Part shown: in pieces, positions 1 through 64,000 of the stretch | Numbering within the stretch: the first letter of the stretch is position 1 | Layout of the letters: each line of letters starts with the position of its first letter | Source: Patescibacteria group bacterium | GTDB taxonomy: Bacteria; Patescibacteriota; Minisyncoccia; Phycocordibacterales; UBA9973 | Assembly (NCBI GenBank): GCA_040390725.1 | Contig: JAZJXT010000001.1 | Span: 152,586-216,585, forward strand | Length of the DNA stretch: 64,000 bases | Reading direction: 5' to 3' | The notes under the pieces: model-generated | The model's database searches: none | What the model was told of the DNA's origin: nothing | The model's input: only the letters and a program-made list of their open reading frames with translations | Made by a program: the position numbers and the translations under genes

Positions 1-103
1 GCCGACCAGTCGCTCACCGGTGCTTCAGCACAATTAGGACTTTTATTAGGTAGCTAAAATATTTGTATTTGTTATAATATATTTAATATATTTCGATAAA
101 ATC

Positions 104-1498
104 ATGTCCCAAAAAATTTCAAAATTTTTAATTCTCACTTTGGCATTTGCGTCATTTATTTTTCTACCGAGTTTTTCTTCAGCTCAAGCAACATCATATT
201 ACTATAATTGGTATTTAGATACTGATACAACAGGTACAAAAGGACCATTTACATCACTAGAGCTTTGTGAGCAGGATGCTAGTGCGGGAGTATCTTCCGG
301 GGCGTATCAATCAACAGATCCTTGTTATACTGCTGCTACGCCATTAGGTTTGAGTTCTGGAAATTTAACTCCAAATTCTGCCGATGTTATAGCCACAGGT
401 CTTATTCCGAATACTGCATATCGTATCAGTATTTATTGGAAAAATAATCCTACAGATCAAGGTTATAGCAGGAAAGATGTGAGTTTTACCGCTAATAATT
501 CAGGCACTGAGACGGCATCTTTTTCTTCTATTCCTCCATCAATATCTTATGATGCTCGTTTATATAAAGTTTCAACGGGGCAGGTATTAAAAACTACAAC
601 TTTTACTACTAAAGCATTGCAAATAAGTGTGACACTTAGAGATTTAACAGCGACATCCAGTGAATTAATAGCCGGCGGGCTTTTCCCATACGGTACTGAT
701 TCGTATCTTTTTACTGTTTTAGTTACTTCTCCCGGTACTGCTTCAAATACTCAAAAACAAACAGTGACTCCCAGCAATAGCAATATAGCTACGGCTACAT
801 TTTCTGATTTGATTCCAGGGGTTTCATACACATTGATTATTTCCCATGGCAATCAAGACGATTTAAAAGAATTTGATTTTACAAAAGCTTTTCATGGTAT
901 TTGTGGTTCTGCCAATGGTCAATCTTTTCAAACAGCACCCACCGGGGATACGAATCTCTGCTCTGTAGGTATTTCTGATTCAATGACTGAAGACATAGCT
1001 TCATGGACATGGACATGTAAAATAAAAGATTCAAATGATTCTTCTACCAGTCAATATTGCTCCGCCACTAAGGCAGGGAATCCACCTCCGCCGACTCCTC
1101 CGACACCTCCATCATCAGGAGGCAAGGGTTTTGTCGGTGCTTTAGTTCCTTGCGGAATAAGTGAAAACAAGCTCAATACCAATGCGGTCACGGGCGCTCA
1201 GACGGGAGGAGGGGTCACACAGCCTTGCGGTTTTTATGATCTCCTAACTCTTGTAAATAACGTTGTAAGATTTATTATTTTTAATTTAGCTTTGCCCATA
1301 GCTGCTATCATGTTTGCTTATGCGGGTTTTCTACTTATCACTGCGGGGGGAGAGTCTGGTCAAATGACAAAAGCAAAAGGTATTTTTTCCGCAGTTGTGA
1401 TGGGCCTTATTTTTGTCGCGGCTGCATGGCTCATAGTGAAGCTCATTTTGGTTGTATTGGGTTACAAATCCGATTGGATAACTTGGTTTGGATTTTGA
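104..1498 (+). CDS. Secreted multidomain protein: signal peptide, FN3-like beta modules, Cys-rich region, Pro-rich linker (PPPPTPPTPP) and a C-terminal VirB2/TrbC-like pilin domain (two TM helices)
   Basis: ORF track 464 aa. N-terminal signal peptide ending SSAQA. The C-terminal about 110 aa have the same Cys-pair, two-TM architecture as the five downstream small paralogs. The stop overlaps the next start. Confidence 0.6.
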   Translation: MSQKISKFLILTLAFASFIFLPSFSSAQATSYYYNWYLDTDTTGTKGPFTSLELCEQDASAGVSSGAYQSTDPCYTAATPLGLSSGNLTPNSADVIATGLIPNTAYRISIYWKNNPTDQGYSRKDVSFTANNSGTETASFSSIPPSISYDARLYKVSTGQVLKTTTFTTKALQISVTLRDLTATSSELIAGGLFPYGTDSYLFTVLVTSPGTASNTQKQTVTPSNSNIATATFSDLIPGVSYTLIISHGNQDDLKEFDFTKAFHGICGSANGQSFQTAPTGDTNLCSVGISDSMTEDIASWTWTCKIKDSNDSSTSQYCSATKAGNPPPPTPPTPPSSGGKGFVGALVPCGISENKLNTNAVTGAQTGGGVTQPCGFYDLLTLVNNVVRFIIFNLALPIAAIMFAYAGFLLITAGGESGQMTKAKGIFSAVVMGLIFVAAAWLIVKLILVVLGYKSDWITWFGF

Positions 1499-1895
1499 AA
1501 TAATGTATAATAAAGATATGAATTTTAAATTAAAAAATTTTATAGGAATGTTCACAGTCGGTATTTTTGCTTTTTTTATTTTAGTTTTGCCGGTTGTTTC
1601 TCTTGCTAATACCGACAATACAGCTCCTGCTACTGTTCAAGTCGTCAATCCTATCAGCGTGAATGATCTAAATGGTTTTCTTAAAGTTATTTTAGAAGGC
1701 GTAGTTAAAATCGGTATGCCTATTATTGCCCTTGCTATTATTTATTGTGGCTTTCTTTTTGTTTCCGCTCAAGGCAACACAGCTGAGCTAGAAACAGCCA
1801 AGAAATCTCTGATGTATACTCTCATAGGAGCAGCATTATTATTAGGCGCTTGGGCTATAGCTCAGCTCATAACAGAGACTATTACAAGCCTTTAA
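1488..1895 (+). CDS. VirB2/TrbC-like T4SS pilin family protein (paralog 1)
   Basis: 135 aa: signal peptide, then two hydrophobic helices separated by a short polar loop (PIIALAIIYCGFLFVSAQGNTAELETAKKSLMYTLIGAALLLGAWAIAQLI). The start is ambiguous (ATG at 1488, 1503 or 1518). Confidence 0.55.
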   Translation: MDFEIMYNKDMNFKLKNFIGMFTVGIFAFFILVLPVVSLANTDNTAPATVQVVNPISVNDLNGFLKVILEGVVKIGMPIIALAIIYCGFLFVSAQGNTAELETAKKSLMYTLIGAALLLGAWAIAQLITETITSL

Positions 1896-1899
1896 AATT

Positions 1900-2265
1900 A
1901 TGAAGAAATTTATTTTATTTTCTTTAATTTCTCTTACTCCTTCATTTGTTTTTGCGCAGGCTTCGAGTCCCGTATGCAGTATCGGTACAAACTTCAAAGA
2001 TCTTGTTAATTATATATCTTGCCTTATAGAAGGGTCGGTGATTCCTTTTATATTCGGTTTAGCTGTCGTTGCATTTGTCTGGGGTGTTGTGAAGTTCCTC
2101 ATGAGTGCTGAGGATGAAACTCAAAAATCCCAAGGCAAACAATTCATGCTTTGGGGCATCATAGCTTTGGCTGTGATGGTGTCCATCTGGGGTTTGGTAA
2201 AATTACTGACCAATACTTTCGGAGTAAAATATGTTATTCCTCAGGTTCAAAATAAATCACAATAA
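1900..2265 (+). CDS. VirB2/TrbC-like T4SS pilin family protein (paralog 2)
   Basis: 121 aa: signal peptide, a Cys pair before TM1 and the conserved core ...FVWGVVKFLMSAEDE..KQFMLWGIIALAVMVSIWGLVKLLTNTF. Confidence 0.6.
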   Translation: MKKFILFSLISLTPSFVFAQASSPVCSIGTNFKDLVNYISCLIEGSVIPFIFGLAVVAFVWGVVKFLMSAEDETQKSQGKQFMLWGIIALAVMVSIWGLVKLLTNTFGVKYVIPQVQNKSQ

Positions 2266-2281
2266 CAATAACAATAACAAT

Positions 2282-2890
2282 ATGAAAAAATTTATAATTT
2301 TATTTTGTATAATAGTTCTGGCATTATCTTTTAAAATGGCTTTTGCTCAGTACAGCTGGAATTGGACTAATTATTCCGGGACTAATCAAAATATGAATGG
2401 ATCTGGCCTCACTACTCAGGGTACAAATACATGGGGAGGTACTACTCCTACGAATCCTTGGGGTTGGGGTTTTGGCTGGGGTAATGTAGCGCCTGTGATG
2501 AAGGTCCAAGGCCAGAAGCAAGTCGTCGGGGATAAACAAATCGTCGGCTCTACCAGTGATGCTATTACAGGTTCCGCTATGCCTTTTTCCTGTGCATTTA
2601 ATAACAATAATCCTACAGCCAAAGATATATTTAATTATGGTACCTGCGTACTAGGGAATTCTATTATTCCTCTTTTATTTTTATTTGCTTCTATTGTTTT
2701 TATGTGGGGTGTCATCCAATACGTTATCGGTGGACAAGAAGAAGCAAAAAAGGATAAAGGAAAGCAGTTTATGTTTTGGGGCATTATTGCCCTTTTTGTG
2801 GCTGTTTCGGTATGGGGATTAGTAGGTATTTTAACCGGTACATTTAATCTGAAAACCACTGCGCCGTCAGTACAGCCGGTTTCCGAGTAG
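2282..2890 (+). CDS. VirB2/TrbC-like T4SS pilin family protein (paralog 3) with a Gly/Trp/Asn-rich N-terminal extension
   Basis: The start is taken at MKKFIILF (ATG 2282) rather than the track start at 2231. The C-terminal core FMWGVIQYVIGGQEEAKKDKGKQFMFWGIIALFVAVSVWGLVGILTGTFNL matches the paralogs. Confidence 0.6.
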   Translation: MKKFIILFCIIVLALSFKMAFAQYSWNWTNYSGTNQNMNGSGLTTQGTNTWGGTTPTNPWGWGFGWGNVAPVMKVQGQKQVVGDKQIVGSTSDAITGSAMPFSCAFNNNNPTAKDIFNYGTCVLGNSIIPLLFLFASIVFMWGVIQYVIGGQEEAKKDKGKQFMFWGIIALFVAVSVWGLVGILTGTFNLKTTAPSVQPVSE

Positions 2891-3010
2891 TCCACAGTAT
2901 TGTTTGCAGGCTGTGAGATGGTTGTGATACAATATACGTGCCTAATATTTTAGGAAATTATTATTAACAGGTCGTTTATTATTATAAATTAAGATTTAAG
3001 AATTTTTATT

Positions 3011-3397
3011 ATGAAAAAGAAATTTATCGTGTTGGGTAGCGTTTTGTCTTTTGCGCCGATGCTTGCTTTCGCGCAGACAGTTTGTACTACAAATGTTGGA
3101 ACTATCGACTGGCTATTGTGTAGAGTGGGAGATTTACTAAACACAGTTGTGCCTGTGCTTATCGCTTTAGGTGTTGTTTACTTCATCTGGGGTGTCGTTA
3201 CTTATGTAGTTGCAGGTGATGAAGAAGCAAAGAAGACAGGACGAGACAGAATGATCTACGGTATCATCGGTCTAGTTGTTATCGTGTCTATCTGGGGATT
3301 GGTTAGTATCTTGAAGAGTACATTCAATCTTTCAAGTTCAAACCCTGGCACTGTGCAAGTTCCTTGTATTCCTATCCCTCCAAACGTAACTTGTTAA
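3011..3397 (+). CDS. VirB2/TrbC-like T4SS pilin family protein (paralog 4)
   Basis: 128 aa: signal peptide, Cys pair and the core YFIWGVVTYVVAGDEEAKKTGRDRMIYGIIGLVVIVSIWGLVSILKSTFNL. Confidence 0.6.
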   Translation: MKKKFIVLGSVLSFAPMLAFAQTVCTTNVGTIDWLLCRVGDLLNTVVPVLIALGVVYFIWGVVTYVVAGDEEAKKTGRDRMIYGIIGLVVIVSIWGLVSILKSTFNLSSSNPGTVQVPCIPIPPNVTC

Positions 3398-3413
3398 TTT
3401 AATTTTTAATTAG

Positions 3414-3770
3414 ATGAATTTATTTTCTGTAAACATAGCTTATGCTGCGACTTCAAGATTTGATACATTTATCAGCAATGTTGATAGCAAAATTATCAAT
3501 CCGCTTATAATTTTATTATTTGTCTTGGCTATCGCTTATTTTTTGTGGGGAGTCTTTCAATTTATCTCCAATCAAGATAATGAAGAAAAAAAGACCGACG
3601 GCAAAAATCATATGATTTATGGAATATTGGGGCTGGTTATCATGATCAGTGTCTGGGCTATTCTTCAGGTTATTTTAAACACCTTGGATATACAAAAGTC
3701 TGGTCAGATAAATCCTGAAGAGGGAACAGTGCACTTAAATGATTACAATCCTCCATCATCTAATAATTAA
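3414..3770 (+). CDS. VirB2/TrbC-like pilin family protein (paralog 5, divergent, no obvious leader)
   Basis: 118 aa with the core AYFLWGVFQFISNQDNEEKKTDGKNHMIYGILGLVIMISVWAILQVILNTL. It is followed by a strong terminator. Confidence 0.5.
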   Translation: MNLFSVNIAYAATSRFDTFISNVDSKIINPLIILLFVLAIAYFLWGVFQFISNQDNEEKKTDGKNHMIYGILGLVIMISVWAILQVILNTLDIQKSGQINPEEGTVHLNDYNPPSSNN

Positions 3771-3840
3771 AAACGCAAAAAAAGAAAAAAATATAGGCGT
3801 ACCGAAAGGTACGCCTATTGCGTTTTTACGCGTTTTTTTA
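3770..3840. terminator. Bidirectional rho-independent terminator between convergent genes
   Basis: Nested inverted repeats aaaacgca.../taggcgtacc-gaaa-ggtacgccta/...tgcgtttt with T-runs on both strands. Confidence 0.6.
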
Positions 3841-4401
3841 TTGCCAGACTTCAAATTCTGTGAAGCCTGATTTTTCCTCCGACCGGAATATATAAGTTCC
3901 GGGCGGGTCATGGCGGTTTAATTTAATGCCTGGCGCATCATGGTAAGTTTCCCCGTCCGGGGTAGTTACCTTGACTTTGCCATACATTACTGTCGACGAC
4001 TCGTAAGTTTTCACAATAACCTTTGTGCCGTCTTTAGTGGCAACATATGAGGTTCTTACTTTTCCTACGGGGACAGTATTTGTACTTCCAGTGTTTCCAG
4101 TACCATCTTTTTTTGGTGCTGGATCAGAATGCCAAAACATAAATTTAAATATCCAGGCCATAATCATAAAGGCCAATGTAATTGGAACCCATTTTGAGAA
4201 CCATGACCCGAAACTAAACTTATGACCGTGACCACTTGCGTGACCACCAGAATGAGCATCACCATGTTCAGATTTGGAAACTGCTTTTTTGACAGCTTTG
4301 CCTGCTCCTGAAAATAGTTTTCTAAGAACAGAACCAAAGAACAACAAGGCAATCAGGGCAAGAATTACCCAGGGGGTGAGATTTATGAATATTAAATTCA
4401 T
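3838..4401 (-). CDS. Hypothetical membrane protein with a His/Gly-rich loop
   Basis: 187 aa: N-terminal TM, a HGDAHSGGHASGHGHK loop and a second TM. It overlaps the upstream gene by 4 nt, so an operon is likely. Confidence 0.45.
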   Translation of the reverse strand: MNLIFINLTPWVILALIALLFFGSVLRKLFSGAGKAVKKAVSKSEHGDAHSGGHASGHGHKFSFGSWFSKWVPITLAFMIMAWIFKFMFWHSDPAPKKDGTGNTGSTNTVPVGKVRTSYVATKDGTKVIVKTYESSTVMYGKVKVTTPDGETYHDAPGIKLNRHDPPGTYIFRSEEKSGFTEFEVWQ

Positions 4402-5786
4402 ATTGCACCTCCCTTGGCTTCTGTGATAGCGCTAGCTATCATCAGTGCGATTTTGTCATAATCGTTTCCTGACCCACTTCGGCTTGTCAGATAGGTGTGT
4501 TTGCTTTTTTCGAATGCTGTTACTTCTGCTTGAAGTTCCATCATTCTTGTGGCATCAACACCAGCGTTTTTGGCTTCTTCTAAGTAAGCCTTTAGTGCAA
4601 GTGCCTTACCTTCACCTTCTTGTGTCAGTCTAACTTTTTCACCTTCAGCAACTTGTATTGCCTTAAGTTTGTCTCCCTTACCAGCAATTTCTTTTTTGTC
4701 AGAGACAAAAACTTCGGCTAAGGCGTCGTTGACAGCATCATGGATACTTTTGGAAGCACCCAGGGCAATAACACGAGAATCCAGACAATCGAGCCCTAAT
4801 TTACCTTTTTCAATGAGAGTTTTAACATCTCTGGTAAGTGCCTTATCAAGTACGTCTTTGGTCTGAAGAAATATCAACATCGCATAAGTGTACTTTTTGA
4901 ATTCTGTATTAATTGTGCTTTTCACCATTAACGCTACTTGGCGCCCAAATTCCTTTTTGCGCTTTTCTGGATTTTCACCTGCAACGTTTTCAACATACAG
5001 TACTAAATTACTTTTTTTTGTAGTGATTACTACTGTTGGCTGTAAAACAATTTGCTTGTGGTTTGGGTCTTTCAAAATCCTCTTCTTGTCTTCTTCAGAA
5101 AAGATAAGATTACCATTTTCATCTTTTTCTTCCCAATTTACTAATTCAGGACTTCCTGTTGTGACATCATTTAAGTGATGGATCATAAGATTTTCCTGTT
5201 CTTCTTTAGAAAAATCTTTGTCTATCTCTGCTTGCTCCACTGCTGTTATCATGTCTACAAGATTAGTATTTGTGTCTTTGCTTATACTCATCAATCCGGG
5301 ACAAATTAAACAGGGATGTCCCGCATTAGTTGTTCCGAGAGCTAAGCCTCGAGCAAAGTAAATTACTGCAATTTCGTCTGGCTCTTGACTGTTCCATGAC
5401 AATTTAATAATGGCAATTGGCCAAATAAAAAGTAAAACAGCCCACAAGTTTAAGCGAAATCCAGGGAATTCAAATGCCATGAAACTTAGATCTATGGTAG
5501 ATTTTCCTATCTCGAATTGTCCGAGATTATGATGAAAAATCCATACCCACATAACAAATAACCAGGGCAGGGCCATTCCAAAAAAGTTCAGGAACCAGAA
5601 AATCTTTATACGATCTTCTCTTCCTTCTATTGGATTAGGATACAAACTCCTCAGAGCCTTACCTATTGTCTTTAGGTTACTTGAAAACCAAGCACTGATT
5701 TTATTTAGTTTGCCGATAAGCCAAAATAGGCTGACCGCTAACCATTTGAGAGCTTTGTCTCCCATCTTTTTCATAAGATTTTTCAT
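4398..5786 (-). CDS. Hypothetical membrane protein with a possible SPFH/band-7-like C-terminal region
   Basis: 462 aa: N-terminal TM helices; the C-terminal half is charged and helical (..EGEGKALALKAYLEEAKNAG..). The domain assignment is tentative. Confidence 0.4.
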   Translation of the reverse strand: MKNLMKKMGDKALKWLAVSLFWLIGKLNKISAWFSSNLKTIGKALRSLYPNPIEGREDRIKIFWFLNFFGMALPWLFVMWVWIFHHNLGQFEIGKSTIDLSFMAFEFPGFRLNLWAVLLFIWPIAIIKLSWNSQEPDEIAVIYFARGLALGTTNAGHPCLICPGLMSISKDTNTNLVDMITAVEQAEIDKDFSKEEQENLMIHHLNDVTTGSPELVNWEEKDENGNLIFSEEDKKRILKDPNHKQIVLQPTVVITTKKSNLVLYVENVAGENPEKRKKEFGRQVALMVKSTINTEFKKYTYAMLIFLQTKDVLDKALTRDVKTLIEKGKLGLDCLDSRVIALGASKSIHDAVNDALAEVFVSDKKEIAGKGDKLKAIQVAEGEKVRLTQEGEGKALALKAYLEEAKNAGVDATRMMELQAEVTAFEKSKHTYLTSRSGSGNDYDKIALMIASAITEAKGGAI

Positions 5787-6021
5787 AACACTATATATTA
5801 AAAATTAAAATTGATTACTCATTAAAGTCTTTTGTTTTTTTACCCCACCACTTCAGGTGCAAATAAAAAATGTTTTATTAAAAGACTTATTCTGAGCAAC
5901 CAATCAAATTTAAATTTTTGTCAAAGGACGGAGTCCAGCAATAGTGTATCACAATCAAACGAAAAAGTCAACCCTTGTGGGGCTGACTTTTTATGTTGAA
6001 ATATAAGGCTAGATTTCGAGA

Positions 6022-6816
6022 TTATTCGTGTTTCATTGGTTCGTTGTGAAAGTCTTTTTCAAAAAAACCTTTTCTGATTATTAACACTAATACTAGGATA
6101 AGAATCGCAAGCAATAACCATTGAAACAAAGTCGAAGGCAAGAATCCGTGCCATGCAAAGAGGGAATTAGCAGCTAGGTTTGATTTGTCTACAGTAGCGC
6201 TGGCAGGGGTTTCTGTTTTTGCTGTGGTTTTTGTCGAAGTGCTTTTTGATACAGTTTGTGTTGGTGCAGGGCTCGGTGCAGGGTTTACATAAGCTACCAC
6301 CGAAGCTGTAGTGACCGTGAAGAATACTCCATTTGAAGTTCCTCCGCTCGGCATCGGGTTAAAAACACTGATCACATATTTACCGGGAGTCATGACGTCA
6401 CTTGCATTTAAGGTGACTGTTAATTTACCAGAGTTGTTATAGCTGGTAGGGCGGTATGAATTATTGAATTCAGCCATTGAGCCGGGGATAAAGTTTGACC
6501 CTGTTAAAACTACAGCCATGTTTCCGCTTATTTCCGTGACTTCATTTGGACTTACGGAATAAAGTATAGGCATAGGGTTTGAAGTGTTTGAGTTGGTATT
6601 ATTGGTATTGTTGTAATTATAAGTACCGTTTTGATTGTAGTTGTAGTTATAAGATCCATCAGTAGCTCCGCTTTCATAAGAGTATGAATCGCTATATGAT
6701 GCATTTACTTTCATGGGCATTGCTACCAAGGCTAGGGCTAGCACTGCTAATACTCCAAAGCTTTTAAATATTAAGTTTTTATTTATTGATGTATTCATAT
6801 ATAGAAAGTATAGCAC
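6022..6816 (-). CDS. Secreted Asn/Tyr-rich protein with an IPT/TIG-like beta domain and a C-terminal TM anchor
   Basis: 264 aa: signal peptide, low-complexity N/Y/T stretch, PILYSVSPNEV..GKLTVTLNASDV..GKYVISVFNP..FFTVTT and a C-terminal hydrophobic anchor. Confidence 0.5.
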   Translation of the reverse strand: MLYFLYMNTSINKNLIFKSFGVLAVLALALVAMPMKVNASYSDSYSYESGATDGSYNYNYNQNGTYNYNNTNNTNSNTSNPMPILYSVSPNEVTEISGNMAVVLTGSNFIPGSMAEFNNSYRPTSYNNSGKLTVTLNASDVMTPGKYVISVFNPMPSGGTSNGVFFTVTTASVVAYVNPAPSPAPTQTVSKSTSTKTTAKTETPASATVDKSNLAANSLFAWHGFLPSTLFQWLLLAILILVLVLIIRKGFFEKDFHNEPMKHE

Positions 6817-6881
6817 CTTTCAATCTAAATGTCAAGCTTTTTTGCTTACATTTTTACCCTTATTTTATAAGGTTTAAATTG

Positions 6882-6963
6882 TGCCCGGAGTGGGGGTCGA
6901 ACCCACATCCCTTGCGAGACACGATTTTAAGTCGTGCGCGTATACCAATTCCGCCATCCGGGC
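6882..6963 (-). tRNA. tRNA-Leu (anticodon UAA), type II with long variable arm; CCA not encoded
   Basis: Cloverleaf read by eye: acceptor GCCCGGA/TCCGGGC, D-arm GCGGAATTGGTATACGC identical to bacterial tRNA-Leu, anticodon loop CTTAAAA. Confidence 0.8.
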
Positions 6964-6977
6964 ATTATTCAGTTTTG

Positions 6978-7049
6978 AGGCCTAGGACGGAATCGAACCG
7001 TCGTATAAAGATTTTGCAGATCTTTGCCTTACCACTTGGCGACTAGGCC
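6978..7049 (-). tRNA. tRNA-Cys (anticodon GCA); CCA not encoded
   Basis: Acceptor GGCCTAG/CTAGGCC, anticodon stem AGAT/ATCT with loop CTGCAAA, T-arm GACGGTTCGATTCCGTC. Confidence 0.8.
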
Positions 7050-7214
7050 TTATTTATTTATTTTACAAATATATCTCCAATTTTAATATCTGCGCAGATC
7101 TTTGACTATTAACCCACTTGGCGACTAGGCCTTATTTATTTATTTTACAAATATATCTCCAATTTTAATATCTGCGCAGATCTTTGACTATTAACCCACT
7201 TGGCTACTAGGCCG
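7014..7214. repeat. Tandem roughly 80-bp direct repeats of the tRNA-Cys 5' half plus its upstream flank (about 2.5 copies)
   Basis: gcagatctttg..cacttggcgactaggccttatttatttattttacaaatatatctccaattttaatatc recurs at about 7016, 7094 and 7177 (last copy partial, ggctactaggccg variant). Confidence 0.8.
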
Positions 7215-7291
7215 TTTGTATAATCTAACATTTTTTTAAAAACTTTCAAAATATAAATAATTATGCTAAATTAAATATGAGTTAAAAACAT

Positions 7292-7367
7292 GCACCCATA
7301 ACTCAGCTGGTAGAGTAGCTCCCTCTTAAGGAGAATGTCGGAGGTTCGATCCCTCCTGGGTGCACCA
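7292..7367 (+). tRNA. tRNA-Lys (anticodon CUU), CCA encoded
   Basis: Acceptor GCACCCA/TGGGTGC, D-arm ACTCAGCTGGTAGAGT, anticodon loop CTCTTAA, T-arm GGAGGTTCGATCCCTCC. Confidence 0.75.
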
Positions 7368-7368
7368 T

Positions 7369-7459
7369 GCTGGAGTGGCGGAATTGGTATACGCGCTAGT
7401 CTTAGGAACTAGTACCGCAAGGTTTGAGGGTTCGAGTCCCTCCTCCAGCACAATTGTAA
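7369..7459 (+). tRNA. tRNA-Leu (anticodon UAG), type II; CCA not encoded
   Basis: Acceptor GCTGGAG/CTCCAGC, Leu-type D-arm GCGGAATTGGTATACGC, anticodon stem CTAGT/ACTAG with loop CTTAGGA, long variable arm. Confidence 0.8.
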
Positions 7460-7461
7460 AA

Positions 7462-7785
7462 TTACTTTTCTCGAAGCAATTCGTCAATTTTTTGACGATT
7501 CTTTTCACCGCGGTCTATTTGGATGTCGATGAAGGGTATTGTTTTTACTTCCATATTTTTTTTCAAGAAATCTCGCAGGTCCGCTCTTTTTCTTTTTGCA
7601 AAGTCGAGTGCATCATGCTCTTTTGACTCAGGAAGTACTGTTATAAATATCGTTGCCTTTTTTAAATCAGGGGAACATGTCGCGGATGTCACAGTCACAA
7701 GGGAAGTCCTGTTATTTTCCCGCCCTAAAAACTCAGCGGAAAGCTTTTTTATAAATTGCGCAATTTTTTCATTTCTTTGTATCAT
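7462..7785 (-). CDS. rbfA: Ribosome-binding factor A
   Basis: 107 aa. TSLVTVTSATCSPDLKKATIFITVL...DLRDFLKK.MEVKTIPFIDIQID matches the RbfA KH-like pattern, and it sits immediately downstream of infB. Confidence 0.75.
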   Translation of the reverse strand: MIQRNEKIAQFIKKLSAEFLGRENNRTSLVTVTSATCSPDLKKATIFITVLPESKEHDALDFAKRKRADLRDFLKKNMEVKTIPFIDIQIDRGEKNRQKIDELLREK

Positions 7786-7867
7786 GTGTGTAGTGAATTG
7801 TGAAGATTTTCGCCTGCGGGCACTGGCCCCGTTTTGTCCGCCAGAAAATTTTCACAATTCATGAAAC

Positions 7868-9397
7868 TTATCTTTGTGTCACTGAAAATGATTCCAAGAC
7901 ATCTCCGGAAACAATTTCAATTTTTGATTCGACCATAGTTCCAAATTCCGAACCTTCTTCTACCTCGCTTACTTTTGCTTTACTCTTTTCCAAATTCACT
8001 ATCTTGCCTTTACCTATTTCGAAATCTCGGCGCATTATTTTAACAGTTTCACCTAGGGTAATTTTACCCTCAGTAACTTTCCCTCCGACTATTTGTCTTT
8101 CTTTTGTTCTGCTAAAAGCTTTGATGATTTTTGCTTTGCCTTTTGTCTCAGTAGTTTCTACTCGCGGGCGTCTTTTTTCCATTTCTTCCGCGAGCCATTC
8201 TGTCATTTTGTAAATGATGTCAAAGTGGTTTATTGTGATGCCTCTATTCAATGCTAGCTCGGTGGCATTTTTATCTATTTTTACATTGAAGCCTATTACC
8301 AATACATCACCCGGAATAGTGATATTTTTAATATCTGATTCCAATATTGGTCCTGTGCCTTTTTGAATTATTTTAAATTCTGCGCCGTCACTTTTTATTT
8401 TAGCTATTTCTTTTTCCACGGCTTCGAGTGAGCCGGCAACATCTGTTTTAATAACTATCGGAATGATTTTATTGCCTAACTTGGGAGCTGAGCTCCCAAG
8501 TGGGAGCTCAGCTCCCAAGTTCTTGAAATTCTCAACATATTTCTCAGCATCCTGTTTCTTGTCGAAAGTTTTAAACTCTGCACCGATTTTAGGTACTTTG
8601 TCGAAGCCTACGAGCCTGATGGGGGATGAGAAGCTAGCATCGTTTACCATTTTACCTAAAAAGTTTTCTATGATGCGAGTGGAGCACATAGCATCTTCTA
8701 CCACTACAGTCATACCATTTTTAAGCGAGCCATTTTTGATAATAAGGGTGGCTTGGATTCCGCGTTTTGAGTCTAGGTGAGCTTCGATGACGTAGCCTGA
8801 AGCATTTTCATCAAGAGTGCCGGTGAAGTTTTCAAGTTCCGCTAAAATTAAAATAAGTGAAAGCAAATTGTCTACACCTGCCCCAGTCTTTGCAGATATT
8901 TCCGCAAAAGGAGTTTTGCCCCCGTAATTTTCCAAATAAATTTCATTCTCAGCTAGGCTCATTTTTGTTCTTTCGATGTCCGCACCCGGTTTGTCTATTT
9001 TATTTATTGCTACGATGCAAGGGGTATTACTAGCAACTATTGTCTTCCATGCTTCAACTGTCTGTGGCTTGACGCCGTCTTCTGCTGATACTACGAGTAT
9101 CGCGATATCGGCGAGCTTTGCTCCGCGTTCACGCATTTTAGAAAAGGCTTCATGTCCCGGTGTATCCAAAAATGTAATTTTTTTTATGTGCTCGCCTGCC
9201 CCGTTGAAAGTACTCTTTCCTTCGGGGTCTTTATGAATAACTTCATAAGCAGAAATATGCTGAGTGATGCCTCCGGCTTCGCGTTCTACGACATTTGATT
9301 TACGGATGTAATCCAAAAGAGTCGACTTGCCGTGGTCGATATGTCCCATCACTGCCACTACCGGTGGTCTTTCAATTGTATTTTTTTCTTTTTCCAT
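7868..9397 (-). CDS. infB: Translation initiation factor IF-2 (short form lacking the long N-terminal region)
   Basis: GTPase motifs VAVMGHIDHGKSTLLD, FLDTPGHEAF, NKIDK; beta-barrel domains follow. Confidence 0.9.
   Translation of the reverse strand: MEKEKNTIERPPVVAVMGHIDHGKSTLLDYIRKSNVVEREAGGITQHISAYEVIHKDPEGKSTFNGAGEHIKKITFLDTPGHEAFSKMRERGAKLADIAILVVSAEDGVKPQTVEAWKTIVASNTPCIVAINKIDKPGADIERTKMSLAENEIYLENYGGKTPFAEISAKTGAGVDNLLSLILILAELENFTGTLDENASGYVIEAHLDSKRGIQATLIIKNGSLKNGMTVVVEDAMCSTRIIENFLGKMVNDASFSSPIRLVGFDKVPKIGAEFKTFDKKQDAEKYVENFKNLGAELPLGSSAPKLGNKIIPIVIKTDVAGSLEAVEKEIAKIKSDGAEFKIIQKGTGPILESDIKNITIPGDVLVIGFNVKIDKNATELALNRGITINHFDIIYKMTEWLAEEMEKRRPRVETTETKGKAKIIKAFSRTKERQIVGGKVTEGKITLGETVKIMRRDFEIGKGKIVNLEKSKAKVSEVEEGSEFGTMVESKIEIVSGDVLESFSVTQR
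8480..8519. repeat. Tandemly duplicated GC-rich palindrome (cttgggagctgagctcccaag x2) in frame within infB
   Basis: Read directly. It encodes LGAELPLGSSAPKLG and its composition differs sharply from the flanking AT-rich coding sequence. Confidence 0.7.
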
Positions 9398-9409
9398 TTT
9401 ATTTTCTTT

Positions 9410-9880
9410 TTACTTTATTTTTGCTTTTTCCAGAACCCCTTTTTCTTCTTCAGTGAGTTCGTATTCTGATTTGCCGTTTTTAATCGGCTTGGCGAATACG
9501 CTCATCCTGTCCCTGGAATACAAACTAGAAATTATTACTCCGTCGTTTTCTTCATTTATCATGCCGATAGCAAAGCTTTGGTTACTGCCTTGGTCAGGAA
9601 AAGGGTTGAAGCGTAAAGTTTCGAGTCCGCGAATACTTTTTTTTAATTTAGCATTCATTATTGCATTTTCTTTTTCAAAATTTTCTTTCGCTTGTTTTAG
9701 TTTTGTGATTTCATCTTGCATACTAGCGATAGTATCTTCTAAGTCTTGCGCTTTTTTGCCTAGGAAAAATCTTTTCAATCGGGATTCTGTTTTGACAACC
9801 CAAAAAATACCTATTATTATGGCTATGCTGGTTAAAATAAAAAAAACCAAAACAAACATGTCGGGGAGCTTTATATTCAT
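9410..9880 (-). CDS. Membrane-anchored coiled-coil protein (possibly DUF4446-like) upstream of infB
   Basis: 156 aa with an N-terminal TM and a coiled coil (DLEDTIASMQDEITKLKQAKENFEKE). The family assignment is uncertain. Confidence 0.45.
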   Translation of the reverse strand: MNIKLPDMFVLVFFILTSIAIIIGIFWVVKTESRLKRFFLGKKAQDLEDTIASMQDEITKLKQAKENFEKENAIMNAKLKKSIRGLETLRFNPFPDQGSNQSFAIGMINEENDGVIISSLYSRDRMSVFAKPIKNGKSEYELTEEEKGVLEKAKIK

Positions 9881-9937
9881 ACCATTTCAATATATACTAC
9901 TTTTATGCGAAAATCAACCAAAAAACCAAATAAAATC

Positions 9938-11041
9938 TATATGGACTACGCGTCTTCTTTTTCACCGAACCCGAGCTCTATACATGGTTTGGGTGTTGAG
10001 GCTAAAAAGAAACTAGAAAATGCTCGCAAGGAAACGGCGGAGCTTTTATATGCGCGTCCGGATGAAATTATTTTTACTAGCGGAGGAACGGAAAGTAATA
10101 ATCTTGCCATTTTAGGAGTTTTTAAAAATTTAAAAAATCCGCATATCATTACTACAAACATAGAACATGCTTCAGTACTAGAAGTTTTTAAACATTTGGA
10201 AAAAACAAAACAAGCGGAAGTTACTATTGTTCCAGTTGAAACAAATGGCATAGTTGATCCGAAAAAAATCAAAAAAGCGATTAAGGAAAATACTGTTTTA
10301 ATTTCTGTAATGTATGCGAATAATGAAATAGGAACTATTCAACCGATTCGTGAAATTGTGAAAGAGGTGAGGCATTATAGAAAAAATGCAAAAAGTACTT
10401 TTCCTTTTGTACATACCGATGCAGTGCAGGCGGGTAATTATTTGGATTTGAATGTTGAAAGGCTAGGTGTAGATATGATGTCTTTGAGTGGTTCAAAAAT
10501 TCAAAATGCTGGCAGAGTTGGGGTGTTGTATACAAAAAGAAAAACACCAATTAGTTCGATAATGTTTGGTGGTGATCAAGAAGGGGGACTTCGACCAGGT
10601 ACAGAAAATTTGCCGGCAATTTTGGATTTCGTAAAAGCATTTAAAGAAGTTAGAAAAATAAAAGATAAAGAAATAAAAAGATTAACAAAGTTGAGAGATT
10701 ATTTTATTCAGAAATTATTACATTCTAACATTATCAATAATGTCATAATGTTAAATGGCGACGCGAAAGAAAGATTGCCAAATAATATAAATATAACAAT
10801 ATCAAAAATACCTAGCGACCTTTTGGTGCTCGAGCTTTCCGCGCGAGGTATATATGTTTCTGAAAAAAGCGCTTGCAAGTCAGGGGATACAGAATCTTCT
10901 CACGTCATCCGTGCAATTTGCAAAAAAGATTCTCAATCCTTGCGCTTTTCTATGGGCAGATCAACAGCCAAAGCCGACATTGATTACACATTAAAATCCC
11001 TTTCCCAAATTTTGCAAAAATTAAAAAAGTGGTATACTTAA
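9938..11041 (+). CDS. Cysteine desulfurase / class V aminotransferase family protein (NifS/IscS-like)
   Basis: IFTSGGTESNNLAIL.., HTDAVQA.., the PLP-Lys region SLSGSKIQNAGRVGVLY, and ..GTENLPAI. The start could be 9905 or 9938. Confidence 0.7.
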   Translation, partial: YMDYASSFSPNPSSIHGLGVEAKKKLENARKETAELLYARPDEIIFTSGGTESNNLAILGVFKNLKNPHIITTNIEHASVLEVFKHLEKTKQAEVTIVPVETNGIVDPKKIKKAIKENTVLISVMYANNEIGTIQPIREIVKEVRHYRKNAKSTFPFVHTDAVQAGNYLDLNVERLGVDMMSLSGSKIQNAGRVGVLYTKRKTPISSIMFGGDQEGGLRPGTENLPAILDFVKAFKEVRKIKDKEIKRLTKLRDYFIQKLLHSNIINNVIMLNGDAKERLPNNINITISKIPSDLLVLELSARGIYVSEKSACKSGDTESSHVIRAICKKDSQSLRFSMGRSTAKADIDYTLKSLSQILQKLKKWYT

Positions 11042-11052
11042 GTGTAAATAAT

Positions 11053-11916
11053 ATGAAAGAAGCAGATTTTAACCAATTAAATAAAGATTTTACTGAAGCT
11101 CAGGAAAAAGCAAACAAAGCTATCAAGCCAAATGCTAAAGATTTAAAAGTTCTCGACGACGCAAGGGGTTCTTTTATTAAGGCTGCACGCTTGGATTATA
11201 TTAAGACTCGTGAGTTGCAACTCTCAGAAGCGCAAAATTTAAGTCTTCCTAATGCCGTTGATAAAAAAAAATATAATACTCAGCAATCCCAAAAAGAAAT
11301 AGATCCGGAAAAATTAGAAAAAGAAGTGTGTGATATAGCACGGGAATTGCTTCATAGATTACCTGAATGTACAGAGGCAGAGGTAAATAATGCAAAAATT
11401 TCCATAATTACAAAATTGCCACCTTCTGAATTAAAAGATTATAAAAATACAAGCGAGGTTAATCAAGGGTTTGGAAAATGCTCATATAATTCAAAAACAT
11501 TTGCTGTTGATTATATGGAAAAACAGGAAAAACCAAAAGTACAGCTTCTCGGCGGGCAATATATTATGGAGAATTTTTCTTTTTCGGATGTTCACAATCC
11601 CAGGTATGAAGCCATTCATATTTTATCAGGGAAATATGAAGACAACGAAAATAATGCAGACAATCGTCGTTTCCCAGATGTCAGGGACATTATGTACTTT
11701 CTTAATCTGGAAAAAGATAAAATTCCAGAAGAAATGAAAGTAAAAGGAAAAAAGTACTATTTTCCAGGGTCATTTTTTTATAATAAATATAATACCGCTC
11801 ATCTTTTTTGTTTAATATGGAATGGCGAGGATTTTGAGTTAAGATCAGAAGCACTAAAGGGGGATCTTATGAATGATGATGTTATTGTTCTTATTGCTTC
11901 ATCTAAAAATAAATAA
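11053..11916 (+). CDS. Hypothetical protein
   Basis: Long ORF with no recognisable motif; start chosen at MKEADF. Confidence 0.4.
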   Translation: MKEADFNQLNKDFTEAQEKANKAIKPNAKDLKVLDDARGSFIKAARLDYIKTRELQLSEAQNLSLPNAVDKKKYNTQQSQKEIDPEKLEKEVCDIARELLHRLPECTEAEVNNAKISIITKLPPSELKDYKNTSEVNQGFGKCSYNSKTFAVDYMEKQEKPKVQLLGGQYIMENFSFSDVHNPRYEAIHILSGKYEDNENNADNRRFPDVRDIMYFLNLEKDKIPEEMKVKGKKYYFPGSFFYNKYNTAHLFCLIWNGEDFELRSEALKGDLMNDDVIVLIASSKNK

Positions 11917-11952
11917 TTTTACAAAAAAATAATAGGGGAGTATAATTGAATT

Positions 11953-12534
11953 ATGGATATAAAAGAATTAAATAGGACACAAATGATCATGTTGGCTTTA
12001 CTTTTGAGCTTTGTCACTTCTATTGCCACGGGGATAACTACAGTGACTTTGATGCAACAAGCACCGAGTTCTGTAACTGTACCTATTAATCGTATTGTCA
12101 GGGAGACAGTTGAAAAAGTAGTACCGGCGGATACCTTGAATAAGATTCCAGCATTATCAACAGATCAACAGCAATTGCTCGAAGACTTGAAAGCTATCAA
12201 GCCTCTCACTGTTTCTTTATTTTTAAAAGGCATGAAAGATGATGGTAGTGATGACAAAATTTTGGGCACCGGATTGTTTTTAGGTAATGACAAAGTCGTG
12301 ATAGCTTCAGTAATATCTGCACCAAAAGAAGGCGAGGTGTACGTAGTAAAAAGTGTTTTAGGCGAACAAAAGATTTTAAAAGTTACAGCTGAGAAAGATT
12401 TTACAATTGTTGAACTTGTAAATAATGACACTACTGTTACTCCTGATGCTGGTAAAAAAACTGATACCACCACAGCGCCTGCCGGCACGACTACCACACC
12501 GGATACAACTCAAAATACAGCACCTGCTCAGTAG
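11953..12534 (+). CDS. Hypothetical membrane-anchored protein with a Thr-rich C-terminus
   Basis: 193 aa with an N-terminal TM and a C-terminal TTTAPAGTTTTPDTTQNTAPAQ tail. Confidence 0.45.
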   Translation: MDIKELNRTQMIMLALLLSFVTSIATGITTVTLMQQAPSSVTVPINRIVRETVEKVVPADTLNKIPALSTDQQQLLEDLKAIKPLTVSLFLKGMKDDGSDDKILGTGLFLGNDKVVIASVISAPKEGEVYVVKSVLGEQKILKVTAEKDFTIVELVNNDTTVTPDAGKKTDTTTAPAGTTTTPDTTQNTAPAQ

Positions 12535-12578
12535 ATTTAGGTATTTGACTTTTTATTATTATATGTTATATTATAAAT

Positions 12579-15251
12579 ATGCCTCCATTAAATAAATTTA
12601 CAACAAAAGCCAAAGACGCAATAAAAAAGGCTCACGAGCTGGCCATTGAGCGCGGGCAAAATCACGTGTCTTCTTTGCACCTACTCGCTTCGCTTTTACT
12701 CCAAGAAGAAAGTATGGTGAATTCTATTTTAGATAAATTGGAAATAGATGTAATGCTTTTGACTGACAATGTTTTGGATTCTATTGAATTACCGGAATCT
12801 CGCAGTACTCTTTCACCGGCTTATCAGATTTATTTGAATCCTGACTTGGCGCAAGTCATAGAGCTTTCAGCAAAATTAGCAGAATCATTAAAGGATGATT
12901 TTGTTTCGACCGAACATCTTTTTATCGCGATATTAGACGTGCCGAGTGAAGCACGAGAGACCTTGGCGCGTTTTAGAATACACAAAGATCCTGTGATGAA
13001 AGTTTTAGAAGAACTTCGCAGTCAAAATATCACTGATGTTTCAGAAACTAAAAAGTTTCGATTCTTACCGAAATATACTCGCAATTTGAGCAAGCTCGCA
13101 AAGGAAGACAAGCTCGACCCTGTCATCGGACGCGACAATGAAATAATGCGCATAATGCAAATCCTTTCTCGAAGGACAAAAAATAATCCTATCTTGATAG
13201 GTGAGGCCGGCACCGGTAAAACTGCCGTAGTAGAAGGCCTCGCGCAAAGGATTGCTAAAAATGATGTCTCTGAATCTTTGAAAGATAAAGAATTAGTTTC
13301 GCTTGATTTAGGTTCTTTGATTGCCGGTACAAAATATCGTGGAGAGTTTGAAGAACGCTTGAAGGGAATCATGAAAGAAGTAGAACGCGCTGATGGAAAA
13401 ATAATTTTATTTATCGACGAGATACACACTATAGTTGGCGCAGGAGGTGCAGAAGGCACCATGGATGCTTCAAATATGTTGAAGCCTGCTTTAGCTCGCG
13501 GAGAATTGCGCGCAATAGGGGCTACTACTTTGCGCGAATACCAAAAACATATTGAAAAAGACCCCGCCCTCGCAAGACGTTTTCAGCCTGTATATATTGA
13601 TGAGCCTAGTATTGAGGATGCGATTGCAATTTTGCGCGGATTAAAAGAAAAATACGAACTTTTTCACGGTGTGCGTATCACTGATGATGCGATTCTTTCT
13701 GCGGTGAATCTTTCTTCACGATATATTACAAACAGATTTTTACCAGACAAAGCAGTGGATTTGATCGATGAAGCATCTTCTTCTTTGAAAATTGCATTGG
13801 AAAATAAACCACCTGTCCTAGAAGAAGCGCACAGAAAAATAATGCGTTTGGAAATTGAAAAAGAAGCATTAAAAAAAGAAACTGAAAATAAAGATGCCAA
13901 GAATCGCGTAAAAGATATCGATAAAGAAATAGGCAACCTTCATGAAAAAACAAAAGAGCTCGAATTAAAATGGCAAAATGAAAAAACAATCGTCATAGAA
14001 ATTCGTGCTATTAAAAAAGAATTAGAATCACTTCGTCTAGAAGCCGAGAATGCCGAAATGCGCGCCGATCTTTCTCGCGCCGCAGAGATTCGTTATGGTA
14101 AAATTCCTGAATTAAAAAAGGAACTTGAAATAAAACTTCTTCGTTTAAAGAAATTACAAAAATCTCGCAGGATTTTAAAAGAAGAAATTACTGCGGAAGA
14201 TATTGCCGAAGTTGTAGCTCGTTGGACAGGTATTCCTCTTGTAAAAATGCTCGAAGAAGAACGTGCAAAACTCGAGAGGATGGAAGGCGAACTCGCAAAA
14301 CGAATAGTCGGTCAAGAAGAAGCCGTAAAAAGAGTTGCGGATGTTATTCGTCGTTCGCGCGCGGGTATTTCTGATCCAAACAGACCTATCGGTTCATTTA
14401 TTTTTCTTGGTCCTACCGGTGTGGGTAAAACAGAGCTCACAAAGGCTTTGAGTCAGTTTATGTTCAATGATGACAGAGCACTTATCCGTGTGGATATGTC
14501 TGAATATATGGAAAGACATTCTACTTCGAAACTTATCGGTTCGCCTCCGGGTTATGTGGGACACGATGAAGCTGGACAGCTCACTGAGGCAGTGCGTCAC
14601 CGTCCATATTCAGTGATACTTTTTGACGAGATTGAAAAAGCGCATCCGGAAGTTTTCAATATGCTTTTACAAGTTCTCGATGACGGCAGACTGACTGATG
14701 GAAAAGGCCGAGTAGTTAATTTTAAAAATACAATAATAATTTTGACTTCAAATATCGGTTCGCAATTTGTGGAGAAAATGGAATCCATCGGTTTTTCCAA
14801 TCACTCTGATGTTGAAAATTACGGCGCGATGAAAGAAAAAGTGACCGAAGCGTTAAAGGATCATTTTCGTCCTGAATTTTTGAATCGGTTGGATGAAGTT
14901 ATTATTTTTGATATTTTGCCGGAGAAAGCTATCAAGGAAATTGTAGGCTTGCGTGTGAAAGTCGTTGAAGACCGCCTGGCTACCAAAGGCATTAATTTCC
15001 AAATTTCAAATGATGCTTTGGCCTACCTCGCAAAAGAAGGCTACAATCCGCATTACGGCGCGCGACCATTAAATAGACTTATTCAAAATAAAATTCTTAA
15101 TCCTGTAGCTTCACACATTATTTCCAACGGCGTAAAGAAAGGGGATACAGTCTTTGTGTCAGTAAAAAATAACGAGCTTGTTATTGAAACTAAGAAAAAT
15201 AAAATCAAAAGCTCGATGAAAGTAAAAACCGCCTCGCCATATGCGGTATAA
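12579..15251 (+). CDS. clpB: ATP-dependent chaperone ClpB
   Basis: 890 aa: Clp N-domain, NBD1 Walker [10 protein letters not shown], a long middle coiled coil, NBD2 Walker [10 protein letters not shown] and the sensor motifs. Confidence 0.95.
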
Positions 15252-15259
15252 TTAAAATT

Positions 15260-17011
15260 ATGGGTAAATTTGATAAAGGTCCAATTGAAAATATTAATGA
15301 AGCGCATGATTATGCTAATGCTGAAAAGGCATTTAAGGAATTACCTGCATTTATAACTCTTGATAAGAGTGATCCAAAAATAGCAGAAGCTATTAATTTT
15401 CTTGCGGAAGAAGTGGCAGAACAATCGAGGTTGGCTTATATAAATAGGCATCAATTTGATCTTGGCAGTCGAGAAGCTATTAAAAAATCCAGAGAAATAA
15501 AGGTCGAGGCATCAGGTAGAGGAATTAAAACTAGCGCAAACCCTGGTAAGTATTTTAAAGCCATTTATGAAAGAGTAGCTAATGCAATTGATCAGATGAT
15601 TACTGACAATGCAAGATGGGTTTCAGTTCAAGAAAAAAAAGTTCTCGATATATTGCCTGAAGAAGATCCAAGAGAAATACATGATTTTTTTGGGCATGGA
15701 TTAAAGATGTTTTTTCTTCAGCAATTTAGATTAGAAAGTTTGCAGAGTAAAGAACATAGTAAGGAAAAGGTTTCTATTTCTCTTCAGGATCCTCAATATA
15801 TAAAGGATCAAATTTTTGCTTACAGCTTTGATTTTATTCAGTCGTTAAAAGAGTCAGCAAGAGAAGAAGTTACACCTAGGCAAGCCTTGCGACTTGCTGA
15901 GTTAACTTATCAATATAATCCCGGCGTACTGCAAGAATTTATGAAAAAGTATCCGCAAATTGAAAAAGGCGTTATTTTAGTGGTTTTGACCGCTTATCGT
16001 AATCCGGAAGAATTTCTTAATTCTTACATTACTAGAGTTGAAGAATTGACGAAAAAGTATAAAGGTAAGGTTGGTAAAGGTGTAATCAGTCAAGCAGCTT
16101 TAGGTTATGCTCCGACTAAAAAGAACCCTAATAATTCTGAAAAATTTATTGAGACATATATGTTAGAGGTAATTAGGTTGCGGGGTTTATATCCTGGTGT
16201 CAGTAATACTGTCCTGCATGATGCTGCTAGTAATCATCCTAATAGTAAGGAAAATCCTAGGAATTCCGAGAATTCTCTTGATTCATATTTATTAGCATTA
16301 AAAACTTTGTCAGCAAATTATCCAAAAGTAGATACACATGTTATTCAACAATTTATTTTAAAATATCGAGCTAATGCAAAAGATGTTATTGATAGATATA
16401 TAAACAAATTGCCGGAATTAATGAAAAAATATAAAGAACTTGGTGTTAATAATTATGCAATAAGATTTATTTGTATGTCTACTCCTTCAACTAAATATCA
16501 TCCAGATAGACCAGAGAAAAATCTCGATTCTTATATTGAAAAGTTAGATGATCTGAGGAAAAGGTATGGAAAAAATGAAAATAAAAAAGATGAAGGTGTC
16601 GATGATATTGTTTTAAAATATGCTATTTTTGCGAATTTGAGCAATTCTGAAGGTTATATTAAAAATTATATTCAGTTTTTGGGTGAATTAAAAAAGAATT
16701 ATGATGGTGTTGTTGATAAACGAGCACTTAATCATGCAAGTCGTAGATATTGTCTCAAGGAAGATGGGCTTGAAAAAGCTAAAAATTTTCTTAATAAATA
16801 TATTACTGAAGTTGAAAGATTGTTGAAAAAATATTTAGGATTTGAAAAAGATACTACTCTATACGCCGCGCTTAAACATCCAGATGACCCTGATACTTAC
16901 ATTGAAGAATGCCAAAAAGGTCTTCATCCAAAAGAAGAACAAGAAGCCGATTTAAATAACCCAGATGTTATTGGTGATTTATCTGAGATTGATATTGAAA
17001 ATATTGAATAG
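15260..17011 (+). CDS. Hypothetical helical-repeat protein (degenerate roughly 55-aa repeats of the form ..SYI..L.EL.KKY.G..)
   Basis: 583 aa with about eight degenerate repeats visible by eye (YITRVEELTKKYKG, YINKLPELMKKYKE, YIEKLDDLRKRYGK, YIQFLGELKKNYDG, YITEVERLLKKYLG). Confidence 0.5.
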   Translation: MGKFDKGPIENINEAHDYANAEKAFKELPAFITLDKSDPKIAEAINFLAEEVAEQSRLAYINRHQFDLGSREAIKKSREIKVEASGRGIKTSANPGKYFKAIYERVANAIDQMITDNARWVSVQEKKVLDILPEEDPREIHDFFGHGLKMFFLQQFRLESLQSKEHSKEKVSISLQDPQYIKDQIFAYSFDFIQSLKESAREEVTPRQALRLAELTYQYNPGVLQEFMKKYPQIEKGVILVVLTAYRNPEEFLNSYITRVEELTKKYKGKVGKGVISQAALGYAPTKKNPNNSEKFIETYMLEVIRLRGLYPGVSNTVLHDAASNHPNSKENPRNSENSLDSYLLALKTLSANYPKVDTHVIQQFILKYRANAKDVIDRYINKLPELMKKYKELGVNNYAIRFICMSTPSTKYHPDRPEKNLDSYIEKLDDLRKRYGKNENKKDEGVDDIVLKYAIFANLSNSEGYIKNYIQFLGELKKNYDGVVDKRALNHASRRYCLKEDGLEKAKNFLNKYITEVERLLKKYLGFEKDTTLYAALKHPDDPDTYIEECQKGLHPKEEQEADLNNPDVIGDLSEIDIENIE

Positions 17012-17065
17012 GAAATCTTATAAAAAGATGCAAAAAATTTAATTTTGTGGTATTTTGTATTGCAT

Positions 17066-17148
17066 GCGTCGGTGGTGGAGTGGTCTATCACAACAGACTG
17101 TAAATCTGTCGCCTTCGGGCTTCGTAGGTTCGAATCCTACCCGGCGCA
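17066..17148 (+). tRNA. tRNA-Tyr (anticodon GUA), type II long variable arm; CCA not encoded
   Basis: Acceptor GCGTCGG/CCGGCGC, anticodon stem-loop CAGACTGTAAATCTG as in bacterial tRNA-Tyr, variable arm CGCCTTCGGGCTTCG. Confidence 0.8.
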
Positions 17149-17220
17149 CAAGAATTATACACTCAATATCCACTTTTATTTTGTATATCTATTGTGTATC
17201 TGTGCAATTTATACTAAAAT

Positions 17221-19068
17221 ATGAATATGAGTAAATTTAATAAATTTTATTTAAAAGGACTTATTTTTAGTTTGTCATTTTTAATATCAAGTACGCCGTT
17301 TTTTACATTTGCCGCTTTTCATCCAGGAGATACTTTTAATCCAAATTGTTCACCGGTTGATCCGGATTGTACTGTATTGATGAGTACATCGAGCTGGTCT
17401 GCTGTCAGCGCCAAGCCGACAACTGTCGCAGGTTTTGGTATTACGGATGCATTTACTGGAAATTATTCCGACCTCACAAACAAGCCGACACTTTTTTCCG
17501 GAGATTATAATGACTTAACAAATAGACCGACTTTATTTTCTGGAAATTATTCTGACCTTGTCGGTACGCCTCCTCCAGTATCTGTAACAATTAAAAATAC
17601 TTATGTCGTGGACGATGAAGCCGCACGAGATGCTTTGACCGGTGTTTTGTCGGGAGATGTGGCAGTCCTGACAAATTCAAATACTACATATATTCGCACA
17701 CAAAATGATACTTGGCAGCAACTTTTAACATCGAGTACAAATGCAGTGGATTCTGTAAATGGCAAGACAGGAGTCGTGAGCTTAAATTCGGATGACATAG
17801 CTCAAGGTGCTACTAATAAATATTTCTCTGGAAATTATTCTGATTTAACAAATCTTCCGACTTTATTTTCTGGAGATTATAATGATTTAACAAACAAGCC
17901 TACTTCATTATCATTCGATGGTAATTTCTCAAGCCTTGCCAATAAGCCCACAACACTCGCAGGGTATGGCATAACTGATGGTAATAGTGGCAGTCCTGAT
18001 TGGTCCAGCATAACAGGTAAGCCAAGTTTTGCAACAGTGGCAACCAGCGGTTCGTATTCTGATTTAACAAATAGACCTACTTTATTTTCTGGAGCATATT
18101 CCGACCTCACCGGTAAACCAAGTTTATTTTCAGGAAGCTACACAGATCTCACAAACAAGCCGACATTATTTGATGGTAATTTCTCAAGTTTAACAAACAA
18201 ACCCACAACACTCGCAGGGTATGGCATAACTGATGGTAATAGTGGCAGTCCTGATTGGAGTTCTATTTTAAATAAACCAACGACTCTTTTGGGCTATGGT
18301 ATTACAGATGCATTAAAAACAACAAATAATCTATCTGATTTAATTAGTGCTGGAACGGCTAGAACTAATTTAGGATTAGGAAGTTTGGCCACACAATCAG
18401 GAATTTTTTCCGGCACTTCTTCCGGTACAAATACCGGCGATCAGACTATTACACTTACAGGAAATGTGACGGGTTCAGGCACCGGTTCATTTGCGACGAC
18501 CATTGGGTCAGGAGTAGTTACCAATGCCATGTTGGCTGGAAGTATCGATCTCACTTCAAAAGTTACCGGGAATTTACCGATTACAAATTTGGTTTCAGCT
18601 ACAAACAGAGATGCCAGTCACTTCTTGAGAGGAGATGGTACATGGCAGAGCTCTACGACTACAAGTGTTCCTAATAATGTTAAAAATTCTACTGGTACTG
18701 CAGCTGTTGCACTCGCAACCACTGAATCACAAGTCACCACTGTAGCTATTACTCCCTCTAGTGCTTCTAATAGAATTATGATTACAGGATTTCAACAATT
18801 TGATAAATCCGCGACCACTCCTGTCACGACTGATACAGTGCGAATAGAAAGAGGTGGTACGGCTTGTGCGACTGGTTCTACTCAAGTAGGTGTGGACGCA
18901 GGCGCTAATTCTAAAGGAGCTGCTACTGATAAAAATAATGTAGGATATAGTTTTGTTGATAGTCCGGCTACTACAAGTGCTACGACTTACCGTGTTTGCG
19001 TTGTCGGAAGTGCTGTAAACAGCTCTGCTACTAATTACTCGATAGTTGTTGCTGAAGTAGGGCCATAA
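17221..19068 (+). CDS. Secreted repeat protein with about 15 copies of a 13-14 aa (G)xYxDLTNKPTLFSG motif (phage-tail-fibre-like) and a Ser/Thr-rich C-terminal domain
   Basis: 615 aa with a signal peptide; repeats such as GNYSDLTNKPTLFSGDYNDLTNRPTLFSG and KPTTLAGYGITDGNSGSPDWSSI alternate; the C-terminus ...LSDLISAGTARTNLGLGSLATQ continues into a beta-rich domain. Confidence 0.55.
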   Translation: MNMSKFNKFYLKGLIFSLSFLISSTPFFTFAAFHPGDTFNPNCSPVDPDCTVLMSTSSWSAVSAKPTTVAGFGITDAFTGNYSDLTNKPTLFSGDYNDLTNRPTLFSGNYSDLVGTPPPVSVTIKNTYVVDDEAARDALTGVLSGDVAVLTNSNTTYIRTQNDTWQQLLTSSTNAVDSVNGKTGVVSLNSDDIAQGATNKYFSGNYSDLTNLPTLFSGDYNDLTNKPTSLSFDGNFSSLANKPTTLAGYGITDGNSGSPDWSSITGKPSFATVATSGSYSDLTNRPTLFSGAYSDLTGKPSLFSGSYTDLTNKPTLFDGNFSSLTNKPTTLAGYGITDGNSGSPDWSSILNKPTTLLGYGITDALKTTNNLSDLISAGTARTNLGLGSLATQSGIFSGTSSGTNTGDQTITLTGNVTGSGTGSFATTIGSGVVTNAMLAGSIDLTSKVTGNLPITNLVSATNRDASHFLRGDGTWQSSTTTSVPNNVKNSTGTAAVALATTESQVTTVAITPSSASNRIMITGFQQFDKSATTPVTTDTVRIERGGTACATGSTQVGVDAGANSKGAATDKNNVGYSFVDSPATTSATTYRVCVVGSAVNSSATNYSIVVAEVGP

Positions 19069-19078
19069 TTCATTGTAA

Positions 19079-19936
19079 ATGAAAAGAAAAATTATTTTTA
19101 TTTTAATAATGTTGTGTATTGTGCCTTGGGTTTCTTTTGCATCTTCGACTGATGGCATTATTGATTCTGATTCGGCACATCATTATGCTTGGAGTGAAAA
19201 TTACGGTTGGTTTAATTTTTTTGCTAATCAAGGTGATATTCATGTTACCGACTCTGTGCTTACCGGAAATATTTGGAATACAAATATAGGTTGGATAAAT
19301 TTGTCGCCAAATAATTCCGGAGTTAGGAATGATGGGGAGGGGAATCTTTCAGGATCTGCTTGGAATACAAATATTGGATGGGTTAATTTTTCAGGAATTA
19401 CTATAGATTCCAATGGATTATTTCATGGATTTTTAACTGTTACAAATGCCGGTAGGATAACTTTTGATTGTGATCATTGCAGTGTCAAAACTGACTGGCG
19501 CCCGGCAAGTGTTCGCAATGTTGTTCAACAGAATAATGTTCAGGCGAATACAGGTGTTAGAAATAGCGGAAATATTCTTGCTAATCAGACTACAAGTCAA
19601 ACTAATTCTACGGATACAAGTCCTGCCTCAACTCCTGAAACTTCCACACCTCCGTCTGTCATGGCACAAGAAATTATTCCTGCCGGTGACATTTCTTTTA
19701 ATGCTCCGACTGCAACTGAATCTATTAAAAATAATGCCCCAGTGGCAGGAAATATCACTTCAGGAATTACTGAAGTATCAGATCAAGCCCCTTCGCTTTT
19801 TGATGTTACTGCAGAGCCAGTTTTACAAATAAAAAAACAATATTCCTTTTCTCCCATTACTATTTCAGTTTTAGCGGGATTATTATTGGCCCTACTTGCT
19901 TTATTGGCCATTAAGAAATTTTCAAATTTTAAATGA
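19079..19936 (+). CDS. Secreted protein with W.N.NIGW.N.S repeats and a C-terminal TM anchor
   Basis: 285 aa: signal peptide, repeats AWSENYGWFNF / IWNTNIGWINLS / AWNTNIGWVNFS, a Ser/Thr/Pro linker and a C-terminal hydrophobic anchor. Confidence 0.5.
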   Translation: MKRKIIFILIMLCIVPWVSFASSTDGIIDSDSAHHYAWSENYGWFNFFANQGDIHVTDSVLTGNIWNTNIGWINLSPNNSGVRNDGEGNLSGSAWNTNIGWVNFSGITIDSNGLFHGFLTVTNAGRITFDCDHCSVKTDWRPASVRNVVQQNNVQANTGVRNSGNILANQTTSQTNSTDTSPASTPETSTPPSVMAQEIIPAGDISFNAPTATESIKNNAPVAGNITSGITEVSDQAPSLFDVTAEPVLQIKKQYSFSPITISVLAGLLLALLALLAIKKFSNFK

Positions 19937-20796
19937 AATCTAAGATAATTTTATTAAATAGTTTCGTGGGTATTTATTTATTTTTTTTGATGATAGGTTT
20001 TATTTTTACTCCGTATGTTGTATCTGCTCAAGAAAGTATAGAAAGGAATGCCACAATAAATGCAGGCAGTAATGGTATCGTGGAAAAGGTGGCAGCAGGA
20101 GAACTCTTGCCTGTTTCTGTTAAATTATCAAATTTTGGAGGAGGCAAAAGTGTAGATGTTTTAATTCAATATGAAATTTTTTCTGACAAGGGAGAGAAAA
20201 TTTATTCTACAAATGAAACCGTGGCAGTAGAGACTACAGCTAACTTTGTTAAAATAATACAAATACCATACGGAACAGCACCGGGGACTTACACAGCCAA
20301 AACTTCTATTATTTACGACGGACAGCTCGTTCCCGCTACTACTCAATTTAATTTTAAAGTTGAGCGAAAAATTCTAGGTTTATTTGAAAGCGCTTTCTTT
20401 TTATACGGAGGTATTACGATTTTTGTAAGTATTTTTATGGTTTTATTTGTGCATCTTTTGACTAGACATAACCGCAAGGTTAGATCTAGTCCGATTGATT
20501 ATTTTGATATTCCCCGCAACGAAAGAACTTTTTATGAAATTTTAAGTGATGTCATAATGGAAATGCGCGAACGTGTAGGTGATAAAGCTATTGATATTGC
20601 AGCAGGTGTCGAGGGACTAAAGATTGATAAAAAATCCGGAAGAGTATTGTCTCTTTCCAGGGATCCTGCGAAAATTATTTCTGACTTAGTTTCAGCTTAT
20701 GAAAAGTTGCTTGGAATAAAAGTTTTGTCTTTGGTGGACCGTACAGGACTCGAACCTGCCACCCCCTCATTGCAAATGAGGTGCTCTACCAGATGA
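19933..20796 (+). CDS. Hypothetical membrane protein; the 3' end (about 60 nt) overlaps tRNA-Ala antisense
   Basis: 287 aa; the start overlaps the upstream stop (ATGA). The last roughly 20 codons are the reverse complement of the tRNA-Ala gene. Confidence 0.4.
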   Translation: MKSKIILLNSFVGIYLFFLMIGFIFTPYVVSAQESIERNATINAGSNGIVEKVAAGELLPVSVKLSNFGGGKSVDVLIQYEIFSDKGEKIYSTNETVAVETTANFVKIIQIPYGTAPGTYTAKTSIIYDGQLVPATTQFNFKVERKILGLFESAFFLYGGITIFVSIFMVLFVHLLTRHNRKVRSSPIDYFDIPRNERTFYEILSDVIMEMRERVGDKAIDIAAGVEGLKIDKKSGRVLSLSRDPAKIISDLVSAYEKLLGIKVLSLVDRTGLEPATPSLQMRCSTR

Positions 20797-20807
20797 GCTA
20801 ACGGCCC
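20735..20807 (-). tRNA. tRNA-Ala (anticodon UGC), G3:U70 present; CCA encoded (to 20732)
   Basis: Acceptor GGGCCGT/ACGGTCC with G3-U70, D-arm AGCTCATCTGGTAGAGC, anticodon loop TTTGCAA, T-arm GGCAGGTTCGAGTCCTGTA. Confidence 0.8.
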
Positions 20808-20843
20808 GTATTATTTTATCAATCAAACTAGCCTATACCCATA

Positions 20844-20886
20844 GTTGCTCTCACGAGGCGCTACAGATGAGTTAACGGCCCGTATT
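20844..20886. repeat. Partial duplicate of the tRNA-Ala 5' half plus upstream flank
   Basis: gctctcacgaggcgctacagatgagttaacggcccgtatt versus the tRNA-region gctctaccagatgagctaacggcccgtatt. Confidence 0.65.
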
Positions 20887-20977
20887 GCTTAACTAAAAAA
20901 CCTAACTAACCCATTCTATAACATTTTATTAAAAATGCAAATTTTTATTTTCGAATTTTTGTGTATAATAGACAATT

Positions 20978-22006
20978 ATGCTTTATAAATTTTTTACTAA
21001 TTCAGAAAGAGCCTGGCAGGCAATGCTCGAAGAGGTTAAGCTTGCTGAGCAATCTATTTATTTAGAAATGTACACTTTTGTGGATGATATTAAGGTTTTT
21101 AATTTTTTGAAACTTTTTGAAGAAAAAGCTAAAAAAGGAGTTGGGGTAAAAATAATTTTAGACTCTTTTGGCAGTTCTACTTTGAGTAAAAAAGCAATAT
21201 TAGGATTGCGTTCTTCTGGAGTAGAACTTCTTTTTCATAGTCATTTTTTTCACAAGACTCATCGCAAGATTTTATTAGTGGATGAAAAAACTGCATTTAT
21301 CGGAGGAGTTAATTTACATAAAAGTGCAAAGAGATGGGCAGATTTGGCCGTGCGGGTGCGTGGGGTTTTAGTACAGAGGATTCTCAGGTCTTTTGCTAAA
21401 GCTTATGCTGATTGCGGCGGAGAAGATAAATACTTATTGAGCCTTAGAAAAGAAACAAAATTTTCAAAAGCCAGGACTTGGCTTTTAGAGCATTCTCCGT
21501 TAAAAAATAAATTTTATTTAAAAAAAATTTATAAAAAAGCACTTCATGAAGCTAAGGCGAATTGTATTTTAGTAAGTCCGTATTTTATGCCAAAGCTTTG
21601 GCTCGAGAGGGAATTGCACCAAGCAGTATTGCGCGGAGTAAGGGTGGAGATACTTATGCCAAATATTTCAGATCTTTTTTGGGTAGACAGAGTAAATCAT
21701 TTTTACATGAAAAAGATGGCAGAGTGCGGAGTTGTTTTTTATTTAGGACGTAAAATGAATCATGCCAAAATATTAATAGTTGATGAAAAAGAAGCATTGG
21801 TGGGTTCTAATAATTTAGACATTTTATCTTTTGAATTTAATACCGAAATTGGTATTTTTATAAAAGACGAGAGGGCTGTGGGTCAAGTTTTAGCAATTAT
21901 CAATAATTGGAAAAAAGAGTCTGTATTATTTGATCCTAAAACTTACAAAAGAAAATGGTTTGACTATATTTTATCGCCTATTTTTCGCCTGTTGTTTTTT
22001 TTGTAA
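20978..22006 (+). CDS. Phospholipase D superfamily protein (cardiolipin synthase-like) with two HKD motifs
   Basis: HRKILLVDEKTAFIGGVNL and HAKILIVDEKEALVGSNNL both fit the H.K....D motif. Confidence 0.75.
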   Translation: MLYKFFTNSERAWQAMLEEVKLAEQSIYLEMYTFVDDIKVFNFLKLFEEKAKKGVGVKIILDSFGSSTLSKKAILGLRSSGVELLFHSHFFHKTHRKILLVDEKTAFIGGVNLHKSAKRWADLAVRVRGVLVQRILRSFAKAYADCGGEDKYLLSLRKETKFSKARTWLLEHSPLKNKFYLKKIYKKALHEAKANCILVSPYFMPKLWLERELHQAVLRGVRVEILMPNISDLFWVDRVNHFYMKKMAECGVVFYLGRKMNHAKILIVDEKEALVGSNNLDILSFEFNTEIGIFIKDERAVGQVLAIINNWKKESVLFDPKTYKRKWFDYILSPIFRLLFFL

Positions 22007-22083
22007 TTTCTGCTAGACTGGAAGTGTTCTTTAATTAGTAAAGAAACATTCGGGAGTAGCTCAGCGGTAGAGCGATCGCCTGT

Positions 22084-22646
22084 GGAAATTTCCTCCCTCT
22101 GGTATAATGTTCTTATGCCAGACAATAGGAAATATGCTGATAGACGCGAAGCACTTATTAAAGCTGTTGCAAAACGACGCAAGAAAATAAAAGTTCTTGC
22201 TGTCGAGTACAAAGGAGGCAAATGCCAAATTTGTGGATATATGAAATGTATCGGTGCTTTGGAACTTCATCATATTATTCCAAAAGATAAAAGTTTTGGA
22301 GTAGGTGATAAGGGATATACACGTGCATGGAGTATAGTGCAAAAAGAGTTAGATAAGTGTGCGCTTCTTTGTGCAAATTGTCACAGAGAAGTCGAGTCAG
22401 GCATTACGCAGCTTTCTATCGAAAGATAGATCGAAAACGAGGTGAATTCGGGGAAGCCCAAGCTTGTCATGAGCGGGTAATCCCGAGCCAAGCTCCGACG
22501 TAAGTCGGAGAAGGTGTAGAGACTATCCCGTAAGGGAGTAGTGTTCCAAATTTTGGAATCCGAAGCGCCTCGCTTCTAAGTCTTTTGAGTAATCAAAGGA
22601 TATGAAGATGATATAGTCCGTACCATTAGTAATAATGGAATAAACG
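22084..22646 (+). ncRNA. Group I intron (putative self-splicing) in the tRNA-Asn anticodon loop, carrying an HNH ORF
   Basis: It follows an exon-terminal U and ends in G immediately before the 3' exon. The P7-like pairing halves GACTA (about 22530) and TAGTC (about 22616) are present. The ORF sits in a 5' peripheral loop. Confidence 0.6.
22115..22429 (+). CDS. HNH homing endonuclease (intron-encoded)
   Basis: CQICGY...LELHHIIPK...CANCHREVE is a His-Asn-His/zinc-finger nuclease motif. The track start 22082 is a GTG inside the exon/intron boundary; ATG 22115 is preferred. Confidence 0.7.
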   Translation: MPDNRKYADRREALIKAVAKRRKKIKVLAVEYKGGKCQICGYMKCIGALELHHIIPKDKSFGVGDKGYTRAWSIVQKELDKCALLCANCHREVESGITQLSIER

Positions 22647-22691
22647 TAAGCGATTGGTCGTAGGTTCGATCCCTACCTCCCGAGCCAGTTA

Positions 22692-22728
22692 GCAAAGCAC
22701 CTCCTTAAGGGAGGTGCTTTGCTTTTTG
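22692..22728 (+). terminator. Rho-independent terminator after tRNA-Asn
   Basis: gcaaagcacctcc-ttaa-ggaggtgctttgc followed by ttttt. Confidence 0.6.
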
Positions 22729-22866
22729 TATCTCGGGAGAGAAAGCCAACTGCTTGGCTTTCGTGTAGGGAGCGAACAACGGAGCAATAAATTTTCAGTA
22801 GAAAATTTTGTGAGTTGGTGCCCAGACAAAATTTTTTGGCGAAAAAATTTTAGTCGAGGGAGATAC

Positions 22867-22881
22867 CCCTACCTCCCGAGC
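22867..22881. repeat. 15-bp direct repeat of the tRNA-Asn 3' end (ccctacctcccgagc), 180 bp downstream of the gene
   Basis: Identical to 22671-22685. The att-like duplication suggests an old or residual integration site. Confidence 0.6.
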
Positions 22882-22959
22882 AATTAAAATAACCTTAATT
22901 TGCAAGGATTATTTATGTATTCTTACGGGGTTTAAAATTTTTATGATATAATTCTTTTT

Positions 22960-23493
22960 ATGATAGAAAATAGCCAGATGAATGATGCAAAGTTTTCTCC
23001 AAAAAGCAACGATGTTGTTTTTACTAAGGGTCAAAAAATAAATGTTGAACTTACTGATGGTTCTTTGAGTGAGCGTACAGTAATAAACGTTCTTAATTCC
23101 CAGAAAGTAGCAGCTGTCATCGGGCTTAAGTTTGATATTAAAACCCCTATACCAGTATTAATTTTAGACAAAAAAATACCGGGAGGTGCTCTTGCGCATT
23201 ACCATCAAAATTTAGATGTTATTTTTGCATATAATGATACAAACCAAAATGTTATGTGTCATGAAATAATTCACTCATTAGCAATAAAGAAGCCTATACC
23301 AGAAGAATTACAAAAGTTTTATGAAAAGGTGCTAGAAGAAATTCCAGATATAACTAATTTACAACCCAACTTTAGACAAAATATCCATGAATTTATTGCT
23401 GATGCGTATTCCAAGGAGGGTTTTATTAATAACCTTAAAAACCATGGGTTATATGAAGAATTTGAAAAACTTACAAAATATATCTTTGAGTAA
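22960..23493 (+). CDS. Hypothetical protein with an HEIIH (HExxH-like) motif
   Basis: 177 aa; ...NVMCHEIIHSLAIKK... is the only recognisable motif. Confidence 0.4.
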   Translation: MIENSQMNDAKFSPKSNDVVFTKGQKINVELTDGSLSERTVINVLNSQKVAAVIGLKFDIKTPIPVLILDKKIPGGALAHYHQNLDVIFAYNDTNQNVMCHEIIHSLAIKKPIPEELQKFYEKVLEEIPDITNLQPNFRQNIHEFIADAYSKEGFINNLKNHGLYEEFEKLTKYIFE

Positions 23494-23526
23494 TAATCGT
23501 GTGAAAGTTGTGAACACTGTGAATTT

Positions 23527-23788
23527 TATGTATCACCTATACATTTTAAAATGCGTTGATGAAACTTTATATACTGGAATTACCACAGATTTAAAACGCA
23601 GACTAAATGAGCATAATAGTACAAAACTTGGCGCGAAATATACTTCCTCTAGGAGGCCGGTCAAAATAGTTTATTCTAAAAAATTTAAAAATAGGTCTTC
23701 TGCATCCAAGGAAGAATCTAGAATAAAAAAGTTAAAAAAAGTTGAGAAGTTGGAATTGATTAAAGAAGGCTATAAAAATAATATATAA
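23527..23788 (+). CDS. GIY-YIG nuclease superfamily protein (small, stand-alone)
   Basis: MYHLYILKCVDETLYTGITTDLKRRLNEHNS is a classical GIY-YIG N-terminal motif. The start is taken at ATG 23527, not the track start 23387. Confidence 0.65.
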
Positions 23789-23844
23789 ATTTAGGTATTT
23801 TTTGTTATTTTAATGGAAGTTTGAATTTATGCTATAATATAATT

Positions 23845-24252
23845 ATGAAAAAATTAGATTCACAAGAACAGCAAAAAAATACAAACAGTGGGGAAAATAT
23901 TGAAAAAATAAATTCATACATAGATACAAATAAAACTGTTAGTGGTTTAGAAAATAAATATAATATAGTTGGTAGAAAGTATAAAGATATTTTTGGTATT
24001 AAGCAACGTAGCCCATTTGAATACAGAGCTAGATTGAAAAATTATAAAGATACATTAATTAGACTGTCTAAAGATGAGTACAAAACACCAAGTTTAAAAA
24101 CTACGGATCAAAAATCAGCCAAGCATTGCCTCAATATCATTACTGATTTGGAGTTTTTTGCTAAAATACAATTAAATAATGCAGGTATTATTGTTGAAGC
24201 GCCGTTGCTTTCAAAACAAAAATATAAAGAATTATTTAATAGTAAGCAATAA
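23845..24252 (+). CDS. Hypothetical protein
   Basis: ORF only; Lys/Asn-rich. Confidence 0.35.
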   Translation: MKKLDSQEQQKNTNSGENIEKINSYIDTNKTVSGLENKYNIVGRKYKDIFGIKQRSPFEYRARLKNYKDTLIRLSKDEYKTPSLKTTDQKSAKHCLNIITDLEFFAKIQLNNAGIIVEAPLLSKQKYKELFNSKQ

Positions 24253-24271
24253 CCTTTCCTGCTTAAACAAA

Positions 24272-25060
24272 ATGAATCCTGAATTTAAACTTGCAAATGA
24301 AAAGTCGTTTCAGTCTCAAGAAAAACATGAAAAATTCCTGTCTTTTTTTAATTTGAATGAGTACGAACTTGCGGAGTTAAAAGAAAGAATCACTAAAGCA
24401 AAAGGCACCATAAGAATGTTCGTGCATCCATTTTTTGATTCTTTAGAGCCTTTTTCTCCGTTAACAACTCCAAAAAATACATTTTTGGGACCCGGGGCCA
24501 TATTTACACGTCTAATCAATTTATCTGATGACAAGACACCCCCTCAATTTATCCTAGAAGAACATGGATCAACTAAATTAGAAAAAATGACTAAAGGGAT
24601 AGTTAATCAAAAATTGTATATTATAGATACTCAGCCGAGTAGTGGTGTTTTGCACCCAGATGAAGCATTGCCTTCAGAGATAAGTAAGCTTTGTCCAAAA
24701 TTTGAGGGTAATCGTTATTACAGCAATGATAAAGATTATAAATTACAATACAACAAAGAACAAAAAATATATGAACAGAAAGTATTTGATTTTTTGGCTG
24801 AAAAATTAAAAAGCCTCGGGGTAGAAAAGGTGCTCATTGGAGGCATGTATTTATGGATCCATGATTTTAGGCGAGAAAGTCTCGATATCAATAGTGACTT
24901 TTTAGATGGTTGCTTATTTTCTCCTATTAAAAATTTAAGCAAGTATTTACAAGTTGAGCTCTCCAATTTTAATAAAAGTGGTTACAATGAGAGCCAAGGA
25001 AATAAATTTAAAAAAGCATTTGGAAAAAGTGTGGGACCCGAGCAACATATGATACAATAA
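24272..25060 (+). CDS. Hypothetical protein
   Basis: ORF of 263 aa starting MNPEFKLANEKSF; no recognisable motif. Confidence 0.4.
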   Translation: MNPEFKLANEKSFQSQEKHEKFLSFFNLNEYELAELKERITKAKGTIRMFVHPFFDSLEPFSPLTTPKNTFLGPGAIFTRLINLSDDKTPPQFILEEHGSTKLEKMTKGIVNQKLYIIDTQPSSGVLHPDEALPSEISKLCPKFEGNRYYSNDKDYKLQYNKEQKIYEQKVFDFLAEKLKSLGVEKVLIGGMYLWIHDFRRESLDINSDFLDGCLFSPIKNLSKYLQVELSNFNKSGYNESQGNKFKKAFGKSVGPEQHMIQ

Positions 25061-25078
25061 ACAACATCTTAGGGTGGC

Positions 25079-25549
25079 TTATTTCTCCTCCAAAATTCTA
25101 ATTATTTTATCCAATTTTTCGCTGTCTATGCGGGCTAGGTCTTTTTGCAGTTTTTCGATTTCGAGTTTTGCTTTTAGGTTTGTGTTGTAGTCATTTTGGG
25201 CTTGGTGGCGATCACGTTCATTTTGGCGATTTTGCGCCATCATTATGATAGGCGCTGCATAGGCTGCCTGTGTTGAGAAAATTAAGTTAAGTAAAATAAA
25301 AGGGTAGGGGTCCCAGTGGCTGATGTAAGCAACGACATTTAAAATCATCCACAAGATGACTATGATAGTTTGAATAATAATGAAATTCCAAGAGCCCATA
25401 TTGTTGGCTACAGAGTCCGCAATGCGATCACCGAAAGTCTGCGTGCTTTTATATTTTTCATGCCATGTTTTCTTGTCTTCCTGTCCAAGTACTTCTTTTT
25501 TTATTTCTTCCATATGCTTATAGTATATTACTATTGCCCAGAAATGCAA
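25079..25549 (-). CDS. DUF1003 family membrane protein
   Basis: ...DPYPFILLNLIFSTQAAYAAPIIMMAQNRQNERDR... matches the DUF1003 signature; the C-terminus is a coiled coil. Confidence 0.6.
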   Translation of the reverse strand: MHFWAIVIYYKHMEEIKKEVLGQEDKKTWHEKYKSTQTFGDRIADSVANNMGSWNFIIIQTIIVILWMILNVVAYISHWDPYPFILLNLIFSTQAAYAAPIIMMAQNRQNERDRHQAQNDYNTNLKAKLEIEKLQKDLARIDSEKLDKIIRILEEK

Positions 25550-25631
25550 AAGAAAATTATCGTTGTTGAATTATTTATCAAATTAGGGTATACTCATATT
25601 ATCTTATTAATTAACAAACAAAAATAATTTT

Positions 25632-25757
25632 ATGGCAAAAAGAGGAACAACACTTAGCATAAGGCCTAGATCAAGGCATGCAAAAAAGACAAAGAAGCGC
25701 TTGGCTATCAAAGGTGCAATGCTTGCAAAAAAATCTACAAAGAAGAGAGGTTAAAAT
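25632..25757 (+). CDS. Small basic protein (41 aa), unassigned
   Basis: MAKRGTTLSIRPRSRHAKKTKKRLAIKGAMLAKKSTKKRG lies in an otherwise empty 225-bp intergenic gap and is not in the ORF track (under 60 aa). Confidence 0.25.
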
Positions 25758-25774
25758 AAACAAGCTTTCTTGTT

Positions 25775-26998
25775 CTATAATTTTAAATTATTCTTGATGC
25801 TTTTTACAGCTTTCTCGATATCTTTTTTATGTCCGAAAGCAGAAAGGCGGATGTAGCCTTCGCCTTGTGAGCCAAAGCCCGAGCCGGGCGTAGACACTAC
25901 GTGTGTTTCATTTAAAAGTTTATCAAAAAATTCCCAAGAGCTCAGAGCATTCGGAGTTTTTACCCAAAGGTATGGAGCATTGTCTCCGCCATAAACTGTG
26001 AAGCCGAGTTCAGTCAGACCTTTTTTGATAATTTTTGCATTGTTCATATAATACGCAATCATTTTTTTGCTTTCTTTTTGTCCTGCGTGGGAGAGTACTG
26101 CAAGTCCGCCTTCTTGGGAAATATTTGACGCACCGTTGAAAGTCGTAGATTTAAAACGATGCCATAAGTTATTTATTTTACCCTTCTCAGTGCCTTCTAT
26201 GGCCAAGTCTTTGGGAACAATAGCCCAGCCTAGGCGCACTCCGGTAAAACCCGCCCATTTCGAAAAACTGCTTATTTCTATCGCGCATTTTTTTGCGCCC
26301 TCTATTTCATAAATACTTTTTGGTAAATTTTTATCAGAAATATATTCAGCATAAGCAGAATCAAAAATAATTACCGATTTATTTTTCAAAGCATAGTTCA
26401 CAAATTTTTTTAATTGTTCTTTTGTCGCCACTGCGCCGGTGGGGTTGTTCGGACTACAAACATAAATCAAATCAGTTTTTTCTTTTGGAGGAGTCGGGAT
26501 AAATCCGTTTTTCTCATTACATTCCATATAAATCAAACCCTCATATTTTCCATTTTTAAATTCTCCCGTCCTTCCTGCCATGACATTACTGTCCACATAG
26601 ACAGGGTAGACAGGGTCCCCGATGGCGACTTTATTGTCCAAGCCGAAAATATTTTGGATGTCTGCAGTGTCGCCTTTGGCACCTTCACTGATGAAAAATT
26701 CATCAATATCTAAATCCACTCCCATTTTTTTATAATAATCTACAAATGCTTTACGTAGGCGTGTATCACCCTGACCTATGCCATATCCTGTATATGTTTT
26801 TTCTTTGGAAAGTTTTTCTACGCCTTTTTTTAATCCCTTTATTATGGTTGGAGTTAGGGGTTCGGTAGTGTCGCCAATTCCTAAGCGCAGTATCTCAATA
26901 TCCGGATTTTTTTTCATAAAGTCTGCTGTGCGTTTTGCTATTTCTATGAAAAGATATCCTGCTTGCAGTTTGTCGTAATTTTTATTTATTGTCGTCAT
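25775..26998 (-). CDS. dapL: LL-diaminopimelate aminotransferase
   Basis: 407 aa; the N-terminus NKNYDKLQAGYLFIEIAKR and overall aminotransferase class I/II features; dapA and dapB are adjacent. Confidence 0.8.
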   Translation of the reverse strand: MTTINKNYDKLQAGYLFIEIAKRTADFMKKNPDIEILRLGIGDTTEPLTPTIIKGLKKGVEKLSKEKTYTGYGIGQGDTRLRKAFVDYYKKMGVDLDIDEFFISEGAKGDTADIQNIFGLDNKVAIGDPVYPVYVDSNVMAGRTGEFKNGKYEGLIYMECNEKNGFIPTPPKEKTDLIYVCSPNNPTGAVATKEQLKKFVNYALKNKSVIIFDSAYAEYISDKNLPKSIYEIEGAKKCAIEISSFSKWAGFTGVRLGWAIVPKDLAIEGTEKGKINNLWHRFKSTTFNGASNISQEGGLAVLSHAGQKESKKMIAYYMNNAKIIKKGLTELGFTVYGGDNAPYLWVKTPNALSSWEFFDKLLNETHVVSTPGSGFGSQGEGYIRLSAFGHKKDIEKAVKSIKNNLKL

Positions 26999-27006
26999 TT
27001 ATTTTT

Positions 27007-27909
27007 TTATATAAGTTTCAAATCTTTCAAAGTTTTTTCCACGACGATTCTGTTTTTATCTTCAATGTTTGTCAAAGGCAATCTGAAATTTTCTTCAATC
27101 ATTCCCATTTTTGCCAAAGCTGTTTTGACTGGGATAGGGTTTGACTCGATAAAGTTTACATTCATTAGTTCTATAATTTTATAATGCAAATCTTTTGCTT
27201 TTGTAAAATCTCCCGCCATTGCAAAGTGTGTCATATCAGAGAATAATTTTGGTATTTCATTGCAAACTACGGAGATGCAACCTTGCCCGCCCAGTGCAAT
27301 CAAAGGTACAGTGAGAGCATCATCACCGGATAAAACCACAAAATCTTTTGGACCGTTTTTATTTACTTCATTTATGATGTCCATTATTTGTATCAACGAG
27401 CCCGAAGCTTCTTTAACAGTGCGTACTTGTGGCACTTCGCGCGCGATGCGCAAAATAGTCATAGGCATAGCATTTGAGCCAGTTCTGCCTGGAACATTGT
27501 AAAGAATAATAGGCATATCTACGGCTTTTGCAATCGCTTTAAAATGTAAAATTAGCCCGTTTATCGTAGGTTTATTATAAAAAGGTGTCACATGCAGTAA
27601 TGCATCTGCTCCGGCCTTTTTTGCAAGTATGGAAAAATTAACCGCCTTTTTTGTGTCATTTGATCCGGCTCCCGCTATGACTGGCACCTTGCCTGCGACT
27701 TCTTTCACAACTGTTTTAATAACTTCTACGTATTCTTGTTCGTTTAGAGTTGCCGCTTCACCAGTAGAACCACAAGCCACTATGCCGTCCACTCCGCCGG
27801 CGAGTTGATAGCGAACTAATTTTTTAAGAGCTGGTAAATCAAGTGCGCCATTTTTTTTAAATGGTGTGATTATCGCTGGTATGGAACCTGTTATTTTTAT
27901 ATTTTTCAT
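27007..27909 (-). CDS. dapA: 4-hydroxy-tetrahydrodipicolinate synthase
   Basis: GSIPAIITPF...GVDGIVACGSTGEAATL...; 300 aa; part of the dap operon. Confidence 0.9.
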   Translation of the reverse strand: MKNIKITGSIPAIITPFKKNGALDLPALKKLVRYQLAGGVDGIVACGSTGEAATLNEQEYVEVIKTVVKEVAGKVPVIAGAGSNDTKKAVNFSILAKKAGADALLHVTPFYNKPTINGLILHFKAIAKAVDMPIILYNVPGRTGSNAMPMTILRIAREVPQVRTVKEASGSLIQIMDIINEVNKNGPKDFVVLSGDDALTVPLIALGGQGCISVVCNEIPKLFSDMTHFAMAGDFTKAKDLHYKIIELMNVNFIESNPIPVKTALAKMGMIEENFRLPLTNIEDKNRIVVEKTLKDLKLI

Positions 27910-27914
27910 ATTTT

Positions 27915-28673
27915 TTATGTTAACTTGTCAAAGATTTCCTCAAAAGAGTAAAAACCTTTTTTATTATTAATAAATTTCGCCGCGACTAGTGCCCCCGTGG
28001 CAAAGCCGGTTCGATTGTGCGCTTGATGTGAAAGTTTTACTGAGTCCGCATCGCTTTCAAATACGACTTCATGAAAACCCGGATTCCTACCACCGCGTAT
28101 TGATGCGAAATGAAGCTCGTCAGAATTTATTTGCCTGTCTAGTTTTTCAACTTGCAGAGATTTTTTGTTAGGGAAGTTTCCTATTATTTCTTCGGCGATT
28201 TTTAATGCCGTTCCAGAAGGGCTGTCTTTTTTTGCTATGTGATGAATCTCTAATCCATAAACATCATAGCCAGAGAATTTTGCAAAAAGTTTTGAAGCGA
28301 AAGCCGTCATTTTGAAAAATATATTTGCGCCGATAGAAAAATTTTTCCCATAAACCAAACCGATTTTATTTTTACTAACTAATTTTTTTACTATATTAGT
28401 ATTGTCATACCAGCCCGTAGTTCCTATAACCATGTTTTTCCCAAGTTTTGAAATTGTCTCGATATTTTTCATTACTTGCTCTGGCGCAGTAAAATCTATA
28501 GCGACGTCTGCTTTTTTAATTCCGGAAATATCTAAATCTTCATTAATAGAATTTTTATAGCTAATGCTGACAACTTCAAGATCACTGGACTCGTCGCAAA
28601 GTCGAGCTATTTCCTTACCCATTTTTCCATAACCTATCAAAGCTATTTTTATTTTTTGTATTTTTTTGCTCAT
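27915..28673 (-). CDS. dapB: 4-hydroxy-tetrahydrodipicolinate reductase
   Basis: KIALIGYGKMGKEI Rossmann N-terminus; 252 aa; first gene of the dapB-dapA-dapL operon. Confidence 0.85.
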   Translation of the reverse strand: MSKKIQKIKIALIGYGKMGKEIARLCDESSDLEVVSISYKNSINEDLDISGIKKADVAIDFTAPEQVMKNIETISKLGKNMVIGTTGWYDNTNIVKKLVSKNKIGLVYGKNFSIGANIFFKMTAFASKLFAKFSGYDVYGLEIHHIAKKDSPSGTALKIAEEIIGNFPNKKSLQVEKLDRQINSDELHFASIRGGRNPGFHEVVFESDADSVKLSHQAHNRTGFATGALVAAKFINNKKGFYSFEEIFDKLT

Positions 28674-28777
28674 ATTACTGCTTTATTTAGTACTATATAA
28701 ATATAGCTTACAAAGCAACTAAATACAAATTTTTTGAGTTTTTTAACAAAATGCGGGAGTGATGTAAAAATTGGCAA

Positions 28778-28813
28778 AAAAATACACAGGAGAAACTATG
28801 TTTTCCTGTGTAT
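28778..28813 (-). terminator. Rho-independent terminator (minus strand) after a small GC-rich gene
   Basis: acacaggagaaac-tatg-ttttcctgtgt hairpin followed on the minus strand by a T-run. Confidence 0.5.
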
Positions 28814-28816
28814 GCT

Positions 28817-28999
28817 TTAATGAATCCCGGGGTAGGATGGTTTTGTTCCCCGATTTTGACCTAATAGGTCAAGAGGGTCCGGGTCTGGTGGCTCCGGCTG
28901 CTCATCGTCTAAAAGAGGTCTATCCGGAGTATCCGGCACCTCAACCTTTGCTTCAGGTCCATTTGAGGACCCAGATTTATCACTTACTATTTTTCCCAT
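28817..28999 (-). CDS. Small acidic, proline-rich protein (60 aa) in a locally GC-rich patch; an sRNA is the alternative
   Basis: MGKIVSDKSGSSNGPEAKVEVPDTPDRPLLDDEQPEPPDPDPLDLLGQ...; it has its own terminator. An overlapping plus-strand ORF also exists, so the coding strand is uncertain. Confidence 0.3.
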   Translation of the reverse strand: MGKIVSDKSGSSNGPEAKVEVPDTPDRPLLDDEQPEPPDPDPLDLLGQNRGTKPSYPGIH

Positions 29000-29086
29000 A
29001 AAAATTACTAAATGGACTTTAGTATATCATAAAATATTATAAAATCCACTTTTAAAAATGAATAAATTGTTTTTTTATAAAAGCTT

Positions 29087-29098
29087 TGTGGTATAATT
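29087..29098 (+). promoter_or_regulatory. Extended -10 promoter (TGgTATAAT) 7 nt upstream of the cupin ATG, so a leaderless mRNA is possible
   Basis: tgtggtataattatcgacATG read directly. Confidence 0.35.
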
Positions 29099-29104
29099 AT
29101 CGAC

Positions 29105-29455
29105 ATGTCAGAATTTAAAATATTTCAAGTTGAACGTCCGTGGGGGAATTTCCGGCAATATAATCACAATAGCCCTTGTACGGTAAAAATAATCACAGTT
29201 AAGCCGAATGAAATCTTGAGTTTGCAAAGCCATCAAAAGCGTGCGGAATTTTGGCATGTGCTTTCAGGGGACGGTACGATTCAAATAAATGAAAATAAAT
29301 ACGAGGTTAAAGACGGCGACGAGTATCATATTCCAATAGGCGCAAAACACAGAATGTCTGGGGGTTCTTCCGGTCTTGAAATTTTAGAAATTTCCACTGG
29401 TGATTTTGATGAAGCAGATGTAGTTCGTTATGAAGATAAATATGGCAGGTCTTAA
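29105..29455 (+). CDS. Cupin-domain protein (mannose-6-phosphate isomerase type II C-terminal-like)
   Basis: RPWGNFRQY...LSLQSHQKRAEFWHVLSGDGTIQIN matches the ManC/PMI cupin signature. Confidence 0.65.
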   Translation: MSEFKIFQVERPWGNFRQYNHNSPCTVKIITVKPNEILSLQSHQKRAEFWHVLSGDGTIQINENKYEVKDGDEYHIPIGAKHRMSGGSSGLEILEISTGDFDEADVVRYEDKYGRS

Positions 29456-29458
29456 ATT

Positions 29459-30617
29459 TATGGCAAAAACTTCCGTAAAAAAAGTAACTAAAAAAGTTGT
29501 AAAAAAAGTTGCACAAACTAAGATAAAAACTCGTGCCAAAAAGATTGTTAGAAAATTAATTAAAAAAACAACAAATAAAAAACCTGTAAAAAAAGTTGTA
29601 AAAAAACCATCTCCAGTAAAACTCGAAAGAGCAAAACATAATCCTATAATAAAACCGCGAATGTATTCATGGGAATCAAAAGCTACGTTTAATCCCACGG
29701 CATTTTTGGACGGCAGTGATGTGCATATTGTCTACAGGGCAATAGGGGAGAGTGACTCTTCGGTATTGGGGTATGCTCTTTCTCATGATGGCTACCATAT
29801 CCTCGAGAGACCAACTTATTTTATTTATAAACGTTTTTCGGATCTTTCTCCAGTGGGCGAGCCGATTGATTATATTTCTGGCGGAGGATGGAGTGGAGGC
29901 TGTGAAGATCCACGCATTACTAGGATAGGTGATATGGTATACATGCTTTATACTGCTTTTGATGGGTGGGGTTCGGTACGTATTGCTTTTACTTCGATGC
30001 CTCTTGAAAATTTTAAGAAAAAGAAATGGCATTGGAAAAAACCGGTTTTTATTTCTCCACCGGGGAAGGTACAGAAAAATTGGGTTTTATTTCCAGAAAA
30101 AATAAATGGGAAATACGCAATATTGCATAGCATGTCGCCTAGAGTTATGATTGCTTATTTTGATAGCTTGGATGAATTGAATGGTAAAAAATTTATAGAA
30201 AGTTTTCGAAAAGTAGATCCGGAATGGCAAAATTCTTGGGATACATGGGTACGAGGTATCGGTCCTGCACCTATTAAAACAAAACTCGGCTGGCTCTTGC
30301 TTTATCACGCAATGGACAAAAATGATCCTGACAGATACAAGCTCGGTGCGATAATCACGGACATAAAAGATCCGACAAGAATTTTATATCATTCCGATAA
30401 TCCTATCTTGGAGCCGGATGAGCATTATGAGAATCATGGACATGCGCATGGAGTTGTTTATTGTTGCGGAGCAATAGTAAAAGATAAAAAACTTTTTGTG
30501 TATTATGGCGGAGCGGATAAGTATACATGCGTAGCATCTGTGTCGCTCGAAGAACTTTTAGAAGATTTGCAAACTGGAAAAGTTGCGAAGTTAAATAAAT
30601 TAAAAAAGAAAAAATAA
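29459..30617 (+). CDS. Glycoside hydrolase family 130 (DUF377) protein with a Lys-rich N-terminal tail
   Basis: HNPIIKP..WESKATFNPTAFLDG..VHIVYRAIG and GGCEDPRITRIG are GH130 phosphorylase/hydrolase hallmarks. Confidence 0.65.
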
Positions 30618-30618
30618 T

Positions 30619-32547
30619 ATGTACGTAGTAAAAAGATTAGAAGAAAATCCGATTTTAGCGCCAAATGGAGACCGGTATTGGGAAGCATTTGCTACTTTTA
30701 ATCTTTGCCCTGTAAGGCATGGTAAATATATTTATGGATTGTTTAGAGCCATTTCCGCTGTGGATACGTTGCAGACTCCTCGTCAGATGTCTGTTATTGG
30801 AATAGGGAAAAGTAAAGACGGCGTGCATTTTGAAGATAGAGTGCCATTTATAATTCCGGAAGAAGAATGGGAACAATTCGGTTGCGAAGACCCAAGAGTT
30901 ACTTTTTTTGAGGGAACTTTCTACACTTTTTACACAGCACTTTCAAAATATCCTTTTGGCGCTGAAGGCATCAAGGTGGCTGTCGCTCTTTCTCGAGACT
31001 TAAAAACAGTTTATGAAAAGCATTTCGTTACACCCTTTAATGCCAAAGCCATGACTCTTTTTCCGGAGAGGGTAAATGGTAAAGTCACAGTTATTTTTTC
31101 TGCCCATACTGATTCTCCTCCTGCAAAAATGGTAATAGCGCAAGTAAATAAAATTGAAGAGTTATGGGACAATAAATTTTGGGAAAAGTGGGAAGAAAAA
31201 ATTGACGAGCATACAATTGATCCTCGCAGAAATGAATATGACCACGTAGAAGTCGGAGCTACTCCAATAAAAACAAAGCATGGTTGGCTTTTAATTTATT
31301 CGCATATTCAAAATTATTTTCGTTCACCGGAAAATCTCGATAGAATTTTTGGCGTCTCAGCTTTGTTGCTTGATTTGAATGATCCTAAGAAAATAATCGG
31401 TCGCACTCGCGGGCCATTACTAGTACCACAGGAGACATATGAGCTTTCCGGAGATATTCCCGATGTTATTTTTCCAAGCGGAACATTGATAGAAAAGGAT
31501 ACCCTTACTATATACTACGGCGCCGCGGACACTACGGTGTGTTCGGCGCGAGTTAATCTGACAGACTTGATTTCCAGCATGAGCTTGGAGCATTCTGATA
31601 AATGGCATTTTTTGCGAGCGAAAGAAAATCCGATTATAATTCCAAAAATAGAACATTCGTGGGAAGCGCAGGGGACTCTGAATCCGGCGGCAATTTTACT
31701 GAAAGGCAAAACTCATATTTTATATAGAGCTTTTTCTTCGGACAATACTTCGAATATCGGGTATGCAGTATCTGATGATGGTATAAATATCACAGAAAGA
31801 TTAGCGGAGCCAATATACGTACCACGTGAGGATTTTGAAAGTAAAAAAATAAATAATGGATATTCTGGTTGTGAAGATCCTCGTCTGACGAAAATCGGTA
31901 AAAATATTTATATGTGTTACACGGCATTTGATAGCGTGGGGCCTCCACGTGTGGCGATAACATCTATTACCGAGAAAGACTTTTTGGCGCGCAACTGGAA
32001 ATGGGAAAAACCATTTTTAATTACACCGGAAGGTTTTGATGACAAAGACACATGTCTTTTCCCTGATAAATTTAAGCAAGGTTATTTTATTTTACATCGT
32101 GTGGGTGATGAAATTTGTGGAGATTATTTAAAGTCTCTTGATTTTAAGAGTGAAATTATTAGAAAATGTATTCATGTTTTAGGCCCGAGACGGAATGCTT
32201 GGGATAGCGCCAAAGTCGGTATTACTGCTCCACCCATAAAAACAAAATACGGCTGGCTTTTATTGTATCACGGTGTTTCAAAAAGCCACGGTACATATCG
32301 TGTAGGGGCGGTATTGCTCGATTTGAAAGATCCGGCGATAGTTTTATCACGTAGCACTGATCCTATTTTTGAGCCGGAAATGGAATATGAAAAAGTTGGT
32401 TTTGTGAAAAATGTTGTTTTTCCTTGTGGAATGACCGAAAAAAATGGGATTTTGTATATATATTATGGTGGGGCTGATAAGGTAGTGGGTGTAGCTACTA
32501 TGGATCTCAATATTATCTTAAAAGCCTTGTTAAATGGGATTAAATAG
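30619..32547 (+). CDS. Tandem double GH130 (DUF377) domain protein
   Basis: Two copies of ENPI..P....WEA.ATFN..., FGCEDPRVT / SGCEDPRLT and YIYYGGAD. Confidence 0.65.
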   Translation: MYVVKRLEENPILAPNGDRYWEAFATFNLCPVRHGKYIYGLFRAISAVDTLQTPRQMSVIGIGKSKDGVHFEDRVPFIIPEEEWEQFGCEDPRVTFFEGTFYTFYTALSKYPFGAEGIKVAVALSRDLKTVYEKHFVTPFNAKAMTLFPERVNGKVTVIFSAHTDSPPAKMVIAQVNKIEELWDNKFWEKWEEKIDEHTIDPRRNEYDHVEVGATPIKTKHGWLLIYSHIQNYFRSPENLDRIFGVSALLLDLNDPKKIIGRTRGPLLVPQETYELSGDIPDVIFPSGTLIEKDTLTIYYGAADTTVCSARVNLTDLISSMSLEHSDKWHFLRAKENPIIIPKIEHSWEAQGTLNPAAILLKGKTHILYRAFSSDNTSNIGYAVSDDGINITERLAEPIYVPREDFESKKINNGYSGCEDPRLTKIGKNIYMCYTAFDSVGPPRVAITSITEKDFLARNWKWEKPFLITPEGFDDKDTCLFPDKFKQGYFILHRVGDEICGDYLKSLDFKSEIIRKCIHVLGPRRNAWDSAKVGITAPPIKTKYGWLLLYHGVSKSHGTYRVGAVLLDLKDPAIVLSRSTDPIFEPEMEYEKVGFVKNVVFPCGMTEKNGILYIYYGGADKVVGVATMDLNIILKALLNGIK

Positions 32548-32647
32548 TAGATTCGGGCAAAAAAGCTTGCTTTTTTATTTGGAGTATGCTATACTTTCTT
32601 TGTGAGTGTGAGGTTTGTCTCACATTAATCGTAACAACATAAGTGCC

Positions 32648-32676
32648 GCAAAAAACGCCGAAAGGCGTTTTTTGTT
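32648..32676. terminator. Bidirectional terminator between convergent genes
   Basis: aaaaaacgcc-gaaa-ggcgtttttt. Confidence 0.55.
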
Positions 32677-33930
32677 TTAGTTTTTACTTACCCAGCTTCC
32701 TGCCACATATCCGGTAGTCCAGCAGAGTTGCAAGCTGTATCCGCCCGTGGGCCTATCTATATTTAAAATATCACCAACGAAATAAAGGTTTGGATAAATT
32801 TTCGAATGCATAGTTTTAAAATCAACTTCATCTAGCGACACTCCACCGCTCGTGATGATGGCTTTTTCTACTCCCAAAAGTTTGTCCACTTGCATACGCA
32901 AATCTTTCAATAAATGCGTAAGCTTTTTTCTTTCTTCTTTTGTGACACTATTGCAGTTTTTCTCCGGGTCTATTTTTGAAAGTTCCACGATGACCGGCGC
33001 CATGGCGGACGGCACCAATTCTTTTAAAGAATTTTTAAATTTCTTTTTGTCGTTTACTTTAAATATTTCTTGCAGTTTTTTATCTATCATTCCGTGGTCT
33101 TGTTTGGGCAACAAATCGAGCGATATATTTACATCGCCATATTTCAAAAGCTCGCCTATGTCTTTGCTCATATTTAAAATTGTCGGACCACTCACGCCCA
33201 CGTGCGTGAAAAGCATTTTGCCTATTTTCATATCTTGCTTTTTGTCATTTTGAAAAACTGTGATTTTAATATCAGAGAGGCTCACCCCTGCGAGCTTTTT
33301 TATCCAAGTATCCTTGATGACGAGTGGCACGAGCGATGGCGCGGGAATAATAATTTTATGCCCGATGTCTTTCAGCCATTTATATGCATCACCGGTCGAG
33401 CCTGTCTCCGGGCGAGATGTGCCTCCCGTAGCTATCACAATATTTTTTCCATATACCACTTTGTTTTTTGTTTTTACTCCGACAATTTTTCCATCTTCAC
33501 GAATAATTTCTGTGACAGGGGAATCAGACAAAACACTCACTTTATTTTTCTTCATATTTTCTACCAGCACATCCCATACGCTTTGCGCTGAGTTTGAAAC
33601 AGGGAATGTCCGCAATTCATTCTCCACTTTTGTGTTCATTCCTTTCATATGAAAAAATTCCAAAGTTTCCTTCACTGCCCATTGCGAAAAACTGGAAAAG
33701 AGGAATTTCCCATTATCTTTGAATTTTAGTAAAAGCTTACGAGTATCAAATTCCGAATTCGTCACATTGCACCTGCCTCCGCCGGTGATGAGCAATTTCT
33801 TGCCGAGCGTTTTGTTTTTCTCAATTACTAAAACTTTCGCGTCATTTTCCCCAGCCGTGCCCGCGCACATCATACCCGCAGCCCCTCCACCGACTATTAT
33901 CACATCCCAGATTATTTCCTTATTTAACAT
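32677..33930 (-). CDS. NAD(P)/FAD-dependent oxidoreductase, HI0933/YhiN family
   Basis: DVIIVGGGAAGMMCAGTAG...VLVIEKNKTLGKKLLITGGGRCNVTN is the family N-terminal signature. Confidence 0.8.
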   Translation of the reverse strand: MLNKEIIWDVIIVGGGAAGMMCAGTAGENDAKVLVIEKNKTLGKKLLITGGGRCNVTNSEFDTRKLLLKFKDNGKFLFSSFSQWAVKETLEFFHMKGMNTKVENELRTFPVSNSAQSVWDVLVENMKKNKVSVLSDSPVTEIIREDGKIVGVKTKNKVVYGKNIVIATGGTSRPETGSTGDAYKWLKDIGHKIIIPAPSLVPLVIKDTWIKKLAGVSLSDIKITVFQNDKKQDMKIGKMLFTHVGVSGPTILNMSKDIGELLKYGDVNISLDLLPKQDHGMIDKKLQEIFKVNDKKKFKNSLKELVPSAMAPVIVELSKIDPEKNCNSVTKEERKKLTHLLKDLRMQVDKLLGVEKAIITSGGVSLDEVDFKTMHSKIYPNLYFVGDILNIDRPTGGYSLQLCWTTGYVAGSWVSKN

Positions 33931-34063
33931 AATATTATCTTAACAGAAAATGACATTTTTGGTTAGGATTTGTATAAAAAACGTAAATATTAGTCATTTT
34001 AACCCTCAATTTACGTTTTTCTTGACAAAAATTATAAATCGACTATAATATAGATGTATATTT

Positions 34064-34954
34064 ATGAATAAAGTAAATAAAAAAGTTCAAAATTTAATAG
34101 ACTTGAAAAAGACTTTTGATTCTCTTAAAAAGGGTAAGGAGTCTCTTTTGGCTGTTTTAGGTGAAGTGGAGCTTGCTGAGTCGGTTTATAACTCAAATGC
34201 TATTGAGAATAGTACTTTAACTCTTCCTGATACAGAAAAAATACTTCTGGATTTAGAAGTTTCAAAAGATTATTCACTTCGCGAAGTTTTTGAGGCAAAG
34301 AATTTAGCTCGCGTATATGAATATGTAAAAAATAAAAAAGATAATATTGTCTTAAATCAAGACACGCTTCTTTTTATCCACGGTTTACTTATTGGTGGTA
34401 TTGATGATTCTATCGCCGGCAGATTCAGAAAAGCTCATGAATTTGTGAGAGTGGGTAAACATATCGCGCCTGCTCCGGAGCATATCATGCGCATGATAGA
34501 AGTTTTAATAAATGAATATAAAACAAATCATGATTTAAATATTTTTAAAAAAATAGCGTATTTTCATTTACAATTTGAAACAATTCACCCGTTTTGTGAC
34601 GGCAATGGACGTATTGGTCGCGTTCTTATAAACTTACAGCTTCAAGAGTTCGGTTATCCGAATATAATTATTCGTGACAAAGAAAAGAAAATTTATTATA
34701 AAACCTTTTCACAATTTAGAGATGAAAAATCCACGAAGCAAATGGAGCAAGTAATATATTTATCTCTTTCAGAAAGTTTAAATAAAAGAATTGCATATTT
34801 ACAAGGAAAAGAAATTATAACTTTAGCCGAGTATTCAAAAGATAAATCTTTATCTTTGGCTGGACTTATAAACTCCGGCAGGCGTCAGACTATTCCTGCA
34901 TTTCGTGAAAAAGGTGTTTGGAAAATCAGCAATAGCTATGTCGTGGAAAAATAA
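34064..34954 (+). CDS. Fic family protein (AMPylase type) with an N-terminal inhibitory motif
   Basis: Fic motif HPFCDGNGRIGR, plus S-x-x-x-E-N (SNAIEN) in the N-terminal helix. Confidence 0.85.
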   Translation: MNKVNKKVQNLIDLKKTFDSLKKGKESLLAVLGEVELAESVYNSNAIENSTLTLPDTEKILLDLEVSKDYSLREVFEAKNLARVYEYVKNKKDNIVLNQDTLLFIHGLLIGGIDDSIAGRFRKAHEFVRVGKHIAPAPEHIMRMIEVLINEYKTNHDLNIFKKIAYFHLQFETIHPFCDGNGRIGRVLINLQLQEFGYPNIIIRDKEKKIYYKTFSQFRDEKSTKQMEQVIYLSLSESLNKRIAYLQGKEIITLAEYSKDKSLSLAGLINSGRRQTIPAFREKGVWKISNSYVVEK

Positions 34955-35239
34955 ATGAGCTACTACGCAGATAAAGGGAATAAATATCCGCAAAATCCTG
35001 AATTAGTTTTGGACTTTCACGGCTACACGACGATGGAGTGCAAAGAAGAACTCGATGAGCTTATTGGAAATAGTGAATACTCGCATATCCGCATCATCGT
35101 AGGCAAAGGGCAAAATAGCGCAAACGGACCCATCCTCCCAGACTTTGTCCGCAATTATCTCACAACCCGCAACATCCGCTTTAATCAATCCAAAATTCAA
35201 GCCGGCGGCGCAGGTGCCTTGGAGGTGTTTTTGGATTAG
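34955..35239 (+). CDS. Smr domain protein
   Basis: LDFHGYT..E....L...IG..EY.HIRIIVGKGQNS fits the Smr pattern. The start abuts the Fic stop (TAAATG). Confidence 0.6.
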   Translation: MSYYADKGNKYPQNPELVLDFHGYTTMECKEELDELIGNSEYSHIRIIVGKGQNSANGPILPDFVRNYLTTRNIRFNQSKIQAGGAGALEVFLD

Positions 35240-35277
35240 AATTTTTTTAAAAAATGATGTAGAATCTATAAGTTATA

Positions 35278-37985
35278 TGATAAGCCTTAATGAAATTAAA
35301 AATCGAGCAGTTACTTTTTCAAAAGAGTGGGAACGCGAAGTAAGTGAAGATGCAGAAGCTAAAAGCTTTTGGGATGGATTTTTTGATGTGTTTGGTATGT
35401 CTCGTCGCCGCGTGGCTTCTTTTGAGCATCAAGTAAAAAAGCGTGATGGCTCTCAAGGATATATAGATGTATTTTGGAAGGGTGTAATGCTTGCCGAACA
35501 TAAATCTCGCGGTAAAAGCTTGGATAAAGCATTTACTCAAGCAAAAGATTATTTTCCTGGACTTAAGGAAGATGAATTACCAAGATATGTAATAGTTTCA
35601 GATTTTGAAAAAATTAGAGTTTATGATTTAGATAAAGAAACTGAAAAAGAATTTTCACTAGGGGATCTTTCAAAGAATATAGATTTATTTGATTTTATTT
35701 CTGGACATAATTCTATTGTTGATTATGCAAAAGAAGAAATGGCAAGCATTAAAGTTGCTCGCCTTATGGCTGATTTTCATAATGAAATTGCTAAGACGGG
35801 TTATTCTGGGCATGATTTAGAAGTATTTTTGATTAGAATTTTATTTTGTCTTTTTGCAGATGATACTGAAATTTTTCCAAAAAATAGTTTTAAAAATTAC
35901 ATAGAAACTAAGACAAATATAGACGGCTCTGACTTAGGTTTACACTTAGGTCAAATTTTTGATGTTTTAAATACTCCAAATAATAAACGACAAACAAATT
36001 TAGATGAACAGTTAAAGCAATTTCCGTATATCAATGGTGGAATTTTTTCTGAACAGATACGCCCAGTATCTCTTGATGCCGGAGCACGCTTGAAACTCAT
36101 AATATGTTGTAATGCTGATTGGTCAGAAATATCCGCTTCAATTTTCGGATCTTTGTTTCAGGGTGTTATGAATGAAAAGGAGAGACGACAGCTTGGTGCG
36201 CATTATACATCTGAAGCCAATATTTTAAAACTCATACACCCTCTTTTTCTTGATGAGCTTTATATAGAATTCGATGAAGTAAAATATGATATAAAAAAGT
36301 TAGATATTTTCCATAAGAAACTTACCACGTTAACTTTCTTAGATCCCGCCTGTGGTTGTGGTAATTTTTTGGTGGTGGCATACAGAGAACTTCGTAAATT
36401 AGAACTCGAGGTTTTGAAACGAAAAGATAAAATAGGTCAAATGATGCTTTTGGGTGCGCAAGATTTATCTATTGTAAATGTGAATCAATTTTATGGCATA
36501 GAGATAGAAGAATTCCCGACGCTTGTCGCTCGCGTAGCTATGTATTTAGTTGACCATCAAATGAACACGGAACTTTCAAAAACATTTGGGCACGTGTATG
36601 CTCGTATTCCGCTACGTGAACCGGCAAGTATAGTAAATGATGATGCTCTTACTACTGATTGGGAAAGTGTTGTTCCAAAAAATAAACTTTCTTATATTCT
36701 TGGTAACCCACCATTTATAGGTAGTAAATTAATGTCTGAACAGCAACGAAAAAATCTTATTGCTTGTTTTGATAATAATGATGGTGTAGGTGTTCTTGAT
36801 TTTGTTACAGCGTGGTATGCAAAGGCTGCAAAATATATTAATGATACCGATATAAAAGTTGCTTTTGTTTCCACGAATTCTATATCACAAGGTGAACAAG
36901 TTGGTATACTTTGGAGCTATTTAAATACTTTTAAGATTGAAATTCAATTTGCCCATCAAACTTTCAAGTGGAATAATGATGCACCGGGCGTCGCTGCTGT
37001 TTTTTGTGTAATTATTGGTTTTAGTAATAAAAATAAAAATGAAAAATATCTTTATGAGTATGAAAATGTAAAATCTGAACCGAAAGAAAGCATGGTGTCT
37101 CATCTTAATGCCTATTTAGTAAAAGGAGATGATGTTTTTATAAAAAAAAGATCAAAACCTATATGTGAAGTGCCTGAAATGAGTTTCGGCAATATGCCTC
37201 TTGATGGTGGTAATTTATTGTTTACAAATTCAGAAAAGGAAGAATTTATACTGAATGAACCAGGGGCAGAAAAATTTATTCGTCCACTTATTAGTGCAAA
37301 AGAATTTTTGAATAATGAAAAACGGTGGTGTTTATGGCTTGTAGGAGTAGAACCACAAAAATTAAGAGAAATGTCTTTGGTATTAGAACGAATTCAAAAA
37401 GTAAAAGAATTTCGTGAAGCAAGTGTTGCACCTTCTACTAAAAAATTTGCATCAATTCCAAGCCTTTTTAGAGATAAAAATAATCCGGATTCTACTATTG
37501 TTATTCCTAGAGTTTCTTCAGAAAATAGAAAATATATACCTATGGGATTTTTTACTAAAGAATCAATTGTAAGTGATACTTGTATGTCTTTACCAAATGG
37601 AAATTTGTATCATTTCGGAATTTTAGAATCAGATATGCATATGATATGGGTTAATTATACTTGTGGAAGATTAAAAAGTGATTATCGCTATTCAAAAGAT
37701 ATTGTTTATAATAATTTTCCTTGGCCGGAATTTAAAGAAGTTGTTTTAACAAATGAAGCTAAATTCAAAGTTTCTGAATGCGCGCAAGCTGTTCTTGACG
37801 CAAGGGCTAGGTTTCCAAATAGCTCACTTGCGGATTTGTATGATTCGAATACTATGCCACCGGATTTAGTAGAAGCACATAATAATCTAGATAGGGCAGT
37901 GGATGCCTGTTATGGTAGAAAGTTTAAAAACAAAGAGGAGAGAATAGAATTTTTGTTTGAGTTGTATAAGGTGTATACTAAATGA
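35278..37985 (+). CDS. MmeI-family Type IIL (IIG) restriction-modification enzyme (endonuclease plus N6-adenine methyltransferase plus TRD in one polypeptide)
   Basis: The N-terminus FSKEWERE..AKSFWDGFFDVFGMSRRRVASFEHQVKK...LPRYVIVSDFEKIRVYDL closely parallels MmeI. MTase motif I is LDPACGCGNFLVVAYRELR and motif IV is ILGNPPFIGS. The track start 35145 is rejected. Confidence 0.85.
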
Positions 37986-37986
37986 T

Positions 37987-38208
37987 ATGGAAACAAGAAT
38001 GAATTTCAATGAAATATTTAATACTCACGTAGACGGTTCTATTGAACCGCGTCGTCTAATTCAAGTTGGGGGAGTATCTTTTGGTCCAGGTGTTAGATTT
38101 AATAGAGGTGTTTCTTTTTCAGGAATAGATTTTTCTCTTTTTATAGGTAGGGAGTTTCAAGTTAGAGATGAAAATGGAGTAATAAATATACTAGGTGTTT
38201 TTCAATAA
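37987..38208 (+). CDS. Hypothetical small protein (74 aa)
   Basis: ORF starting METRMNFNEIF immediately after the RM gene stop. Confidence 0.35.
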   Translation: METRMNFNEIFNTHVDGSIEPRRLIQVGGVSFGPGVRFNRGVSFSGIDFSLFIGREFQVRDENGVINILGVFQ

Positions 38209-38214
38209 ATTTTT

Positions 38215-38553
38215 ATGTCAAAATCACAAGAACAACCTGAATTTAAGATTAATGAGTTAAGGATAATTTCTGAGGCAGTTAATCAATCAAAAGATTATGC
38301 AAAATCTTATTCTGATGATAAAGTAAAAAATATTAATTGGTTAATGGCTGGTGTTGTTATTGTTTGCTTACTTGGTTTCTTGCAATTAATTATTGATTCT
38401 TTTCATATAAATTCTGCAACTTATAAGGAGTATTCTCAAAAAACTGAAGAGATAGAAACTACACAAAAAATTAATAAAGAGTTATTAGATAAAAATATTA
38501 AAAATCAAGAAATTATAATTGACTTACTACGGAAACAATCTTTTAAAGAATAA
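38215..38553 (+). CDS. Hypothetical membrane/coiled-coil protein
   Basis: 112 aa with a central TM (NWLMAGVVIVCLLGFLQLII) flanked by charged helical segments. Confidence 0.4.
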   Translation: MSKSQEQPEFKINELRIISEAVNQSKDYAKSYSDDKVKNINWLMAGVVIVCLLGFLQLIIDSFHINSATYKEYSQKTEEIETTQKINKELLDKNIKNQEIIIDLLRKQSFKE

Positions 38554-38583
38554 TATAATGGTAAAAAAAGATGAAAAAATTGT

Positions 38584-39426
38584 ATGAAAATAGAAATCAT
38601 ACAATCGCTTGTAAATAATTTTGAATCTTATGCCAAAAAAACTGAAGAAGGTGTGGAATTTTGGCTTGCTAGAGATTTGCAACAACTTTTAGGATATGAC
38701 AAGTGGGATAATTTTTTGAATGTGATTTCAAAAGCTAAAATTGCTTGCGAAAATACAGGACACAATACTTCTGATCATTTTGCCGACGCTGGGAAAATGA
38801 TAGATTTAGGTAAGGGGGCACAAAGAGAAGTCTCAGATATAATGCTTACGAGATATGCTTGCTATTTGATTGCTCAAAATGGTGATCCAAGAAAAGAGGA
38901 AATTGCTTTTGCTCAGAACTATTTTGCACTTCAAACTAGGAAATTTGAAATTATTGAAAAAAGAATTCAAGAGTTTGAAAGAGTGAAGGCACGTCACAAA
39001 CTTTCTGAAACAGAAAAAGAATTATCTAGTGTTATTTTTCAACAAACTCGTAGCGATAAAAATTTCGCTCTAATTCGCAGTAAGGGAGATAAGGCTCTTT
39101 TTGGATACGGAACAAGTGAAATGAAATTGAAATTAGGTGTTCCTCAAGGTAGAGCCCTTTCTGATTTTCAACCAACTATTCTTTTGAAAGCAAAAGATTT
39201 TGCAACAGAAATTACAATTTTTAATACAAAAGCAAAAAATTTAAGAACAGAACAGTCGATTTCAGACGAACATATTATAAACAACAGGAGTGTTCGAAAA
39301 ACACTCCTGTCTCGTGGTATTAGACCTGAAAGTTTACCAAAAGAAGAAGATATTAAAAAAGTAGAACGAAAATTGTCATCTGATGAAAAGAAAAATTTAA
39401 AGAAACCAGATAAGCTTAAAAAATAA
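38584..39426 (+). CDS. DNA-damage-inducible protein D (DinD) homologue
   Basis: EFWLARDLQQLLGYDKWDNF..SDHFADAGKMIDLGKGAQREVSDIMLTRYACYLIAQNGDPRKEEIAFAQNYFALQTRK aligns by eye with the E. coli DinD N-terminal half. Confidence 0.7.
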   Translation: MKIEIIQSLVNNFESYAKKTEEGVEFWLARDLQQLLGYDKWDNFLNVISKAKIACENTGHNTSDHFADAGKMIDLGKGAQREVSDIMLTRYACYLIAQNGDPRKEEIAFAQNYFALQTRKFEIIEKRIQEFERVKARHKLSETEKELSSVIFQQTRSDKNFALIRSKGDKALFGYGTSEMKLKLGVPQGRALSDFQPTILLKAKDFATEITIFNTKAKNLRTEQSISDEHIINNRSVRKTLLSRGIRPESLPKEEDIKKVERKLSSDEKKNLKKPDKLKK

Positions 39427-39481
39427 TATTAAAATAGATTTACATAAAATAAAAAAGTCAAAGTTATCCATAAGTATTATT

Positions 39482-40030
39482 ATGCAAACCCTCAAACAAC
39501 TAAACGGACTTTTTTATCGGGTGCGGAATACGGCGCGGGGGAGGAAAGTTTTGATAAGTATTGCGGGGGATGGGGCGGTGAATGTATCGAAAGGCTCGCG
39601 GGTGAGTTTGGAAAGTGTGGAGAAAATAATGCGGGAGAAGTTTGATTGGATTATGAGCAAGGTGTCGGAGCAGAAGGCTAAACCGCAGAAAATATTGGCG
39701 CATTATTCGGTGAAGGATTTCAGGGAGAATAAGAATCGGGCGCATGTACTAGTACGTGATAGGTTGGAATTTTTTAATAAATTCTATGGTTATAAAATAG
39801 GGAGGGTGAGCATACGCAATCAAAAATCGCGCTGGGGAAGCTGTTCCGGAAAAGGAAATTTGAGTTTTAATTACAAAATAGTTTTCTTGCCTCTCGAGCT
39901 CGCTGACTACATAATAGTGCACGAGCTTTGCCATTTAAAAGAGATGAATCATTCCGTAAAATTCTGGTCCCTCGTCGCCGAACAAATCCCGGATTATAAG
40001 CAGAGAAGAAAATCCATAAAATTATATTAA
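39482..40030 (+). CDS. DUF45 / YgjP-like zinc metallopeptidase (M48/WLM-like)
   Basis: ..YKIVFLPLELADYIIVHELCHLKEMNHS..FW contains an HExxH zinc-binding motif in the YgjP family context. The 5' half of the gene is conspicuously G-rich. Confidence 0.65.
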   Translation: MQTLKQLNGLFYRVRNTARGRKVLISIAGDGAVNVSKGSRVSLESVEKIMREKFDWIMSKVSEQKAKPQKILAHYSVKDFRENKNRAHVLVRDRLEFFNKFYGYKIGRVSIRNQKSRWGSCSGKGNLSFNYKIVFLPLELADYIIVHELCHLKEMNHSVKFWSLVAEQIPDYKQRRKSIKLY

Positions 40031-40057
40031 AATTTCGGCAGTAATGTTTTTTAATTT

Positions 40058-40088
40058 ACTTATTCGTACGAATAGGTAAATGGAGGTT
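40058..40088. promoter_or_regulatory. Palindromic operator-like site 1 (TATTCGTACGAATA plus GGTAAATGG) upstream of the ArsR-family gene
   Basis: A perfect 14-bp palindrome read directly; the same extended motif occurs at two other sites. Confidence 0.55.
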
Positions 40089-40108
40089 TTAGTGATATTA
40101 TTATATAT

Positions 40109-40369
40109 ATGAAAGATCATGAAAAAATATTAAAGGCTTTGGCAAATCATCGGCGTTTAAAGATTTTAAAATATCTTAGGGATAAAAAAATTGCTTCAGT
40201 GTCTATTCTTGCTGAACATTTGAATTTATCCTTTAAATCAACATCAAAACATCTTGCCGTATTATTCGGAGCGGGGATTGTGGAAAAAGAACAAAAGAAT
40301 CTTTCTATGCTTTATTCACTAGCGAATCCTTTGCCAAAAGTTGCAAAACAAGTTATTGGGCTTATTTAA
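40109..40369 (+). CDS. ArsR/SmtB family winged-helix transcriptional regulator
   Basis: LKALANHRRLKILKYL....ASVSILAEHLNLSFKSTSKHLAVLFGAGIV. Confidence 0.7.
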   Translation: MKDHEKILKALANHRRLKILKYLRDKKIASVSILAEHLNLSFKSTSKHLAVLFGAGIVEKEQKNLSMLYSLANPLPKVAKQVIGLI

Positions 40370-40404
40370 GATAATCATATTTATTTGGGTTTTAGTTGTA
40401 TTTA

Positions 40405-40435
40405 CCTATTCGTACGAATAGGTGTATGGTAAATA
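40405..40435. promoter_or_regulatory. Palindromic operator-like site 2 (CCTATTCGTACGAATAGG plus TGTATGGTAAATA)
   Basis: Perfect 18-bp palindrome between the ArsR gene and the downstream small-ORF operon. Confidence 0.55.
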
Positions 40436-40490
40436 CATTATCAGAAAAAGAGTCTCAAGTGTGCTGGACTGATACATTAGCTTGACGTGC

Positions 40491-40506
40491 AGAGAGAGAG
40501 AGAGAG
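40491..40506. repeat. (AG)8 dinucleotide microsatellite in the 5' region of the 40547 operon
   Basis: agagagagagagagag read directly. Confidence 0.8.
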
Positions 40507-40546
40507 TAATATTAGCCTATTACAAATTAGGCTTTATTTTAATTTT

Positions 40547-40699
40547 ATGACAGACGAAGAAATAAAAAATCTCACTCAAAAGGTGAAAGATGGCACAGCG
40601 ACACCCGAAGAAGAGCTTTCGTTCTTGCAAATCTTGAACGAATCTCTGGAAGGTCTTCAGGCTATTATTACACAAGCTAAATTGGCGAAAGCCGAATAA
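40547..40699 (+). CDS. Hypothetical small protein (50 aa)
   Basis: MTDEEIKNLTQKVKDG...; the track start 40487 lies inside the (AG)n tract and is rejected. Confidence 0.35.
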   Translation: MTDEEIKNLTQKVKDGTATPEEELSFLQILNESLEGLQAIITQAKLAKAE

Positions 40700-40703
40700 T
40701 TTT

Positions 40704-41174
40704 ATGAGAGAACTATTTGGACAAGAAAAAGCTATTTTAAAGAAATCTCCTGAGGAACAAACCCCAGACGAAATACGGTATTTAGCAATTATTGAAGATG
40801 CAAATAAGGCAAATATTAATATTGAAAAATTAAAACAACAAATTATTGATGCTGGTGGTCCAGAGGCTGTAGAAGAAAAATTCGGTGGTGGATATGGAGA
40901 TCATATTGTAAAAACAAAGTTAGAAAATTCAGATTATTTCGAAAAAGTTAGAAATTGGTTGATTCCAGTATCAACAATAGCATTAGTTTTAGCTGGTGGA
41001 AATGAGGCATCCAGAAATCCAGAGGGTGTGCCGTCTTTACTTGAAGCTTTAACGTTTATCTTAGGTAGCGGTGGAATGCTTAGTGGAGTACTTGCTGAAA
41101 TTGAAAGACGTGCTTCTAAGAAAACAGCAATGGAGACAGACATTAAAATGCGGATGGTTGAGGTGAAAGAATAA
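40704..41174 (+). CDS. Hypothetical protein
   Basis: ORF of 156 aa with a C-terminal hydrophobic segment. Confidence 0.4.
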   Translation: MRELFGQEKAILKKSPEEQTPDEIRYLAIIEDANKANINIEKLKQQIIDAGGPEAVEEKFGGGYGDHIVKTKLENSDYFEKVRNWLIPVSTIALVLAGGNEASRNPEGVPSLLEALTFILGSGGMLSGVLAEIERRASKKTAMETDIKMRMVEVKE

Positions 41175-41233
41175 AAACATTAGTAAAATTACTAATAGTA
41201 TTTTAGGGTTAAAATAATATTTTTATAAATCTT

Positions 41234-41398
41234 ATGACCAAAGAAGAACAAGTCAAAAAAATAAAGGAAATAATGCAAAAAACTTTAGCTAAGTTGAATG
41301 ATTTAAAATTGAAACACAAAAATGCTATGAAAGCGTATTTAGAAGAAAAAAGACAAAACAAAATAAACTCGATTAAAAAAGATTTATTATCAAAATAA
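41234..41398 (+). CDS. Hypothetical small coiled-coil protein (54 aa)
   Basis: MTKEEQVKKIKEIMQKTLAKLNDLKLKHKNAMKAYLEEKRQ... fills the gap between annotated ORFs and is not in the track (under 60 aa). Confidence 0.3.
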   Translation: MTKEEQVKKIKEIMQKTLAKLNDLKLKHKNAMKAYLEEKRQNKINSIKKDLLSK

Positions 41399-41412
41399 TT
41401 ATTAAAAAATTT

Positions 41413-42588
41413 ATGGGAAATGAAAGGTTTAATCAAATACAATCATTACAAGAACAAGGCGGGGAAGATGCCATTAAAAAGCTTCAGGAAATTCAAACAG
41501 AAGCTGAACTTGGTTTTGAAGGAGACGTAGAAAAAGCCGCAGCTGATGCAATTGAGGCGATAAATAATGCAGGAAAGGCAACAACAGAAGGAATAGAAAA
41601 CGAAGCTCAAAATACTGCCAATAAGGCAGAATCTATGGGTGGAACAACACAAGAAGTTAATGAAGTTTCTGGGCCTATTGAAAATGAAGTTAGTGGTGCA
41701 GTTGAGACTGGCAATGAAGAAGTTGTATCTGTGAATACATCAAAGGATGCAGAAGTTGACGGAGAGCATCAACTTGAAAGTAAAAAACAGGAAAAGTTTA
41801 ATCAATTTCAAAAATGGTTTGATGAAGAATCTAAGAAAAAATCAGAAAATCCAGAAAGTTTGGTTAATAGAATATCAAAATCATCTGAAGGGTATAAAGA
41901 AATATTAAATGAGCAAATAAATAATCTTAGTACTAGTTCATCTGATTATAATTTAAAAAATAAATTTAATACAACACGTGAAGAGTTGGAGTTATCATTA
42001 CCTGAATTATACCAAAAGGGAGTGCTCTCAGAGGATAGATATGCATACTATATTAAAATGCAATCTCTAGATGGGAATAATTTACAGATTCAAAAGTTAA
42101 ATCAATTTGTGGAAAATACTCCTTCAGAAGTACTCAATAAACTTAGAAGTAAAGATCAGAACTTAAAGTCACTTCTTGATAATTGGAACGAATCAATTAG
42201 TAAAGAAATTGGTAAGGAATTAGGTAATAAAACAGAATTAAATTCTGGGACAGAAACTTTTCGTGAGCCGGAAAAATTATTAAACTTAGTTTCTAGCGCA
42301 GCGCGTTTTCAAAATAAAGATAAGGTGAAGGAAACTGTTGCAAAAGTTGTAGATGCATATTTAACGTCAAGTAGTAATTTAGGTAAAATTAGGAGTAAAC
42401 AAGATACTTTTCCTGTTTTAGAAAATTTATGTCAAGCAGGATTTTCTGATCAGGCTTTAAAAATAGCAGAAAAAGGAATTACGCAGGGGAGTCTTGGCTA
42501 TAGCGCTATTTTTCAGCTTAAGCAAAAGGGGTATATTTCTGAAGTTCAAGCTAAAGATCTTTTGGAAAAAGTTGGAAAATTAAATTAA
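41413..42588 (+). CDS. Hypothetical protein with an acidic disordered N-terminus and a helical C-terminal domain
   Basis: ORF of 391 aa with no known motif. Confidence 0.4.
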   Translation: MGNERFNQIQSLQEQGGEDAIKKLQEIQTEAELGFEGDVEKAAADAIEAINNAGKATTEGIENEAQNTANKAESMGGTTQEVNEVSGPIENEVSGAVETGNEEVVSVNTSKDAEVDGEHQLESKKQEKFNQFQKWFDEESKKKSENPESLVNRISKSSEGYKEILNEQINNLSTSSSDYNLKNKFNTTREELELSLPELYQKGVLSEDRYAYYIKMQSLDGNNLQIQKLNQFVENTPSEVLNKLRSKDQNLKSLLDNWNESISKEIGKELGNKTELNSGTETFREPEKLLNLVSSAARFQNKDKVKETVAKVVDAYLTSSSNLGKIRSKQDTFPVLENLCQAGFSDQALKIAEKGITQGSLGYSAIFQLKQKGYISEVQAKDLLEKVGKLN

Positions 42589-42622
42589 AATCTTGAGGAA
42601 AAAATAGAAAGTTAATTATGTT

Positions 42623-42655
42623 CTTATTCGTACGAATAGGTAAATGGTAAATAAG
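42623..42655. promoter_or_regulatory. Palindromic operator-like site 3 (TTATTCGTACGAATAGG plus TAAATGGTAAATA) upstream of ychF
   Basis: Same motif as sites 1 and 2, about 50 bp upstream of the ychF start. Confidence 0.55.
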
Positions 42656-42702
42656 AAAAAAGTAAATTTTGAAAATCTGCACATTTCTGCTATATTTTAG
42701 CA

Positions 42703-43704
42703 ATGTCATTAAGTATAGGAATTGTGGGGTTACCGAACGTGGGGAAGTCCACGCTTTTTAATGCGCTGACTAAGAAGGGGGTGCCGGCGGAGAATTATCC
42801 TTTTTGTACTATTGATCCGTCTGTGGGCATTGTGCCTGTGCCGGATGAACGCGTGGGCAAGCTTGCTGACTTTTCTAAAACAAAAAAAACAATTCCGGCG
42901 GTGATAGAATTTGTGGATATTGCGGGGCTCGTCGCGGGAGCTTCCAAGGGTGAAGGCTTGGGTAATAAATTTCTTTCAAATATTCGCGAAGTGGATGCGA
43001 TACTGGAAGTCGTGCGCGTGTTTGAAGATAAAGACATCATTCACGTGGCGAACAAAGTGGACCCGCTCCAAGATATTTCTGTGATAAATCTGGAACTCAT
43101 TTTAGCTGATTTGGAAACTGTGACAAAAAGACTTTTGAATATTAATCGCGAGGTGAAACGAGGCGATAAAGAATCCGTCGCAGAAGATGCCGTTTTGAGA
43201 AAAGTGGAAAAAGTTTTAGGGGATTCGAAGATGGCAAATTCTTTAGAACTTGATCCGAAGGAACAAGAAATTTTAAAAAGCATGCATTTACTTTCTGCCA
43301 AGCCGATACTATATGCGCTCAATGCTTCGGAAGTCGCGGAGAATGTGATTGAAAAAGTGGCGCAAAATATTCCGGGGAAATATGTCGTCATCGATGCCGT
43401 GTTTGAAAAAGGTTTTGATGAAATGATACGAGCGAGTTATGACTTGCTCGGGCTGGAAACATTTTTAACAACTGGAGTCGAAGAAACTCGCGCGTGGACT
43501 ATAAAAAAAGGAAGTACTGCACCGATAGCCGGCACTGCGATACATACGGATTTTAAAGATAAATTTATCCGCGCGGAAGTTGTGGCTTGTGATGATTTAC
43601 TCGAAGCTGGTTCATACGCCGAAGCTCGCGCCAAAGGCAAAGTCCGTACCGAAGGCAAGGAATATATAGTCAAAGATGGGGATGTGATTGAGTTTAAGAT
43701 ATAA
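42703..43704 (+). CDS. ychF: Ribosome-binding ATPase YchF
   Basis: GIVGLPNVGKSTLFNALT, ..FVDIAGLV.GAS.GEGLGN.FL, and a TGS-like C-terminus (..VKDGDVIEFKI). Locally GC-rich. Confidence 0.9.
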   Translation: MSLSIGIVGLPNVGKSTLFNALTKKGVPAENYPFCTIDPSVGIVPVPDERVGKLADFSKTKKTIPAVIEFVDIAGLVAGASKGEGLGNKFLSNIREVDAILEVVRVFEDKDIIHVANKVDPLQDISVINLELILADLETVTKRLLNINREVKRGDKESVAEDAVLRKVEKVLGDSKMANSLELDPKEQEILKSMHLLSAKPILYALNASEVAENVIEKVAQNIPGKYVVIDAVFEKGFDEMIRASYDLLGLETFLTTGVEETRAWTIKKGSTAPIAGTAIHTDFKDKFIRAEVVACDDLLEAGSYAEARAKGKVRTEGKEYIVKDGDVIEFKI

Positions 43705-43705
43705 A

Positions 43706-44803
43706 ATGTTTAAAAAAGTATTTTTATTTTATTTGAGTTATCTGGTGGCGTTGACTTATAGTCAGACGCTTTTGATGCTTTGGTTTTTAACCAACGGAGT
43801 TTCTTATTTGCAGATGTTATTTTATTTCTTAGTTCTTTATGTGTCGGTCTTGGTGACATTTTTTTTACTGCGCAATATAAATTTCTCCAGCAAGTTTGCT
43901 CTTGTTTTTGGGGTGACGACGAGCGCCTTGGGGGTATTGGTGGCTAATTTTATGACACAGCCTGCACATATATTTATCACGGCAATTTTGTTTGGTTTCA
44001 ATATCGTTTTCTTTTGGACAATATACAATTCTCTTCATTTTAAATACAGCCAGAGTAATGAGAATGGATACAAAAGTGGAGCGTACTTTTTATTTATGCC
44101 GATATTTTCCGCAGTGCTTGCGCCCCTGGCTGGCTTTGTGGCGACGAAGCTAGGCTATCACTTTTTATTTTTAAGCGGAATTGTTCTGTATATTTTGCCT
44201 TTTTATTTTGCTTTTCATATGCCGAAGTTTGATTTTAAATTTAATTTCATAAATTCAGCTCGTAATATGGAGAACAAATTATTGATTGCATTTCAAGGGT
44301 ATAATGAAATGTTGAGTTATAACATCGTGCCCATATTTACTTTATTTTTTATAAATACGCCTGGCAAGCTCGGCAATTTCTTTGGCTATTTGGCTATACT
44401 TTCCGCAGTCACGGCTTTTTTAAATTCTAAAATTTCCGACAAGTTTAAAAATCGTAAGTTATTTTTTTATTTATTTATCAGCTTGCATTCTCTGAGTTAC
44501 ATACCGCTCGCGCTTGTAAATTCGTTGGCAGGATGGAGAATATTTGCCGGTATCAGTAATTTTACTTTTGGACTAGCGAATCCGTTTAATTTAGCTCTTG
44601 CCGTGGATCATGCAAAAGGGGAAACAGTAGACACAATGCTCGGCAGGGAGATTTATTTGAATTCCGGAAGAGTGGTGATGATTTTGGTTGCGCTTACTGT
44701 ATTTTTCTTTTCTCATTCTTTGAAGGTGGCATTGTTATTAAGTGTCTTGGCCTCATTGCTTTACCCAGTAGTTGCTTATTTTAAAAAAGTTTATTTAAAA
44801 TAA
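43706..44803 (+). CDS. Polytopic membrane protein (possible transporter)
   Basis: About 10-12 predicted TM helices; no diagnostic motif. Confidence 0.4.
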   Translation: MFKKVFLFYLSYLVALTYSQTLLMLWFLTNGVSYLQMLFYFLVLYVSVLVTFFLLRNINFSSKFALVFGVTTSALGVLVANFMTQPAHIFITAILFGFNIVFFWTIYNSLHFKYSQSNENGYKSGAYFLFMPIFSAVLAPLAGFVATKLGYHFLFLSGIVLYILPFYFAFHMPKFDFKFNFINSARNMENKLLIAFQGYNEMLSYNIVPIFTLFFINTPGKLGNFFGYLAILSAVTAFLNSKISDKFKNRKLFFYLFISLHSLSYIPLALVNSLAGWRIFAGISNFTFGLANPFNLALAVDHAKGETVDTMLGREIYLNSGRVVMILVALTVFFFSHSLKVALLLSVLASLLYPVVAYFKKVYLK

Positions 44804-44805
44804 AA

Positions 44806-45357
44806 ATGAAACAAGACATAAATAAAATAATAAAGATTTTAAAGTCTGGTGGGATGGGGGTGATGCCGACGGATACTTTATATGGGTTGGTGGGGAGCGC
44901 TTTGTCTAAAAAAACCGTAGAGAGAATTTATAAAATAAAAGGGCGGAATGAAAAGAAGCCTTTGATAATTTTAATTTCTGGTTTTGAGGACTTTGTTAGT
45001 TTTGGGTTAAATATTTCTAAATTTGTTTGGCCGGAGAAAACATCTATTATTTTTTCTTGTCCGAAAACAAAATTAAAAAAGTTCTTATATTTACACAGGG
45101 GCACAGGTGACTTGGCATTTAGATTGCCGGCAAAAAAATCATTGATTGAAATTTTGAAAAAGACGGGTCCGCTGGTGGTGCCCAGTGTGAATCCGGAAGG
45201 TTTGCCTCCGGCGAAAAATATTAAAGAAGCACAAAAATATTTCGGAGAAAAAATGGATTTTTATTTGGATAGTGGAACTTTAAAATCAGAACCATCGACT
45301 TTAATTAGAGTTAATAAGAGTGGGGAAATAGAAGTGTTGCGTGGTATACTCAAGTAA
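44806..45357 (+). CDS. tsaC: L-threonylcarbamoyladenylate synthase (YrdC/TsaC-type)
   Basis: GGMGVMPTDTLYGLVGSA....V.RIYKIKGR...KPLIILIS is the YrdC/Sua5 signature; 183 aa (YrdC-only form). Confidence 0.7.
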   Translation: MKQDINKIIKILKSGGMGVMPTDTLYGLVGSALSKKTVERIYKIKGRNEKKPLIILISGFEDFVSFGLNISKFVWPEKTSIIFSCPKTKLKKFLYLHRGTGDLAFRLPAKKSLIEILKKTGPLVVPSVNPEGLPPAKNIKEAQKYFGEKMDFYLDSGTLKSEPSTLIRVNKSGEIEVLRGILK

Positions 45358-45366
45358 TAAAATAAT

Positions 45367-46260
45367 ATGATAAAAGAAATTAAAATTTTTACAGCAAAAA
45401 ATTGGGTAGTATCGTCTGATTATGAAATGCTTGATACTGGTGAGGGCGAGAAGCTTGAAAAATTTGGGCAGCATGTTTTAGTGCGACCGTATGAAGACGC
45501 CGTATGGAATAAAACTTTGCCGGTTAAGGAATGGGATAAAAATGACGGAAAATTCTACAGTTCAAAAGGCGGGTCAAAAGCAGGGTGGAAAATGAGTAAA
45601 AAAATAAATGAGAAATTTGAAATGTCATACAATGGCGTGAAATTCTGGGCTATGCCTACGCCTTTTCGGCATTTAGGGTTTTTCCCGGAACAAGCAAGTC
45701 ATTGGGACTTTATTGAAAATAAAATTAAAGAAGCAGAAAAACCTGTGAAGTTTTTAAATCTTTTCGGCTACACCGGCGTAGCGAGTTTGTTTGCATTGAG
45801 TGCAGGGGCGGAAGTCACGCATATTGATGCTTCGAAAAGTTCCTTGGCGTGGCTAAAAGAAAATCAAAATCTGGCAGGACTGGACGATATGCCGATGCGA
45901 ATTATTTTAGACGACGTGATGAAATTTTTAGAAAGAGAAATAAAACGCGGAAATAAATATGATGCTGTCATAATGGACCCGCCGAAATTCGGCCGTGGAC
46001 CAAAAGGTGAGACTTGGAAAATAGAAGAAAATCTAGCGAAACTTTTAAATAATGTAAAAAGAGTTTTATCTGACAAACCGCTTTTTGTAATTTTAAATTC
46101 TTATGCGATAGATGCATCATCACTCTCGCTCGGTTATGCATTGGAAAATGCAATGATGGAAATGAAAGGTGAAGTTTCTTGCGGGGAATTGTGTTTATTG
46201 GAAAAATCAAAAGGTAGAAATATCCCACTTTCAAATACCGCTATTTGGGAAGCTAAATAA
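45367..46260 (+). CDS. Class I SAM-dependent methyltransferase (RlmI/YccW-like rRNA MTase family)
   Basis: FLNLFGYTGVASLFA...HIDAS, ..DAVIMDPPKFGRGPKGE.W fit the COG1092-type MTase fold motifs. Confidence 0.6.
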   Translation: MIKEIKIFTAKNWVVSSDYEMLDTGEGEKLEKFGQHVLVRPYEDAVWNKTLPVKEWDKNDGKFYSSKGGSKAGWKMSKKINEKFEMSYNGVKFWAMPTPFRHLGFFPEQASHWDFIENKIKEAEKPVKFLNLFGYTGVASLFALSAGAEVTHIDASKSSLAWLKENQNLAGLDDMPMRIILDDVMKFLEREIKRGNKYDAVIMDPPKFGRGPKGETWKIEENLAKLLNNVKRVLSDKPLFVILNSYAIDASSLSLGYALENAMMEMKGEVSCGELCLLEKSKGRNIPLSNTAIWEAK

Positions 46261-46264
46261 TTAT

Positions 46265-46774
46265 TTATTTTTTAGATTTTAAATCTGAGATTTCTTGCAT
46301 CAAGTCACGCAGGCTGTTTTCAATTTTTGAAAAAATTTCTTTTTGTTTTTCTTCGTCTTTTTGTTCTTCACTGCTAGCTTCTTCTATTTCCTCCACGTCT
46401 TCCTGAATCTCTCCCATGTCTTCTTGGATCTCATCGACGTCTTTCTGAATTTCCTCCACGTCTTCCTGAATCTCCCCGATGTCTTCGGAGACTTCTTCGA
46501 GGTCTTCACCTTGTTTGTTGACAGTCATTTGAATAAAAATAGCAAGGTAAATCGCTTCCAAGGAAACCATTGTATTAAAAATAAGTATAACCTTGTCAAA
46601 TCCTATTCCTGAAAAAGTCAGTATGACCATTATGCTAAAAAAAATGGTATGCACAATGAGCGACTCTGTAGAGCCGATCCATTTTACGATCTTGTCTGAC
46701 GCCCTTTCTATTTTTTTTTGACGGTCTTTTGATGTCATATATATAAAATAAAACCCCCTTCGGGTCATTTCCAT
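46265..46774 (-). CDS. DUF1003-like membrane protein with a C-terminal acidic tandem-repeat tail
   Basis: Core ...GFDKVILIFNTMVSLEAIYLAIFIQMTVNKQGE resembles the DUF1003 paralog at 25079-25549; the tail is EDIGEIQEDVEEIQKDVDEIQEDMGEIQEDVEEIEE. Confidence 0.45.
   Translation of the reverse strand: MEMTRRGFYFIYMTSKDRQKKIERASDKIVKWIGSTESLIVHTIFFSIMVILTFSGIGFDKVILIFNTMVSLEAIYLAIFIQMTVNKQGEDLEEVSEDIGEIQEDVEEIQKDVDEIQEDMGEIQEDVEEIEEASSEEQKDEEKQKEIFSKIENSLRDLMQEISDLKSKK
46370..46510. repeat. Tandem 27-nt coding repeats (E[ED][IVM].EIQED units)
   Basis: tcctccacgtcttcctgaatctc... recurs at least four times on the plus strand. Confidence 0.7.
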
Positions 46775-46786
46775 TATAGCACAGAT

Positions 46787-47380
46787 ATGGTATACTTTGG
46801 CAATATGGAAAATATAAAAACTGTGGAAATAAAAAAAGAAAATAAATTTATCAAGTGGGCTTTAATTTTTGGGATAGTTGTCGTTTTGAATTTATTTTTT
46901 AATTATGCGGTGGCGCTAGTTTATAAACAGCCGGTTTATGAGGATTATTTTCGTGCTGAGCAAATAGTGGAGCCTATTATAAATAAAGAAGATTGCGTGA
47001 AAGTCGGTGGGCAGTGGACAGAGCAGAATTATACATATTATGACAAGACTGCCCCAATGCCTGTGAGCCCTGACGGTAAGCCGATAAAAGGATATTGTGA
47101 TCCGAATTTCACTAAGCAACAAGAATTTAATTCTGCGCAAAAAATTTACGATAGAAATGTTTTTATTACATTAGTTATTCTAGGTGTCATATCTCTTGCA
47201 ATAGGATTATTTACAAGTATTGAACTTCTCTCGACTGCGCTTTCTTTTGGCGGAGTACTTTCATTTATTATTGCATCTTCGAGGTATTGGTCATCAGCGG
47301 ATAATTTAATAAAAGTTATAATTTTAGCAATCGCATTAGCAGCTCTCATCTGGCTCGCAGTTAAAAAATTCGGGAAATAA
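46787..47380 (+). CDS. Hypothetical membrane protein
   Basis: 197 aa with N- and C-terminal TM segments. Confidence 0.4.
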   Translation: MVYFGNMENIKTVEIKKENKFIKWALIFGIVVVLNLFFNYAVALVYKQPVYEDYFRAEQIVEPIINKEDCVKVGGQWTEQNYTYYDKTAPMPVSPDGKPIKGYCDPNFTKQQEFNSAQKIYDRNVFITLVILGVISLAIGLFTSIELLSTALSFGGVLSFIIASSRYWSSADNLIKVIILAIALAALIWLAVKKFGK

Positions 47381-47434
47381 AAAACAGGACACGCGCTGGG
47401 GCTGTGTCCTGTGATTGGGATGGATAAGGTGAGA

Positions 47435-47890
47435 TTAAAGGTGGATAATTTCTACCATTACTCCTGAAAAAGGAAATGGAAAAGATGATGACGATTCGTG
47501 TTCTGGGGAAAGGTAAACGACCTTAAACCCTTCACGAATTCCAAAACCCGATGTTTTGGAGGGTTCAGATTTAACACTTTCCCATAGTAGATTTTTTAGT
47601 GCTTCTGCCTGTCTCTCAATCTTACTAAGTTTTTTTTCCTCCTTACTGCCGACCTTAAACCGTGATGCATTTGCATCTTCAAAGATTTTTTTAGCCTCTT
47701 TTGTTTTTTGTTCAATAAGAGAATAAATTACTTTTTCAAATACAGACATCTCCCTGACAAATTCCTCACCGTCTTGGGTTTCACTGTCGGGACTAATAAA
47801 AGGGGTTTGCTCGCTTTCCTCAAATGTGAGGATTTCATAAAGCAGGGTGCCTTTCGTCACCCATTCTGGCAATACTAAGTTTTTTTGCAT
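47435..47890 (-). CDS. Hypothetical protein
   Basis: ORF of 151 aa. Confidence 0.35.
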   Translation of the reverse strand: MQKNLVLPEWVTKGTLLYEILTFEESEQTPFISPDSETQDGEEFVREMSVFEKVIYSLIEQKTKEAKKIFEDANASRFKVGSKEEKKLSKIERQAEALKNLLWESVKSEPSKTSGFGIREGFKVVYLSPEHESSSSFPFPFSGVMVEIIHL

Positions 47891-47920
47891 AGAACTAAAT
47901 AAAATTTAAATTTGAACCCA

Positions 47921-47941
47921 TACTACTACTACTACTACTAC
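47921..47941. repeat. (TAC)7 trinucleotide microsatellite in a divergent intergenic region
   Basis: tactactactactactactac read directly, between the 47435-47890 (-) gene and leuS (+). Confidence 0.85.
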
Positions 47942-48028
47942 CTATTGTCAAGTTTTAAATAACACACAATTAGCGTATAATCAAAATACCTTTATTTAAA
48001 GGACTAAATTTAATTTTTACGAAAAATA

Positions 48029-50434
48029 ATGAAAAATTACGATCATAAAATAATTGAAAAAAAGTGGCAGGAGGAATGGGATAAGAATAAAATTTACAAA
48101 GTCGCTGATGAAGTAAAAGGCAAAGAAAATTTCTATCAGCTTGTGGAATTTACTTATCCTTCGGGCAATTTGCACGTGGGGCATTGGTATGCTTTTTCTG
48201 TGCCGGATATTTTTGCTCGTTATAAAAGAATGAGCGGATACAATGTTCTTTACCCGATGGGTTTTGATGCTTTTGGTTTGCCTGCGGAAAATGCGGCGAT
48301 AAAACTCGGCGCGGATCCTAAAATTTGGACTTATGAACATATGGATAAAATGCGTTTACAGCTTCGCTCTATGGGCGCGTCTTTTGATTGGGAAAGGGAA
48401 GTTGTCACTTGTGATCCGAAATATTACAAATGGACGCAATGGATGTTTAATCAATTTTTGAAAAATGATTTGGCGTATCGAGATACTACGAAAGTAAATT
48501 GGTGTCCGAAAGATATGACGATACTTGCAAATGAGCAGGTGACCGACGGTAAATGTGAACGCTGTGGTAATGAGGTAGAGCAACGCGATCAAGAACAGTG
48601 GATGTTGCGCATTTCAAAATACGCGGATAGATTGATAGATGACCTTGATGCTTTAGACTGGCCTCTTGAAATAAAATCCGCGCAGAAAAATTGGATTGGC
48701 AGGAGCGAGGGGAGCGAGATTGAATTTGAGGTTCACCCCCACCCAGCCTCCCCCTTAGCTAAGGGGGAGGTGCCGAAGGCGGAGGGGGTGCGAGTTTTCA
48801 CAACAAGAGCTGATACTCTTTTTGGTGTTAGTTATATTGCAATTGCGCCGGAGCATGAATTAATTTTAAAATTAAAAGATAAAATTGAAAATTATGATGA
48901 AGTAGAAAAATATATTTCAGATACTAAAAAGAAATCTGAACTTGATCGACAGCAATCCAAAGAAAAAACAGGAGTGGAATTAAAAGGAATAAAAGCTATA
49001 AATCCGGCAACTGGCGAATGGCTTTCTGTTTGGACTGCGGACTATGTTTTGGCAGGTTATGGCACAGGTGCAGTGATGGGAGTACCTCAACATGATGAGA
49101 GGGATAATGCTTTTGCTGTAAAATATAATTTACCAATAATTGATAAACCCTTAGTTGATGCAAAAGAAGTTACAGAAAAAGTCGGTGGGAAATTAGTCAG
49201 CACATATAGGTTGCGTGATTGGGGGATTTCTCGGCAGAGGTATTGGGGCGTACCTATACCGATAGTTTACGATACTGAAGGCAAAGCGCATCCGGTGCCG
49301 GATGAACATTTGCCTTGGCTGTTGCCGACAGATGTAGACCACAAGCCTTCGGGTGTCGCTCCTCTTTCAAAGAGTAAAGAACTTTTAGAAAGAACAGAAA
49401 AAATATTTGGAAAAGGCTGGCGTCCGGAAGTCGAAACGATGGATACATTCGTGGATTCTTCTTGGTATTTTTACAGATACTTGGATAATAATAATGACAA
49501 AGAATTTTCCGCAAAAGAAAAAATGGAATCTTGGATGCCGGTTGATTTATATATGGGCGGAGCGGAGCACACCACGATGCATTTACTTTATTCTCGTTTT
49601 TGGGTAAAGGCTTTGTTTGATTTAGGTTTGGTAAAAGATGCCGAGGCGTATAAAGTGCGCAAGAACCGCGGACTTATTTTAGGACCGGATGGAAATAAAA
49701 TGTCCAAGTCAAAAGGCAATGTCATAGATCCGGATGAAATAGTGGACAGGCTCGGCGCTGATACTGTGCGTTTATATTTGGCATTTATGGGTCCGTACGG
49801 AGTGACGGTGAATTATCCTTGGGATCCAAATGGCGTCGTCGGCGTGAGGAGATTCTTAGAAAGGGTTTGGAAGTTGGCAGAAAGAATTACAGCGAAGCCA
49901 GCAAAGGATTTTGGAGCCTTCGCCCTCGGAGACATAGGACAGGGAACCCATGACTCTAAAAATTCTTTGCTGGCTTCGCAATCAAAACTTCTGCATAAAA
50001 CAATCAAAAGCATAAGTGAAGATATGGAGGAACATAAATATAATACTTGTATTTCTAAAATGATGATTCTTTTAAATAGTTTTGATAAAGAAGAAAAAGT
50101 TTCAACAGAAGACTTTAAAACTTTCTTGTGTTTGCTTGCGCCGTTTGCTCCACATATAGCCGAAGAGCTTTGGACAGAGCTTGGTGAAAAAGAAAGCATA
50201 CATCTTTCCCTATGGCCGAAGTATGATGAAAACTTAATTAAAGATGATGAAATAAAAATCGCTGTGCAGGTGAATGGTAAAGTCAGGGGAGAGATAACTA
50301 TCAGCGTGGATGAAAATGAAGAAGAAATAAAAAATAAAGGATTGGCAGATGAAAATGTCGCCCGACATCTCGCCAGCAAGGAAATAAAAAAAGTTATTTA
50401 TGTGAAAGGTAGGCTCATAAGTATTGTGGTTTAA
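48029..50434 (+). CDS. leuS: Leucine--tRNA ligase
   Basis: HIGH-region motif HVGHWYAF, KMSKSKGN, the CP1 editing domain and the anticodon-binding domain; 801 aa. Confidence 0.95.
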   Translation: MKNYDHKIIEKKWQEEWDKNKIYKVADEVKGKENFYQLVEFTYPSGNLHVGHWYAFSVPDIFARYKRMSGYNVLYPMGFDAFGLPAENAAIKLGADPKIWTYEHMDKMRLQLRSMGASFDWEREVVTCDPKYYKWTQWMFNQFLKNDLAYRDTTKVNWCPKDMTILANEQVTDGKCERCGNEVEQRDQEQWMLRISKYADRLIDDLDALDWPLEIKSAQKNWIGRSEGSEIEFEVHPHPASPLAKGEVPKAEGVRVFTTRADTLFGVSYIAIAPEHELILKLKDKIENYDEVEKYISDTKKKSELDRQQSKEKTGVELKGIKAINPATGEWLSVWTADYVLAGYGTGAVMGVPQHDERDNAFAVKYNLPIIDKPLVDAKEVTEKVGGKLVSTYRLRDWGISRQRYWGVPIPIVYDTEGKAHPVPDEHLPWLLPTDVDHKPSGVAPLSKSKELLERTEKIFGKGWRPEVETMDTFVDSSWYFYRYLDNNNDKEFSAKEKMESWMPVDLYMGGAEHTTMHLLYSRFWVKALFDLGLVKDAEAYKVRKNRGLILGPDGNKMSKSKGNVIDPDEIVDRLGADTVRLYLAFMGPYGVTVNYPWDPNGVVGVRRFLERVWKLAERITAKPAKDFGAFALGDIGQGTHDSKNSLLASQSKLLHKTIKSISEDMEEHKYNTCISKMMILLNSFDKEEKVSTEDFKTFLCLLAPFAPHIAEELWTELGEKESIHLSLWPKYDENLIKDDEIKIAVQVNGKVRGEITISVDENEEEIKNKGLADENVARHLASKEIKKVIYVKGRLISIVV
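48747..48770. repeat. Perfect 24-bp GC-rich palindrome (cctcccccttagctaagggggagg) inserted in frame in leuS
   Basis: It encodes part of HPHPASPLAKGEVPKAEGVR, which replaces about 8 residues in the E. coli enzyme between EFEV and VFTTR. Confidence 0.7.
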
Positions 50435-50488
50435 AATATCTTTATGATATAATCACCTAAGTTATAAATTAATATTTTTAATAAATTT

Positions 50489-52585
50489 ATGGTATCAAAT
50501 ATTTTAGATAGAATTTCTTTTTGGGCTTTGTTTGCAGTCATTACATTATTACCGATTTTCTTTTTACCCTTTACAAGTGTTCCCATTGAGACTTCAAAGG
50601 GCTTGCTCTTGATTGTCGGACTTTCTTTGTCTATTATTTTTTGGGCTGCTGCGAGGTTTTCTGATGGGAAAATTATTTTACCTAAATCTAGAATTTTAGT
50701 TGCCGGGCTTGGTATCGTTTTGGCTTTTCTTATTTCAGCTCTTTTTTCTCCGGTTATGAAAGTTTCTTTTTTTGGTGCGATGCTCGATACCGGAACTTTT
50801 TACTTTATGCTTTCTGCCTTTCTCTTGATGCTTGCTTCCGCATTGGTGATGAAAAGTGAAAGAAATACAAGAATGATTGTCTTGGGAACCTTAGCTTCTT
50901 TTGCTGTTTTATTTGTTTTTCAAATTTTACGTTTATTTATGCCTCAAACATTTGCACTCGGAGTTTTAGGCGCAAAGACAGATAATATTTTGGGTTCATG
51001 GAATGCTCTTGGAATGTTTGCAGGATTCGGAGCTGTTACATCTCTTTTTTCTTTAGAATTTTTTGAGCTTGGTAAGGAATTTAAAATACTTCTAGGTTCT
51101 CTTTTGGTCTTGGCATTATTTTTAATTGCTGCTGTTAATTTTTCTTTGGTATGGGCTATACTGGGAGTATTTTCTTTATTTATTTTTGTTTACAAAGTTT
51201 CTTTCTCGGGTAAAGTTCACAGAGAGGGCGAGCCTAGGAGCTTCCCATTAGTTTCATTCGCTGTTGCCATGCTTTCAATTGTATTTTTTATGTCTGGTAA
51301 TTTCCTCGGAGCATATTTACCAAATAGCTTGGGAGTTTCCAATCTTGAAATCAGGCCTTCTTTTACAGCTACTATGATGGTATCAAGAGATGTCTTGGCT
51401 CACAACCCTGTTTTAGGGGCAGGCCCTAATAGATTTCCTGAAATGTGGGCTATGCATAAGCCATTGGTAGTAAATGCTACAAATTTCTGGGATAGTTATT
51501 TCGATTCTGGTATGGGTGTGTTGCCGACATTTATCATCACGACCGGAGGCCTCGGCATTATTTCTTTTCTTATATTTTTCGTGTTATTTTTTATAGCCGG
51601 AGTAAAATGTCTTTTTTATTCTCCTAAGAATAATGCAGTGAACAGCACATCCATGTTGTTATTTTTCTCCGCTTTTTATTTATTCGTTGCATCCTTCTTT
51701 TATTCCACAGGTCCGGCGATATTTCTTTTAGCTTTTGCTTTTACGGGAGCTTTCATTGGAGTTTTTTGGTCAAATAAAACAAATGGATATGCTACTTTTT
51801 CTTTTTTGGATGATCCGCGTAAAAGTTTCTTTTCGATTCTTTTGCTTGTTATCATCATGGCCGTATGTGTAGCTGTTGGCTTTAAATATATAGAGCGTTT
51901 TGCCTCTGTTGCATATTTCCAAAAAACATTTTCTGCTCAGTCCGTAGATGAAGCAGAATTGAATATAAATAAAGCCTTGGCTCTAGTTTCAAATGATTTA
52001 TACCTACGAGCTTATTCACAAGTTTACATTGCTAAAATGAATTCTTTGGTTGCAAAAGGCGCATCTTTGTCTGAGACTGAAAAAGCCGACTTGCGATCTA
52101 GTTTTGAAAATGCAGTTTCAGGTGCTCAATCTGCAATAACTTATGACAAGACTAATTATTTAAACTACAATGCTCTCGGTGGTGTTTATGAAGTCGTTGC
52201 TCCACTAGGCGTAGATGGTGCTTATGATAAAGCCTTTGAAGCGTACAAGAATGCATCAGACCTTAATCCATTTAATCCAGGGTTAAAGCTTTCTCTTGCT
52301 CGTGTTTCTTTTGCAAATAAAAAAGTACAAGATGCAAAAGATTATGCCAATCAAGCTCTCACCTTAAAGCCTGATTACCTCGATGCCTTAATAGTTCTTT
52401 CACAGCTGGCTAGGGGTGAGGGAAATATGAATGATGCATTGTCTTATGCAGAGTCTGCGCTCTCTGTTGCTCCACAAAGTCAACAATTAATAGAATACGT
52501 TAACAGTTTAAAAAATCTCGTATCTATCTCTGCTGTGCCACCAACAATTACCAATGTTACAAAAACTACCGCTAAAAAGAAATAA
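50489..52585 (+). CDS. Polytopic membrane protein (O-antigen ligase/polymerase-like) with C-terminal TPR-like repeats
   Basis: About 12 TM helices over roughly 450 aa, then a helical-repeat C-terminus (AYKNASDLNPFNPGLKLSLARV..., ALTLKPDYLDALIVLSQLARGEGN...). The family assignment is by architecture only. Confidence 0.4.
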   Translation: MVSNILDRISFWALFAVITLLPIFFLPFTSVPIETSKGLLLIVGLSLSIIFWAAARFSDGKIILPKSRILVAGLGIVLAFLISALFSPVMKVSFFGAMLDTGTFYFMLSAFLLMLASALVMKSERNTRMIVLGTLASFAVLFVFQILRLFMPQTFALGVLGAKTDNILGSWNALGMFAGFGAVTSLFSLEFFELGKEFKILLGSLLVLALFLIAAVNFSLVWAILGVFSLFIFVYKVSFSGKVHREGEPRSFPLVSFAVAMLSIVFFMSGNFLGAYLPNSLGVSNLEIRPSFTATMMVSRDVLAHNPVLGAGPNRFPEMWAMHKPLVVNATNFWDSYFDSGMGVLPTFIITTGGLGIISFLIFFVLFFIAGVKCLFYSPKNNAVNSTSMLLFFSAFYLFVASFFYSTGPAIFLLAFAFTGAFIGVFWSNKTNGYATFSFLDDPRKSFFSILLLVIIMAVCVAVGFKYIERFASVAYFQKTFSAQSVDEAELNINKALALVSNDLYLRAYSQVYIAKMNSLVAKGASLSETEKADLRSSFENAVSGAQSAITYDKTNYLNYNALGGVYEVVAPLGVDGAYDKAFEAYKNASDLNPFNPGLKLSLARVSFANKKVQDAKDYANQALTLKPDYLDALIVLSQLARGEGNMNDALSYAESALSVAPQSQQLIEYVNSLKNLVSISAVPPTITNVTKTTAKKK

Positions 52586-52606
52586 TAATTTATAAGTTTG
52601 CACTGA

Positions 52607-54286
52607 ATGGAAAAAATTTTTAGACTTTTCAATAAGGAGTTTCGTAATGTACATCAGGCTGCGCTTCTTTTAGGTCTCTTTACTCTTTGTTCGCAAGTGC
52701 TAGGCCTTTTGAGGGATCGTTCCATCGCGCACTTCATAGGTCCTACTCCGGAGCTCGATTCATATTACGCGGCATTTAGAATTCCTGATTTGATTTTTAT
52801 TTCCATTGCATCACTTGCATCTATCACAGTATTGATTCCTTTTATAGCCAGCAAGATGTCAGGGGATAATGTTACAAAAGAAGCCAAGAAATTCTTGAAT
52901 GATGTTTTTACTGTTTTTTTTATTGCGATGATTTTTGTTTCTGTTTTGGCTTTTTTATTGATGCCATATCTTGCGCACTTAATTGCACCTGGTTTTTCAA
53001 TAGTAATGCAATCTAAAGTAATTTTGCTTTCTCGTGTGATGCTCCTTTCTCCGATTCTTATGGGGCTTTCTAATCTTTTCGGTTCTATTACTCAGCTCTT
53101 TCATAAATTTTTTATTTATTCTTTGAGTCCGATTTTTTATAACCTTGGCATAATCGTCGGTGTTATTTTTCTTTATCCAGTTTTTGGTATTTATGGTTTG
53201 GCGTTTGGGGTAGTCCTAGGGGCATTGATGCATTTTTTAATTCAAGCTGTTGCTTCAGCGAGTTGTGGATTTGCGCCAAAGTTTTCTTTCTCAGTTGATT
53301 TTCCTGAGATAAAACGCGCTGTCTTGATTTCTCTACCTAGGACATTAGGACTGGCCTTCAATAGCATTGCTCTCATTGTTATAGTGGCTCTAGCTTCATT
53401 TTTAAAAGGCGGATCAATTTCTATTTTTAATTTCTCTTGGAATTTACAATCCGTGCCTTTAAATATCATAGGTATTTCTTATGCTGTGGCCGCATTTCCA
53501 ACTTTAGCAAAAGCACATGGAGATGGAAAATATGATGATTTTAAAAATCATTTACGTTCTGCTGGGCGACAAATTGTTTTCTGGTCATTACCTGTCACAT
53601 TTTTATTTATAGTTCTACGCGCGCAGATCACGCGTGTCATTCTAGGCTCGGGTTCTTTTTCTTGGGAGAATACTCGGCTTGTCGCCGCATCACTCGCTAT
53701 TTTTTCTATTTCAGTTTTAGCACAAGGAATGATTGCTCTTTTGTCTCGTGCATATTATGCAAAAGGGGAGACAAAGCGTCCGCTCACTGTTAATTTTATT
53801 TGCTCTGTTTTAATTATTATTTTATCTTACTTATTTATTCATATTTTTGAAAATTTTGCTGGTTTTAGGTATTTTATAGAATCGATGTTAAAAGTTTCTG
53901 ATATACCAGGTACGGAAGTTTTGATGCTTCCACTTGCATATTCTGTCGGTACGATTTTAAATTTTATTTTGCATTTGGTTTTTATCAAGAAAGATTTTAT
54001 GGGACGCGAACCTTTTATAGCTAAAACTTTTTTCCAAAGCCTCGGCGCATCATTTTTCATTGGCCTAGTGTCTTACTTTTGTTTAAATATTCTTTCTCCG
54101 ATTTTTGGCACGACGACTTTCTGGGGAGTATTCTTACAAGGTTTTATTTCAGGAATTATAGGAATTTTTGCAGGACTTATTGTTTTGTATTTACTTAAAA
54201 ATGAAGAACTTAAAGAACTCCTAAAGACATTAAAAACAAAATTTTGGTTAGCCAAAATTATCGCTCCATCTCAAGAAGAATTGTAG
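52607..54286 (+). CDS. murJ: Lipid II flippase MurJ (MviN)
   Basis: N-terminus ...SQVLGLLRDRSIAHFIGPTPELDSYYAAFRIPDLIF... and about 14 TM helices. Confidence 0.8.
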   Translation: MEKIFRLFNKEFRNVHQAALLLGLFTLCSQVLGLLRDRSIAHFIGPTPELDSYYAAFRIPDLIFISIASLASITVLIPFIASKMSGDNVTKEAKKFLNDVFTVFFIAMIFVSVLAFLLMPYLAHLIAPGFSIVMQSKVILLSRVMLLSPILMGLSNLFGSITQLFHKFFIYSLSPIFYNLGIIVGVIFLYPVFGIYGLAFGVVLGALMHFLIQAVASASCGFAPKFSFSVDFPEIKRAVLISLPRTLGLAFNSIALIVIVALASFLKGGSISIFNFSWNLQSVPLNIIGISYAVAAFPTLAKAHGDGKYDDFKNHLRSAGRQIVFWSLPVTFLFIVLRAQITRVILGSGSFSWENTRLVAASLAIFSISVLAQGMIALLSRAYYAKGETKRPLTVNFICSVLIIILSYLFIHIFENFAGFRYFIESMLKVSDIPGTEVLMLPLAYSVGTILNFILHLVFIKKDFMGREPFIAKTFFQSLGASFFIGLVSYFCLNILSPIFGTTTFWGVFLQGFISGIIGIFAGLIVLYLLKNEELKELLKTLKTKFWLAKIIAPSQEEL

Positions 54287-54367
54287 ACCCAGAGCCTAAG
54301 GCTCTGATTATTAAGGCAGAATGATTTTATGTTATAATAAAAAAGAGCGAAATACCATCGCCATTTT

Positions 54368-56125
54368 ATGTCTACTTTCAAGGACACAATTTCATATTTA
54401 AAGCCTATTGTCATGCAATATAAATGGCAATTTTTTCTAATTTTTTTCTTGCAAGCTGGACGACTTGTTTTTAATAGCATTATTAACCCTTTGATTTACA
54501 AAAGGATTATAGATGTGATTTCTAAATCAGGCGTGGATAGGAGTTTGGTGGCGCATTCGTTACTCCAAAATGTTTTTTTTATTGTTATTCTTTTGCCTAT
54601 TGGTTGGTTTTTTGGCAGGGCGACTCAATTTGCAATGTCCAAATTTCAATCCTTGGTGATAAAGGATTTACATGATTTTTCTTTCAAGAAGCTTCATGAC
54701 CACTCTTATATGTTTTTCGCCGATCATTTTTCCGGAGCATTGGTAAATAAATCCAGGAAATTTGTCCGTGCATTTGAAGTAATGCACGATATTTTGATAG
54801 ATAATTTTTGGAATTCTCTTGTCGCCCTTACTGCTGTTTTTGTAGTATTTTTTACACAATCTCACATGATAGCTTTTATTTTCCTAGGGATGGCTGTATT
54901 TTATTTATCTATAGTATTTTTAATGGCAAGGAAAAAGGTCGAATATGACTTAGCTGAAGCTGCTGCGGATTCAAAAGTAACCGCAGTCTTAGCTGATTCT
55001 ATAACGAACTTTTTATCCATTAAATCATCTTCTTCCATCGACAGAGAAGTAAAAAGTTTTAAGGAAACCACAAACCTTGATGAGAAGCTTCGTCTTCGAA
55101 CATGGTATTTCGGTAATAAATTAAATGCGATTCAGTCGGGTATATCTTTTGCCGTTCAGATGATAGTAGCTTTTGTGACTGCATATTTATGGCTTGATGG
55201 TAAGATTTCTGCCGGTGTATTTGTCTTGGTGCAAAGTTATTCTGTGACTATTGGCAATCAATTTTGGGATTTGGGCAAGGCCACTACAAAGTTCACAAAG
55301 TCTATGTCGGACATGAAGGAAATGGTGGATATTTTCAAACAAACATCAGACGTAGTTGATCCTTCTGATCCTGAGGTGTCCAGAATCCAAAATGGAAATA
55401 TAGAAATAAAAAATATTGATTTTATTTATCCAAATGGCACTGACGTTTTTACTAATTTTTCTTTAAAGATAAATAAAGGTGAGAGGGTCGGATTAGTGGG
55501 GCATTCTGGCAGTGGTAAGTCTACCTTCACTAAGTTGATCATGCGTTTTATTGATATTTCTTCCGGTGAAATTTTAATTGACGGGCAAGATATTAGAAAA
55601 ATAAAACAAGATGATTTGCGCAATAACATTTCTTATATTTCTCAAGAGCCAATTTTATTTCATAGAAGTATACGTGAGAATATAGCTTATAGTTTACCTG
55701 AGGCGACCGAAGAACAAATCATAGAAGCTGCTAAAAAGGCGTATGCTCATGAGTTTATCGTAAATCTAAAACATGGTTATGATACAATGGTTGGCGAGCG
55801 AGGGGTCAAGCTCTCGGGCGGACAGAGACAAAGAGTGTCCATAGCCAGGGCGATGCTTAAACCTACTCCTATTATTATGTTGGATGAAGCCACCAGCTCT
55901 CTCGATAGTGTTTCCGAAAAATATATTCAAGATGCTTTTAATAAACTTACAAAAGGCAAAACCACAATAGTAATAGCACACAGACTTTCTACAATTCAAA
56001 AAATGGATAGAATTATTGTTTTGGAAAAAGGTAAAATTGCCGAAGAGGGAACACATATGGAACTTCTAAAAAAGGAAGGTATATATGCCAATCTATGGGG
56101 TCATCAAACCGGCGGTTTTTTGTAA
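54368..56125 (+). CDS. ABC transporter permease/ATP-binding protein (MsbA-like exporter)
   Basis: 6-TM domain followed by Walker A GHSGSGKST, signature LSGGQRQRVSIARA and Walker B IIMLDEATS. Confidence 0.85.
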   Translation: MSTFKDTISYLKPIVMQYKWQFFLIFFLQAGRLVFNSIINPLIYKRIIDVISKSGVDRSLVAHSLLQNVFFIVILLPIGWFFGRATQFAMSKFQSLVIKDLHDFSFKKLHDHSYMFFADHFSGALVNKSRKFVRAFEVMHDILIDNFWNSLVALTAVFVVFFTQSHMIAFIFLGMAVFYLSIVFLMARKKVEYDLAEAAADSKVTAVLADSITNFLSIKSSSSIDREVKSFKETTNLDEKLRLRTWYFGNKLNAIQSGISFAVQMIVAFVTAYLWLDGKISAGVFVLVQSYSVTIGNQFWDLGKATTKFTKSMSDMKEMVDIFKQTSDVVDPSDPEVSRIQNGNIEIKNIDFIYPNGTDVFTNFSLKINKGERVGLVGHSGSGKSTFTKLIMRFIDISSGEILIDGQDIRKIKQDDLRNNISYISQEPILFHRSIRENIAYSLPEATEEQIIEAAKKAYAHEFIVNLKHGYDTMVGERGVKLSGGQRQRVSIARAMLKPTPIIMLDEATSSLDSVSEKYIQDAFNKLTKGKTTIVIAHRLSTIQKMDRIIVLEKGKIAEEGTHMELLKKEGIYANLWGHQTGGFL

Positions 56126-56165
56126 TTTGCTTTTAAAAATTTAAAATAAGTATATAATAAAGAGT

Positions 56166-56711
56166 ATGAATGAAGTAGTAAAAAATTTTACAACTATAAA
56201 AATAGAAAAAAATAGTCTGTCGGAAAAGGAGCCAGGCTGGGAAAGCATAGCCTCTCTACGTTTTACACTTAAGGCAAGCACTCTAAAAATAAAAGAAGCT
56301 ATTGAGATATATAGGCTAGAACATCCAGAGTGGTGTAAAATGTTCAAATTTACCGATAAGCTTGGCAGAACTCATTCAGCAGAGTACTACTCTCCCCAAT
56401 TAAAAGAATTAATAAGAGAATATTTAATTAAAAATAAAAATAAAAATAAAGAAAAAAATTCAGAAAAGAAGCCAGGTTTTAAAAATTGTAGTGAATTGGC
56501 GCAGATTCTAAAAACATCTTATGTGAAAGTTAAAGAATCTGCGAACAAACATAGGGCATCAGAAAATGCTAACGAGTTTTTTCAAAAGTTGTATACTGAT
56601 AACAAAGTATTATTATCTGAAAATTATTCTCCCGAGCTTATTGAGCTAATTGCCAAAGATCTTGGAAGAGAAGAAGAACTTAGGATATATAGAGAAAAAG
56701 AATATGAATAA
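56166..56711 (+). CDS. Hypothetical Lys-rich protein (paralog of the N-terminal domain of 56808-57881)
   Basis: Shared motifs GWESIASLRF / GWETASSLAF and YSPELIELIAKDL / YAPELVELIIEDI with the next gene. Confidence 0.4.
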   Translation: MNEVVKNFTTIKIEKNSLSEKEPGWESIASLRFTLKASTLKIKEAIEIYRLEHPEWCKMFKFTDKLGRTHSAEYYSPQLKELIREYLIKNKNKNKEKNSEKKPGFKNCSELAQILKTSYVKVKESANKHRASENANEFFQKLYTDNKVLLSENYSPELIELIAKDLGREEELRIYREKEYE

Positions 56712-56807
56712 TGGTTCTTGCATTTCAAATTAATTACATCTAATACACAACAGATTGGTATTTTGTTTCAAATTGCTATAAATTAGGTTGTTATATATAC
56801 TATTAGT

Positions 56808-57881
56808 ATGAATTTTAATGAATCAAAAAGATGGCTTTCTCCACACTCAGAAGGTAATGGCGCTAAAAATAGTGAGAATGAAAATGACCATATAGATTTT
56901 AGTAAATTTTCTCTTGAGGAGATAATTGAAGGATTAAAGTATAAAACTTTTAAACCAAACATGTCCACGGTTGACAGGCTTATTGAACTTAAAAAACCGC
57001 ATGAAATTCTTAATTTTCTTTATCAATTTGATGAAAAATATCATAATCAAATAGCTCATAAATTTATTGGGATAGGACGTTCCCTTTGGATTGCAAATCA
57101 CCTTTATGAGCTGGAAGGTCTTGATGACTGGATAAAAGAACGGCTTGATGGGGATGGGTATGGTCACCTTGTCGAAGATAGTCCCGATAGTTTTGGTAAA
57201 TTAGAAGATAATATTATAAATAATATTTCCGAACCCGTACTCGAGTCTAAACCTAAATTTAAACCTGAACCTGAAATCGAAAAAAAATCTACAATTTCAC
57301 CTAATCTTGTTGAGTTATTAAAAATAGATTTAGGGGTTGAGGAAATAAAAAAGATACCAGAAAAGAAGGAAGGTTGGGAAACAGCAAGTTCTTTGGCTTT
57401 TATTTTACAAAGAGATTACGGCTTGAAGGTGTTACACGGGATCCTTTATGGGGATATTAAGAACATTGTTGAAAAATACAGAACAGAAAAAAATTTAGCC
57501 TGGTTTGAAATGCAGAGGGTGGTTGATGAAACTCCCGAATGTTATGCTCCTGAGCTCGTTGAGTTAATTATTGAAGATATAACAAAGAAGTATAATTCTA
57601 GTGAATACATGCCTGTTGCGGAAAATCCTGAAATTGAAAGATTAAAAAATTTATTAGTAATTAAAAATTCTGATGCTCGCGAGTTTTGTGATTATGGTGA
57701 ATATGATTTATTGGCGGATAGACTGGCACGCGGATACAAAATCGATGACTCTATCGCAAATGAGCTTATTGATCATGGTTATGGCAAAAATGTGGGGGAA
57801 TATATGGATAGATTTATACTTAAACAGGAAACCATAAAAAGATTGTTTCTTTTTATTGGGTATGGGGAAAGAGACCAATAA
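56808..57881 (+). CDS. Hypothetical protein (paralogous module shared with 56166-56711)
   Basis: ORF of 357 aa; motifs as above. Confidence 0.4.
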   Translation: MNFNESKRWLSPHSEGNGAKNSENENDHIDFSKFSLEEIIEGLKYKTFKPNMSTVDRLIELKKPHEILNFLYQFDEKYHNQIAHKFIGIGRSLWIANHLYELEGLDDWIKERLDGDGYGHLVEDSPDSFGKLEDNIINNISEPVLESKPKFKPEPEIEKKSTISPNLVELLKIDLGVEEIKKIPEKKEGWETASSLAFILQRDYGLKVLHGILYGDIKNIVEKYRTEKNLAWFEMQRVVDETPECYAPELVELIIEDITKKYNSSEYMPVAENPEIERLKNLLVIKNSDAREFCDYGEYDLLADRLARGYKIDDSIANELIDHGYGKNVGEYMDRFILKQETIKRLFLFIGYGERDQ

Positions 57882-57921
57882 TAAATTTTGAAAAAACGGC
57901 TTTTTCTGATAAGATAGCAGT

Positions 57922-59712
57922 ATGCAGAAACAGCCCTCAACATTATTAAGAATGGCTTTATTTTTTACAGACCGAAAGAGAACGGTCGCTTTTTTGGCTG
58001 TTTTGATTGTTTTTTCACAGGCAGCGAGTATCAGTGTGCCATTTATATCAAAAATTTTAATTGACTCTTTGACTGCGTTTATTAAAAAGGGTGGGGAGAT
58101 GCCGATACATACTTTAATATATTGCGCCTTGGGTATTTTAGTGGCCACACTTATCAGTAGTATTTTGGAGTCATTTTACAATTACAATCTTTTTGAGATG
58201 GTGACAAAAGTAGAAGACAAAGTCCGTAATTTAGCTTTTGAAAAATATCTTCACTTGCATGCACTTTTTCACCATGGAGCTTCGAGTGGGCAAATTATCG
58301 GGCGCATAGAGCGCGGTGGAGTTTCATTTTATACGATTGCAAATGATATAATCGGGCAACACATCGTGCCCTCGATGCTTGTTTTTACCGGAGCATTTAT
58401 AGCATTATTATTTGCGAATGTTTGGATTGCATTTGCTGTTTTAATTCCATTTCCTATTTATCTTTTGGCGACGAGGAAAATTGCCAATAAAATTTATTTG
58501 ATTGAGCAAGAATCAAATGATGCATTTGAAGGAATTTCACGCGAACTTTACGACATCGCCGGCAATGTTTTCACTGTTAAAAAATTCTCGCAAGAAGAAG
58601 CAGAATCACAGCATCATGAAAGATTGGTAAAAAAAGCCAGAGAAATACAATATGGCGCAGAGCGTTTATGGAGCAGGATTGAAAGCATTCAGTCGGCTAT
58701 CGCTATTACCGGACGCATTGGAGTGCTCGCTCTTTCTGCTTGGTTTGTGTTGAACGGCACGGCAACTATTGGGCAATTTGTTTTATATATTACTTTACAA
58801 AATATGGCATACCAACCACTCACGTCATTGTCTTCACTTTTCACTAGAGTTCGCAGAAATCTAACTAGAGTTGAGAGAATGTTTTTTGTTTTAGATGAAT
58901 CCATGAGCGTGCTCGACAAGCCAAATGCGAAAATTCTATCACCGCTCACAAAACAAATTGAATTTAAAAATCTTTTCTTTTCTTATCATAAAAAAGAGGA
59001 GGGGAAAGAATGGGCTTTGAAAAATTTAAATATTACTATTCCGGCCGGTACCAAAGTCGCATTGGTGGGCAGGTCGGGAAGCGGAAAAACTACATTTATA
59101 AATTTGCTTCTTCGTTCTTATGATCCACAAAAAGGCGGAATATATATTGATGGAGTTGATATTCGTGATGTAAAACAAGATTCTTTACGCAGACAAATAG
59201 CCGTCGTTCCGCAGGAGGTTGATTTGTTCTCGAGAACTGTTTATGAAAATATAGCTTATGGTCGCGAAGGTATTCCGCAAGAGCAAATTCAAAATGCCGC
59301 AAAGAATGCATTGGCTCATGATTTTATTATGAAGCTCGACAATGGCTACAATACCGTAGTGGGTGAGCGAGGCATCAAACTTTCCGGCGGAGAAAGACAA
59401 AGAGTAGGTATAGCCCGCGCGATATTGCGTGATCCTAAAATTTTGATTTTAGATGAAGCCACAAGCCACCTAGACACTGAAAGTGAAAAAATAATTACAG
59501 AAGCTACTGATACTCTAGTAAAAAATCGTACATCATTTATCATTGCTCATCGTCTTTCTACTGTTATTCATGCCGACATGATTTTGGTTTTCAAAGATGG
59601 CGAAATAGAAGCCGTAGGCAAGCATTCTGAATTACTGCATTCCAGTCCGACATATGCGCGCTTGCATTCTTTGCAATTCGAAGAAGATGAAACTACGCCG
59701 TTGACGCATTAA
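57922..59712 (+). CDS. ABC transporter permease/ATP-binding protein (second MsbA-like exporter)
   Basis: Walker A GRSGSGKTT, signature LSGGERQRVGIARA and Walker B ILILDEATS. Confidence 0.85.
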   Translation: MQKQPSTLLRMALFFTDRKRTVAFLAVLIVFSQAASISVPFISKILIDSLTAFIKKGGEMPIHTLIYCALGILVATLISSILESFYNYNLFEMVTKVEDKVRNLAFEKYLHLHALFHHGASSGQIIGRIERGGVSFYTIANDIIGQHIVPSMLVFTGAFIALLFANVWIAFAVLIPFPIYLLATRKIANKIYLIEQESNDAFEGISRELYDIAGNVFTVKKFSQEEAESQHHERLVKKAREIQYGAERLWSRIESIQSAIAITGRIGVLALSAWFVLNGTATIGQFVLYITLQNMAYQPLTSLSSLFTRVRRNLTRVERMFFVLDESMSVLDKPNAKILSPLTKQIEFKNLFFSYHKKEEGKEWALKNLNITIPAGTKVALVGRSGSGKTTFINLLLRSYDPQKGGIYIDGVDIRDVKQDSLRRQIAVVPQEVDLFSRTVYENIAYGREGIPQEQIQNAAKNALAHDFIMKLDNGYNTVVGERGIKLSGGERQRVGIARAILRDPKILILDEATSHLDTESEKIITEATDTLVKNRTSFIIAHRLSTVIHADMILVFKDGEIEAVGKHSELLHSSPTYARLHSLQFEEDETTPLTH

Positions 59713-59721
59713 AATAAATTT

Positions 59722-61524
59722 ATGGAATTAAAACAAATTAGAAATTTTTCGATTATAGCGCATATTGACCACGGGAAAAGCACCTTGGCTGATAGAATGC
59801 TCGAGATAACGCATACTATTGAAAAAAGAAAAATGAAAGACCAAGTGCTCGACAATATGGAGCTCGAGCGCGAACGCGGAATCACTATAAAAATGCAACC
59901 AGTGCGGATGGAATTTAAGGCAGGTAATGAGAATTTTATTTTAAATCTTATTGATACTCCTGGGCATATAGACTTTTCTTATGAAGTTTCGCGAGCCTTG
60001 AAAGCAGTAGAAGGTTCTATTTTACTTGTGGACTCTACTCAAGGTGTGCAGGCTCAAACTCTTACTACTTTAAATATGGCGCGTGAGGGTGGACTTAAAA
60101 TTATTCCTGTTTTGTCAAAAATAGATTCTCCTTTAGCTCGAGTAGAAGATGTAAAAGAAGAAGTAGTGAAGCTTTTGAATTGTGATCCGGATGAAATACT
60201 TTTAGTATCAGGGCGCACCGGTGAGGGGGTGGAGGATTTATTAAAAGAAGTTATAAAACGGGTACCTCCACCGAAGGAAACTTATTCCAAGGATGGGAAT
60301 TTACGCGCATTGGTTTTCGATTTTAAATATTCCAATCATCGCGGTGTGACGGTGTATGTGAGGTTGCTCGATGGCGCAGTTTCCAAGGGCGAGAGTTTGA
60401 TTTTCTCCGCATCACAAGAGAAATTTATTCCGCTTGAGGTGGGAATTTTTGCACCGGAAGAAAATGCTCGACCGGAGCTTTTGGTGGGTGAAATAGGTTA
60501 TATTGTTACTGGTATAAAGCAACCCGGCATAGCCAGCGTTGGAGATACTATTACCTTTCTTAAAAATCCATTGCCTCCGCTGTCTGGTTATGAAAAACCT
60601 CGTCCTGTAGTCTGGGCTTCTATTTTCCCTGAAGATGCTGATGACTTTGCTGATTTAAAAGCAGCCCTGGGCAAGCTTCGTCTTTCTGATTCAGCATTTT
60701 CTTATGAAGAAGAATCATCAGGCTCACTTGGGCGTGGATTTCGTTGTGGATTTTTAGGTATGCTTCACTTGGAAATAATTACAGAAAGATTGAAGAGGGA
60801 ATTTGATTTGGAATTGGTTATCACGACGCCGTCTATTACTTATGAAGTAGTAATGAAGGGTGGAAAAAGAGAAAAAATTTATTCCCCGTATTTTTTTCCG
60901 GATGATGGAAATATCCAAGAAGTTTTTGAGCCTTGGGTAGCAGTAAAAATAATTACGCCGTCTACATATATAGGAAATATTATGCAATTACTTTTTGATC
61001 ATGAGGCTGAAATAGGCGAGACGGAAAATTTCGGAGACAATCGTTCCGCTCTTTCATTAAAAATGCCTTTGCGAGAATTGATGCGTAATTTTTTTGACGA
61101 ATTAAAAAGCGCTTCCTCGGGTTATGCTTCGATATCTTACGAAATAGGAGAGATGCGTGAAGCCAATGTTACCCGCTTAGATATATTAGTTGCTGATGAA
61201 CCGGTGCCTGCATTTTCGCGTGTTGTATCTAAAAAGAAAGTGGAAGAAGAAGCCGAAAGAGCGGTGGAAAAACTTCACGGTATTTTGCCGAAACAAATGT
61301 TTACCACAAAAATACAAGGCAAGGCCTTGGGTAGAATTATTTCATCGCGCACTATTCAGGCATTTAAAAAAGACGTTACTCAGCATATGTATGGAGGGGA
61401 CATAACACGCAAAATGAAACTCCGTGAAAAGCAGAAAAAAGGCAAGAAGAAAATGAAAGAACGCGGACGAGTAAATATCCCTCAAGATGTATTCTTGAAG
61501 ATGATGCGTTCAGGGGATAAATAA
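59722..61524 (+). CDS. lepA: Elongation factor 4 (LepA)
   Basis: IRNFSIIAHIDHGKSTLADR, DTPGHIDF, and the LepA-specific C-terminal domain; 600 aa. Confidence 0.9.
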   Translation: MELKQIRNFSIIAHIDHGKSTLADRMLEITHTIEKRKMKDQVLDNMELERERGITIKMQPVRMEFKAGNENFILNLIDTPGHIDFSYEVSRALKAVEGSILLVDSTQGVQAQTLTTLNMAREGGLKIIPVLSKIDSPLARVEDVKEEVVKLLNCDPDEILLVSGRTGEGVEDLLKEVIKRVPPPKETYSKDGNLRALVFDFKYSNHRGVTVYVRLLDGAVSKGESLIFSASQEKFIPLEVGIFAPEENARPELLVGEIGYIVTGIKQPGIASVGDTITFLKNPLPPLSGYEKPRPVVWASIFPEDADDFADLKAALGKLRLSDSAFSYEEESSGSLGRGFRCGFLGMLHLEIITERLKREFDLELVITTPSITYEVVMKGGKREKIYSPYFFPDDGNIQEVFEPWVAVKIITPSTYIGNIMQLLFDHEAEIGETENFGDNRSALSLKMPLRELMRNFFDELKSASSGYASISYEIGEMREANVTRLDILVADEPVPAFSRVVSKKKVEEEAERAVEKLHGILPKQMFTTKIQGKALGRIISSRTIQAFKKDVTQHMYGGDITRKMKLREKQKKGKKKMKERGRVNIPQDVFLKMMRSGDK

Positions 61525-61525
61525 G

Positions 61526-61566
61526 AGGCAAGACCTAACATGTTAGGTCTTGCCTCTTGGTTTTAT
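61526..61566 (+). terminator. Rho-independent terminator after lepA
   Basis: Perfect 14-bp-stem hairpin gaggcaagacctaa-catg-ttaggtcttgcctc followed by tttt. Confidence 0.75.
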
Positions 61567-61698
61567 TTCAAAGTAAATAACGATGCAGAGTAGAGCAATA
61601 TCATACTGATGATGATAAATACGCATAATACTGACCAGATTATCTGCACTTTTTTCTTGTGTTTTTTATTAAAAATCATAGTATAATACTAGCATATT

Positions 61699-62070
61699 AT
61701 GAAGAATTTTCAACAAAAAAGTAAGTTTAAGCTTTTTATGCAATCCAGGCTTGGTTTGACCTTGTTGGGTTTATTTGTTATTTTTTTTGCATATAGTGTT
61801 TTTGGTTTTATGGGTAAGGCAGAGGAAGCAGCAAAAAATAAAAATCTTGCAGAGGAAAAAATAGTAGAGTTGCAGAAAGAAAAAGAAAGGTTGTCCACTG
61901 ATATTCAAAAATTACAAACACCTGAAGGTCAAGAAGAAGCTATCCGTGAAAAATTTGGTTGGACCAAGTCGGGGGAGGGTTTGGTGGTAGTGGTAGATGA
62001 TCAAAATAAAGATATGGGCATAAAGAAAGAAACTGGCTTTTTTTCTTATATAAAAAGTTGGTTTAAATAA
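61699..62070 (+). CDS. Septum formation initiator family protein (FtsB/DivIC-like)
   Basis: N-terminal TM, a coiled coil (..EEKIVELQKEKERLSTDIQKLQ..) and the conserved ..EEAIREKFGWTKSGE.VVV motif. Confidence 0.6.
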   Translation: MKNFQQKSKFKLFMQSRLGLTLLGLFVIFFAYSVFGFMGKAEEAAKNKNLAEEKIVELQKEKERLSTDIQKLQTPEGQEEAIREKFGWTKSGEGLVVVVDDQNKDMGIKKETGFFSYIKSWFK

Positions 62071-62143
62071 CGTTGACAGTCTTGCCTTGTAAATGATATT
62101 ATCTAGTAAATTTAGTTTTTAAAGTTCATTACTTAAATGCTCC

Positions 62144-62554
62144 TTGGAGGGGAGATGTATTATGAAAGTTTTATATAGTATTTTAATTTGCGCTGTGCTT
62201 CTTTGGGTGTCAGGGTTAGTATGGGCCCTCAAGGAAACTGATGCTTACTTTTACACTGAGGAGAAAATTAGCATAATTTTTGGAATTCTGCTTTTTTCCT
62301 ACCTTGCAGTAAAAAGAATAAAAAAAATTTATATTACTGTTGTGTTGTTTTGTTTAGGCTATGCCTTTTGTTTTTATGGCATACCCTCGTTTGGAGAAGC
62401 ATTTATGTCTATTTTTGGAAAATGGACAGCATTACTTATCGGCATCCTTATAAAGGGTTCCTTTGAGTTAATCATAATATGCATTATTTACTTCTGCTTA
62501 TGGTCAATTAATAAATTCATAAATGACCACACACAAAGAGGGGTATCTCTTTAA
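62144..62554 (+). CDS. Hypothetical membrane protein
   Basis: Four predicted TM helices; the start could be MKVLYS at 62162. Confidence 0.4.
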   Translation: MEGRCIMKVLYSILICAVLLWVSGLVWALKETDAYFYTEEKISIIFGILLFSYLAVKRIKKIYITVVLFCLGYAFCFYGIPSFGEAFMSIFGKWTALLIGILIKGSFELIIICIIYFCLWSINKFINDHTQRGVSL

Positions 62555-62616
62555 AAAATTTACAGCAATATTGTATCCAATTCTTAGTCCTCGAATTTTT
62601 CGGGGCTATTTTTTTA

Positions 62617-63684
62617 TCAATTTGTATAAGTAAATAGCTTGTCACTATCAATATTTAGCATGTCTTGCTTTTTGAATTTTAACACTGGTGCTTTGATTCC
62701 TTTTTCCTTTAATTTTTTTTTAGATACAAAATTTTTTATCTCGTCCCAGAGATTATTTTTTATAAAACTATTTAAAAGCGTTGCCCCGCCTTCAACTATT
62801 AGAGATTGTATTTTTCGTGCATAAAGTTCTTTTAGGATTTGTGGGAGTATGTTTTTTTTGAAATTTATTTTTATATATTCTAAATTCTTTTTATTTTCTT
62901 TTGGATTTTTTTTCTTTTCTGCAAAAATAAGTGTAGGTGTTTTTTTATCCAATAAGTGAAAGTTTTTTGGAATTTTTAAATATTGGTCTATGGCGATACG
63001 TATAGGGTTTTTGCCTTTAGTTAGGCGAACAGTGAGCTCGGGATTATCCAATAGGGCAGTATTGGTACCCACTATTATGGCTTGGTTTTCACTGCGCATT
63101 TTGTGAGATAGAATTTTGGATTTCTTATTGCTGATTTGTAAGGGCTTTTTACCGTCACCAAAAGTTCTTTTGGCATCCATAAATCCATTGGCAGTTTGCG
63201 CCCATTTTAAAATAACATACGGGCGTTTTTTTTCTTGATAGGTGAAAAAAGTTTTATTTAAATCTCTCGATTCTTTTTCTAGTACGCCTATTTTTACTTT
63301 TATTCCAGCTTTTAAAAGTTTTTCAATTCCTTGTCCATTTACTTTTGCGAAAGTATCCAGGCATCCAATTACAACATTCGGAATTTTGTGTTTTATTATT
63401 AGGTCTGTGCAAGGGGGAGTCTTGCCGAAATGCGCGCATGGTTCCAAGTTCACATATAGGGTAGACTTTTCCAAAAGCTTCTTATTCTTAACTGACTTTA
63501 CCGCATTTACTTCTGCGTGAGCTTCGCCGTATTTTTGGTGGTAGCCTTTGCCGATTATTTTTTTATCAAATACTATGACACTGCCCACCATAGGGTTCGG
63601 AGCTACATTACCAAGTCCTTTTTCTGCCAGCCTTAGGCAAATACTCATGTATTTTTCATCTTTTTTTACATCCCTTTCTGACAT
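62617..63684 (-). CDS. ribD: Bifunctional riboflavin biosynthesis protein RibD (deaminase/reductase)
   Basis: CMP/dCMP-type deaminase motifs HAEVNA and PCAHFGKTPPC, followed by a RibD C-terminal reductase domain. Confidence 0.8.
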   Translation of the reverse strand: MSERDVKKDEKYMSICLRLAEKGLGNVAPNPMVGSVIVFDKKIIGKGYHQKYGEAHAEVNAVKSVKNKKLLEKSTLYVNLEPCAHFGKTPPCTDLIIKHKIPNVVIGCLDTFAKVNGQGIEKLLKAGIKVKIGVLEKESRDLNKTFFTYQEKKRPYVILKWAQTANGFMDAKRTFGDGKKPLQISNKKSKILSHKMRSENQAIIVGTNTALLDNPELTVRLTKGKNPIRIAIDQYLKIPKNFHLLDKKTPTLIFAEKKKNPKENKKNLEYIKINFKKNILPQILKELYARKIQSLIVEGGATLLNSFIKNNLWDEIKNFVSKKKLKEKGIKAPVLKFKKQDMLNIDSDKLFTYTN

Positions 63685-64000
63685 GATTAAATTATAACAT
63701 ACCCCATAAATTAAATTTCTAAGCAGTTGATTTTTTAGCCAAATGTGATATTGTAATGTAAGAGTTGTTTTTTCAGCTCATTGTAATTTTTTGTAGCGTT
63801 GTTTTACACTTAAAAAATATTTTTATGAGTATCTTTTCAAAGACTTATCGTAAGCCAGGGGTTTTTAGCTTTTTTAGCAATATAAAGAACAATATTCTTT
63901 TTTATATTACTATATTTCCCTATGTTAAAGATGCATTTTTCCAAAAAATTAAAAATAGAAATTGGGAAAATATCTTTAATAAAAAACAAAAAGTAAGTGG

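Follow-up and report, generated by a model that had tools for sequence, protein, structure and literature searches.

An HNH nuclease gene in a group I intron that splits the tRNA-Asn(GUU) gene of a Paceibacteria-like genome

Group I introns in the tRNA-Asn(GUU) genes of Patescibacteria have been described by Nakagawa, Amikura, Omae and Suzuki (2026, mSystems 11(3):e01536-25, PMC13011429; bioRxiv 10.1101/2025.07.03.662931, July 2025). Their survey of 95 complete genomes found 15 such genes carrying a group I intron between tRNA positions 35 and 36; nearly all of these introns were classed as subgroup IA, and four of them contained an HNH gene (PF01844) (PMC13011429). Accurate self-splicing in vitro, with a G-to-C control, was demonstrated for the ORF-less tRNA-Asn intron of GCA_016700035.1, and sequencing of the spliced product showed the insertion to be at 35/36 (PMC13011429). 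The same study reports that such tRNAs are mis-annotated as Thr(UGU) with an intron at 33/34, that the split tRNA-Asn gene can be the sole copy, and that copies with and without the intron rarely occur in one genome; nuclease-bearing tRNA introns were rare, with more expected, possibly, in draft genomes. According to PMC13011429, the type had been listed earlier as 'Asn.4Ug' (Williams 2020, bioRxiv 10.1101/2020.01.27.920355). The element described here lies in a 64-kb stretch of DNA, referred to below as the window.

ORF-less IC3 introns, such as those of the cyanobacterial and plastid tRNA-Leu(UAA) genes and of Azoarcus tRNA-Ile, resemble the class considered here in being self-splicing introns of the anticodon loop, but they are without P7.1/P7.2 and without an ORF, and they occupy positions 34/35 or 36/37. 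The J6/7-P7 segment of the Azoarcus intron is presumably very close to that of the window copy, AAGGUGUAGAGACUA. Most tRNA introns from outside the Patescibacteria are classed as IC (PMC13011429). In Cyanobacteriota, the tRNA-fMet(CAU) intron carries a PD-(D/E)XK homing endonuclease (PF11645; PMC13011429). This too is an anticodon-loop group I intron with its own homing endonuclease, as the window copy appears to be, but it differs in its position (33/34), in the fold of its nuclease and in its host. Its enzyme is said to be I-Ssp6803I, reportedly described by Bonocora and Shub in 2001. A cyanobacterial origin of the window was considered and rejected: the exon sequence holds GCGATCGC, but this is the sole copy of the motif in the window, and GC content is 36%.

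The window copy agrees with the class of Nakagawa et al. in its host tRNA, anticodon, 35/36 site and U-1 and omega-G boundaries, as well as in an IA-type core with P7.1/P7.2 and in the HNH gene (PF01844) that some copies carry; it is a further copy of the described class. A preliminary description of the locus had named only the Leu, fMet, Arg and Ile tRNAs as known hosts, a list now out of date, and had regarded an Asn host with an insertion after position 35 and an HNH ORF as an unusual combination, which had in fact already been described (PMC13011429). As the class is already in the literature and a relative has been shown to splice, the element in itself adds little. The window core is 62% identical to that of the validated Saccharimonadia intron and 71% identical to that of an ORF-less Paceibacteria intron from the same study. 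The P1 loop measures 324 nt in the window copy and contains the ORF, whereas it is 5 nt long in the validated intron, which has no ORF, and 28 nt long in the ORF-less Paceibacteria intron. The window copy had no match among the supplementary-table sequences examined, and the available parts of PMC13011429 do not discuss ORF placement or phage relatives. Very probably, on our data, a composite and mobile group I intron of this class occupies the tRNA-Asn(GUU) gene of a Paceibacteria-like genome within the Patescibacteria.

The split gene and its ribozyme

When positions 22050-22083 and 22647-22687 are joined, ARAGORN recognizes a 75-nt tRNA-Asn(GUU) cloverleaf that has an Asn-type body with U1-A72 and G73, CUGUUAA as its anticodon loop and a CCA end encoded in the gene. 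On the native sequence, ARAGORN with its intron option calls the same gene with a 563-nt intron and the junctions cctgt/...acg/taagc (slashes mark the splice sites). The exon halves given in the preliminary description are thereby confirmed, as are the 563 nt placed between them (22084-22646), following an exon-terminal U and ending in G. The parts of the transcription unit are as follows.

22050..22083, + strand: exon 1 of tRNA-Asn(GUU), with the acceptor 5' strand, D arm, anticodon stem 5' strand and loop nucleotides C32, U33, G34 and U35 (ARAGORN on joined and native sequence)
22084..22646, + strand: group I intron of 563 nt between tRNA positions 35 and 36 (ARAGORN, Rfam RF00028, covariation)
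22647..22687, + strand: exon 2 of tRNA-Asn, from U36, A37 and A38 to the acceptor 3' strand, G73 and encoded CCA (ARAGORN)
22691..22728, + strand: intrinsic terminator-like hairpin (15 pairs) and T-run, which would close the tRNA transcription unit

The Rfam Intron_gpI model (RF00028) matches positions 22369-22639 with 70.8 bits (gathering score 50; E = 5.8e-16), and the alignment spans the full model (1-253); the match is far above chance level. With the Rfam alignment and ORF-less relatives as starting points, we mapped the core by hand and then counted the named structure on an alignment of the ribozyme parts of 64 homologous introns. The elements of the core, all on the same strand, are listed in order of position.

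22080..22084, + strand: P1 5' strand, CUGU of exon 1 followed by the first intron nucleotide, G (read from sequence)
22407..22411, + strand: internal guide sequence (IGS) C-GCAG, the P1 3' strand (GCAG invariant in the 64-intron alignment)
22415..22430, + strand: P2 hairpin with a GAAA loop (99.7% of cells paired; compensatory changes in each of its 6 pairs)
22438..22444, + strand: P3 5' strand, pairing with 22566-22572 (7 pairs, 88% paired, 3 with double changes)
22448..22486, + strand: P4 (22448-53 / 22481-86) around P5 (22457-59 / 22475-77) and a variable P5 extension
22487..22515, + strand: P6 (22487-89 / 22513-15) and the P6a hairpin (22493-99 / 22504-10, GUAA loop)
22519..22525, + strand: P7 5' strand, G-A(bulge)-GACUA, pairing with 22614-22619
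22526..22561, + strand: P7.1 (22526-37, GUAA loop) and P7.2 (22541-61), with compensatory changes in both
22566..22572, + strand: P3 3' strand (covariation on 64 introns)
22573..22607, + strand: P8 (22573-76 / 22604-07) with an inner hairpin at 22582-22599 (GUAA loop)
22614..22619, + strand: P7 3' strand, UAGUCC
22620..22645, + strand: P9.0 (22620-21 with 22644-45) around the P9 hairpin (22623-28 / 22633-38, GUAA loop)
22646, + strand: omega G, the last intron nucleotide (G in 71 of 71 loci)

The preliminary description had called the intron group-I-like, pointed to pairing halves GACUA and UAGUC, and proposed a covariance-model scan and folding of the intron as checks. The scan exceeded the gathering score and ARAGORN's intron option found the tRNA; in the fold, P1-P9 could all be placed, including the P3/P7 pseudoknot and P7.1/P7.2, with every core helix intact, and the two halves proved to be strands of P7 (GACUA at 22521-22525, UAGUC at 22614-22618). 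P7 is invariant in 64 of 64 introns and 99.7% paired, a consensus match that is uninformative for covariation, and G22521-C22618 is presumed, by analogy, to be the guanosine-binding pair. At the 5' splice site, U22083 forms a U.G pair with G22408 of the guide. P7.1 and P7.2 (97.6% and 89% paired, respectively, in the 64 introns) are the hallmark of subgroup IA, and the presence of both in the window copy points to that subgroup, following the class assignment of PMC13011429. A more compact core, lacking P7.1/P7.2, occurs in 11 of the 64 aligned introns, which nevertheless carry the same HNH. GAAA or GUAA forms the loop in each of P2, P6a, P7.1, P9 and the inner P8 hairpin. P10 is weak, consisting of UAA with UUA only, and is not conserved. 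P1 is short, with four exon pairs and one intron pair, and a 324-nt loop on so short a helix could slow folding.

The structure is borne out by covariation. Across the 64 introns, standard pairs fill 92% of pair cells, as opposed to 32-46% in slid controls, in which the 3' partners were shifted by 1-3 columns; compensatory changes occur in 44 of 60 pairs, and the covariation score of 0.50 compares with 0.06-0.11 in the slid controls and was reached by none of 500 shuffles. P4 is 99.5% paired with five of its six pairs covarying, P5 is 97% paired, and covariation is present in all six pairs of P6a and all four outer pairs of P8, the inner P8 hairpin having been read from sequence. P9.0 is paired in every intron (AU 46 / GC 18 at one pair; UA 32 / CG 27 / UG 5 at the other), and because it is fully paired and covarying, the position of the terminal G is fixed. 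Exons were also located by ARAGORN-anchored parsing in 71 loci, comprising 70 complete relatives and the window; without exception, exon 1 terminates in CUGU, the last intron nucleotide is G and UAA stands at the start of exon 2. The CUGU/GCAG pairing is invariant across these loci, and the pair between intron position +1 and IGS-1 covaries (G-C in 54, A-U in 12, unpaired in 5).

We infer that the window copy splices as its validated relative does: the gene would be transcribed as a pre-tRNA in which the ribozyme folds P1, P2-P9 and P7.1/P7.2, an external guanosine would attack after U35, and G22646, placed by P9.0, would direct the ligation of U35 to U36 to yield mature tRNA-Asn.

The nuclease gene, its relatives and the probable mobility of the intron

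The P1 loop holds the nuclease gene and a putative expression signal.

22100..22108, + strand: perfect extended -10 promoter-like box TGGTATAAT in the P1 loop, separated from the ATG by 6 nt
22115..22429, + strand: HNH endonuclease ORF, 104 aa, in loop L1 of P1 (ORF list, Pfam PF01844)

The 104-aa HNH ORF reported earlier for this intron is upheld by its match to PF01844, which scores 24.6 bits (cut-off 21.4). Its family is large (more than 2484 homologous clusters at E <= 0.001), and the named members are Paceibacterota, Staskawiczbacteria and similar. In an alignment of 27 sequences with the pattern CxxC...HH...CxNCH, residues C40, H52, H53, C86, N88 and C89 do not vary, and C37 and H90 hardly vary. 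These positions cover the two CxxC pairs, the His pair and the Asn and His of CANCH, which are the HNH-motif and zinc-binding residues. The last 23 nt of the ORF overlap the IGS and P2, with the TAG stop codon (22427-22429) inside P2, and translation would have to pass through the guide sequence and P2; the C-terminal G-I-T-Q-L is conserved probably because the end of the ORF also encodes these RNA elements. An AlphaFold2 model built from the 27-sequence alignment had a mean pLDDT of 46 and was unusable. A profile search of PDB sequences yielded no significant match to a solved structure, the best non-significant ones being the HNH domain of a group II maturase (E = 0.056) and McrA (E = 0.43).

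Gene callers often begin the ORF at GTG 22082, giving a product of 115 aa, a length shared by several database entries. Conservation of the ATG and of the signal upstream of it favours the 104-aa product.

The candidate promoter was recognized as a consensus match. In 67 related introns with a full ORF, TANNNT occurs at the position of the box in 61 and exact TATAAT in 47, a TG extension is present in 39, and the gap between box and ATG is 6-9 nt in 54. Among the ORFs of the window, Shine-Dalgarno motifs are rare (found for 3 of the 46 long ones), whereas it is common for a -10-like box to stand immediately in front of the start codon; given these host-style gene starts across the window, the nuclease gene appears to use its host's usual, apparently leaderless design. 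The arrangement suggests a leaderless mRNA starting at the ATG (A22115), probably produced from the ORF's own extended -10 promoter. Such a transcript would begin downstream of the 5' splice site, so that translation would be kept apart from the splicing-competent pre-tRNA. A two-hexamer promoter scan did not list the box because it has no -35 element. The main text of Nakagawa et al. (PMC13011429) mentions neither an intron promoter nor a leaderless mRNA.

A scan of the HNH alignment against one genome per species (GTDB r232) identified relatives in at least 520 species-representative genomes. The best 80 loci from these genomes are almost all in Patescibacteria metagenome-assembled genomes (MAGs); 70 of the 80 are complete split tRNA-Asn genes, all with the intron at 35/36, while eight have one exon only (six of these cut by contig ends) and two are unclear. 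Over the tRNA and intron, the nearest of these loci are 80-86% identical in nucleotide sequence to the window copy; they come from MAGs whose labels are Nomurabacteria, Paceibacterota or 'Saccharibacteria'. Judged by such labels, the host of the window would belong to the Patescibacteria; the window itself has 36% GC and, as noted, few Shine-Dalgarno sites. In most loci, nucleotide similarity to these relatives ends at the tRNA/intron borders, a drop that could reflect slower evolution of RNA genes as well as horizontal transfer. The tRNA also exists without the intron: 40 metagenome contigs contain the uninterrupted 72-nt sequence with at most four positions different, and two of these contigs, L111 (intron-less allele at 6232-6303) and L114, share the window's upstream PLD gene at 66-67% nucleotide identity. 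Alleles of one target with and without the intron are thus both found in nature, as predicted by homing or by precise loss.

The same HNH lineage is present in phages at 48-69% identity, on at least 506 IMG/VR contigs and in 344 GenBank phage records that include Bastille, Felix O1 and Lak phages. The phage genes are free-standing within tRNA arrays, with a median of seven tRNAs within 3 kb, and 63 of 80 phage loci have an uninterrupted tRNA-Asn(GUU) as the closest tRNA on one side. After clustering at 80% identity, a tRNA-Asn neighbour is found in 28 of 39 clusters versus 7.4 expected if the gene lay in a random gap of the array (binomial tail about 1e-12). In the Bacillus phage Bastille, the annotated HNH gene (NC_018856.1, 6037-6480) sits between two tRNA-Asn genes. 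The 'introns' that ARAGORN's intron option reports in phage tRNA arrays were treated as spurious, being unsupported by Rfam except at one locus, L121; this is the sole phage locus with an Rfam-confirmed group I intron, which looks like the Patescibacteria type. Free-standing homing endonucleases are known from phage tRNA clusters, namely F-TflI/II/IV of T5 and the GIY-YIG enzyme SegB of T4 (PMC2330249). Their genes are embedded in tRNA arrays, as are those of the phage relatives, whereas they differ from the window HNH in not being intron-borne and in adjoining uninterrupted tRNA genes; the likeness is one of gene setting.

The mechanism of mobility we consider most likely is homing, in which the HNH protein would cut intron-less tRNA-Asn alleles and repair by recombination would copy the intron into them. 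The alternative is that the ribozyme is active but the HNH no longer homes, having taken on another role, which could be assistance in splicing or a host nuclease function, or being in decay, with the intron inherited only vertically. The protein is indeed very small (104 aa), neither Pfam nor the PDB profile search detected a separate DNA-binding domain in it, and the ORF is truncated in 4 of 71 relatives (L010, L062, L069 and L073), although truncated ORFs in some relatives are what the life cycle of a homing nuclease leads one to expect. This alternative is countered by dN/dS values of about 0.06-0.15 against relatives at dS 0.35-1.5, which indicate strong purifying selection on the protein, and by the constancy of its catalytic and zinc-binding residues. 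It is also countered by the occurrence of tRNA alleles with and without the intron, including the syntenic L111 and L114, by the association of the same HNH with two different types of ribozyme core, and by phage relatives that act like free-standing homing nucleases beside tRNA-Asn genes. We therefore regard loss of homing as unlikely, and the mobile intron with a homing HNH as the better reading of the locus.

Asparagine decoding and the meaning of the locus

No second tRNA-Asn was found in the 64-kb window with ARAGORN or Rfam; by default, ARAGORN and the Rfam tRNA model report six tRNAs in the window and call nothing at 22050-22687. A dependence of the cell on splicing to decode Asn, which the preliminary description had proposed on condition that this is the only tRNA-Asn gene, is plausible. 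Since only 64 kb of the genome is visible, a second tRNA-Asn may lie elsewhere, and the insertion could then be dead and the split gene a pseudogene, with Asn decoded by the intact copy. This is very improbable: every core helix of the window copy is intact, the same arrangement recurs in 70 diverged genomes with compensatory changes, the exons are canonical and match the intron-less functional alleles at all but four positions or fewer, a homologous intron self-splices in vitro, and sole-copy cases have been published (PMC13011429). That the host is instead a tRNA-Thr(UGU) with an intron at 33/34, the parse given by ARAGORN and tFind for many relatives (ARAGORN calls tRNA-Thr(tgt) i(33) at 29 of 70 related loci), can be dismissed with near certainty, because the window intron ends in ..ACG, where the shifted parse gives no tRNA and ARAGORN calls Asn, U1-A72 and the Asn-type body are present in all loci, covariation of P9.0 fixes the omega G, and the spliced product sequenced by Nakagawa et al. 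shows 35/36 (PMC13011429). One 'His' call, like the 29 'Thr(tgt)' calls, results from a two-base-shift mis-parse that occurs when the intron ends in GUG.

In practice, the locus matters for annotation. In a genome like the source of the window, default annotation would score tRNA-Asn as absent, and in relatives it would report a false tRNA-Thr in its place.

Three states of the tRNA-Asn gene are seen: with a free-standing HNH gene beside it, with an ORF-less intron, and with an intron that carries the HNH in L1. The series resembles, in pattern only, a free-standing nuclease and an ORF-less intron that meet at one site and then fuse. We propose tentatively, as a possibility that falls somewhat short of probable, that the HNH forms a lineage specialised on tRNA-Asn, free-standing in phages and an intron passenger in Patescibacteria, with a higher prevalence than was reported and with leaderless expression. 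HNH relatives in at least 520 genomes, compared with four HNH-bearing introns in the published survey, indicate that draft genomes do reveal more, and a nuclease-bearing form that is widespread in Paceibacteria-like drafts bears on the published view that tRNA introns in this phylum are largely immobile. If the proposal is true, HNH-bearing tRNA-Asn introns would be far commoner than in the survey of complete genomes, and hence more mobile, and the tRNA-Asn genes of phages and Patescibacteria would present a natural series, from the convergence of an intron and a free-standing nuclease on one site to their fusion. The link between phage nucleases and tRNA-Asn makes a tractable system in which to study how introns come to harbour homing nucleases.

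A conserved element downstream of tRNA-Asn and its surroundings

Directly past the terminator of the intron-containing tRNA-Asn gene lies a conserved element of ~150 nt, copies of which are present at three other loci: L018, one of the best 80 loci encoding relatives of the intron HNH nuclease (drawn from at least 520 genomes with a relative), and L111 and L114, metagenome contigs on which the tRNA-Asn gene is uninterrupted.

Copies of the ~150-nt element
window 22729-22885, + strand, directly past the tRNA-Asn terminator
L018 3634-3832, + strand
L111 4612-4780, - strand
L114 1-150, - strand

The window copy is 80-82% identical to those of L111 and L114 across 125-142 nt, and 81% identical to that of L018 across 97 nt. 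The predicted fold consists of a closing stem and three hairpins, with compensatory changes at 14 of 43 predicted pairs, a count that comes from only four sequences. In both the window and L018, the element terminates in a near-copy of the 3' end of the same genome's tRNA-Asn, and the window copy also opens with a copy of the tRNA-Asn 5' acceptor strand. In L111, the gene preceding the element is tRNA-Ala rather than tRNA-Asn. Comparison with Rfam returned zero family matches, even at E <= 10. Possible readings of the element are a small RNA not yet described, a tRNA-like element, and the remnant of an element that integrated at the tRNA 3' end.

Two further features lie near the tRNA-Asn gene in the window.

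20732-20807, - strand, tRNA-Ala(UGC) gene, ~1.2 kb upstream of tRNA-Asn
23387-23788, + strand, 133-aa ORF, ~700 nt downstream of tRNA-Asn, matching the GIY-YIG nuclease family at 57.5 bits (Pfam PF01541); its product may be another mobile nuclease or a housekeeping protein

A tRNA-Ala(UGC) gene recurs 0.03-2.2 kb from the intron-containing tRNA-Asn, in differing orientation, in many relatives (L001, L004, L006, L009, L010, L013, L014, L018 and L021).

Relatives of the intron nuclease

The phage relatives of the intron HNH (IMG/VR loci L121-L200) are free-standing genes within tRNA arrays, and an intact tRNA-Asn(GUU) adjoins the nuclease gene in 28 of 39 clusters, compared with 7.4 expected by chance.

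NC_018856.1 5857-6685, Bacillus phage Bastille, HNH flanked by two annotated tRNA-Asn genes
NC_005282.1 24112-25584, region with a phage HNH relative in a tRNA array

Eleven tRNA-Asn introns carrying the same HNH (L024, L030, L031, L033, L039, L045, L049, L052, L069, L075 and L076) have a ribozyme core of reduced length, in which P7.1/P7.2 are missing and the P3 and P6 sequences differ, which hints either at transfer of the nuclease gene between two intron lineages at one site or at remodelling of the core.

Gene starts across the window

Shine-Dalgarno motifs are scarce across the whole window (3 of 46 long ORFs). A TATAAT-like box that ends 5-9 nt upstream of the start codon is found at many genes (examples at 11953, 15260, 20978, 22960, 56166 and 62617). 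Together, these features suggest that this organism normally makes leaderless mRNAs.

Contig ends at the intron

In many MAGs, the contig ends inside the intron or a few hundred bases away (L001, L003, L019, L037, L040, L056, L068 and L071, among others). Assemblies may often break at the intron element, which would then be undercounted in draft genomes.

Follow-up and report, generated by a model that had tools for sequence, protein, structure and literature searches.

Our analysis indicates that the genes at positions 34064-37985 of the window (the whole 64,000-nucleotide stretch of Patescibacteria DNA analysed here) very probably form a patchwork of independently inherited genes and not one module. 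The three open reading frames described there, encoding a Fic protein, an Smr-domain protein and an MmeI-family restriction-modification (RM) enzyme, are all real and intact. In surveys of about 170 related loci, drawn from metagenome contigs of uneven length and searched for Smr by tblastn and HMM with a 94-aa query, their linkage is not conserved: neither an Smr nor an MmeI gene occurs at any of 94 loci of Fic homologs (58-88% identity; 75 of them with at least 400 nt downstream), none of 80 loci of MmeI homologs (48-79% identity) has an Smr gene, only 3 of those 80 have a Fic gene, each time a distant one (27-38% identity), and no Fic gene accompanies Smr in the 5 other Smr contexts examined. 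The Fic-Smr-MmeI adjacency was found in this lineage only, in the window and, in identical arrangement, on a contig of a second assembly (L001). Since no such module is conserved across these loci, we read the RM gene as an ordinary defence gene set in a patchwork of neighbours. A first-pass annotation had described a defence island in which a Fic-Smr toxin or abortive-infection (Abi) module is coupled to the RM enzyme. The island stands as a looser neighbourhood, in that Fic matches the PDC-S04 and SoFic models, a DinD gene downstream matches PDC-S13, and RM genes follow Fic homologs elsewhere; the coupled module finds no support, given both the counts above and the mosaic of third-codon-position GC content (GC3) described below.

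All genes from 34064 to 40369 lie on the same strand, behind a sigma-70-type promoter-like site, TTGACA-16-TATAAT (34022-34049, + strand), placed 14 nt before the Fic ATG. This site is a pattern match only, and in our pattern scan it is the sole 12/12 consensus match within 33.5-41.5 kb; the scan gave no internal promoter above its threshold for the MmeI gene. By eye only, we also spotted a TAGAAT 11 nt before the ATG of that gene. Because of the shared orientation, the abutment of Fic and Smr and the lone perfect consensus, the genes from 34064 to 40369 may be co-transcribed. The start/stop adjacency claimed at first holds for Fic and Smr, where TAA runs directly into ATG (34952-34957), but not for Smr and the MmeI gene, between which lies a spacer of 37 nt. 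Likewise, the description of the local GC content as typical of the host was imprecise and masks a strongly mosaic composition. Against a window-wide median GC3 of 0.31 (sd 0.07), the value is 0.24 in Fic, 0.20 in both the MmeI-type gene and DinD, 0.50 in the YgjP-like gene and 0.53 in Smr; Smr and YgjP have the two top values among all window ORFs.

The Fic gene (34064-34954, + strand) encodes a 296-aa class II protein, predicted to be an auto-inhibited AMP transferase (PF02661, E 4.7e-21). Its active-site motif, HPFCDGNGRIGR at residues 175-186 (34586-34621), fits HxFx(D/E)GNGRxxR, and N-terminal to this core the same chain carries an inhibitory (S/T)xxxE(G/N) motif, SNAIEN at residues 44-49 (34193-34210), so that the class II assignment with an intact inhibitory motif made in the first pass is borne out. 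Among solved structures the best match is FICD (E 4e-23), whose TVAIEGN aligns with SNAIEN. The subfamily is unusually conserved, the best 120 database clusters all being at least 79% identical and bearing names from several candidate phyla. Among PADLOC models the protein matches PDC-S04 (3e-31) and, over part of the model only, SoFic (6e-27); it is not a SoFic equivalog, scoring 38.6 bits with NF046030 against a cut-off of 550. We picture it as a class II AMP transferase with a distribution of its own, which would be auto-inhibited by the alpha-inh helix that it carries.

Could the Fic protein alone, without Smr, nevertheless be an accessory of the adjacent RM enzyme, a backup or guard that would AMPylate a host or phage target if restriction were blocked? 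We think this unlikely, although part of the neighbourhood evidence favours it. The Fic subfamily sits recurrently just upstream of DNA methyltransferase or RM genes, which makes it a plausible accessory defence gene. Among the families listed, RM and methyltransferase families are the commonest in the 3 kb that follow Fic homologs (N6_Mtase 5, N6_N4_Mtase 2, C5 methyltransferase 1, GmrSD 3, ResIII 3, DpnI 1) and rare upstream, where the listed methyltransferase count is a single N6_Mtase; our neighbour tables give the 25 commonest Pfam families, and singletons may be hidden. HsdM follows Fic in two loci, directly and then followed by DinD in one (L157) and about 0.8 kb downstream in the other (L146), and a TaqI-type RM gene is present at the locus of the closest homolog. 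The matches to PDC-S04 and SoFic point the same way, as does the rationale of guilt by embedding: the PDC models go back to genes that lie inside BREX, DISARM or Type I RM loci (Payne et al. preprint), and PrrC is a precedent within Type I RM loci. However, among the families listed, the majority of Fic-homolog loci lack an RM gene within 3 kb, and downstream of the closest homologs (83-88% identity) one finds an 87-aa ORF with the TaqI-type RM gene, MscL, GST, DUF1905 or a recombinase. Moreover, the RM partners vary between Type I, Type II and IIG, which gives no sign of a specific protein-protein coupling. As noted, the protein falls short of SoFic equivalog status, and the PDC families are candidates only; the text of the preprint mentions neither Fic, nor Bro-N, nor individual PDC-S numbers. 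Finally, a pattern scan of IMG/VR, sensitive to close relatives only, gave no close relative of Fic or Smr among viral contigs. A broader version, which we hold to be distinctly improbable, would make the whole Patescibacteria Fic subfamily a dedicated RM-associated accessory, placed preferentially just upstream of the resident RM or methyltransferase system and maybe co-transcribed with it, which could serve as a backup Abi AMPylase when restriction fails and may here have recruited Smr.

Between Fic and the MmeI gene lies a stand-alone Smr-domain protein of 94 aa (34955-35239, + strand; PF01713, E 6.8e-11), whose GC3 is the highest in the window. The first-pass assignment is sound: the protein keeps both Smr motifs, DxH as DFH at residues 20-22 and GxG as GKG at residues 50-52, and is catalytically plausible. 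Its assignment stops at the domain, since the NCBIfam SmrB and SmrA matches are weak and far under their cut-offs, that to SmrB giving 24.9 bits against 128. Elsewhere in Patescibacteria, as found by tblastn and HMM searches with the 94-aa query, Smr homologs lie among core genes, after PIF1 or ABC-F genes and before TspO or RluB-like genes, with RM genes 1.5-2.5 kb downstream in two lineages. At those loci Smr and its core neighbours share a GC3 of 0.54, against 0.21-0.30 for the RM genes. We also considered Smr as a gene generally linked to RM or defence systems and rejected this, because an Smr-family HMM and phmmer search of RM-rich and Fic-rich loci totalling 1.84 Mb had matches only in the loci fetched with Smr itself, and because its GC3 resembles that of core genes and not that of RM genes. 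Only in this lineage does Smr stand between Fic and MmeI. Smr would then be a small nuclease gene whose compositional origin differs from that of its neighbours, and it most likely acts solo, by SmrB-like cleavage of RNA on stalled ribosomes or by nicking DNA.

These observations bear directly on the proposal that Fic is a toxin and Smr its partner nuclease or antitoxin, the two forming a toxin-antitoxin or Abi pair within one combined defence module with the MmeI-type enzyme. In its favour are the stop-start abutment of Fic and Smr, their common orientation, the one strong promoter-like site ahead of Fic, the identical arrangement in the second assembly, and the precedent of SoFic-AS1, where a small downstream protein (AS1, 47 aa) regulates a defensive Fic. 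We nevertheless regard the proposal as very doubtful. The genes do not co-occur outside this lineage at any of the Fic, MmeI or other Smr loci surveyed, and the Smr gene differs sharply in GC3 from both neighbours. Moreover, a class II Fic protein with its own inhibitory helix does not need a separate antitoxin, and AS1 is not an Smr protein. A functional coupling of the Fic, Smr and RM genes specific to this lineage may exist, given the abutment and co-orientation. Here, the close packing of genes in one MAG lineage was no evidence that they work as a module.

At the core of the region is the RM gene itself (35277-37985, + strand), which encodes a 902-aa Type IIL (IIG) enzyme of the MmeI family. 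All five MmeI Pfam domains are present, namely MmeI_N (4e-40), MmeI_hel (2e-24), MmeI_Mtase (residues 335-594, 1.4e-90), MmeI_TRD (617-818, 1e-77) and MmeI_C (829-902, 5e-28), and the model REase_MTase_IIG is matched over its full length (1194 bits, 3-908 of 912). The single polypeptide is MmeI-like throughout: residues 2-901 align with residues 3-903 of the MmeI structure 5HR4 (E 8e-296, 51% identity over 892 columns), including the string of N-terminal identities reported earlier. The ORF can be extended to 946 aa from a TTG at 35145; the first-pass annotation gave this length but already preferred the ATG, with 902 aa. We rejected the TTG start because its 44 extra residues overlap Smr and have no MmeI counterpart. 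The ATG at 35277 is the start that lines up with residue 3 of MmeI, and the gene was independently called at 902 aa in the second assembly. The nuclease domain has a PD-ExK triad, D64, E74 and K76 (35466-35504, + strand), aligned with D70, E80 and K82, which have a catalytic role in MmeI (PMC2731913), and E50 aligns with MmeI E51. The methyltransferase is of the gamma class of N6-adenine enzymes, with motif I (DPACGCGNF, residues 356-364) preceding motif IV (NPPF, residues 477-480; together 36342-36716, + strand) and a C-terminal target recognition domain (TRD) following, just as first described. It appears to be a one-gene system: the ORFs between 29.4 and 46.3 kb include no companion DNA methyltransferase, and the one further methyltransferase there belongs with PF10672 (Methyltrans_SAM) and PF03602 (Cons_hypoth95), both generic SAM-dependent methyltransferase families. 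The D-E-K triad and NPPF/Y are conserved in 77 of 77 homologs, and such retention of the triad indicates purifying selection on the nuclease. The deposition of the gene as 'DNA methyltransferase' (MES2023241.1) might suggest an orphan with methyltransferase activity only, or an inactive remnant. Either is extremely unlikely, given that the gene is full length without frameshift or truncation, has all five domains, and keeps catalytic residues that are conserved in every homolog compared. On these alignments the protein is an intact single-chain RM enzyme that is likely active.

The first pass held that the specificity of such an enzyme can be predicted from its TRD, and mapping the protein onto MmeI under the published rules (PMC4833311, PMC2731914) does yield a predicted recognition site, NAG(R/G)AG. 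The residues concerned are F637, M640, A718, R732, D733, R745, D767, T768, K800, D802 and R804 (37185-37688, + strand). By these rules, F and M at MmeI positions 642 and 645 specify A at position 2 of the site, as in SdeAI and CstMI; R and D at 751 and 773 specify G at position 3; T and R at 774 and 810 accompany R in SdeAI, and G in DrdIV and MaqI; and K and D at 806 and 808 specify G at position 6 (PMC4833311, PMC2731914). The position-1 residues A718, R732 and D733 fit no published rule cleanly, so we leave that position as N, G or C being the most plausible first base. This combination is a recurrent class of its own among the homologs, and the 55 different combinations of specificity residues among 77 homologs are the known diversification pattern of the MmeI family.

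By homology with MmeI, whose mechanism is described in PMC2582602, PMC4833311 and PMC2731913, one polypeptide would bind the asymmetric 6-bp site predicted above, flip the adenine at position 5 and methylate it at N6 on one strand only, thereby protecting the host. Where unmodified sites are present, the N-terminal PD-ExK domain would cut about 20/18 nt downstream, and efficient cleavage would require two sites. These activities, like those suggested for the other genes of the region, are predictions from sequence.

Downstream, the first ORF starts 1 nt past the MmeI stop and encodes a 73-aa hypothetical protein without a family match (37987-38208, + strand). It is followed by a 112-aa hypothetical protein of no credible family (38215-38553, + strand), with no homolog in any fetched locus save L001. 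Next comes a 280-aa DinD, DNA damage-inducible protein D (38584-39426, + strand), with a Bro-N domain (6e-13); it scores 352 bits with NF008573 over residues 2-278, above the equivalog cut-off of 242, matches the PADLOC candidate PDC-S13 over its full length (5e-113), and also matches some Type I S subunits in their N-terminal part. After it lies a 182-aa YgjP-like (M48/DUF45) metallopeptidase (39482-40030, + strand; PF01863, 8e-40), named 'M48 family metallopeptidase', homologs of which occur elsewhere near Fic or Smr homologs and, in two Fic-homolog loci, near RM genes, for example adjoining HsdR in L008. We considered these genes as conserved small partners of MmeI and rejected this: a homolog of the 73-aa ORF turned up a single time, right behind an MmeI homolog (L042), and the 112-aa ORF, DinD and YgjP never stand beside the other MmeI homologs in the 80 loci. 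This part of the patchwork holds a DinD whose family is found embedded in RM loci, together with the YgjP-like protein, which has relatives close to RM genes at two related loci.

What do these results mean for annotation and for the family? The public entry is better read as a bifunctional RM enzyme. The enzyme adds an MmeI-family member from an uncultured Patescibacteria lineage and could be a data point for the position-1 code, as a representative of the A/R/D class; the family is used for engineering restriction specificities, and the position-1 code is poorly understood. We expect its practical value to be modest. The recurrent order of Fic before RM genes is a lead on RM-embedded defence candidates, one already anticipated by PADLOC PDC-S04.

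Comparison with known systems places each gene in turn. The Fic protein shares with FICD/HYPE and the bacterial class II Fic proteins both HPFx[D/E]GNGRxxR and, towards the N terminus of that chain, the inhibitory (S/T)xxxE(G/N) helix, while, unlike SoFic, it is followed by an Smr gene and not by a 47-aa AS1-like gene. The 94-aa Smr has the DxH and GxG that mark active enzymes among SmrB-type nucleases, but has neither the N-terminal ribosome-binding hook of SmrB nor MutS2 or KOW domains. DinD/PDC-S13 and YgjP-like proteins are known from RM loci; here they come after a Type IIL gene and are not embedded in a Type I system. The RM enzyme has in common with MmeI of Methylophilus methylotrophus (PDB 5HR4) full-length colinearity, the five domains, the D-E-K triad, DPACGCGNF and NPPF, whereas its host is an uncultured Patescibacteria bacterium and its contacts differ at every variable position (Y642F, K645M, F737R, Y738D, E751R, N773D, A774T, E806K and R808D); we therefore predict NAG(R/G)AG and not the TCCRAC of MmeI. 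Its position-1 residues set it apart from SdeAI (CAGRAG 21/19) and CstMI (AAGGAG 20/18). Nevertheless, according to their published residue descriptions, both of these enzymes have F and M at MmeI 642 and 645, as here, and SdeAI, at 908 aa against 902, also has the same T and R at 774 and 810.

Our analysis indicates that three plus-strand genes, encoding Fic (34064-34954), Smr (34955-35239) and an MmeI-family enzyme (35277-37985), do not belong together as a module. Three independent neighbourhood tests, based on metagenome contigs and close-relative pattern searches, speak against it, and the Fic-Smr module proposed in the first-pass annotation shows no recurrent linkage in the loci of Fic, MmeI or Smr homologs. 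Five of the closest Fic homologs (80-88% identity) all have different downstream genes, namely an 87-aa ORF followed by a TaqI-type RM system, MscL, a GST, DUF1905 and a serine recombinase locus, and tblastn found Smr and MmeI at none of 94 Fic loci, 75 of which had at least 400 nt downstream. In the 80 loci encoding MmeI homologs, with flanks of up to 8 kb, there were no homologs of Smr, or of DinD and the YgjP-like peptidase, which follow the MmeI gene here, and a distant Fic (27-38% identity) occurred in only 3. Smr homologs (66-77% identity) lie after a PIF1 helicase or an ABC-F ATPase and are followed by TspO, a glucosaminidase or a pseudouridine synthase; no Fic stands beside any of those examined, and the Smr-family HMM gave no further match across the 1.84 Mb of loci retrieved.

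Base composition points the same way. Third-codon-position GC (GC3) is 0.24 in Fic, 0.53 in Smr, 0.20 in the MmeI gene, 0.12 and 0.14 in the two small ORFs that follow and, further downstream, 0.20 in DinD, 0.50 in YgjP and 0.22 in ArsR, Smr and YgjP ranking first and second among all ORFs of the window. Because of this mosaic, spanning 0.12-0.53 from Fic to ArsR against a window median of 0.31 (sd 0.07), the earlier description of the local GC as host-typical is inaccurate. In other genomes Smr has a GC3 of ~0.54, like its core neighbours, and nearby RM genes have 0.21-0.30. Smr and the YgjP-like peptidase (39482-40030) each sit between low-GC3 genes, and at a further Patescibacteria locus (L011) a distance of 5 kb separates their homologs. 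Both genes may be what is left of an older backbone of higher GC, with the low-GC3 genes as insertions.

A few observations speak for some coupling of the three genes. The Fic stop directly abuts the Smr start (TAA then ATG), so that the start/stop adjacency claimed for the string holds for this pair, while 37 nt separate Smr from the MmeI ATG. Moreover, a promoter-like TTGACA-16-TATAAT, the only perfect one in 8 kb, lies 14 nt 5' of the Fic ATG and makes co-transcription of the co-oriented string 34064-40369 plausible. The defensive SoFic, with its small downstream antitoxin, the 47-aa AS1, offers a precedent; however, AS1 is unrelated to Smr, a class II Fic already has its own inhibitor, and GC3 separates Smr (0.53) from Fic (0.24) and MmeI (0.20).

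Rather than a module, what is real is a looser defence neighbourhood around the Fic/MmeI locus. We typed by Pfam two sets of 148 ORFs around Fic homologs, one from the 3 kb downstream (de-duplicated) and one from upstream; each table lists the 25 commonest families, so that singletons may be hidden. Among the families listed downstream, N6_Mtase and Fic led (5 each), followed by GmrSD_N, HsdM_N, Eco57I, ResIII and Peptidase_S24/LexA (3 each) and N6_N4_Mtase, RhuM and SLFN helicase (2 each), with C5 methylase, DpnI and Type_ISP_C also present; the upstream ORFs were mainly housekeeping, alongside one N6_Mtase, four RhuM and three NYN matches. Methyltransferase ORFs among the families listed thus number 8 downstream versus 1 upstream, an uncontrolled count that is suggestive of Fic-RM enrichment. 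At one locus (L157) an HsdM of 810 aa directly follows Fic, with a DinD homolog next in line, and at another (L146) HsdM lies ~0.8 kb downstream of Fic. Here the order 3' of the MmeI gene is a 73-aa ORF, with one homolog, equally placed, in a single other locus (L042), a 112-aa ORF, a DinD equivalog (352 bits; PDC-S13 5e-113) and the YgjP-like peptidase. Given the RM genes near Fic homologs and DinD/YgjP downstream, the term defence island may be used to describe the neighbourhood and not to name a mechanism. We consider it improbable that this conserved group of Fic proteins serves as a backup defence coupled to RM systems.

Several Patescibacteria carry a stretch running from PPIase to PIF1, Smr, a small ORF, TspO and glucosaminidase, followed by varied RM systems: at two Smr-homolog loci (L013 and L018) these are an EcoRI-type methylase with GmrSD/HNH, and Dam with GmrSD, DpnII and Mrr. 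At a Fic-homolog locus (L008) the PPIase-TspO stretch is immediately preceded by the Fic homolog. Together these arrangements suggest that defence genes insert at a common hotspot.

Elsewhere in the window, a 28-bp palindrome, ATTTACCTATTCGTACGAATAGGTAAAT, occurs at 40054-40081, 40400-40427 and 42618-42645; two copies bracket the ArsR-family regulator gene (40109-40369) and the third precedes YchF (42703). Its 18-nt core has 3 matches versus 0 expected, with no other copy in the window, and the palindrome is probably either the operator of this ArsR-family protein or a terminator hairpin common to the sites. A group I intron (match to Rfam RF00028 at 22369-22639, 70.8 bits) interrupts a tRNA gene in 22050-22690 and is accompanied by an HNH-type ORF (22082-22429, CxxC...HH...CANCH). 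The 5' half of the tRNA starts at 22050 (TCGGGAGTAGCTCAGCGG...) and the 3' half (T arm plus CTCCCGAGCCA) follows the intron within 22631-22730; ARAGORN made no call for the interrupted tRNA at 22050, which appears Tyr-like with some splice points only. Five successive ORFs at 104-3397 each have a C-terminal T4SS_pilin domain (PF18895), forming a tandem pilin-like family, and two adjoining GH130 (mannoside phosphorylase-like) genes occupy 29430-32547, the first extended at its N terminus by a lysine-rich segment, the second encoding a tandem double-domain protein.

Smr (94 aa; PF01713, E 6.8e-11) is a minimal Smr-domain protein and putative nuclease: it keeps the DxH (DFH) and GxG (GKG) motifs, marks of active SmrB-type nucleases, consists of the bare domain and falls far below the SmrA/SmrB cut-offs. 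Fic (296 aa; PF02661, E 4.7e-21) has its active-site motif HPFCDGNGRIGR at aa 175-186, and since SNAIEN at aa 44-49 aligns with the inhibitory TVAIEGN of FICD it is class II with an intact inhibitory helix motif, as first annotated. It has at least 8000 homolog matches. The best 120 clusters are 79-100% identical to it and bear names from different candidate phyla, even one archaeal MAG, an unusual conservation; a second group lies at ~58-67% identity. A pattern search for close relatives found none of Fic or Smr in viral collections.

The long ORF runs from TTG 35145 to 37985 (946 aa), and the 902-aa form from ATG 35277 is the right one, since the alignment with MmeI opens at its residue 2 and the gene was independently called at 902 aa in a second assembly; the 946-aa start does not stand. 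NCBI holds the proteins from a Patescibacteria MAG (274,923-bp contig) and names the enzyme only 'DNA methyltransferase'. By every family criterion that sequence can address, the protein is an MmeI-family RM enzyme, as originally claimed. Pfam finds all five domains in order (E 4e-40 to 1e-90), MmeI_N (aa 10-173), MmeI_hel (179-257), MmeI_Mtase (335-594), MmeI_TRD (617-818) and MmeI_C (829-902), and the Type IIG model of PADLOC covers it end to end (1194 bits). MmeI (5HR4), its sole solved relative (E 8e-296), aligns over residues 3-903 with residues 2-901, 459 of 892 columns (51%) being identical. The annotated motifs DPACGCGNF (motif I) and NPPF are present at aa 356 and 477. When it was aligned with 76 homologs of 48-79% identity drawn from genome contigs, all 77 sequences proved to keep NPPF/Y and the D-E-K nuclease triad (here D64, E74 and K76); the catalytic role of the nuclease residues and the family criteria have been described (PMC2731913). 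The eleven DNA-contact positions show 55 distinct combinations among the 77, and such variation is the known specificity diversification of the family (PMC2731914). The enzyme is of a known kind, and there is nothing mechanistically new at the locus.

A recognition site could be predicted from the TRD contact residues, as anticipated: the structure-based and covariation rules published for the family give NAG(R/G)AG. A718/R732/D733 (MmeI A723/F737/Y738) match no published rule, so position 1 is kept as N, G or C being most plausible. F637/M640 (MmeI Y642/K645) is the pair reported for SdeAI and CstMI, both reading A at position 2; R745/D767 (MmeI E751/N773) would give G at position 3; T768/R804 (MmeI A774/R810) is the pair giving R in SdeAI and G in DrdIV and MaqI; at position 5, L799/V746 would face the T that pairs with the methylated A; and K800/D802 (MmeI E806/R808) 'exclusively specifies G:C' at position 6. 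By homology, the enzyme would methylate one strand only, cut ~20/18 nt away and need two sites.

Among known systems, then, the enzyme has the F/M pair at MmeI positions 642/645 in common with SdeAI and CstMI, and the T/R pair at 774/810 in common with SdeAI, DrdIV and MaqI. The Fic protein is closest to FICD and PDC-S04 (PADLOC, 3e-31); its match to the SoFic model of PADLOC is partial (6e-27), it misses the SoFic equivalog cut-off, and it is a Fic distinct from SoFic.

Follow-up and report, generated by a model that had tools for sequence, protein, structure and literature searches.

The genes orf73 and orf112, which follow an MmeI-like restriction-modification (RM) gene in the 64,000-nucleotide stretch of Patescibacteria DNA analysed here (the window), form a conserved and hitherto undescribed unit that is widespread in Patescibacteria. 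The pair occurs in at least six lineages (Kaiser-, Morani-, Sacchari-, Nomura- and Daviesbacteria, and Paceibacterota) and is so far confined to Patescibacteria, a phylum to which much of bacterial diversity belongs. Although few defence loci have been studied as thoroughly as RM operons, this unassigned two-gene membrane cassette lies between mod and res, or behind single-chain enzymes, in many lineages of the phylum. The two genes downstream, a DinD homologue and a YgjP-like/DUF45 gene, had been joined to the pair as a four-gene module in the preliminary description, a grouping that does not survive comparison: neither has a homologue within about 7 kb at any of the 47 other distinct orf73/orf112 loci, and the only other place where all four genes co-localise is an identical 5.8-kb contig. 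The region is best explained as a variable restriction/defence slot, bounded by a Fic-Smr pair on the left and by the YgjP-like gene on the right (Table 1). Its contents would be a three-gene cassette, consisting of the MmeI-type enzyme, orf73 and orf112, and a stand-alone DinD-type gene.

Table 1. Features of the variable slot and its flanks, in positions of the window.
Feature	Position	Strand	Remarks
Fic	34064-34954	+	Pfam match; PADLOC PDC-S04/SoFic match
Smr	34955-35239	+	Pfam match
Fic-Smr pair	34064..35239	+	Bounds the variable slot on the left
MmeI-like Type IIG/IIL restriction-modification enzyme	35277..37985	+	Five MmeI Pfam domains; intact
orf73	37987-38208	+	73 aa; first gene of the conserved pair
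orf112	38215-38553	+	112 aa; core gene of the pair
DinD homologue	38584-39426	+	280 aa; Bro-N domain and DinD C-terminal region
YgjP-like/DUF45 HExxH metallopeptidase-fold protein	39482-40030	+	182 aa; HELCH
G-rich (G3-rich) 5' half of the DUF45 gene	39500..39760	+	G 36.0%

Layout and recurrence of the cassette

All four ORFs previously reported behind the MmeI-like gene are present on the + strand, and the 1-nt gap that precedes them was confirmed, the MmeI-like ORF ending with TGA one base before the ATG of orf73; the first ORF, however, encodes 73 rather than 74 aa, and an invariant Met four codons in offers an alternative start. The gaps between orf73, orf112, DinD and DUF45 measure 6, 30 and 55 nt, all on the same strand. 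A sigma-70 consensus match (12/12) lies at 34022-34049; from Fic to DUF45, neither a strong internal promoter nor a + strand terminator was detected, and no convincing flanking repeats marking a mobile cassette were found in 33500-41500. The abutment of Fic and Smr recurs in the closest relative (L069), where Smr is 94% identical at the amino-acid level and the order runs from Fic-Smr through a Type I RM island to DUF45.

In the window, the pair has the MmeI-like gene as its operon partner on the upstream side. The product of this gene belongs to the MmeI family, with PF20464, PF20465, PF20473, PF20466 and PF20467 all above cut-off, and comprises N-terminal nuclease, helicase-spacer, methyltransferase, target recognition (TRD) and C-terminal domains in one polypeptide, which PADLOC assigned to REase_MTase_IIG with 1194 bits. 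Genes about 70% identical to it lie upstream of orf73/orf112 homologues in two further loci (L007 and L008), and MmeI, orf73 and orf112 are each about 64-74% identical among the three.

The preliminary view of the two small ORFs as real but uncharacterised, with a link to restriction systems, was borne out. Both are regarded as real genes because homologues exist: 11 clusters for orf73 (identity 61-79%) and 60 homologues for orf112 in the homologue search, the distinct orf112 homologues numbering 48, in 68 loci. Among 185,579 species genomes, only 12 loci with the pair were found. Its two genes stand next to each other almost without exception and are probably coupled in translation, with a median gap of 3 nt between the small gene and orf112 (no more than 10 nt in 44 of 46 loci); towards the genes on either side, the median gaps are 5 and 3 nt.

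An RM gene, counted as nearby when within three genes upstream or four downstream of the pair, accompanied it in 35 of 48 loci, and was directly adjacent in 29. The commonest arrangement, seen at 18 loci, places an N6_N4/Type III Mod gene upstream and Res downstream, representatives of which matched PADLOC MTase_III (E = 1e-110) and REase_III (E = 5.6e-170). Other contexts included MmeI (three loci), a Type ISP-like IIG enzyme, a Dam-type methyltransferase with DUF6997, GmrSD/HNH, and a DpnII-like restriction endonuclease. In the remaining 13 of the 48 loci, no RM gene was recognised in the vicinity; some are on short contigs, and in one (L053) the pair adjoins the gene for ribosomal protein L9. 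A literature search on Type III RM accessories in CPR returned nothing.

Predicted architecture of the two proteins

Neither protein gave anything above threshold in Pfam, NCBIfam or PADLOC, with only weak sub-threshold matches for orf112; no PADLOC family, including Kiwa, Zorya, Rex and others, matched either of them at E ≤ 0.1, and no sequence or profile relatives of either were found in the PDB. A search of 2.9 million viral contigs in IMG/VR yielded no relatives of orf112, and a phage origin of the pair was rejected on this ground.

The orf112 product consists of a variable N-terminal tail, one transmembrane (TM) helix with the hydrophobic segment WLMAGVVIVCLLGFLQLII, a juxtamembrane motif and a coiled coil, and AlphaFold2 (AF2) modelled residues 12-111 as a single helix (pLDDT 84). 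The motif, DSFHxNSATYKEYS, is invariant and specific to the orf112 family, with D61, H64, N66, Y70, E72 and Y73 as invariant residues in alignment A2. From sequence, the protein is predicted to be single-pass (bitopic) in an N-in/C-out orientation, a topology based solely on the positive-inside rule (mean K+R of 3.2 in the N-terminal flank and 0.89 in the C-terminal flank), and the invariant motif is predicted to lie just outside the membrane.

For orf73, the AF2 model is confident and depicts a small all-beta, beta-barrel protein, with only two helices of four residues each and no close structural relative. The helix-turn-helix (HTH) DNA-binding domain of RM controller (C) proteins and HTH regulators was not found: the model is all-beta and no Pfam or NCBIfam profile matched. 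Larger proteins carrying the domain contain no annotated domain other than one DUF3011, and hence no informative fusions, although in one homologue (P0245) the orf73 domain is fused to a C-terminal TM helix. Some loci carry an unrelated protein of 116-135 aa as first gene in place of orf73; homology between the two was rejected (hhalign probability 0.2%). The similarity of orf112 N-tails follows the type of partner (0.14 between loci with the alternative protein, 0.064 between loci with orf73, 0.014 across the two types), a covariation that is confounded by phylogeny, whereas that of the C-terminal part is independent of it (0.50, 0.44 and 0.45, respectively). Both the covariation and the P0245 fusion were counted in favour of partner binding.

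Possible roles of the pair

Our best guess is that the pair is a membrane-anchored accessory of restriction systems. As a bitopic protein, orf112 would expose its variable N-tail to the cytoplasm and direct the juxtamembrane motif and coiled coil outwards; orf73, or the unrelated 116-135 aa protein in some loci, may serve as a cytoplasmic adaptor binding the N-tail; and the two together would keep the restriction enzyme tethered or coupled to the cell envelope, the entry point of foreign DNA. The model of the slot as an MmeI-orf73-orf112 cassette with such a tethering function, accompanied by a solo DinD, is advanced tentatively, as a plausible reading that falls somewhat short of probable. 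That the pair is a Patescibacteria-wide anchoring accessory, with a bitopic coiled-coil anchor and an exchangeable cytoplasmic adaptor positioning or gating Type III and Type IIG/IIL enzymes at the envelope, is unlikely. Were the pair to modulate or localise restriction, it would represent a new component class for Type III and Type IIL systems, with a bearing on food-versus-foe discrimination in genome-reduced symbionts dependent on imported DNA. Anchoring, if true, would imply that restriction in ultra-small episymbionts is spatially organised rather than freely cytoplasmic, with the enzymes sitting where DNA arrives, be it injected by phages or scavenged and imported.

Among the alternatives, it is somewhat unlikely that the pair is an autonomous envelope defence or exclusion system, or an abortive-infection membrane effector, blocking DNA entry or otherwise serving as a second line of defence that co-travels with RM cassettes and makes no contact with the restriction enzymes. 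Such autonomy is suggested by the predicted extracytoplasmic position of the invariant motif and coiled coil, and by orf73-like domains in other bacterial lineages, which are C-terminal in proteins with signal peptides or lipoprotein signals; being secreted or lipid-anchored there, they argue for an envelope function rather than the binding of cytoplasmic nucleases. Co-evolution of orf112 with Mod and Res is also weak (Mantel r = 0.18 and 0.23, not significant, n = 10), while Mod and Res, by contrast, are strongly correlated with each other (r = 0.82, p = 0.0005). In addition, some loci lack an RM gene, and non-RM defence neighbours occur, namely an SLFN helicase with an S24 peptidase, AAA_15, and Schlafen AlbA_2. 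The non-significant co-evolution and the 13 loci without a recognised RM gene were counted against tethering. On the other hand, the pair sits between mod and res, with junctions of 0-5 nt, in many independent lineages, which would be unusual for a passenger; orf73, in the window and in CPR, lacks a signal peptide; PADLOC matches are absent; and the viral contigs, among which exclusion genes are common, hold no relatives. Should the pair prove to be an independent envelope defence instead, it would still be a new candidate system missed by PADLOC.

Three further readings fare worse. A toxin-antitoxin-like addiction or expression-control element, stabilising the RM cassette or timing res expression, would fit two tightly coupled genes with small products, an exchangeable first gene and a constant second one, and a position just upstream of res that suits delayed nuclease expression; it is improbable, since no toxin-antitoxin, HTH or controller-protein family was matched, the all-beta orf73 has no DNA-binding signature, and the nuclease gene comes before the pair in the contexts of MmeI, ISP and some Type II systems. 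A housekeeping envelope or division-type module, its RM linkage reflecting an insertion hot spot, is very improbable despite the resemblance of orf112 to FtsB, DivIC and FtsL in its predicted N-in/C-out bitopic coiled-coil architecture (short cytoplasmic N-tail, one TM helix, extracytoplasmic coiled coil, about 100-120 aa), the name FtsB given to one homologue by JGI, and three loci in mreBCD/rodA neighbourhoods. No DivIC/FtsB match was obtained in Pfam or NCBIfam at E ≤ 0.1, the DSFHxNSATYKEYS motif is the family's own, and orf112 is set in RM cassettes rather than division clusters. Nearly every locus has its own set of flanking core genes, and the count among species genomes is far too low for a housekeeping role; at L011, moreover, mreB and mreC are separated by an entire inserted Mod-pair-DUF3800-Res block, and the pair therefore belongs to the insert. 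Extremely improbable, finally, is a single orf73-orf112-DinD-DUF45 module, for instance a membrane sensor, DinD and protease effector set, on the Type IIL enzyme. The shared strand, the short gaps, the lack of a strong internal promoter or + strand terminator between Fic and DUF45, and the identical arrangement on the 5.8-kb Logan contig (L001), which probably comes from the same organism, speak for it. Against it stand the absence of DinD and DUF45 from all 47 other pair loci, among them the MmeI-orf73-orf112 cassettes of L007 (where RecG comes next, on the opposite strand) and L008; the occurrence of DUF45 orthologues after HsdS and in a non-defence context; and plasmid DinD homologues, which are stand-alone in unrelated contexts.

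Kiwa (KwaA/KwaB) and RexAB each combine a membrane component with a soluble partner and are encoded in defence islands. The pair shares this composition, in a comparison made through PADLOC only, but differs from them in matching no PADLOC model, in the single TM helix and coiled coil of orf112 in place of a multi-pass sensor or channel, and in lying inside RM operons instead of on its own. Type I hsdR/M/S operons are known to contain embedded coding sequences of the DinD/RhuM, Fic/DOC, DUF1016 and GIY-YIG types (PMC9881135). Like these accessories, the pair is encoded on the same strand, tightly packed among core RM genes and recurrent across lineages; unlike them, it combines a membrane protein with a small beta protein, neither matching those families, is found chiefly with Type III and Type IIG/IIL systems rather than with Type I ones, and is restricted to one phylum so far.

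The DinD-type and YgjP-like neighbours

The identities proposed earlier for both neighbours pass curated family thresholds. The DinD protein matched the NCBIfam equivalog NF008573 with 352.4 bits (cut-off 242) over residues 2-278 against profile positions 2-287 of 288, and its N-terminus matched Bro-N in Pfam; it thus resembles E. coli DinD over its full length. In contrast to the E. coli gene, it is located in a Patescibacterium RM island and its upstream spacer lacks an E. coli-type LexA box: CTGT-N8-ACAG is absent from the 30 nt at 38554-38583, a weak test because the LexA motif of Patescibacteria may be a different one. The protein also matched PADLOC PDC-S13 (PDLC04919; E = 4.7e-113, residues 1-276 against 1-277 of 281), of which no mention was found in the literature, and phrog_8036 (E = 2e-93). 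Together with the occurrence of DinD-type genes within RM operons (PMC9881135), the PDC-S13 match supports the standing of such genes as candidate defence genes. Judged by sequence, it is a candidate single-gene defence protein; most likely it acts alone, as a candidate defence or selfish gene, and it travels in the variable island as an independent passenger, outside the pair. A pairing of DinD with YgjP on plasmids was rejected, as none of seven plasmid DinD homologues inspected had an adjacent YgjP gene on the same strand. In annotation, neither DinD nor DUF45 should be labelled a partner of the orf73/orf112 cassette.

The YgjP-like protein is a full-length member of its family (PF01863, COG1451; 137.5 bits against a gathering cut-off of 26, E = 7.8e-40) with an HExxH zincin-like fold, its HELCH motif lying within ...IIVHELCHLKEMNH.... 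More than 6,600 homologues exist; among the matches listed, nearly all are full-length and most are colinear with it over 94-100% of its length. The proposal that DUF45 is a restriction partner holds in part: the orthologue in L069 directly follows HsdS of a Type I system, whereas a 61%-identical orthologue in L070 lies in a non-defence context, and in the window the gene comes after DinD instead of a Type I system. DUF45 is common among Patescibacteria and just happens to border the variable RM slot on its right.

The markedly G-rich 5' half of this gene, noted previously, is indeed the most G-rich stretch of the window (mean G content 19.8%, sd 3.7): only three of about 6,400 windows of 260 bp reach its value, all overlapping that spot, and third-position G amounts to 49.5% in the 5' half versus 20% in the 3' half. 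The suggestion drawn from it, a chimeric or recently recombined gene, was rejected, as the homologues listed are nearly all full-length and mostly colinear and the G3-rich half is kept in three orthologues. The asymmetry is present in the L069 and L070 orthologues as well, hence in three genomes with different contexts, and is therefore ancestral rather than a sign of a recent chimera; a striking G-rich half-gene is thus not evidence of recombination. No RNA element underlies the stretch in Rfam (37000-41000, E ≤ 1), apart from a weak and irrelevant IS009 match. Identical residues share the same codon more often in the 5' half (fraction 0.79) than in the 3' half (0.61).

Gene layout and the four-gene arrangement

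The gene-level observations of the preliminary description were confirmed, with solid Pfam and NCBIfam family assignments for the MmeI, DinD and DUF45 genes (see table), and a single base separates the MmeI stop codon from the ATG of orf73. For the two small genes that follow, Pfam, NCBIfam, PADLOC and PHROGs returned zero matches to orf73 and just weak matches to orf112, far under every curated cut-off.

Features of the window and of the compared DUF45 loci (positions in window coordinates unless a locus is named)
Feature	Position	Strand	Remarks
Fic	34064-34954	+	ORF
Smr	34955-35239	+	ORF
MmeI-like enzyme	35277-37985	+	all five MmeI Pfam domains present
orf73	37987-38208	+	ORF
orf112	38215-38553	+	ORF; NCBI product name 'MAG: hypothetical protein V4439_01020 [Patescibacteria group bacterium]'
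DinD homologue	38584-39426	+	NCBIfam NF008573, 352 bits vs 242-bit cut-off
YgjP/DUF45 protein	39482-40030	+	PF01863, 137.5 bits; HELCH present
ArsR-type regulator	40109-40369		downstream of YgjP/DUF45 gene
G3-enriched DUF45 5' half, window	39482-39760
G3-enriched DUF45 5' half, L069 (closest relative, Ca. Nomurabacteria)	10001-10280
G3-enriched DUF45 5' half, L070 (third genome)	10001-10280

The proposal that orf73, orf112, DinD and DUF45 form one module was not supported, as DinD/DUF45 homologues occurred within ~7 kb of the pair in 0 of 47 non-window loci and two independent MmeI-orf73-orf112 trios lack both genes, one (L007) with recG next on the other strand and the other (L008) downstream of mreC. 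The exact window proteins were found on one other contig only, an identical 5.8-kb Logan assembly. All three trio proteins share 64-74% identity among the window, L007 and L008, as would fit a cassette of three genes inherited together. The narrower finding is a conserved, RM-embedded and membrane-associated gene pair.

Distribution and genomic context of the pair

Across Patescibacteria the two genes form a conserved, tightly coupled unit within several RM operon types. Tracing of homologues in encoding contigs, in species genomes and in metagenomes yielded 68 loci, which encode 48 distinct orf112 proteins and come from Kaiser-, Morani-, Sacchari-, Nomura- and Daviesbacteria as well as Paceibacterota; a search of 2.9 million viral contigs found no relative. 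The gene directly before the orf112 homologue was an orf73 homologue in most loci, and in nine an alternative small gene encoding a protein of 116-135 aa, unrelated to orf73 (hhalign probability 0.2%), without a match in a Pfam search and carrying the motif FDGxDEI...FNIYE...KFRNxLG.GTSNK. The small gene and orf112 are separated by a median of 3 nt (≤10 nt in 44/46 loci), with median distances to same-strand neighbours of 5 nt upstream and 3 nt downstream.

Clustering of the neighbouring genes revealed two dominant families: upstream, an N6_N4 methyltransferase (25 members; representative against PADLOC MTase_III, E=1e-110), and downstream, a ResIII/RE_endonuc protein of ~890 aa (20 members, with 2 more in a second cluster), matching PADLOC REase_III at up to E=5.6e-170. 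Both families occur in 18 loci, in the order mod - small gene - orf112 - res. An RM gene lies within a few genes of the pair in 35/48 loci and is directly adjacent in 29/48, while a minority of loci have none nearby, such as L053, where the pair sits beside ribosomal protein L9. Further contexts include MmeI (three loci), a Type ISP-like IIG enzyme, a Dam-type MTase with DUF6997 and an N6_N4 MTase, an EcoRI-type MTase with GmrSD/HNH, an MTase with HNH, a DpnII-like REase, an SLFN-type helicase with an S24 peptidase, a Schlafen AlbA_2 protein, and an AAA_15 ATPase adjoining a ResIII helicase.

Accessory genes within RM operons are a general phenomenon already known; the novelty lies in RM operons with a new class of accessory component. 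The pair had no above-threshold match in the four databases, and a description of it was not found in the searchable literature, within the limits of the literature covered. Assignments of the pair as a C protein, as FtsB/DivIC or as a membrane-linked system of PADLOC were each rejected in membership tests.

Some Type III operons carry optional inserts between orf112 and res, either a KTSC protein (70 aa) with a NYN nuclease of ~258 aa (L034 5842-6835, L039, L046) or a DUF3800 protein matching PADLOC PDC-M04A (L011 7311-8210, L043, L055, L057), which suggests further modular accessories. Three pair-bearing RM cassettes lie within or beside mreB/mreC/mreD/PBP2 or rodA/ftsW clusters (L008 3408-8526; L011 3455-12440; L017 5592-7363), a possible hot spot for insertion in Patescibacteria.

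Protein features and possible role of the pair

orf73 is strongly conserved (mean column identity 80% in its alignment, A1), with the core F-x3-F-x2-H-x-DGSxEP ... VGGVxFGPGVRF ... GVSFSGxDFS, and was confidently predicted by AlphaFold2 as a small all-beta domain (pLDDT 89.7). Its profile retrieved 268 clusters from 1.84 billion representatives, mostly stand-alone proteins of 70-78 aa; in a few larger proteins the domain is C-terminal and preceded by a signal peptide or lipoprotein signal, and one homologue (P0245) fuses it to a C-terminal TM helix. orf112 is predicted as one continuous helix (residues 12-111). Its N-tail is variable and leads into a single hydrophobic segment, a membrane-proximal motif of invariant residues (D61, H64, N66, Y70, E72, Y73) and a coiled coil. 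Across 45 homologues, K+R residues flanking the TM segment number 3.2 on the N-side vs 0.89 on the C-side, which by the positive-inside rule indicates a probable N-in/C-out topology. The similarity of the N-tail tracks the type of small partner; that of the C-terminal part does not.

In the most likely mode of action, orf112 would be membrane-anchored with its tail on the cell interior, the tail would be bound by the small partner, and restriction would be linked to the envelope through the pair. Distances among orf112 proteins showed no significant correlation with those among Mod or Res proteins (n=10, r about 0.2), whereas Mod and Res distances correlated with each other (r=0.82, p=0.0005), a mismatch that speaks against a tight physical partnership with the restriction enzymes. 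The secreted relatives of the orf73 domain suggest an envelope-side role. Given both observations, an autonomous envelope defence hitch-hiking in RM cassettes is nearly as likely as a link between restriction and the envelope. Less likely are a TA-like or regulatory element, and a housekeeping function whose RM linkage stems from an insertion hot spot.

DUF45, DinD and the variable slot

In the closest relative (L069), DUF45 lies 8 nt after hsdS and forms the right-hand end of a Type I island, the left end of which is the same Fic-Smr pair as in the window (Smr 94% aa identical); the best reading of the window is therefore Fic-Smr, a variable cassette (MmeI-orf73-orf112 and DinD) and DUF45. 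The more distant DUF45 orthologue, in L070, has no defence genes among its neighbours.

The stretch at 39500-39760 is indeed the most G-rich 260 bp of the 64 kb (36% G vs a window mean of 19.8%, sd 3.7), and third codon positions account for the excess (G3 49.5% in the 5' half vs 20% in the 3' half of the gene). It is not evidence for the chimeric or recently recombined gene once proposed, because among >6,600 homologues most of the matches listed align over 94-100% of the query and the orthologues in L069 and L070 (75% and 61% aa identity) share the asymmetry, with G at 0.36-0.38 and G3 near 0.5 in the 5' half, against a G of about 0.2 in the 3' half. The asymmetry persists in the three genomes across differing neighbours and genomic GC. 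Among identical residues, identical codons are more frequent in the 5' half (0.79 vs 0.61), which hints at nucleotide-level or codon-choice constraint there; the G3 enrichment may stem from SD-like GGAGG/GGGG runs, from mRNA structure or from a signal at the DNA level, and an Rfam search of the region gave no match.

The full length of the DinD homologue matches PDC-S13, a candidate single-gene system in PADLOC; the protein also matches phage family phrog_8036. E. coli dinD is LexA-regulated and listed merely as a 'DNA-damage-inducible protein' (PMC6590174), and CDSs with a dinD domain have been recorded between Type I RM core genes (PMC9881135). Plasmid homologues occur as stand-alone insertions in unrelated contexts (for example between cysD and cysN, after parAB and in phage-like regions), with an adjacent same-strand YgjP gene in 0/7. 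The cysD/cysN case, a homologue of 53% identity on a Chondrinema plasmid (L076, NZ_CP111067.1, 3852-4697), is consistent with mobile stand-alone insertion. Within the DinD coding sequence, in its 3' part, a 13-bp-stem hairpin (AACAGGAGTGTTCGAAAAACACTCCTGTC, 39283-39311) scored as terminator-like on the minus strand only.

Fic and Smr abut with zero gap (34064-35239), with an identical junction type in L069 (1-404), and may be a conserved two-gene unit at the left edge of the variable RM slot; Fic C-termini differ between the two loci, while Smr is 94% identical. Fic matches PADLOC PDC-S04/SoFic, and a perfect 12/12 sigma-70 consensus lies at 34022-34049. The Type I RM operon of L069 (1759-9992) holds RhuM, a 58-aa ORF, a TIR-domain protein and DUF3644 between hsdM and hsdS, with RadC and a PhdYeFM/ParE pair upstream.

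Three copies of the 14-bp palindrome TATTCGTACGAATA are present in the 64 kb (0.37 expected): two, in ~30-nt repeats (40054-40083 and 40400-40429), flank the ArsR-family gene, and the third (42625-42638) lies just upstream of a YchF-like GTPase gene (42703). Together they resemble an operator set of this ArsR-type regulator.

What the first reader, a model, noticed from the sequence alone, without database searches (positions are those of the whole stretch)
40058..42655. Conserved 14-18 bp palindrome (TATTCGTACGAATA) at three sites, marking a putative ArsR-family regulon that includes ychF
The perfect palindrome, with a conserved downstream extension GGT(A/G)(A/T)ATGG(T/A)AAATA, occurs 35 bp upstream of the ArsR-like gene, between that gene and a four-ORF operon of unknown small proteins (40547-42588), and about 50 bp upstream of ychF. 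Three copies of a motif about 30 nt long within 2.6 kb cannot be chance. The obvious hypothesis is an autoregulated ArsR/SmtB-type repressor whose operator also controls the unknown operon and the ribosome-associated ATPase YchF. Alternatively the conserved extension is a shared promoter and the palindrome is its operator. An (AG)8 microsatellite sits just downstream of site 2 in the operon's leader.
Basis: seen in the sequence. Interest (0 to 1): 0.55.

Follow-up and report, generated by a model that had tools for sequence, protein, structure and literature searches.

The report
Operator sites of a Patescibacteria ArsR-type regulator
The three palindromes are very probably the DNA-binding sites of the small ArsR-family regulator encoded next to them, a regulator-plus-site pair conserved across the uncultivated Patescibacteria, but the proposed link to ychF is peculiar to this one genome and probably incidental.

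Summary
TATTCGTACGAATA occurs exactly three times in the window (40061, 40407, 42625). A 32-bp matrix scores only these three sites.

The palindrome is the core of a roughly 32-bp symmetric site, TATTnnCnwATTCG-YR-CGAATwnGnnAATA. In 80 Patescibacteria genomes this site flanks homologues of the 86-aa ArsR-like gene on both sides (67 of 76 genes).

A recognition-helix residue (K or R) co-varies with the central four bases of the site. This ties the protein to the site.

Site 1 occupies the -35 slot of the regulator's own leaderless, extended -10 promoter, with its centre near -41.5. That supports autoregulation, most likely repression.

Site 2 is the usual 3' partner of the pair. Site 3 is an extra copy specific to this genome.

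Six close relatives keep the ychF promoter but have no palindrome and no ArsR gene nearby. The four-ORF block is an orphan. Sites 2 and 3 lie about 71 bp upstream of the predicted transcription starts and do not overlap those promoters. A regulon that includes ychF is therefore not supported as a conserved feature.

The protein has no metal ligands. It is a new, undescribed member of a familiar kind. The constant 3' site remains unexplained.

The parts
40052..40083 (.). Site 1: 32-bp symmetric operator (core palindrome 40061-40074, centre 40067/40068). It covers the -35 slot of the regulator's own promoter.
   Evidence: Exact core. Matrix score 36.8 bits. Same position as in 74 homologous loci.
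40093..40101 (+). Extended -10 box TGaTATTAT of the ArsR-like gene. It is followed by 7 nt and then the ATG, which implies a leaderless mRNA. The hexamer starts 29 nt from the site centre.
   Evidence: The hexamer starts at exactly +29 in 32 arms, against a background of 1.4 per position. Leaderless gene starts are the rule in this window.
40109..40369 (+). 86-aa ArsR/SmtB-family winged-helix regulator of K type (recognition helix LSFKSTSKHL). It has no Cys and no metal-ligand motif.
   Evidence: Pfam HTH_5 39.2 bits, cut-off 22. NCBIfam NF033788 63.7 bits, cut-off 55. Profile match to HlyU in the PDB at 6e-14. Family alignment.
40398..40429 (.). Site 2: the 3' partner of the bracketing pair (core 40407-40420, centre 44 nt after the stop codon).
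   Evidence: Matrix score 36.3 bits. A 3' site is present in 67 of 76 homologues, 5-76 nt after the stop codon.
40470..40478 (+). Predicted extended -10 box TGaTACATT, a candidate promoter of the four-ORF block. Its hexamer starts 60 nt from the centre of site 2.
   Evidence: Consensus match only, no transcript data.
40482..40512 (+). TTGACG, then a 19-nt spacer, then TAATAT. The spacer holds (AG)8 at 40491-40506. This is an alternative, mis-spaced promoter-like element.
   Evidence: Read from the sequence. (AG)8 located. The repeat count is the same in the one other assembly, L001.
40514..40533 (+). Terminator-like hairpin AGCCTA...TAGGCT followed by TTATTTT, just before the first ORF.
   Evidence: The fold is not better than shuffles, z = -0.84.
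40547..42588 (+). Four ORFs (50, 156, 54 and 391 aa) of unknown function: a lineage-specific accessory block lying between sites 2 and 3.
   Evidence: No Pfam, PHROGs or NCBIfam family above threshold. No homologue in 150 related loci. The 391-aa protein has one homologue (48% identity) among 5.8 billion proteins, and no palindrome flanks that homologue.
42616..42647 (.). Site 3: an extra copy of the operator (core 42625-42638), at the junction between the ArsR-side block and the conserved ychF neighbourhood.
   Evidence: Matrix score 38.2 bits. Absent upstream of ychF in six close relatives.
42669..42696 (+). ychF promoter: TTGAAA, 16 nt, then TGcTATATT. Six nt separate it from the ATG, implying a leaderless mRNA. 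The -10 hexamer starts 60 nt from the centre of site 3.
   Evidence: Best promoter match in the region. TTTCTGCTATATT is conserved in 4 of 6 relatives.
42703..43704 (+). ychF (ribosome-associated ATPase). It is a neighbour of site 3, not a conserved target.
   Evidence: Pfam YchF-GTPase_C and MMR_HSR1. Synteny downstream of ychF is conserved while the upstream side varies.

Best explanation
The three palindromes are DNA operators for the 86-aa ArsR/SmtB-family winged-helix protein encoded at 40109-40369. This protein is a minimal member of the family, HlyU-like, with no metal-binding site. The full site is about 32 bp and symmetric. Each half has an inner block CGAAT and an outer block G..AATA, and the two halves meet at a flexible pyrimidine-purine centre. 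Site 1 lies over the -35 slot of the regulator's own promoter, which has an extended -10 box and produces a leaderless mRNA. The site centre is near -41.5. The protein therefore controls its own synthesis, most likely by repression. Site 2 is the second member of a pair that brackets the regulator gene in most Patescibacteria, regardless of what lies downstream. Site 3 is an additional copy specific to this genome. Sites 2 and 3 sit about 71 bp upstream of the predicted starts of the four-ORF block and of ychF. They may modulate those genes or block read-through into them, but that step is inferred, and for ychF it is not conserved. Shown here: the sites, their conservation, their position relative to consensus promoter elements, and their co-variation with the protein. 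Inferred: binding itself, the sign of regulation, and the input signal, which is unknown.
For: (1) In 80 genome loci holding a homologue (804 kb), the exact core ATTCGNNCGAAT occurs 170 times against 1-2 expected by chance. 75 of the 80 loci have it, and the centre is pyrimidine-purine in 160 of 170 sites. (2) 67 of 76 homologous genes carry a site on both sides. (3) Proteins with K in the helix motif STS[K/R]H have symmetric centres GTAC or GCGC at 69 of 77 sites. Proteins with R have GCAC, GTGC or GTGA at 51 of 60 sites (Fisher p = 1e-19 per site and 1e-12 per locus). The K/R state switches about 15 times on a neighbour-joining tree and the centre type follows it. Genomes with two paralogues have one of each type. 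(4) The extended -10 hexamer of the ArsR genes starts exactly 29 nt from the site centre in 32 cases, against a background of 1.4 per position. It is followed by 6-7 nt and then the ATG. In other lineages the -10 box lies inside the outer arm of the site. Leaderless starts are the norm in this window. (5) Only the three sites score in the 64-kb window. 100 kb from close relatives holds one site, so the motif is low-copy as expected of a regulon. (6) The protein passes the Pfam and NCBIfam ArsR cut-offs and matches HlyU, CzrA, PagR and NolR among solved structures. (7) The site is not part of the ArsR transcript if transcription starts at the ATG, which argues for a DNA-level role.
Against: There is no binding or expression data; every point is comparative. 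The K/R correlation is not corrected for phylogeny beyond a parsimony count on a noisy tree of a short protein. About half of the sites found without reference to ArsR (64 of 115) are not next to an ArsR gene. These orphan sites occur in co-directional, convergent and divergent intergenic regions in background proportions, which a pure promoter-operator model does not predict. The 3' site is equally frequent when the next gene is convergent (14 of 72). The asymmetric centres of the R type are odd for a homodimer. A centre at -41.5 is also the classical position of an activator, so the sign of regulation is open. Sites 2 and 3 do not overlap any predicted promoter.
Confidence: 0.75

Rival explanations
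1. Boundary or roadblock element. The regulator, bound at sites flanking its own gene and at other intergenic sites, acts mainly as a protein roadblock or insulator. It stops read-through between transcription units in a compact genome with few intrinsic terminators. On this view sites 2 and 3 delimit the four-ORF block rather than control its promoter or that of ychF. This can coexist with autoregulation at site 1.
For: The 3' site is present in 67 of 76 homologues, whether the next gene is co-directional (58) or convergent (14). Orphan sites are not depleted in convergent intergenic regions: 12 of 71 against a background of 14%. In 18 loci the site centre is 5 nt past the stop codon, so the stop codon lies inside the site. 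The distance from the 3' site to the next gene's start is broad, 12-293 nt, unlike the tight spacing upstream of ArsR. Arrays of the form site-gene(s)-site occur in several loci as well as in the window.
Against: There is no direct evidence of transcription blockage. The gene calls behind the intergenic classes are crude. The sites could equally be weak or decaying operators. Roadblock function of ArsR-type proteins is not established knowledge.
Confidence: 0.2
2. The protein is an activator rather than a repressor. On this view it acts in class II fashion at its own promoter (centre -41.5) and in class I fashion at the four-ORF block and ychF (centre -71.5).
For: The spacing to an extended -10 box that lacks a -35 element is exactly +29 in 32 cases. 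Secondary clusters at +49/50 and +60 are roughly in helical phase with +29. Both window sites 2 and 3 sit at exactly +60. The closest solved relative, HlyU, is named a transcriptional activator.
Against: In other lineages the -10 box lies inside the operator arm (+9) or at +17, +20 or +22. These positions are out of phase and imply occlusion. A cluster at +66/67 is also out of phase. ychF relatives keep the same promoter without any site, so that promoter does not depend on an activator.
Confidence: 0.2
3. One reading: the conserved extension GGTAAATGG(T/A)AAATA is a shared promoter and the palindrome is its operator.
For: In other genomes, upstream of a family of about 580-aa zinc-ribbon proteins, the arms TTGTCT and TAAATA sit 16 nt apart and the ATG follows 7-9 nt later. 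There the site itself could be the promoter.
Against: In the window, clear extended -10 boxes lie 15-45 nt beyond the extension. The extension occurs on both arms of the site across the phylum, as a symmetric outer block. The base at the position that would be the essential second A of a -10 box is variable.
Confidence: 0.1
4. RNA-level hairpin: a terminator, a processing signal or a stability element at the ends of transcripts.
For: The sites lie 30-45 nt after stop codons as well as before starts. They fold as hairpins of -8 to -11 kcal/mol, z = -2 to -3.9. Some sites in relatives are perfect 38-bp palindromes, for example in L008.
Against: The outward flanks are A-rich, not T-rich, so the arrangement is T-rich/stem/A-rich, the reverse of an intrinsic terminator. 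The terminator scan did not call them. Arm complementarity within a site (8.4 of 16) barely exceeds that between different sites of the same locus (7.75 of 16). The loop and stem sequence is invariant across a phylum, and the centre is constrained to pyrimidine-purine steps. No Rfam family matches. The upstream site lies outside a leaderless ArsR transcript.
Confidence: 0.05
5. Dispersed mobile palindromic repeat (REP- or MITE-like), or a recombination site that bounds gene cassettes.
For: The site is a palindrome of about 32 bp found in intergenic regions of all types. The neighbouring genes vary: 76 singleton families among the targets. The window's three copies share 31 nt including the right arm, which suggests local duplication. 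An accessory block lies between two copies.
Against: Copy number is low: 3 in 64 kb, all at the ArsR gene, and 1 in 100 kb of relatives. No transposase or recombinase is consistently nearby. The orientation of asymmetric centres at the two flanks is random, about 9 inverted and 10 direct. The homologue of the four-ORF block elsewhere is not flanked by the site. Neither the site family nor the protein family is present in viral contigs: one 18-mer hit and no protein hits.
Confidence: 0.05

Closest known systems
Autoregulated ArsR/SmtB repressors with '12-2-12' inverted-repeat operators (SmtB, CzrA, CadC)
   Same: Same protein family by sequence. The operator is a long inverted repeat with a 2-bp centre, an inner block and an outer AT-rich block, placed over the regulator's own promoter. 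The comparison of operator architecture rests on my recollection of the 12-2-12 consensus, not on a test here.
   Different: No metal ligands at all, only 86 aa, a different and longer site (about 15-2-15), a leaderless extended -10 promoter, and a second operator 3' of the gene in about 88% of homologues. To my knowledge the 3' operator is not a feature of those systems.
HlyU of Vibrio (PDB 4k2e, 3jth)
   Same: Closest solved relative (E = 6e-14). A small ArsR-type protein that does not sense metals.
   Different: HlyU is described as an activator or anti-silencer of toxin genes. Nothing here shows activation, and the target sequences and gene contexts are unrelated.
Non-metal ArsR-like autorepressors SdpR, PagR and NolR
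   Same: The second-best NCBIfam hit is the SdpR autorepressor family, and PagR and NolR match in the PDB. From memory, NolR tolerates asymmetric operators, which parallels the R-type centres.
   Different: Scores fall below those families' cut-offs (SdpR 44.7 against 100 bits), so this protein is not a member. The regulons differ.
REP/BIME-type intergenic palindromes
   Same: Palindromes of about 30-35 bp in intergenic regions, including between convergent genes.
   Different: Low copy number, tied to one regulator gene, co-varying with that protein's recognition helix, and positioned precisely over a promoter.

Membership tests
ArsR/SmtB family of winged-helix regulators | Sequence match to the family models above the curated cut-offs | tested here: met
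   Pfam PF01022 HTH_5 39.2 bits (cut-off 22). NCBIfam NF033788 63.7 bits (cut-off 55). Profile hits to HlyU, YgaV, CzrA, PagR, NolR and CadC.
ArsR/SmtB family of winged-helix regulators | Fold of helices a1-a2-a3-aR, a beta-hairpin wing and helix a5 | tested here: inconclusive
   AlphaFold2 model with mean pLDDT 76.7. Residues 1-54 (helices including the recognition helix) are confident; the wing and C-terminus score 51-61 and were modelled as helix. Foldseek against the PDB gave no match at E <= 0.001. Generic winged-helix domains, including HlyU, CzrA and CadC, appeared at E = 0.15-1.
ArsR/SmtB family of winged-helix regulators | Inverted-repeat operator at the regulator's own promoter (autoregulation) | tested here: met
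   A site lies upstream of 74 homologous genes, at fixed spacing to the -10 box. Binding itself cannot be tested with these tools.
Metal-sensing ArsR/SmtB metalloregulators | Metal ligands: a CxC motif in helix a3 (a3/a3N site) or Asp/His/Glu ligands in helix a5 | tested here: not met
   The alignment of 25 homologues has no Cys. The only invariant His lies in the recognition helix. The C-terminal helix has no DxH...H..E pattern.
SdpR-family autorepressors | Score above the NCBIfam NF033789 cut-off | tested here: not met
   44.7 bits against a cut-off of 100.
Intrinsic (Rho-independent) terminators | G+C-rich stem followed by a T run | tested here: not met
   The terminator scan did not call the sites. 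The flank 3' of the stem is A-rich.
REP/MITE-type dispersed repeats | Many copies dispersed through the genome | tested here: not met
   Three copies in 64 kb, all at the ArsR locus. One copy in about 100 kb from six relatives. A whole genome was not available.
REP/MITE-type dispersed repeats | Associated RAYT or other transposase, and target-site duplications | not tested
   No transposase family appeared among 85 neighbouring proteins. No systematic search was made.
Integron-like cassette arrays | Integrase gene and attC-type sites bounding single-gene cassettes | tested here: not met
   No integrase among the neighbours. The blocks between sites hold one to four genes. The sites are near-perfect palindromes lacking the asymmetry of attC.
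Known RNA families (Rfam 15) | Match to a covariance model | tested here: not met
   No match at the gathering threshold. Only two chance-level matches (E = 0.27 and 0.4) elsewhere in 39950-42760.

The most novel reading that the evidence does not exclude
The small ArsR-like protein may be more than a local autoregulator. It may act as a sequence-specific boundary protein. Operators bracket its own gene in about 88% of homologues, fill the gaps between tandem paralogues, and occur between convergent genes. On this reading they serve as protein-dependent roadblocks or insulators that define transcription units in leaderless, terminator-poor Patescibacteria genomes. Sites 2 and 3 of the window would then fence off a newly acquired four-ORF block.
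Probability: 0.15. Interest if true: 0.75.

Novelty: new member of a known kind. Interest (0 to 1): 0.5.

Why it matters
Almost nothing is known about transcriptional control in Patescibacteria (the Candidate Phyla Radiation), which cannot be grown alone and encode very few regulators. This work yields a regulator-operator pair that is conserved across many classes of the group. It comes with a defined 32-bp motif, a predicted specificity-determining residue (K or R against the central bases), and a defined promoter geometry on leaderless genes. Each of these can be tested directly in vitro or in a heterologous host. The pair also gives a handle for reading regulons in metagenome-assembled genomes. 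For this window in particular, the analysis removes an attractive but unsupported link between a stress-type regulator and the ribosome-associated ATPase YchF.

Tried and rejected
- **DNA looping between the two flanking sites.** The 67 centre-to-centre distances (279-432 bp) show no helical periodicity (Rayleigh p = 0.16-0.97 for periods of 10-11.5 bp).
- **Hairpin co-variation.** Arms of the same site are only slightly more complementary than arms of different sites in the same locus.
- **A conserved functional theme among target genes.** 85 neighbouring proteins fall into 75 Pfam families. The largest is Ser_hydrolase with six members.
- **A palindrome upstream of ychF orthologues.** Absent in all six relatives examined.
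- **Homologues of the four ORFs.** None in 150 loci. The 391-aa protein has one distant homologue, which has no flanking site.
- **Phase variation at (AG)8.** The only other assembly of this region, L001, is identical, so there is no evidence either way.
- **Phage origin.** No homologue of the regulator in viral contigs, and one 18-mer hit, which is within chance. PHROGs hits are confined to the upstream Bro-N and YgjP genes.
- **Structure-based assignment.** The model is mediocre in the wing and Foldseek found nothing significant. The top, non-significant hits were Z-alpha domains. Together with the alternating pyrimidine-purine centre CG-YR-CG this is a curiosity, but the Z-alpha contact residues are not evident, so I do not pursue it.
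- **Literature.** Five full-text searches found no description of this motif or this regulator subfamily. The library does not hold most subscription journals.
- **Resemblance to CIRCE.** The arms in Doudnabacteria (GAGTGCT...AGCACTC) resemble CIRCE, but they are in the wrong order. I judged this coincidental.
Full report
**Observation**

The 14-mer TATTCGTACGAATA is present exactly at 40061, 40407 and 42625. It occurs nowhere else in the 64-kb window, even with two mismatches, and no shuffle reached three matches. With three mismatches only chance-level hits appear. The three copies share C.TATTCGTACGAATAGGT..ATGG.

- a YgjP-like gene ending at 40030
- an 86-aa HTH_5/ArsR protein (40109-40369)
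- four ORFs without any family (40547-42588)
- YchF (42703-43704)

(AG)8 is at 40491-40506. The distance from site 3 to the ychF ATG is 64 nt rather than about 50.

**What the motif is**

The ArsR-like protein belongs to an 86-aa family widespread in Patescibacteria. I fetched 80 genome loci around homologues. In these 804 kb the core ATTCGNNCGAAT occurs 170 times, against one or two expected by chance. It is present in 75 of the 80 loci, and the centre is a pyrimidine-purine step in 160 of 170 cases.

The maps show one architecture almost everywhere: site, regulator gene, site. With the slightly relaxed core ATTC....GAAT, 67 of 76 genes have a site on both sides.

Read outward from the centre, each half-site is R-C-G-A-A-T-w-r-G-n-s-A-A-T-A-r. 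The whole element is therefore about 32 bp. The same block occurs on the left arm of site 2 as ATTTACC.

A matrix built from 227 such sites scores the three window sites at 36-38 bits and nothing else above -3.4. The best of 50 shuffles scored 7.6.

**Link between protein and site**

Loci that lacked the exact core have a variant, ATTC-GTGA/TCAC-GAAT, at the same places. Sorting the loci by one residue of the recognition helix (STS-K-H or STS-R-H) gives a sharp split:

- K proteins have symmetric centres GTAC or GCGC at 69 of 77 sites.
- R proteins have GCAC, GTGC or GTGA at 51 of 60 sites.

Fisher's test gives p = 1e-19 per site and 1e-12 per locus. On a neighbour-joining tree the K/R state changes about 15 times and the centre type follows. 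Genomes with two paralogues carry one of each type.

The tree of so short a protein is noisy, and the test is not corrected for phylogeny. Even so, repeated correlated switches are what direct recognition predicts. They are the strongest computational evidence that this protein binds this site.

**Promoter geometry**

Upstream of the regulator genes there is an extended -10 box (TGnTAnnnT), followed by 6-7 nt and the ATG. The hexamer starts exactly 29 nt from the site centre in 32 arms, against a background of 1.4 per position. In the window the box is TGATATTAT at 40093-40101.

Most genes of the window have a -10 box 5-9 nt before the ATG and no Shine-Dalgarno sequence. Leaderless transcription is therefore the rule here.

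It follows that site 1 lies at about -57 to -25 (centre -41.5), over the -35 slot, and outside the transcript. In other lineages the -10 box lies inside the outer arm (+9) or at +17 to +22. Those positions are out of helical phase with +29. This favours occlusion, that is repression, over face-specific activation. A centre at -41.5 is nonetheless also the class II activator position, so I leave the sign at roughly two to one for repression.

**The 3' site and site 3**

The site after the stop codon is present whether the next gene is co-directional (58 cases) or convergent (14 cases). That is the background ratio. In 18 loci the site centre is only 5 nt past the stop codon, so the stop codon lies within the site. 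Its distance to the next gene's start is broad, 12-293 nt. Site 2 of the window is this standard partner.

The genes beside the sites are heterogeneous. They comprise 76 singleton clusters and 75 Pfam families, and YchF appears only in the window.

I then looked up six close relatives through their YchF proteins (83-89% identity). All share the downstream synteny with the window. Four share the promoter TTTCTGCTATATT. None has the palindrome or an ArsR gene nearby.

The four ORFs have no homologue in any fetched locus. The 391-aa protein has a single 48%-identical homologue among 5.8 billion proteins, and no palindrome lies on the 1.7-kb contig that carries it.

In relatives L012 and L017 the GH130 gene pair (window 29430-32547) directly precedes the regulator. 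In the window, about 7.5 kb separate the GH130 pair from the regulator, most of it a Fic, Smr, MmeI-type restriction-modification, Bro-N and YgjP island. The regulator thus sits in a rearranged, accessory neighbourhood, and site 3 marks its junction with the conserved ychF block.

Sites 2 and 3 both lie exactly 60 nt (centre to hexamer) upstream of extended -10 boxes: TGATACATT at 40470-40478 and TGCTATATT at 42688-42696. Neither site overlaps a promoter. The equal spacing may be coincidence, a local duplication (the two sites share 31 nt), or a class I-like geometry. I cannot decide between these.

**Sites away from the regulator**

A metagenome scan for the exact 21-mer TATTCGTACGAATAGGTAAAT returned 71 loci holding 115 core sites. 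Of these, 51 are within 150 bp of a homologue and 64 are not.

A recurrent non-ArsR context is a tandem array of about 580-aa multi-zinc-ribbon paralogues with no family assignment. There the site fills the roughly 40-nt gap between genes, with the ATG 23-25 nt from the centre. That protein family is absent from the window.

Orphan sites are spread over co-directional, convergent and divergent intergenic regions in background proportions: 49/12/10 against 839/168/163. Density is low: none in the remaining 61 kb of the window and one in 100 kb from relatives. This fits a small regulon, not a high-copy repeat. The sites between convergent genes are not explained by promoter control, however, and they motivate the roadblock/insulator rival.

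**Rivals tested**

- Terminator or RNA hairpin. The outward flanks are A-rich, the scan does not call the sites, arm complementarity is mostly shared motif, and Rfam has nothing.
- Looping. There is no helical phasing between the two flanking sites.
- Mobile repeat or recombination site. Copy number is low, no recombinase is nearby, the orientation of asymmetric centres is random, and the family is absent from viral contigs.

**Family membership**

The protein passes the Pfam and NCBIfam ArsR/SmtB cut-offs. Its nearest solved relatives are HlyU, Lmo1102, YgaV, CzrA, PagR and NolR. It has no Cys and none of the metal-ligand patterns, so metal sensing is not expected and the input signal is unknown. 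The AlphaFold2 model is confident only for residues 1-54, and the fold search was not informative.

**Comparison and novelty**

In kind this is an autoregulated ArsR-type regulator with an inverted-repeat operator, which is ordinary. Five literature searches found no description of this subfamily or its motif, with the caveat that the library is incomplete. Several features appear to be undescribed:

- conservation of the pair across the phylum
- the operator sequence itself
- the K/R specificity switch
- the leaderless promoter geometry
- the constant 3' operator

I file it as a new member of a known kind. There is a modest chance that the bracketing sites reflect a boundary function, which would be more novel.

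**Verdict**

Interest 0.5.

Noticed in passing
window 22052-22688: A tRNA gene appears to be split by a group I intron. The 5' half, GGGAGTAGCTCAGCGGTAGAGCGATCGCCT, ends just before 22082. The Rfam Intron_gpI match covers 22369-22639. The 3' half, with T-arm GGTTCGATCC and the acceptor end, lies around 22650-22688. ORF 22082-22429 overlaps the intron core and may be a homing endonuclease. ARAGORN did not call this tRNA.
   Followed up: partly
window 34064-40030: An accessory, defence-type island: Fic (34064-34954), Smr (34955-35239), an MmeI-type restriction-modification enzyme (35145-37985), a Bro-N/phrog_8036 protein (38584-39426) and a YgjP-like metallopeptidase (39482-40030). It lies between the GH130 gene pair and the regulator. 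In relatives L012 and L017 the GH130 pair directly abuts the regulator.
   Followed up: partly
whole window: Most genes have a -10 box (often TGn-extended) 5-9 nt before the ATG, and very few have a Shine-Dalgarno sequence. The organism seems to rely largely on leaderless mRNAs.
   Followed up: partly
window 40482-40533: (AG)8 lies inside a 19-nt spacer between TTGACG and TAATAT. Losing one AG unit would give the optimal 17 nt, an arrangement typical of phase-variable promoters. A terminator-like hairpin follows immediately. The only other assembly of this region has the same repeat count.
   Followed up: partly
L085:1155, L095:3078, L119:3094, L121:11910, L138:1114, L140:3655, L150:11072, L047:9735 and others: Tandem arrays of about 580-aa paralogues occur in other Patescibacteria. 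These proteins have an N-terminal CxxC...F.IEPEDF.FY motif and a C-terminal YCE.CYQQEV motif, and no Pfam, NCBIfam or PDB match. The palindrome fills each intergenic gap of about 40 nt. This is the one recurrent target besides the regulator itself. The protein family is absent from the window.
   Followed up: partly
L002/L030, L023/L032, L043/L067 (pairs of loci from the same MAG): Single genomes carry two paralogous regulators, one K type and one R type. Each is flanked by sites with its own centre type, as if the change in specificity prevents cross-talk.
   Followed up: partly
L154:6549: A good copy of the site (ATTCGCGCGAAT with AAGCGCAT arm) lies inside the called miaA-like (IPPT) gene of a close relative, rather than in an intergenic region.
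   Followed up: no
window 43688-44803: The ORF after ychF (371 aa, weak MFS match below the Pfam cut-off) is called with a TTG start that overlaps the last 17 nt of ychF. Relatives have other genes (SET, an ABC transporter or small ORFs) at this position.
   Followed up: no
window 40067/40068 and related sites: The central hexamer CG-YR-CG alternates pyrimidine and purine. The top Foldseek hits of the protein model, though not significant, were Z-DNA-binding Z-alpha domains. This is probably meaningless but was not excluded.
   Followed up: no
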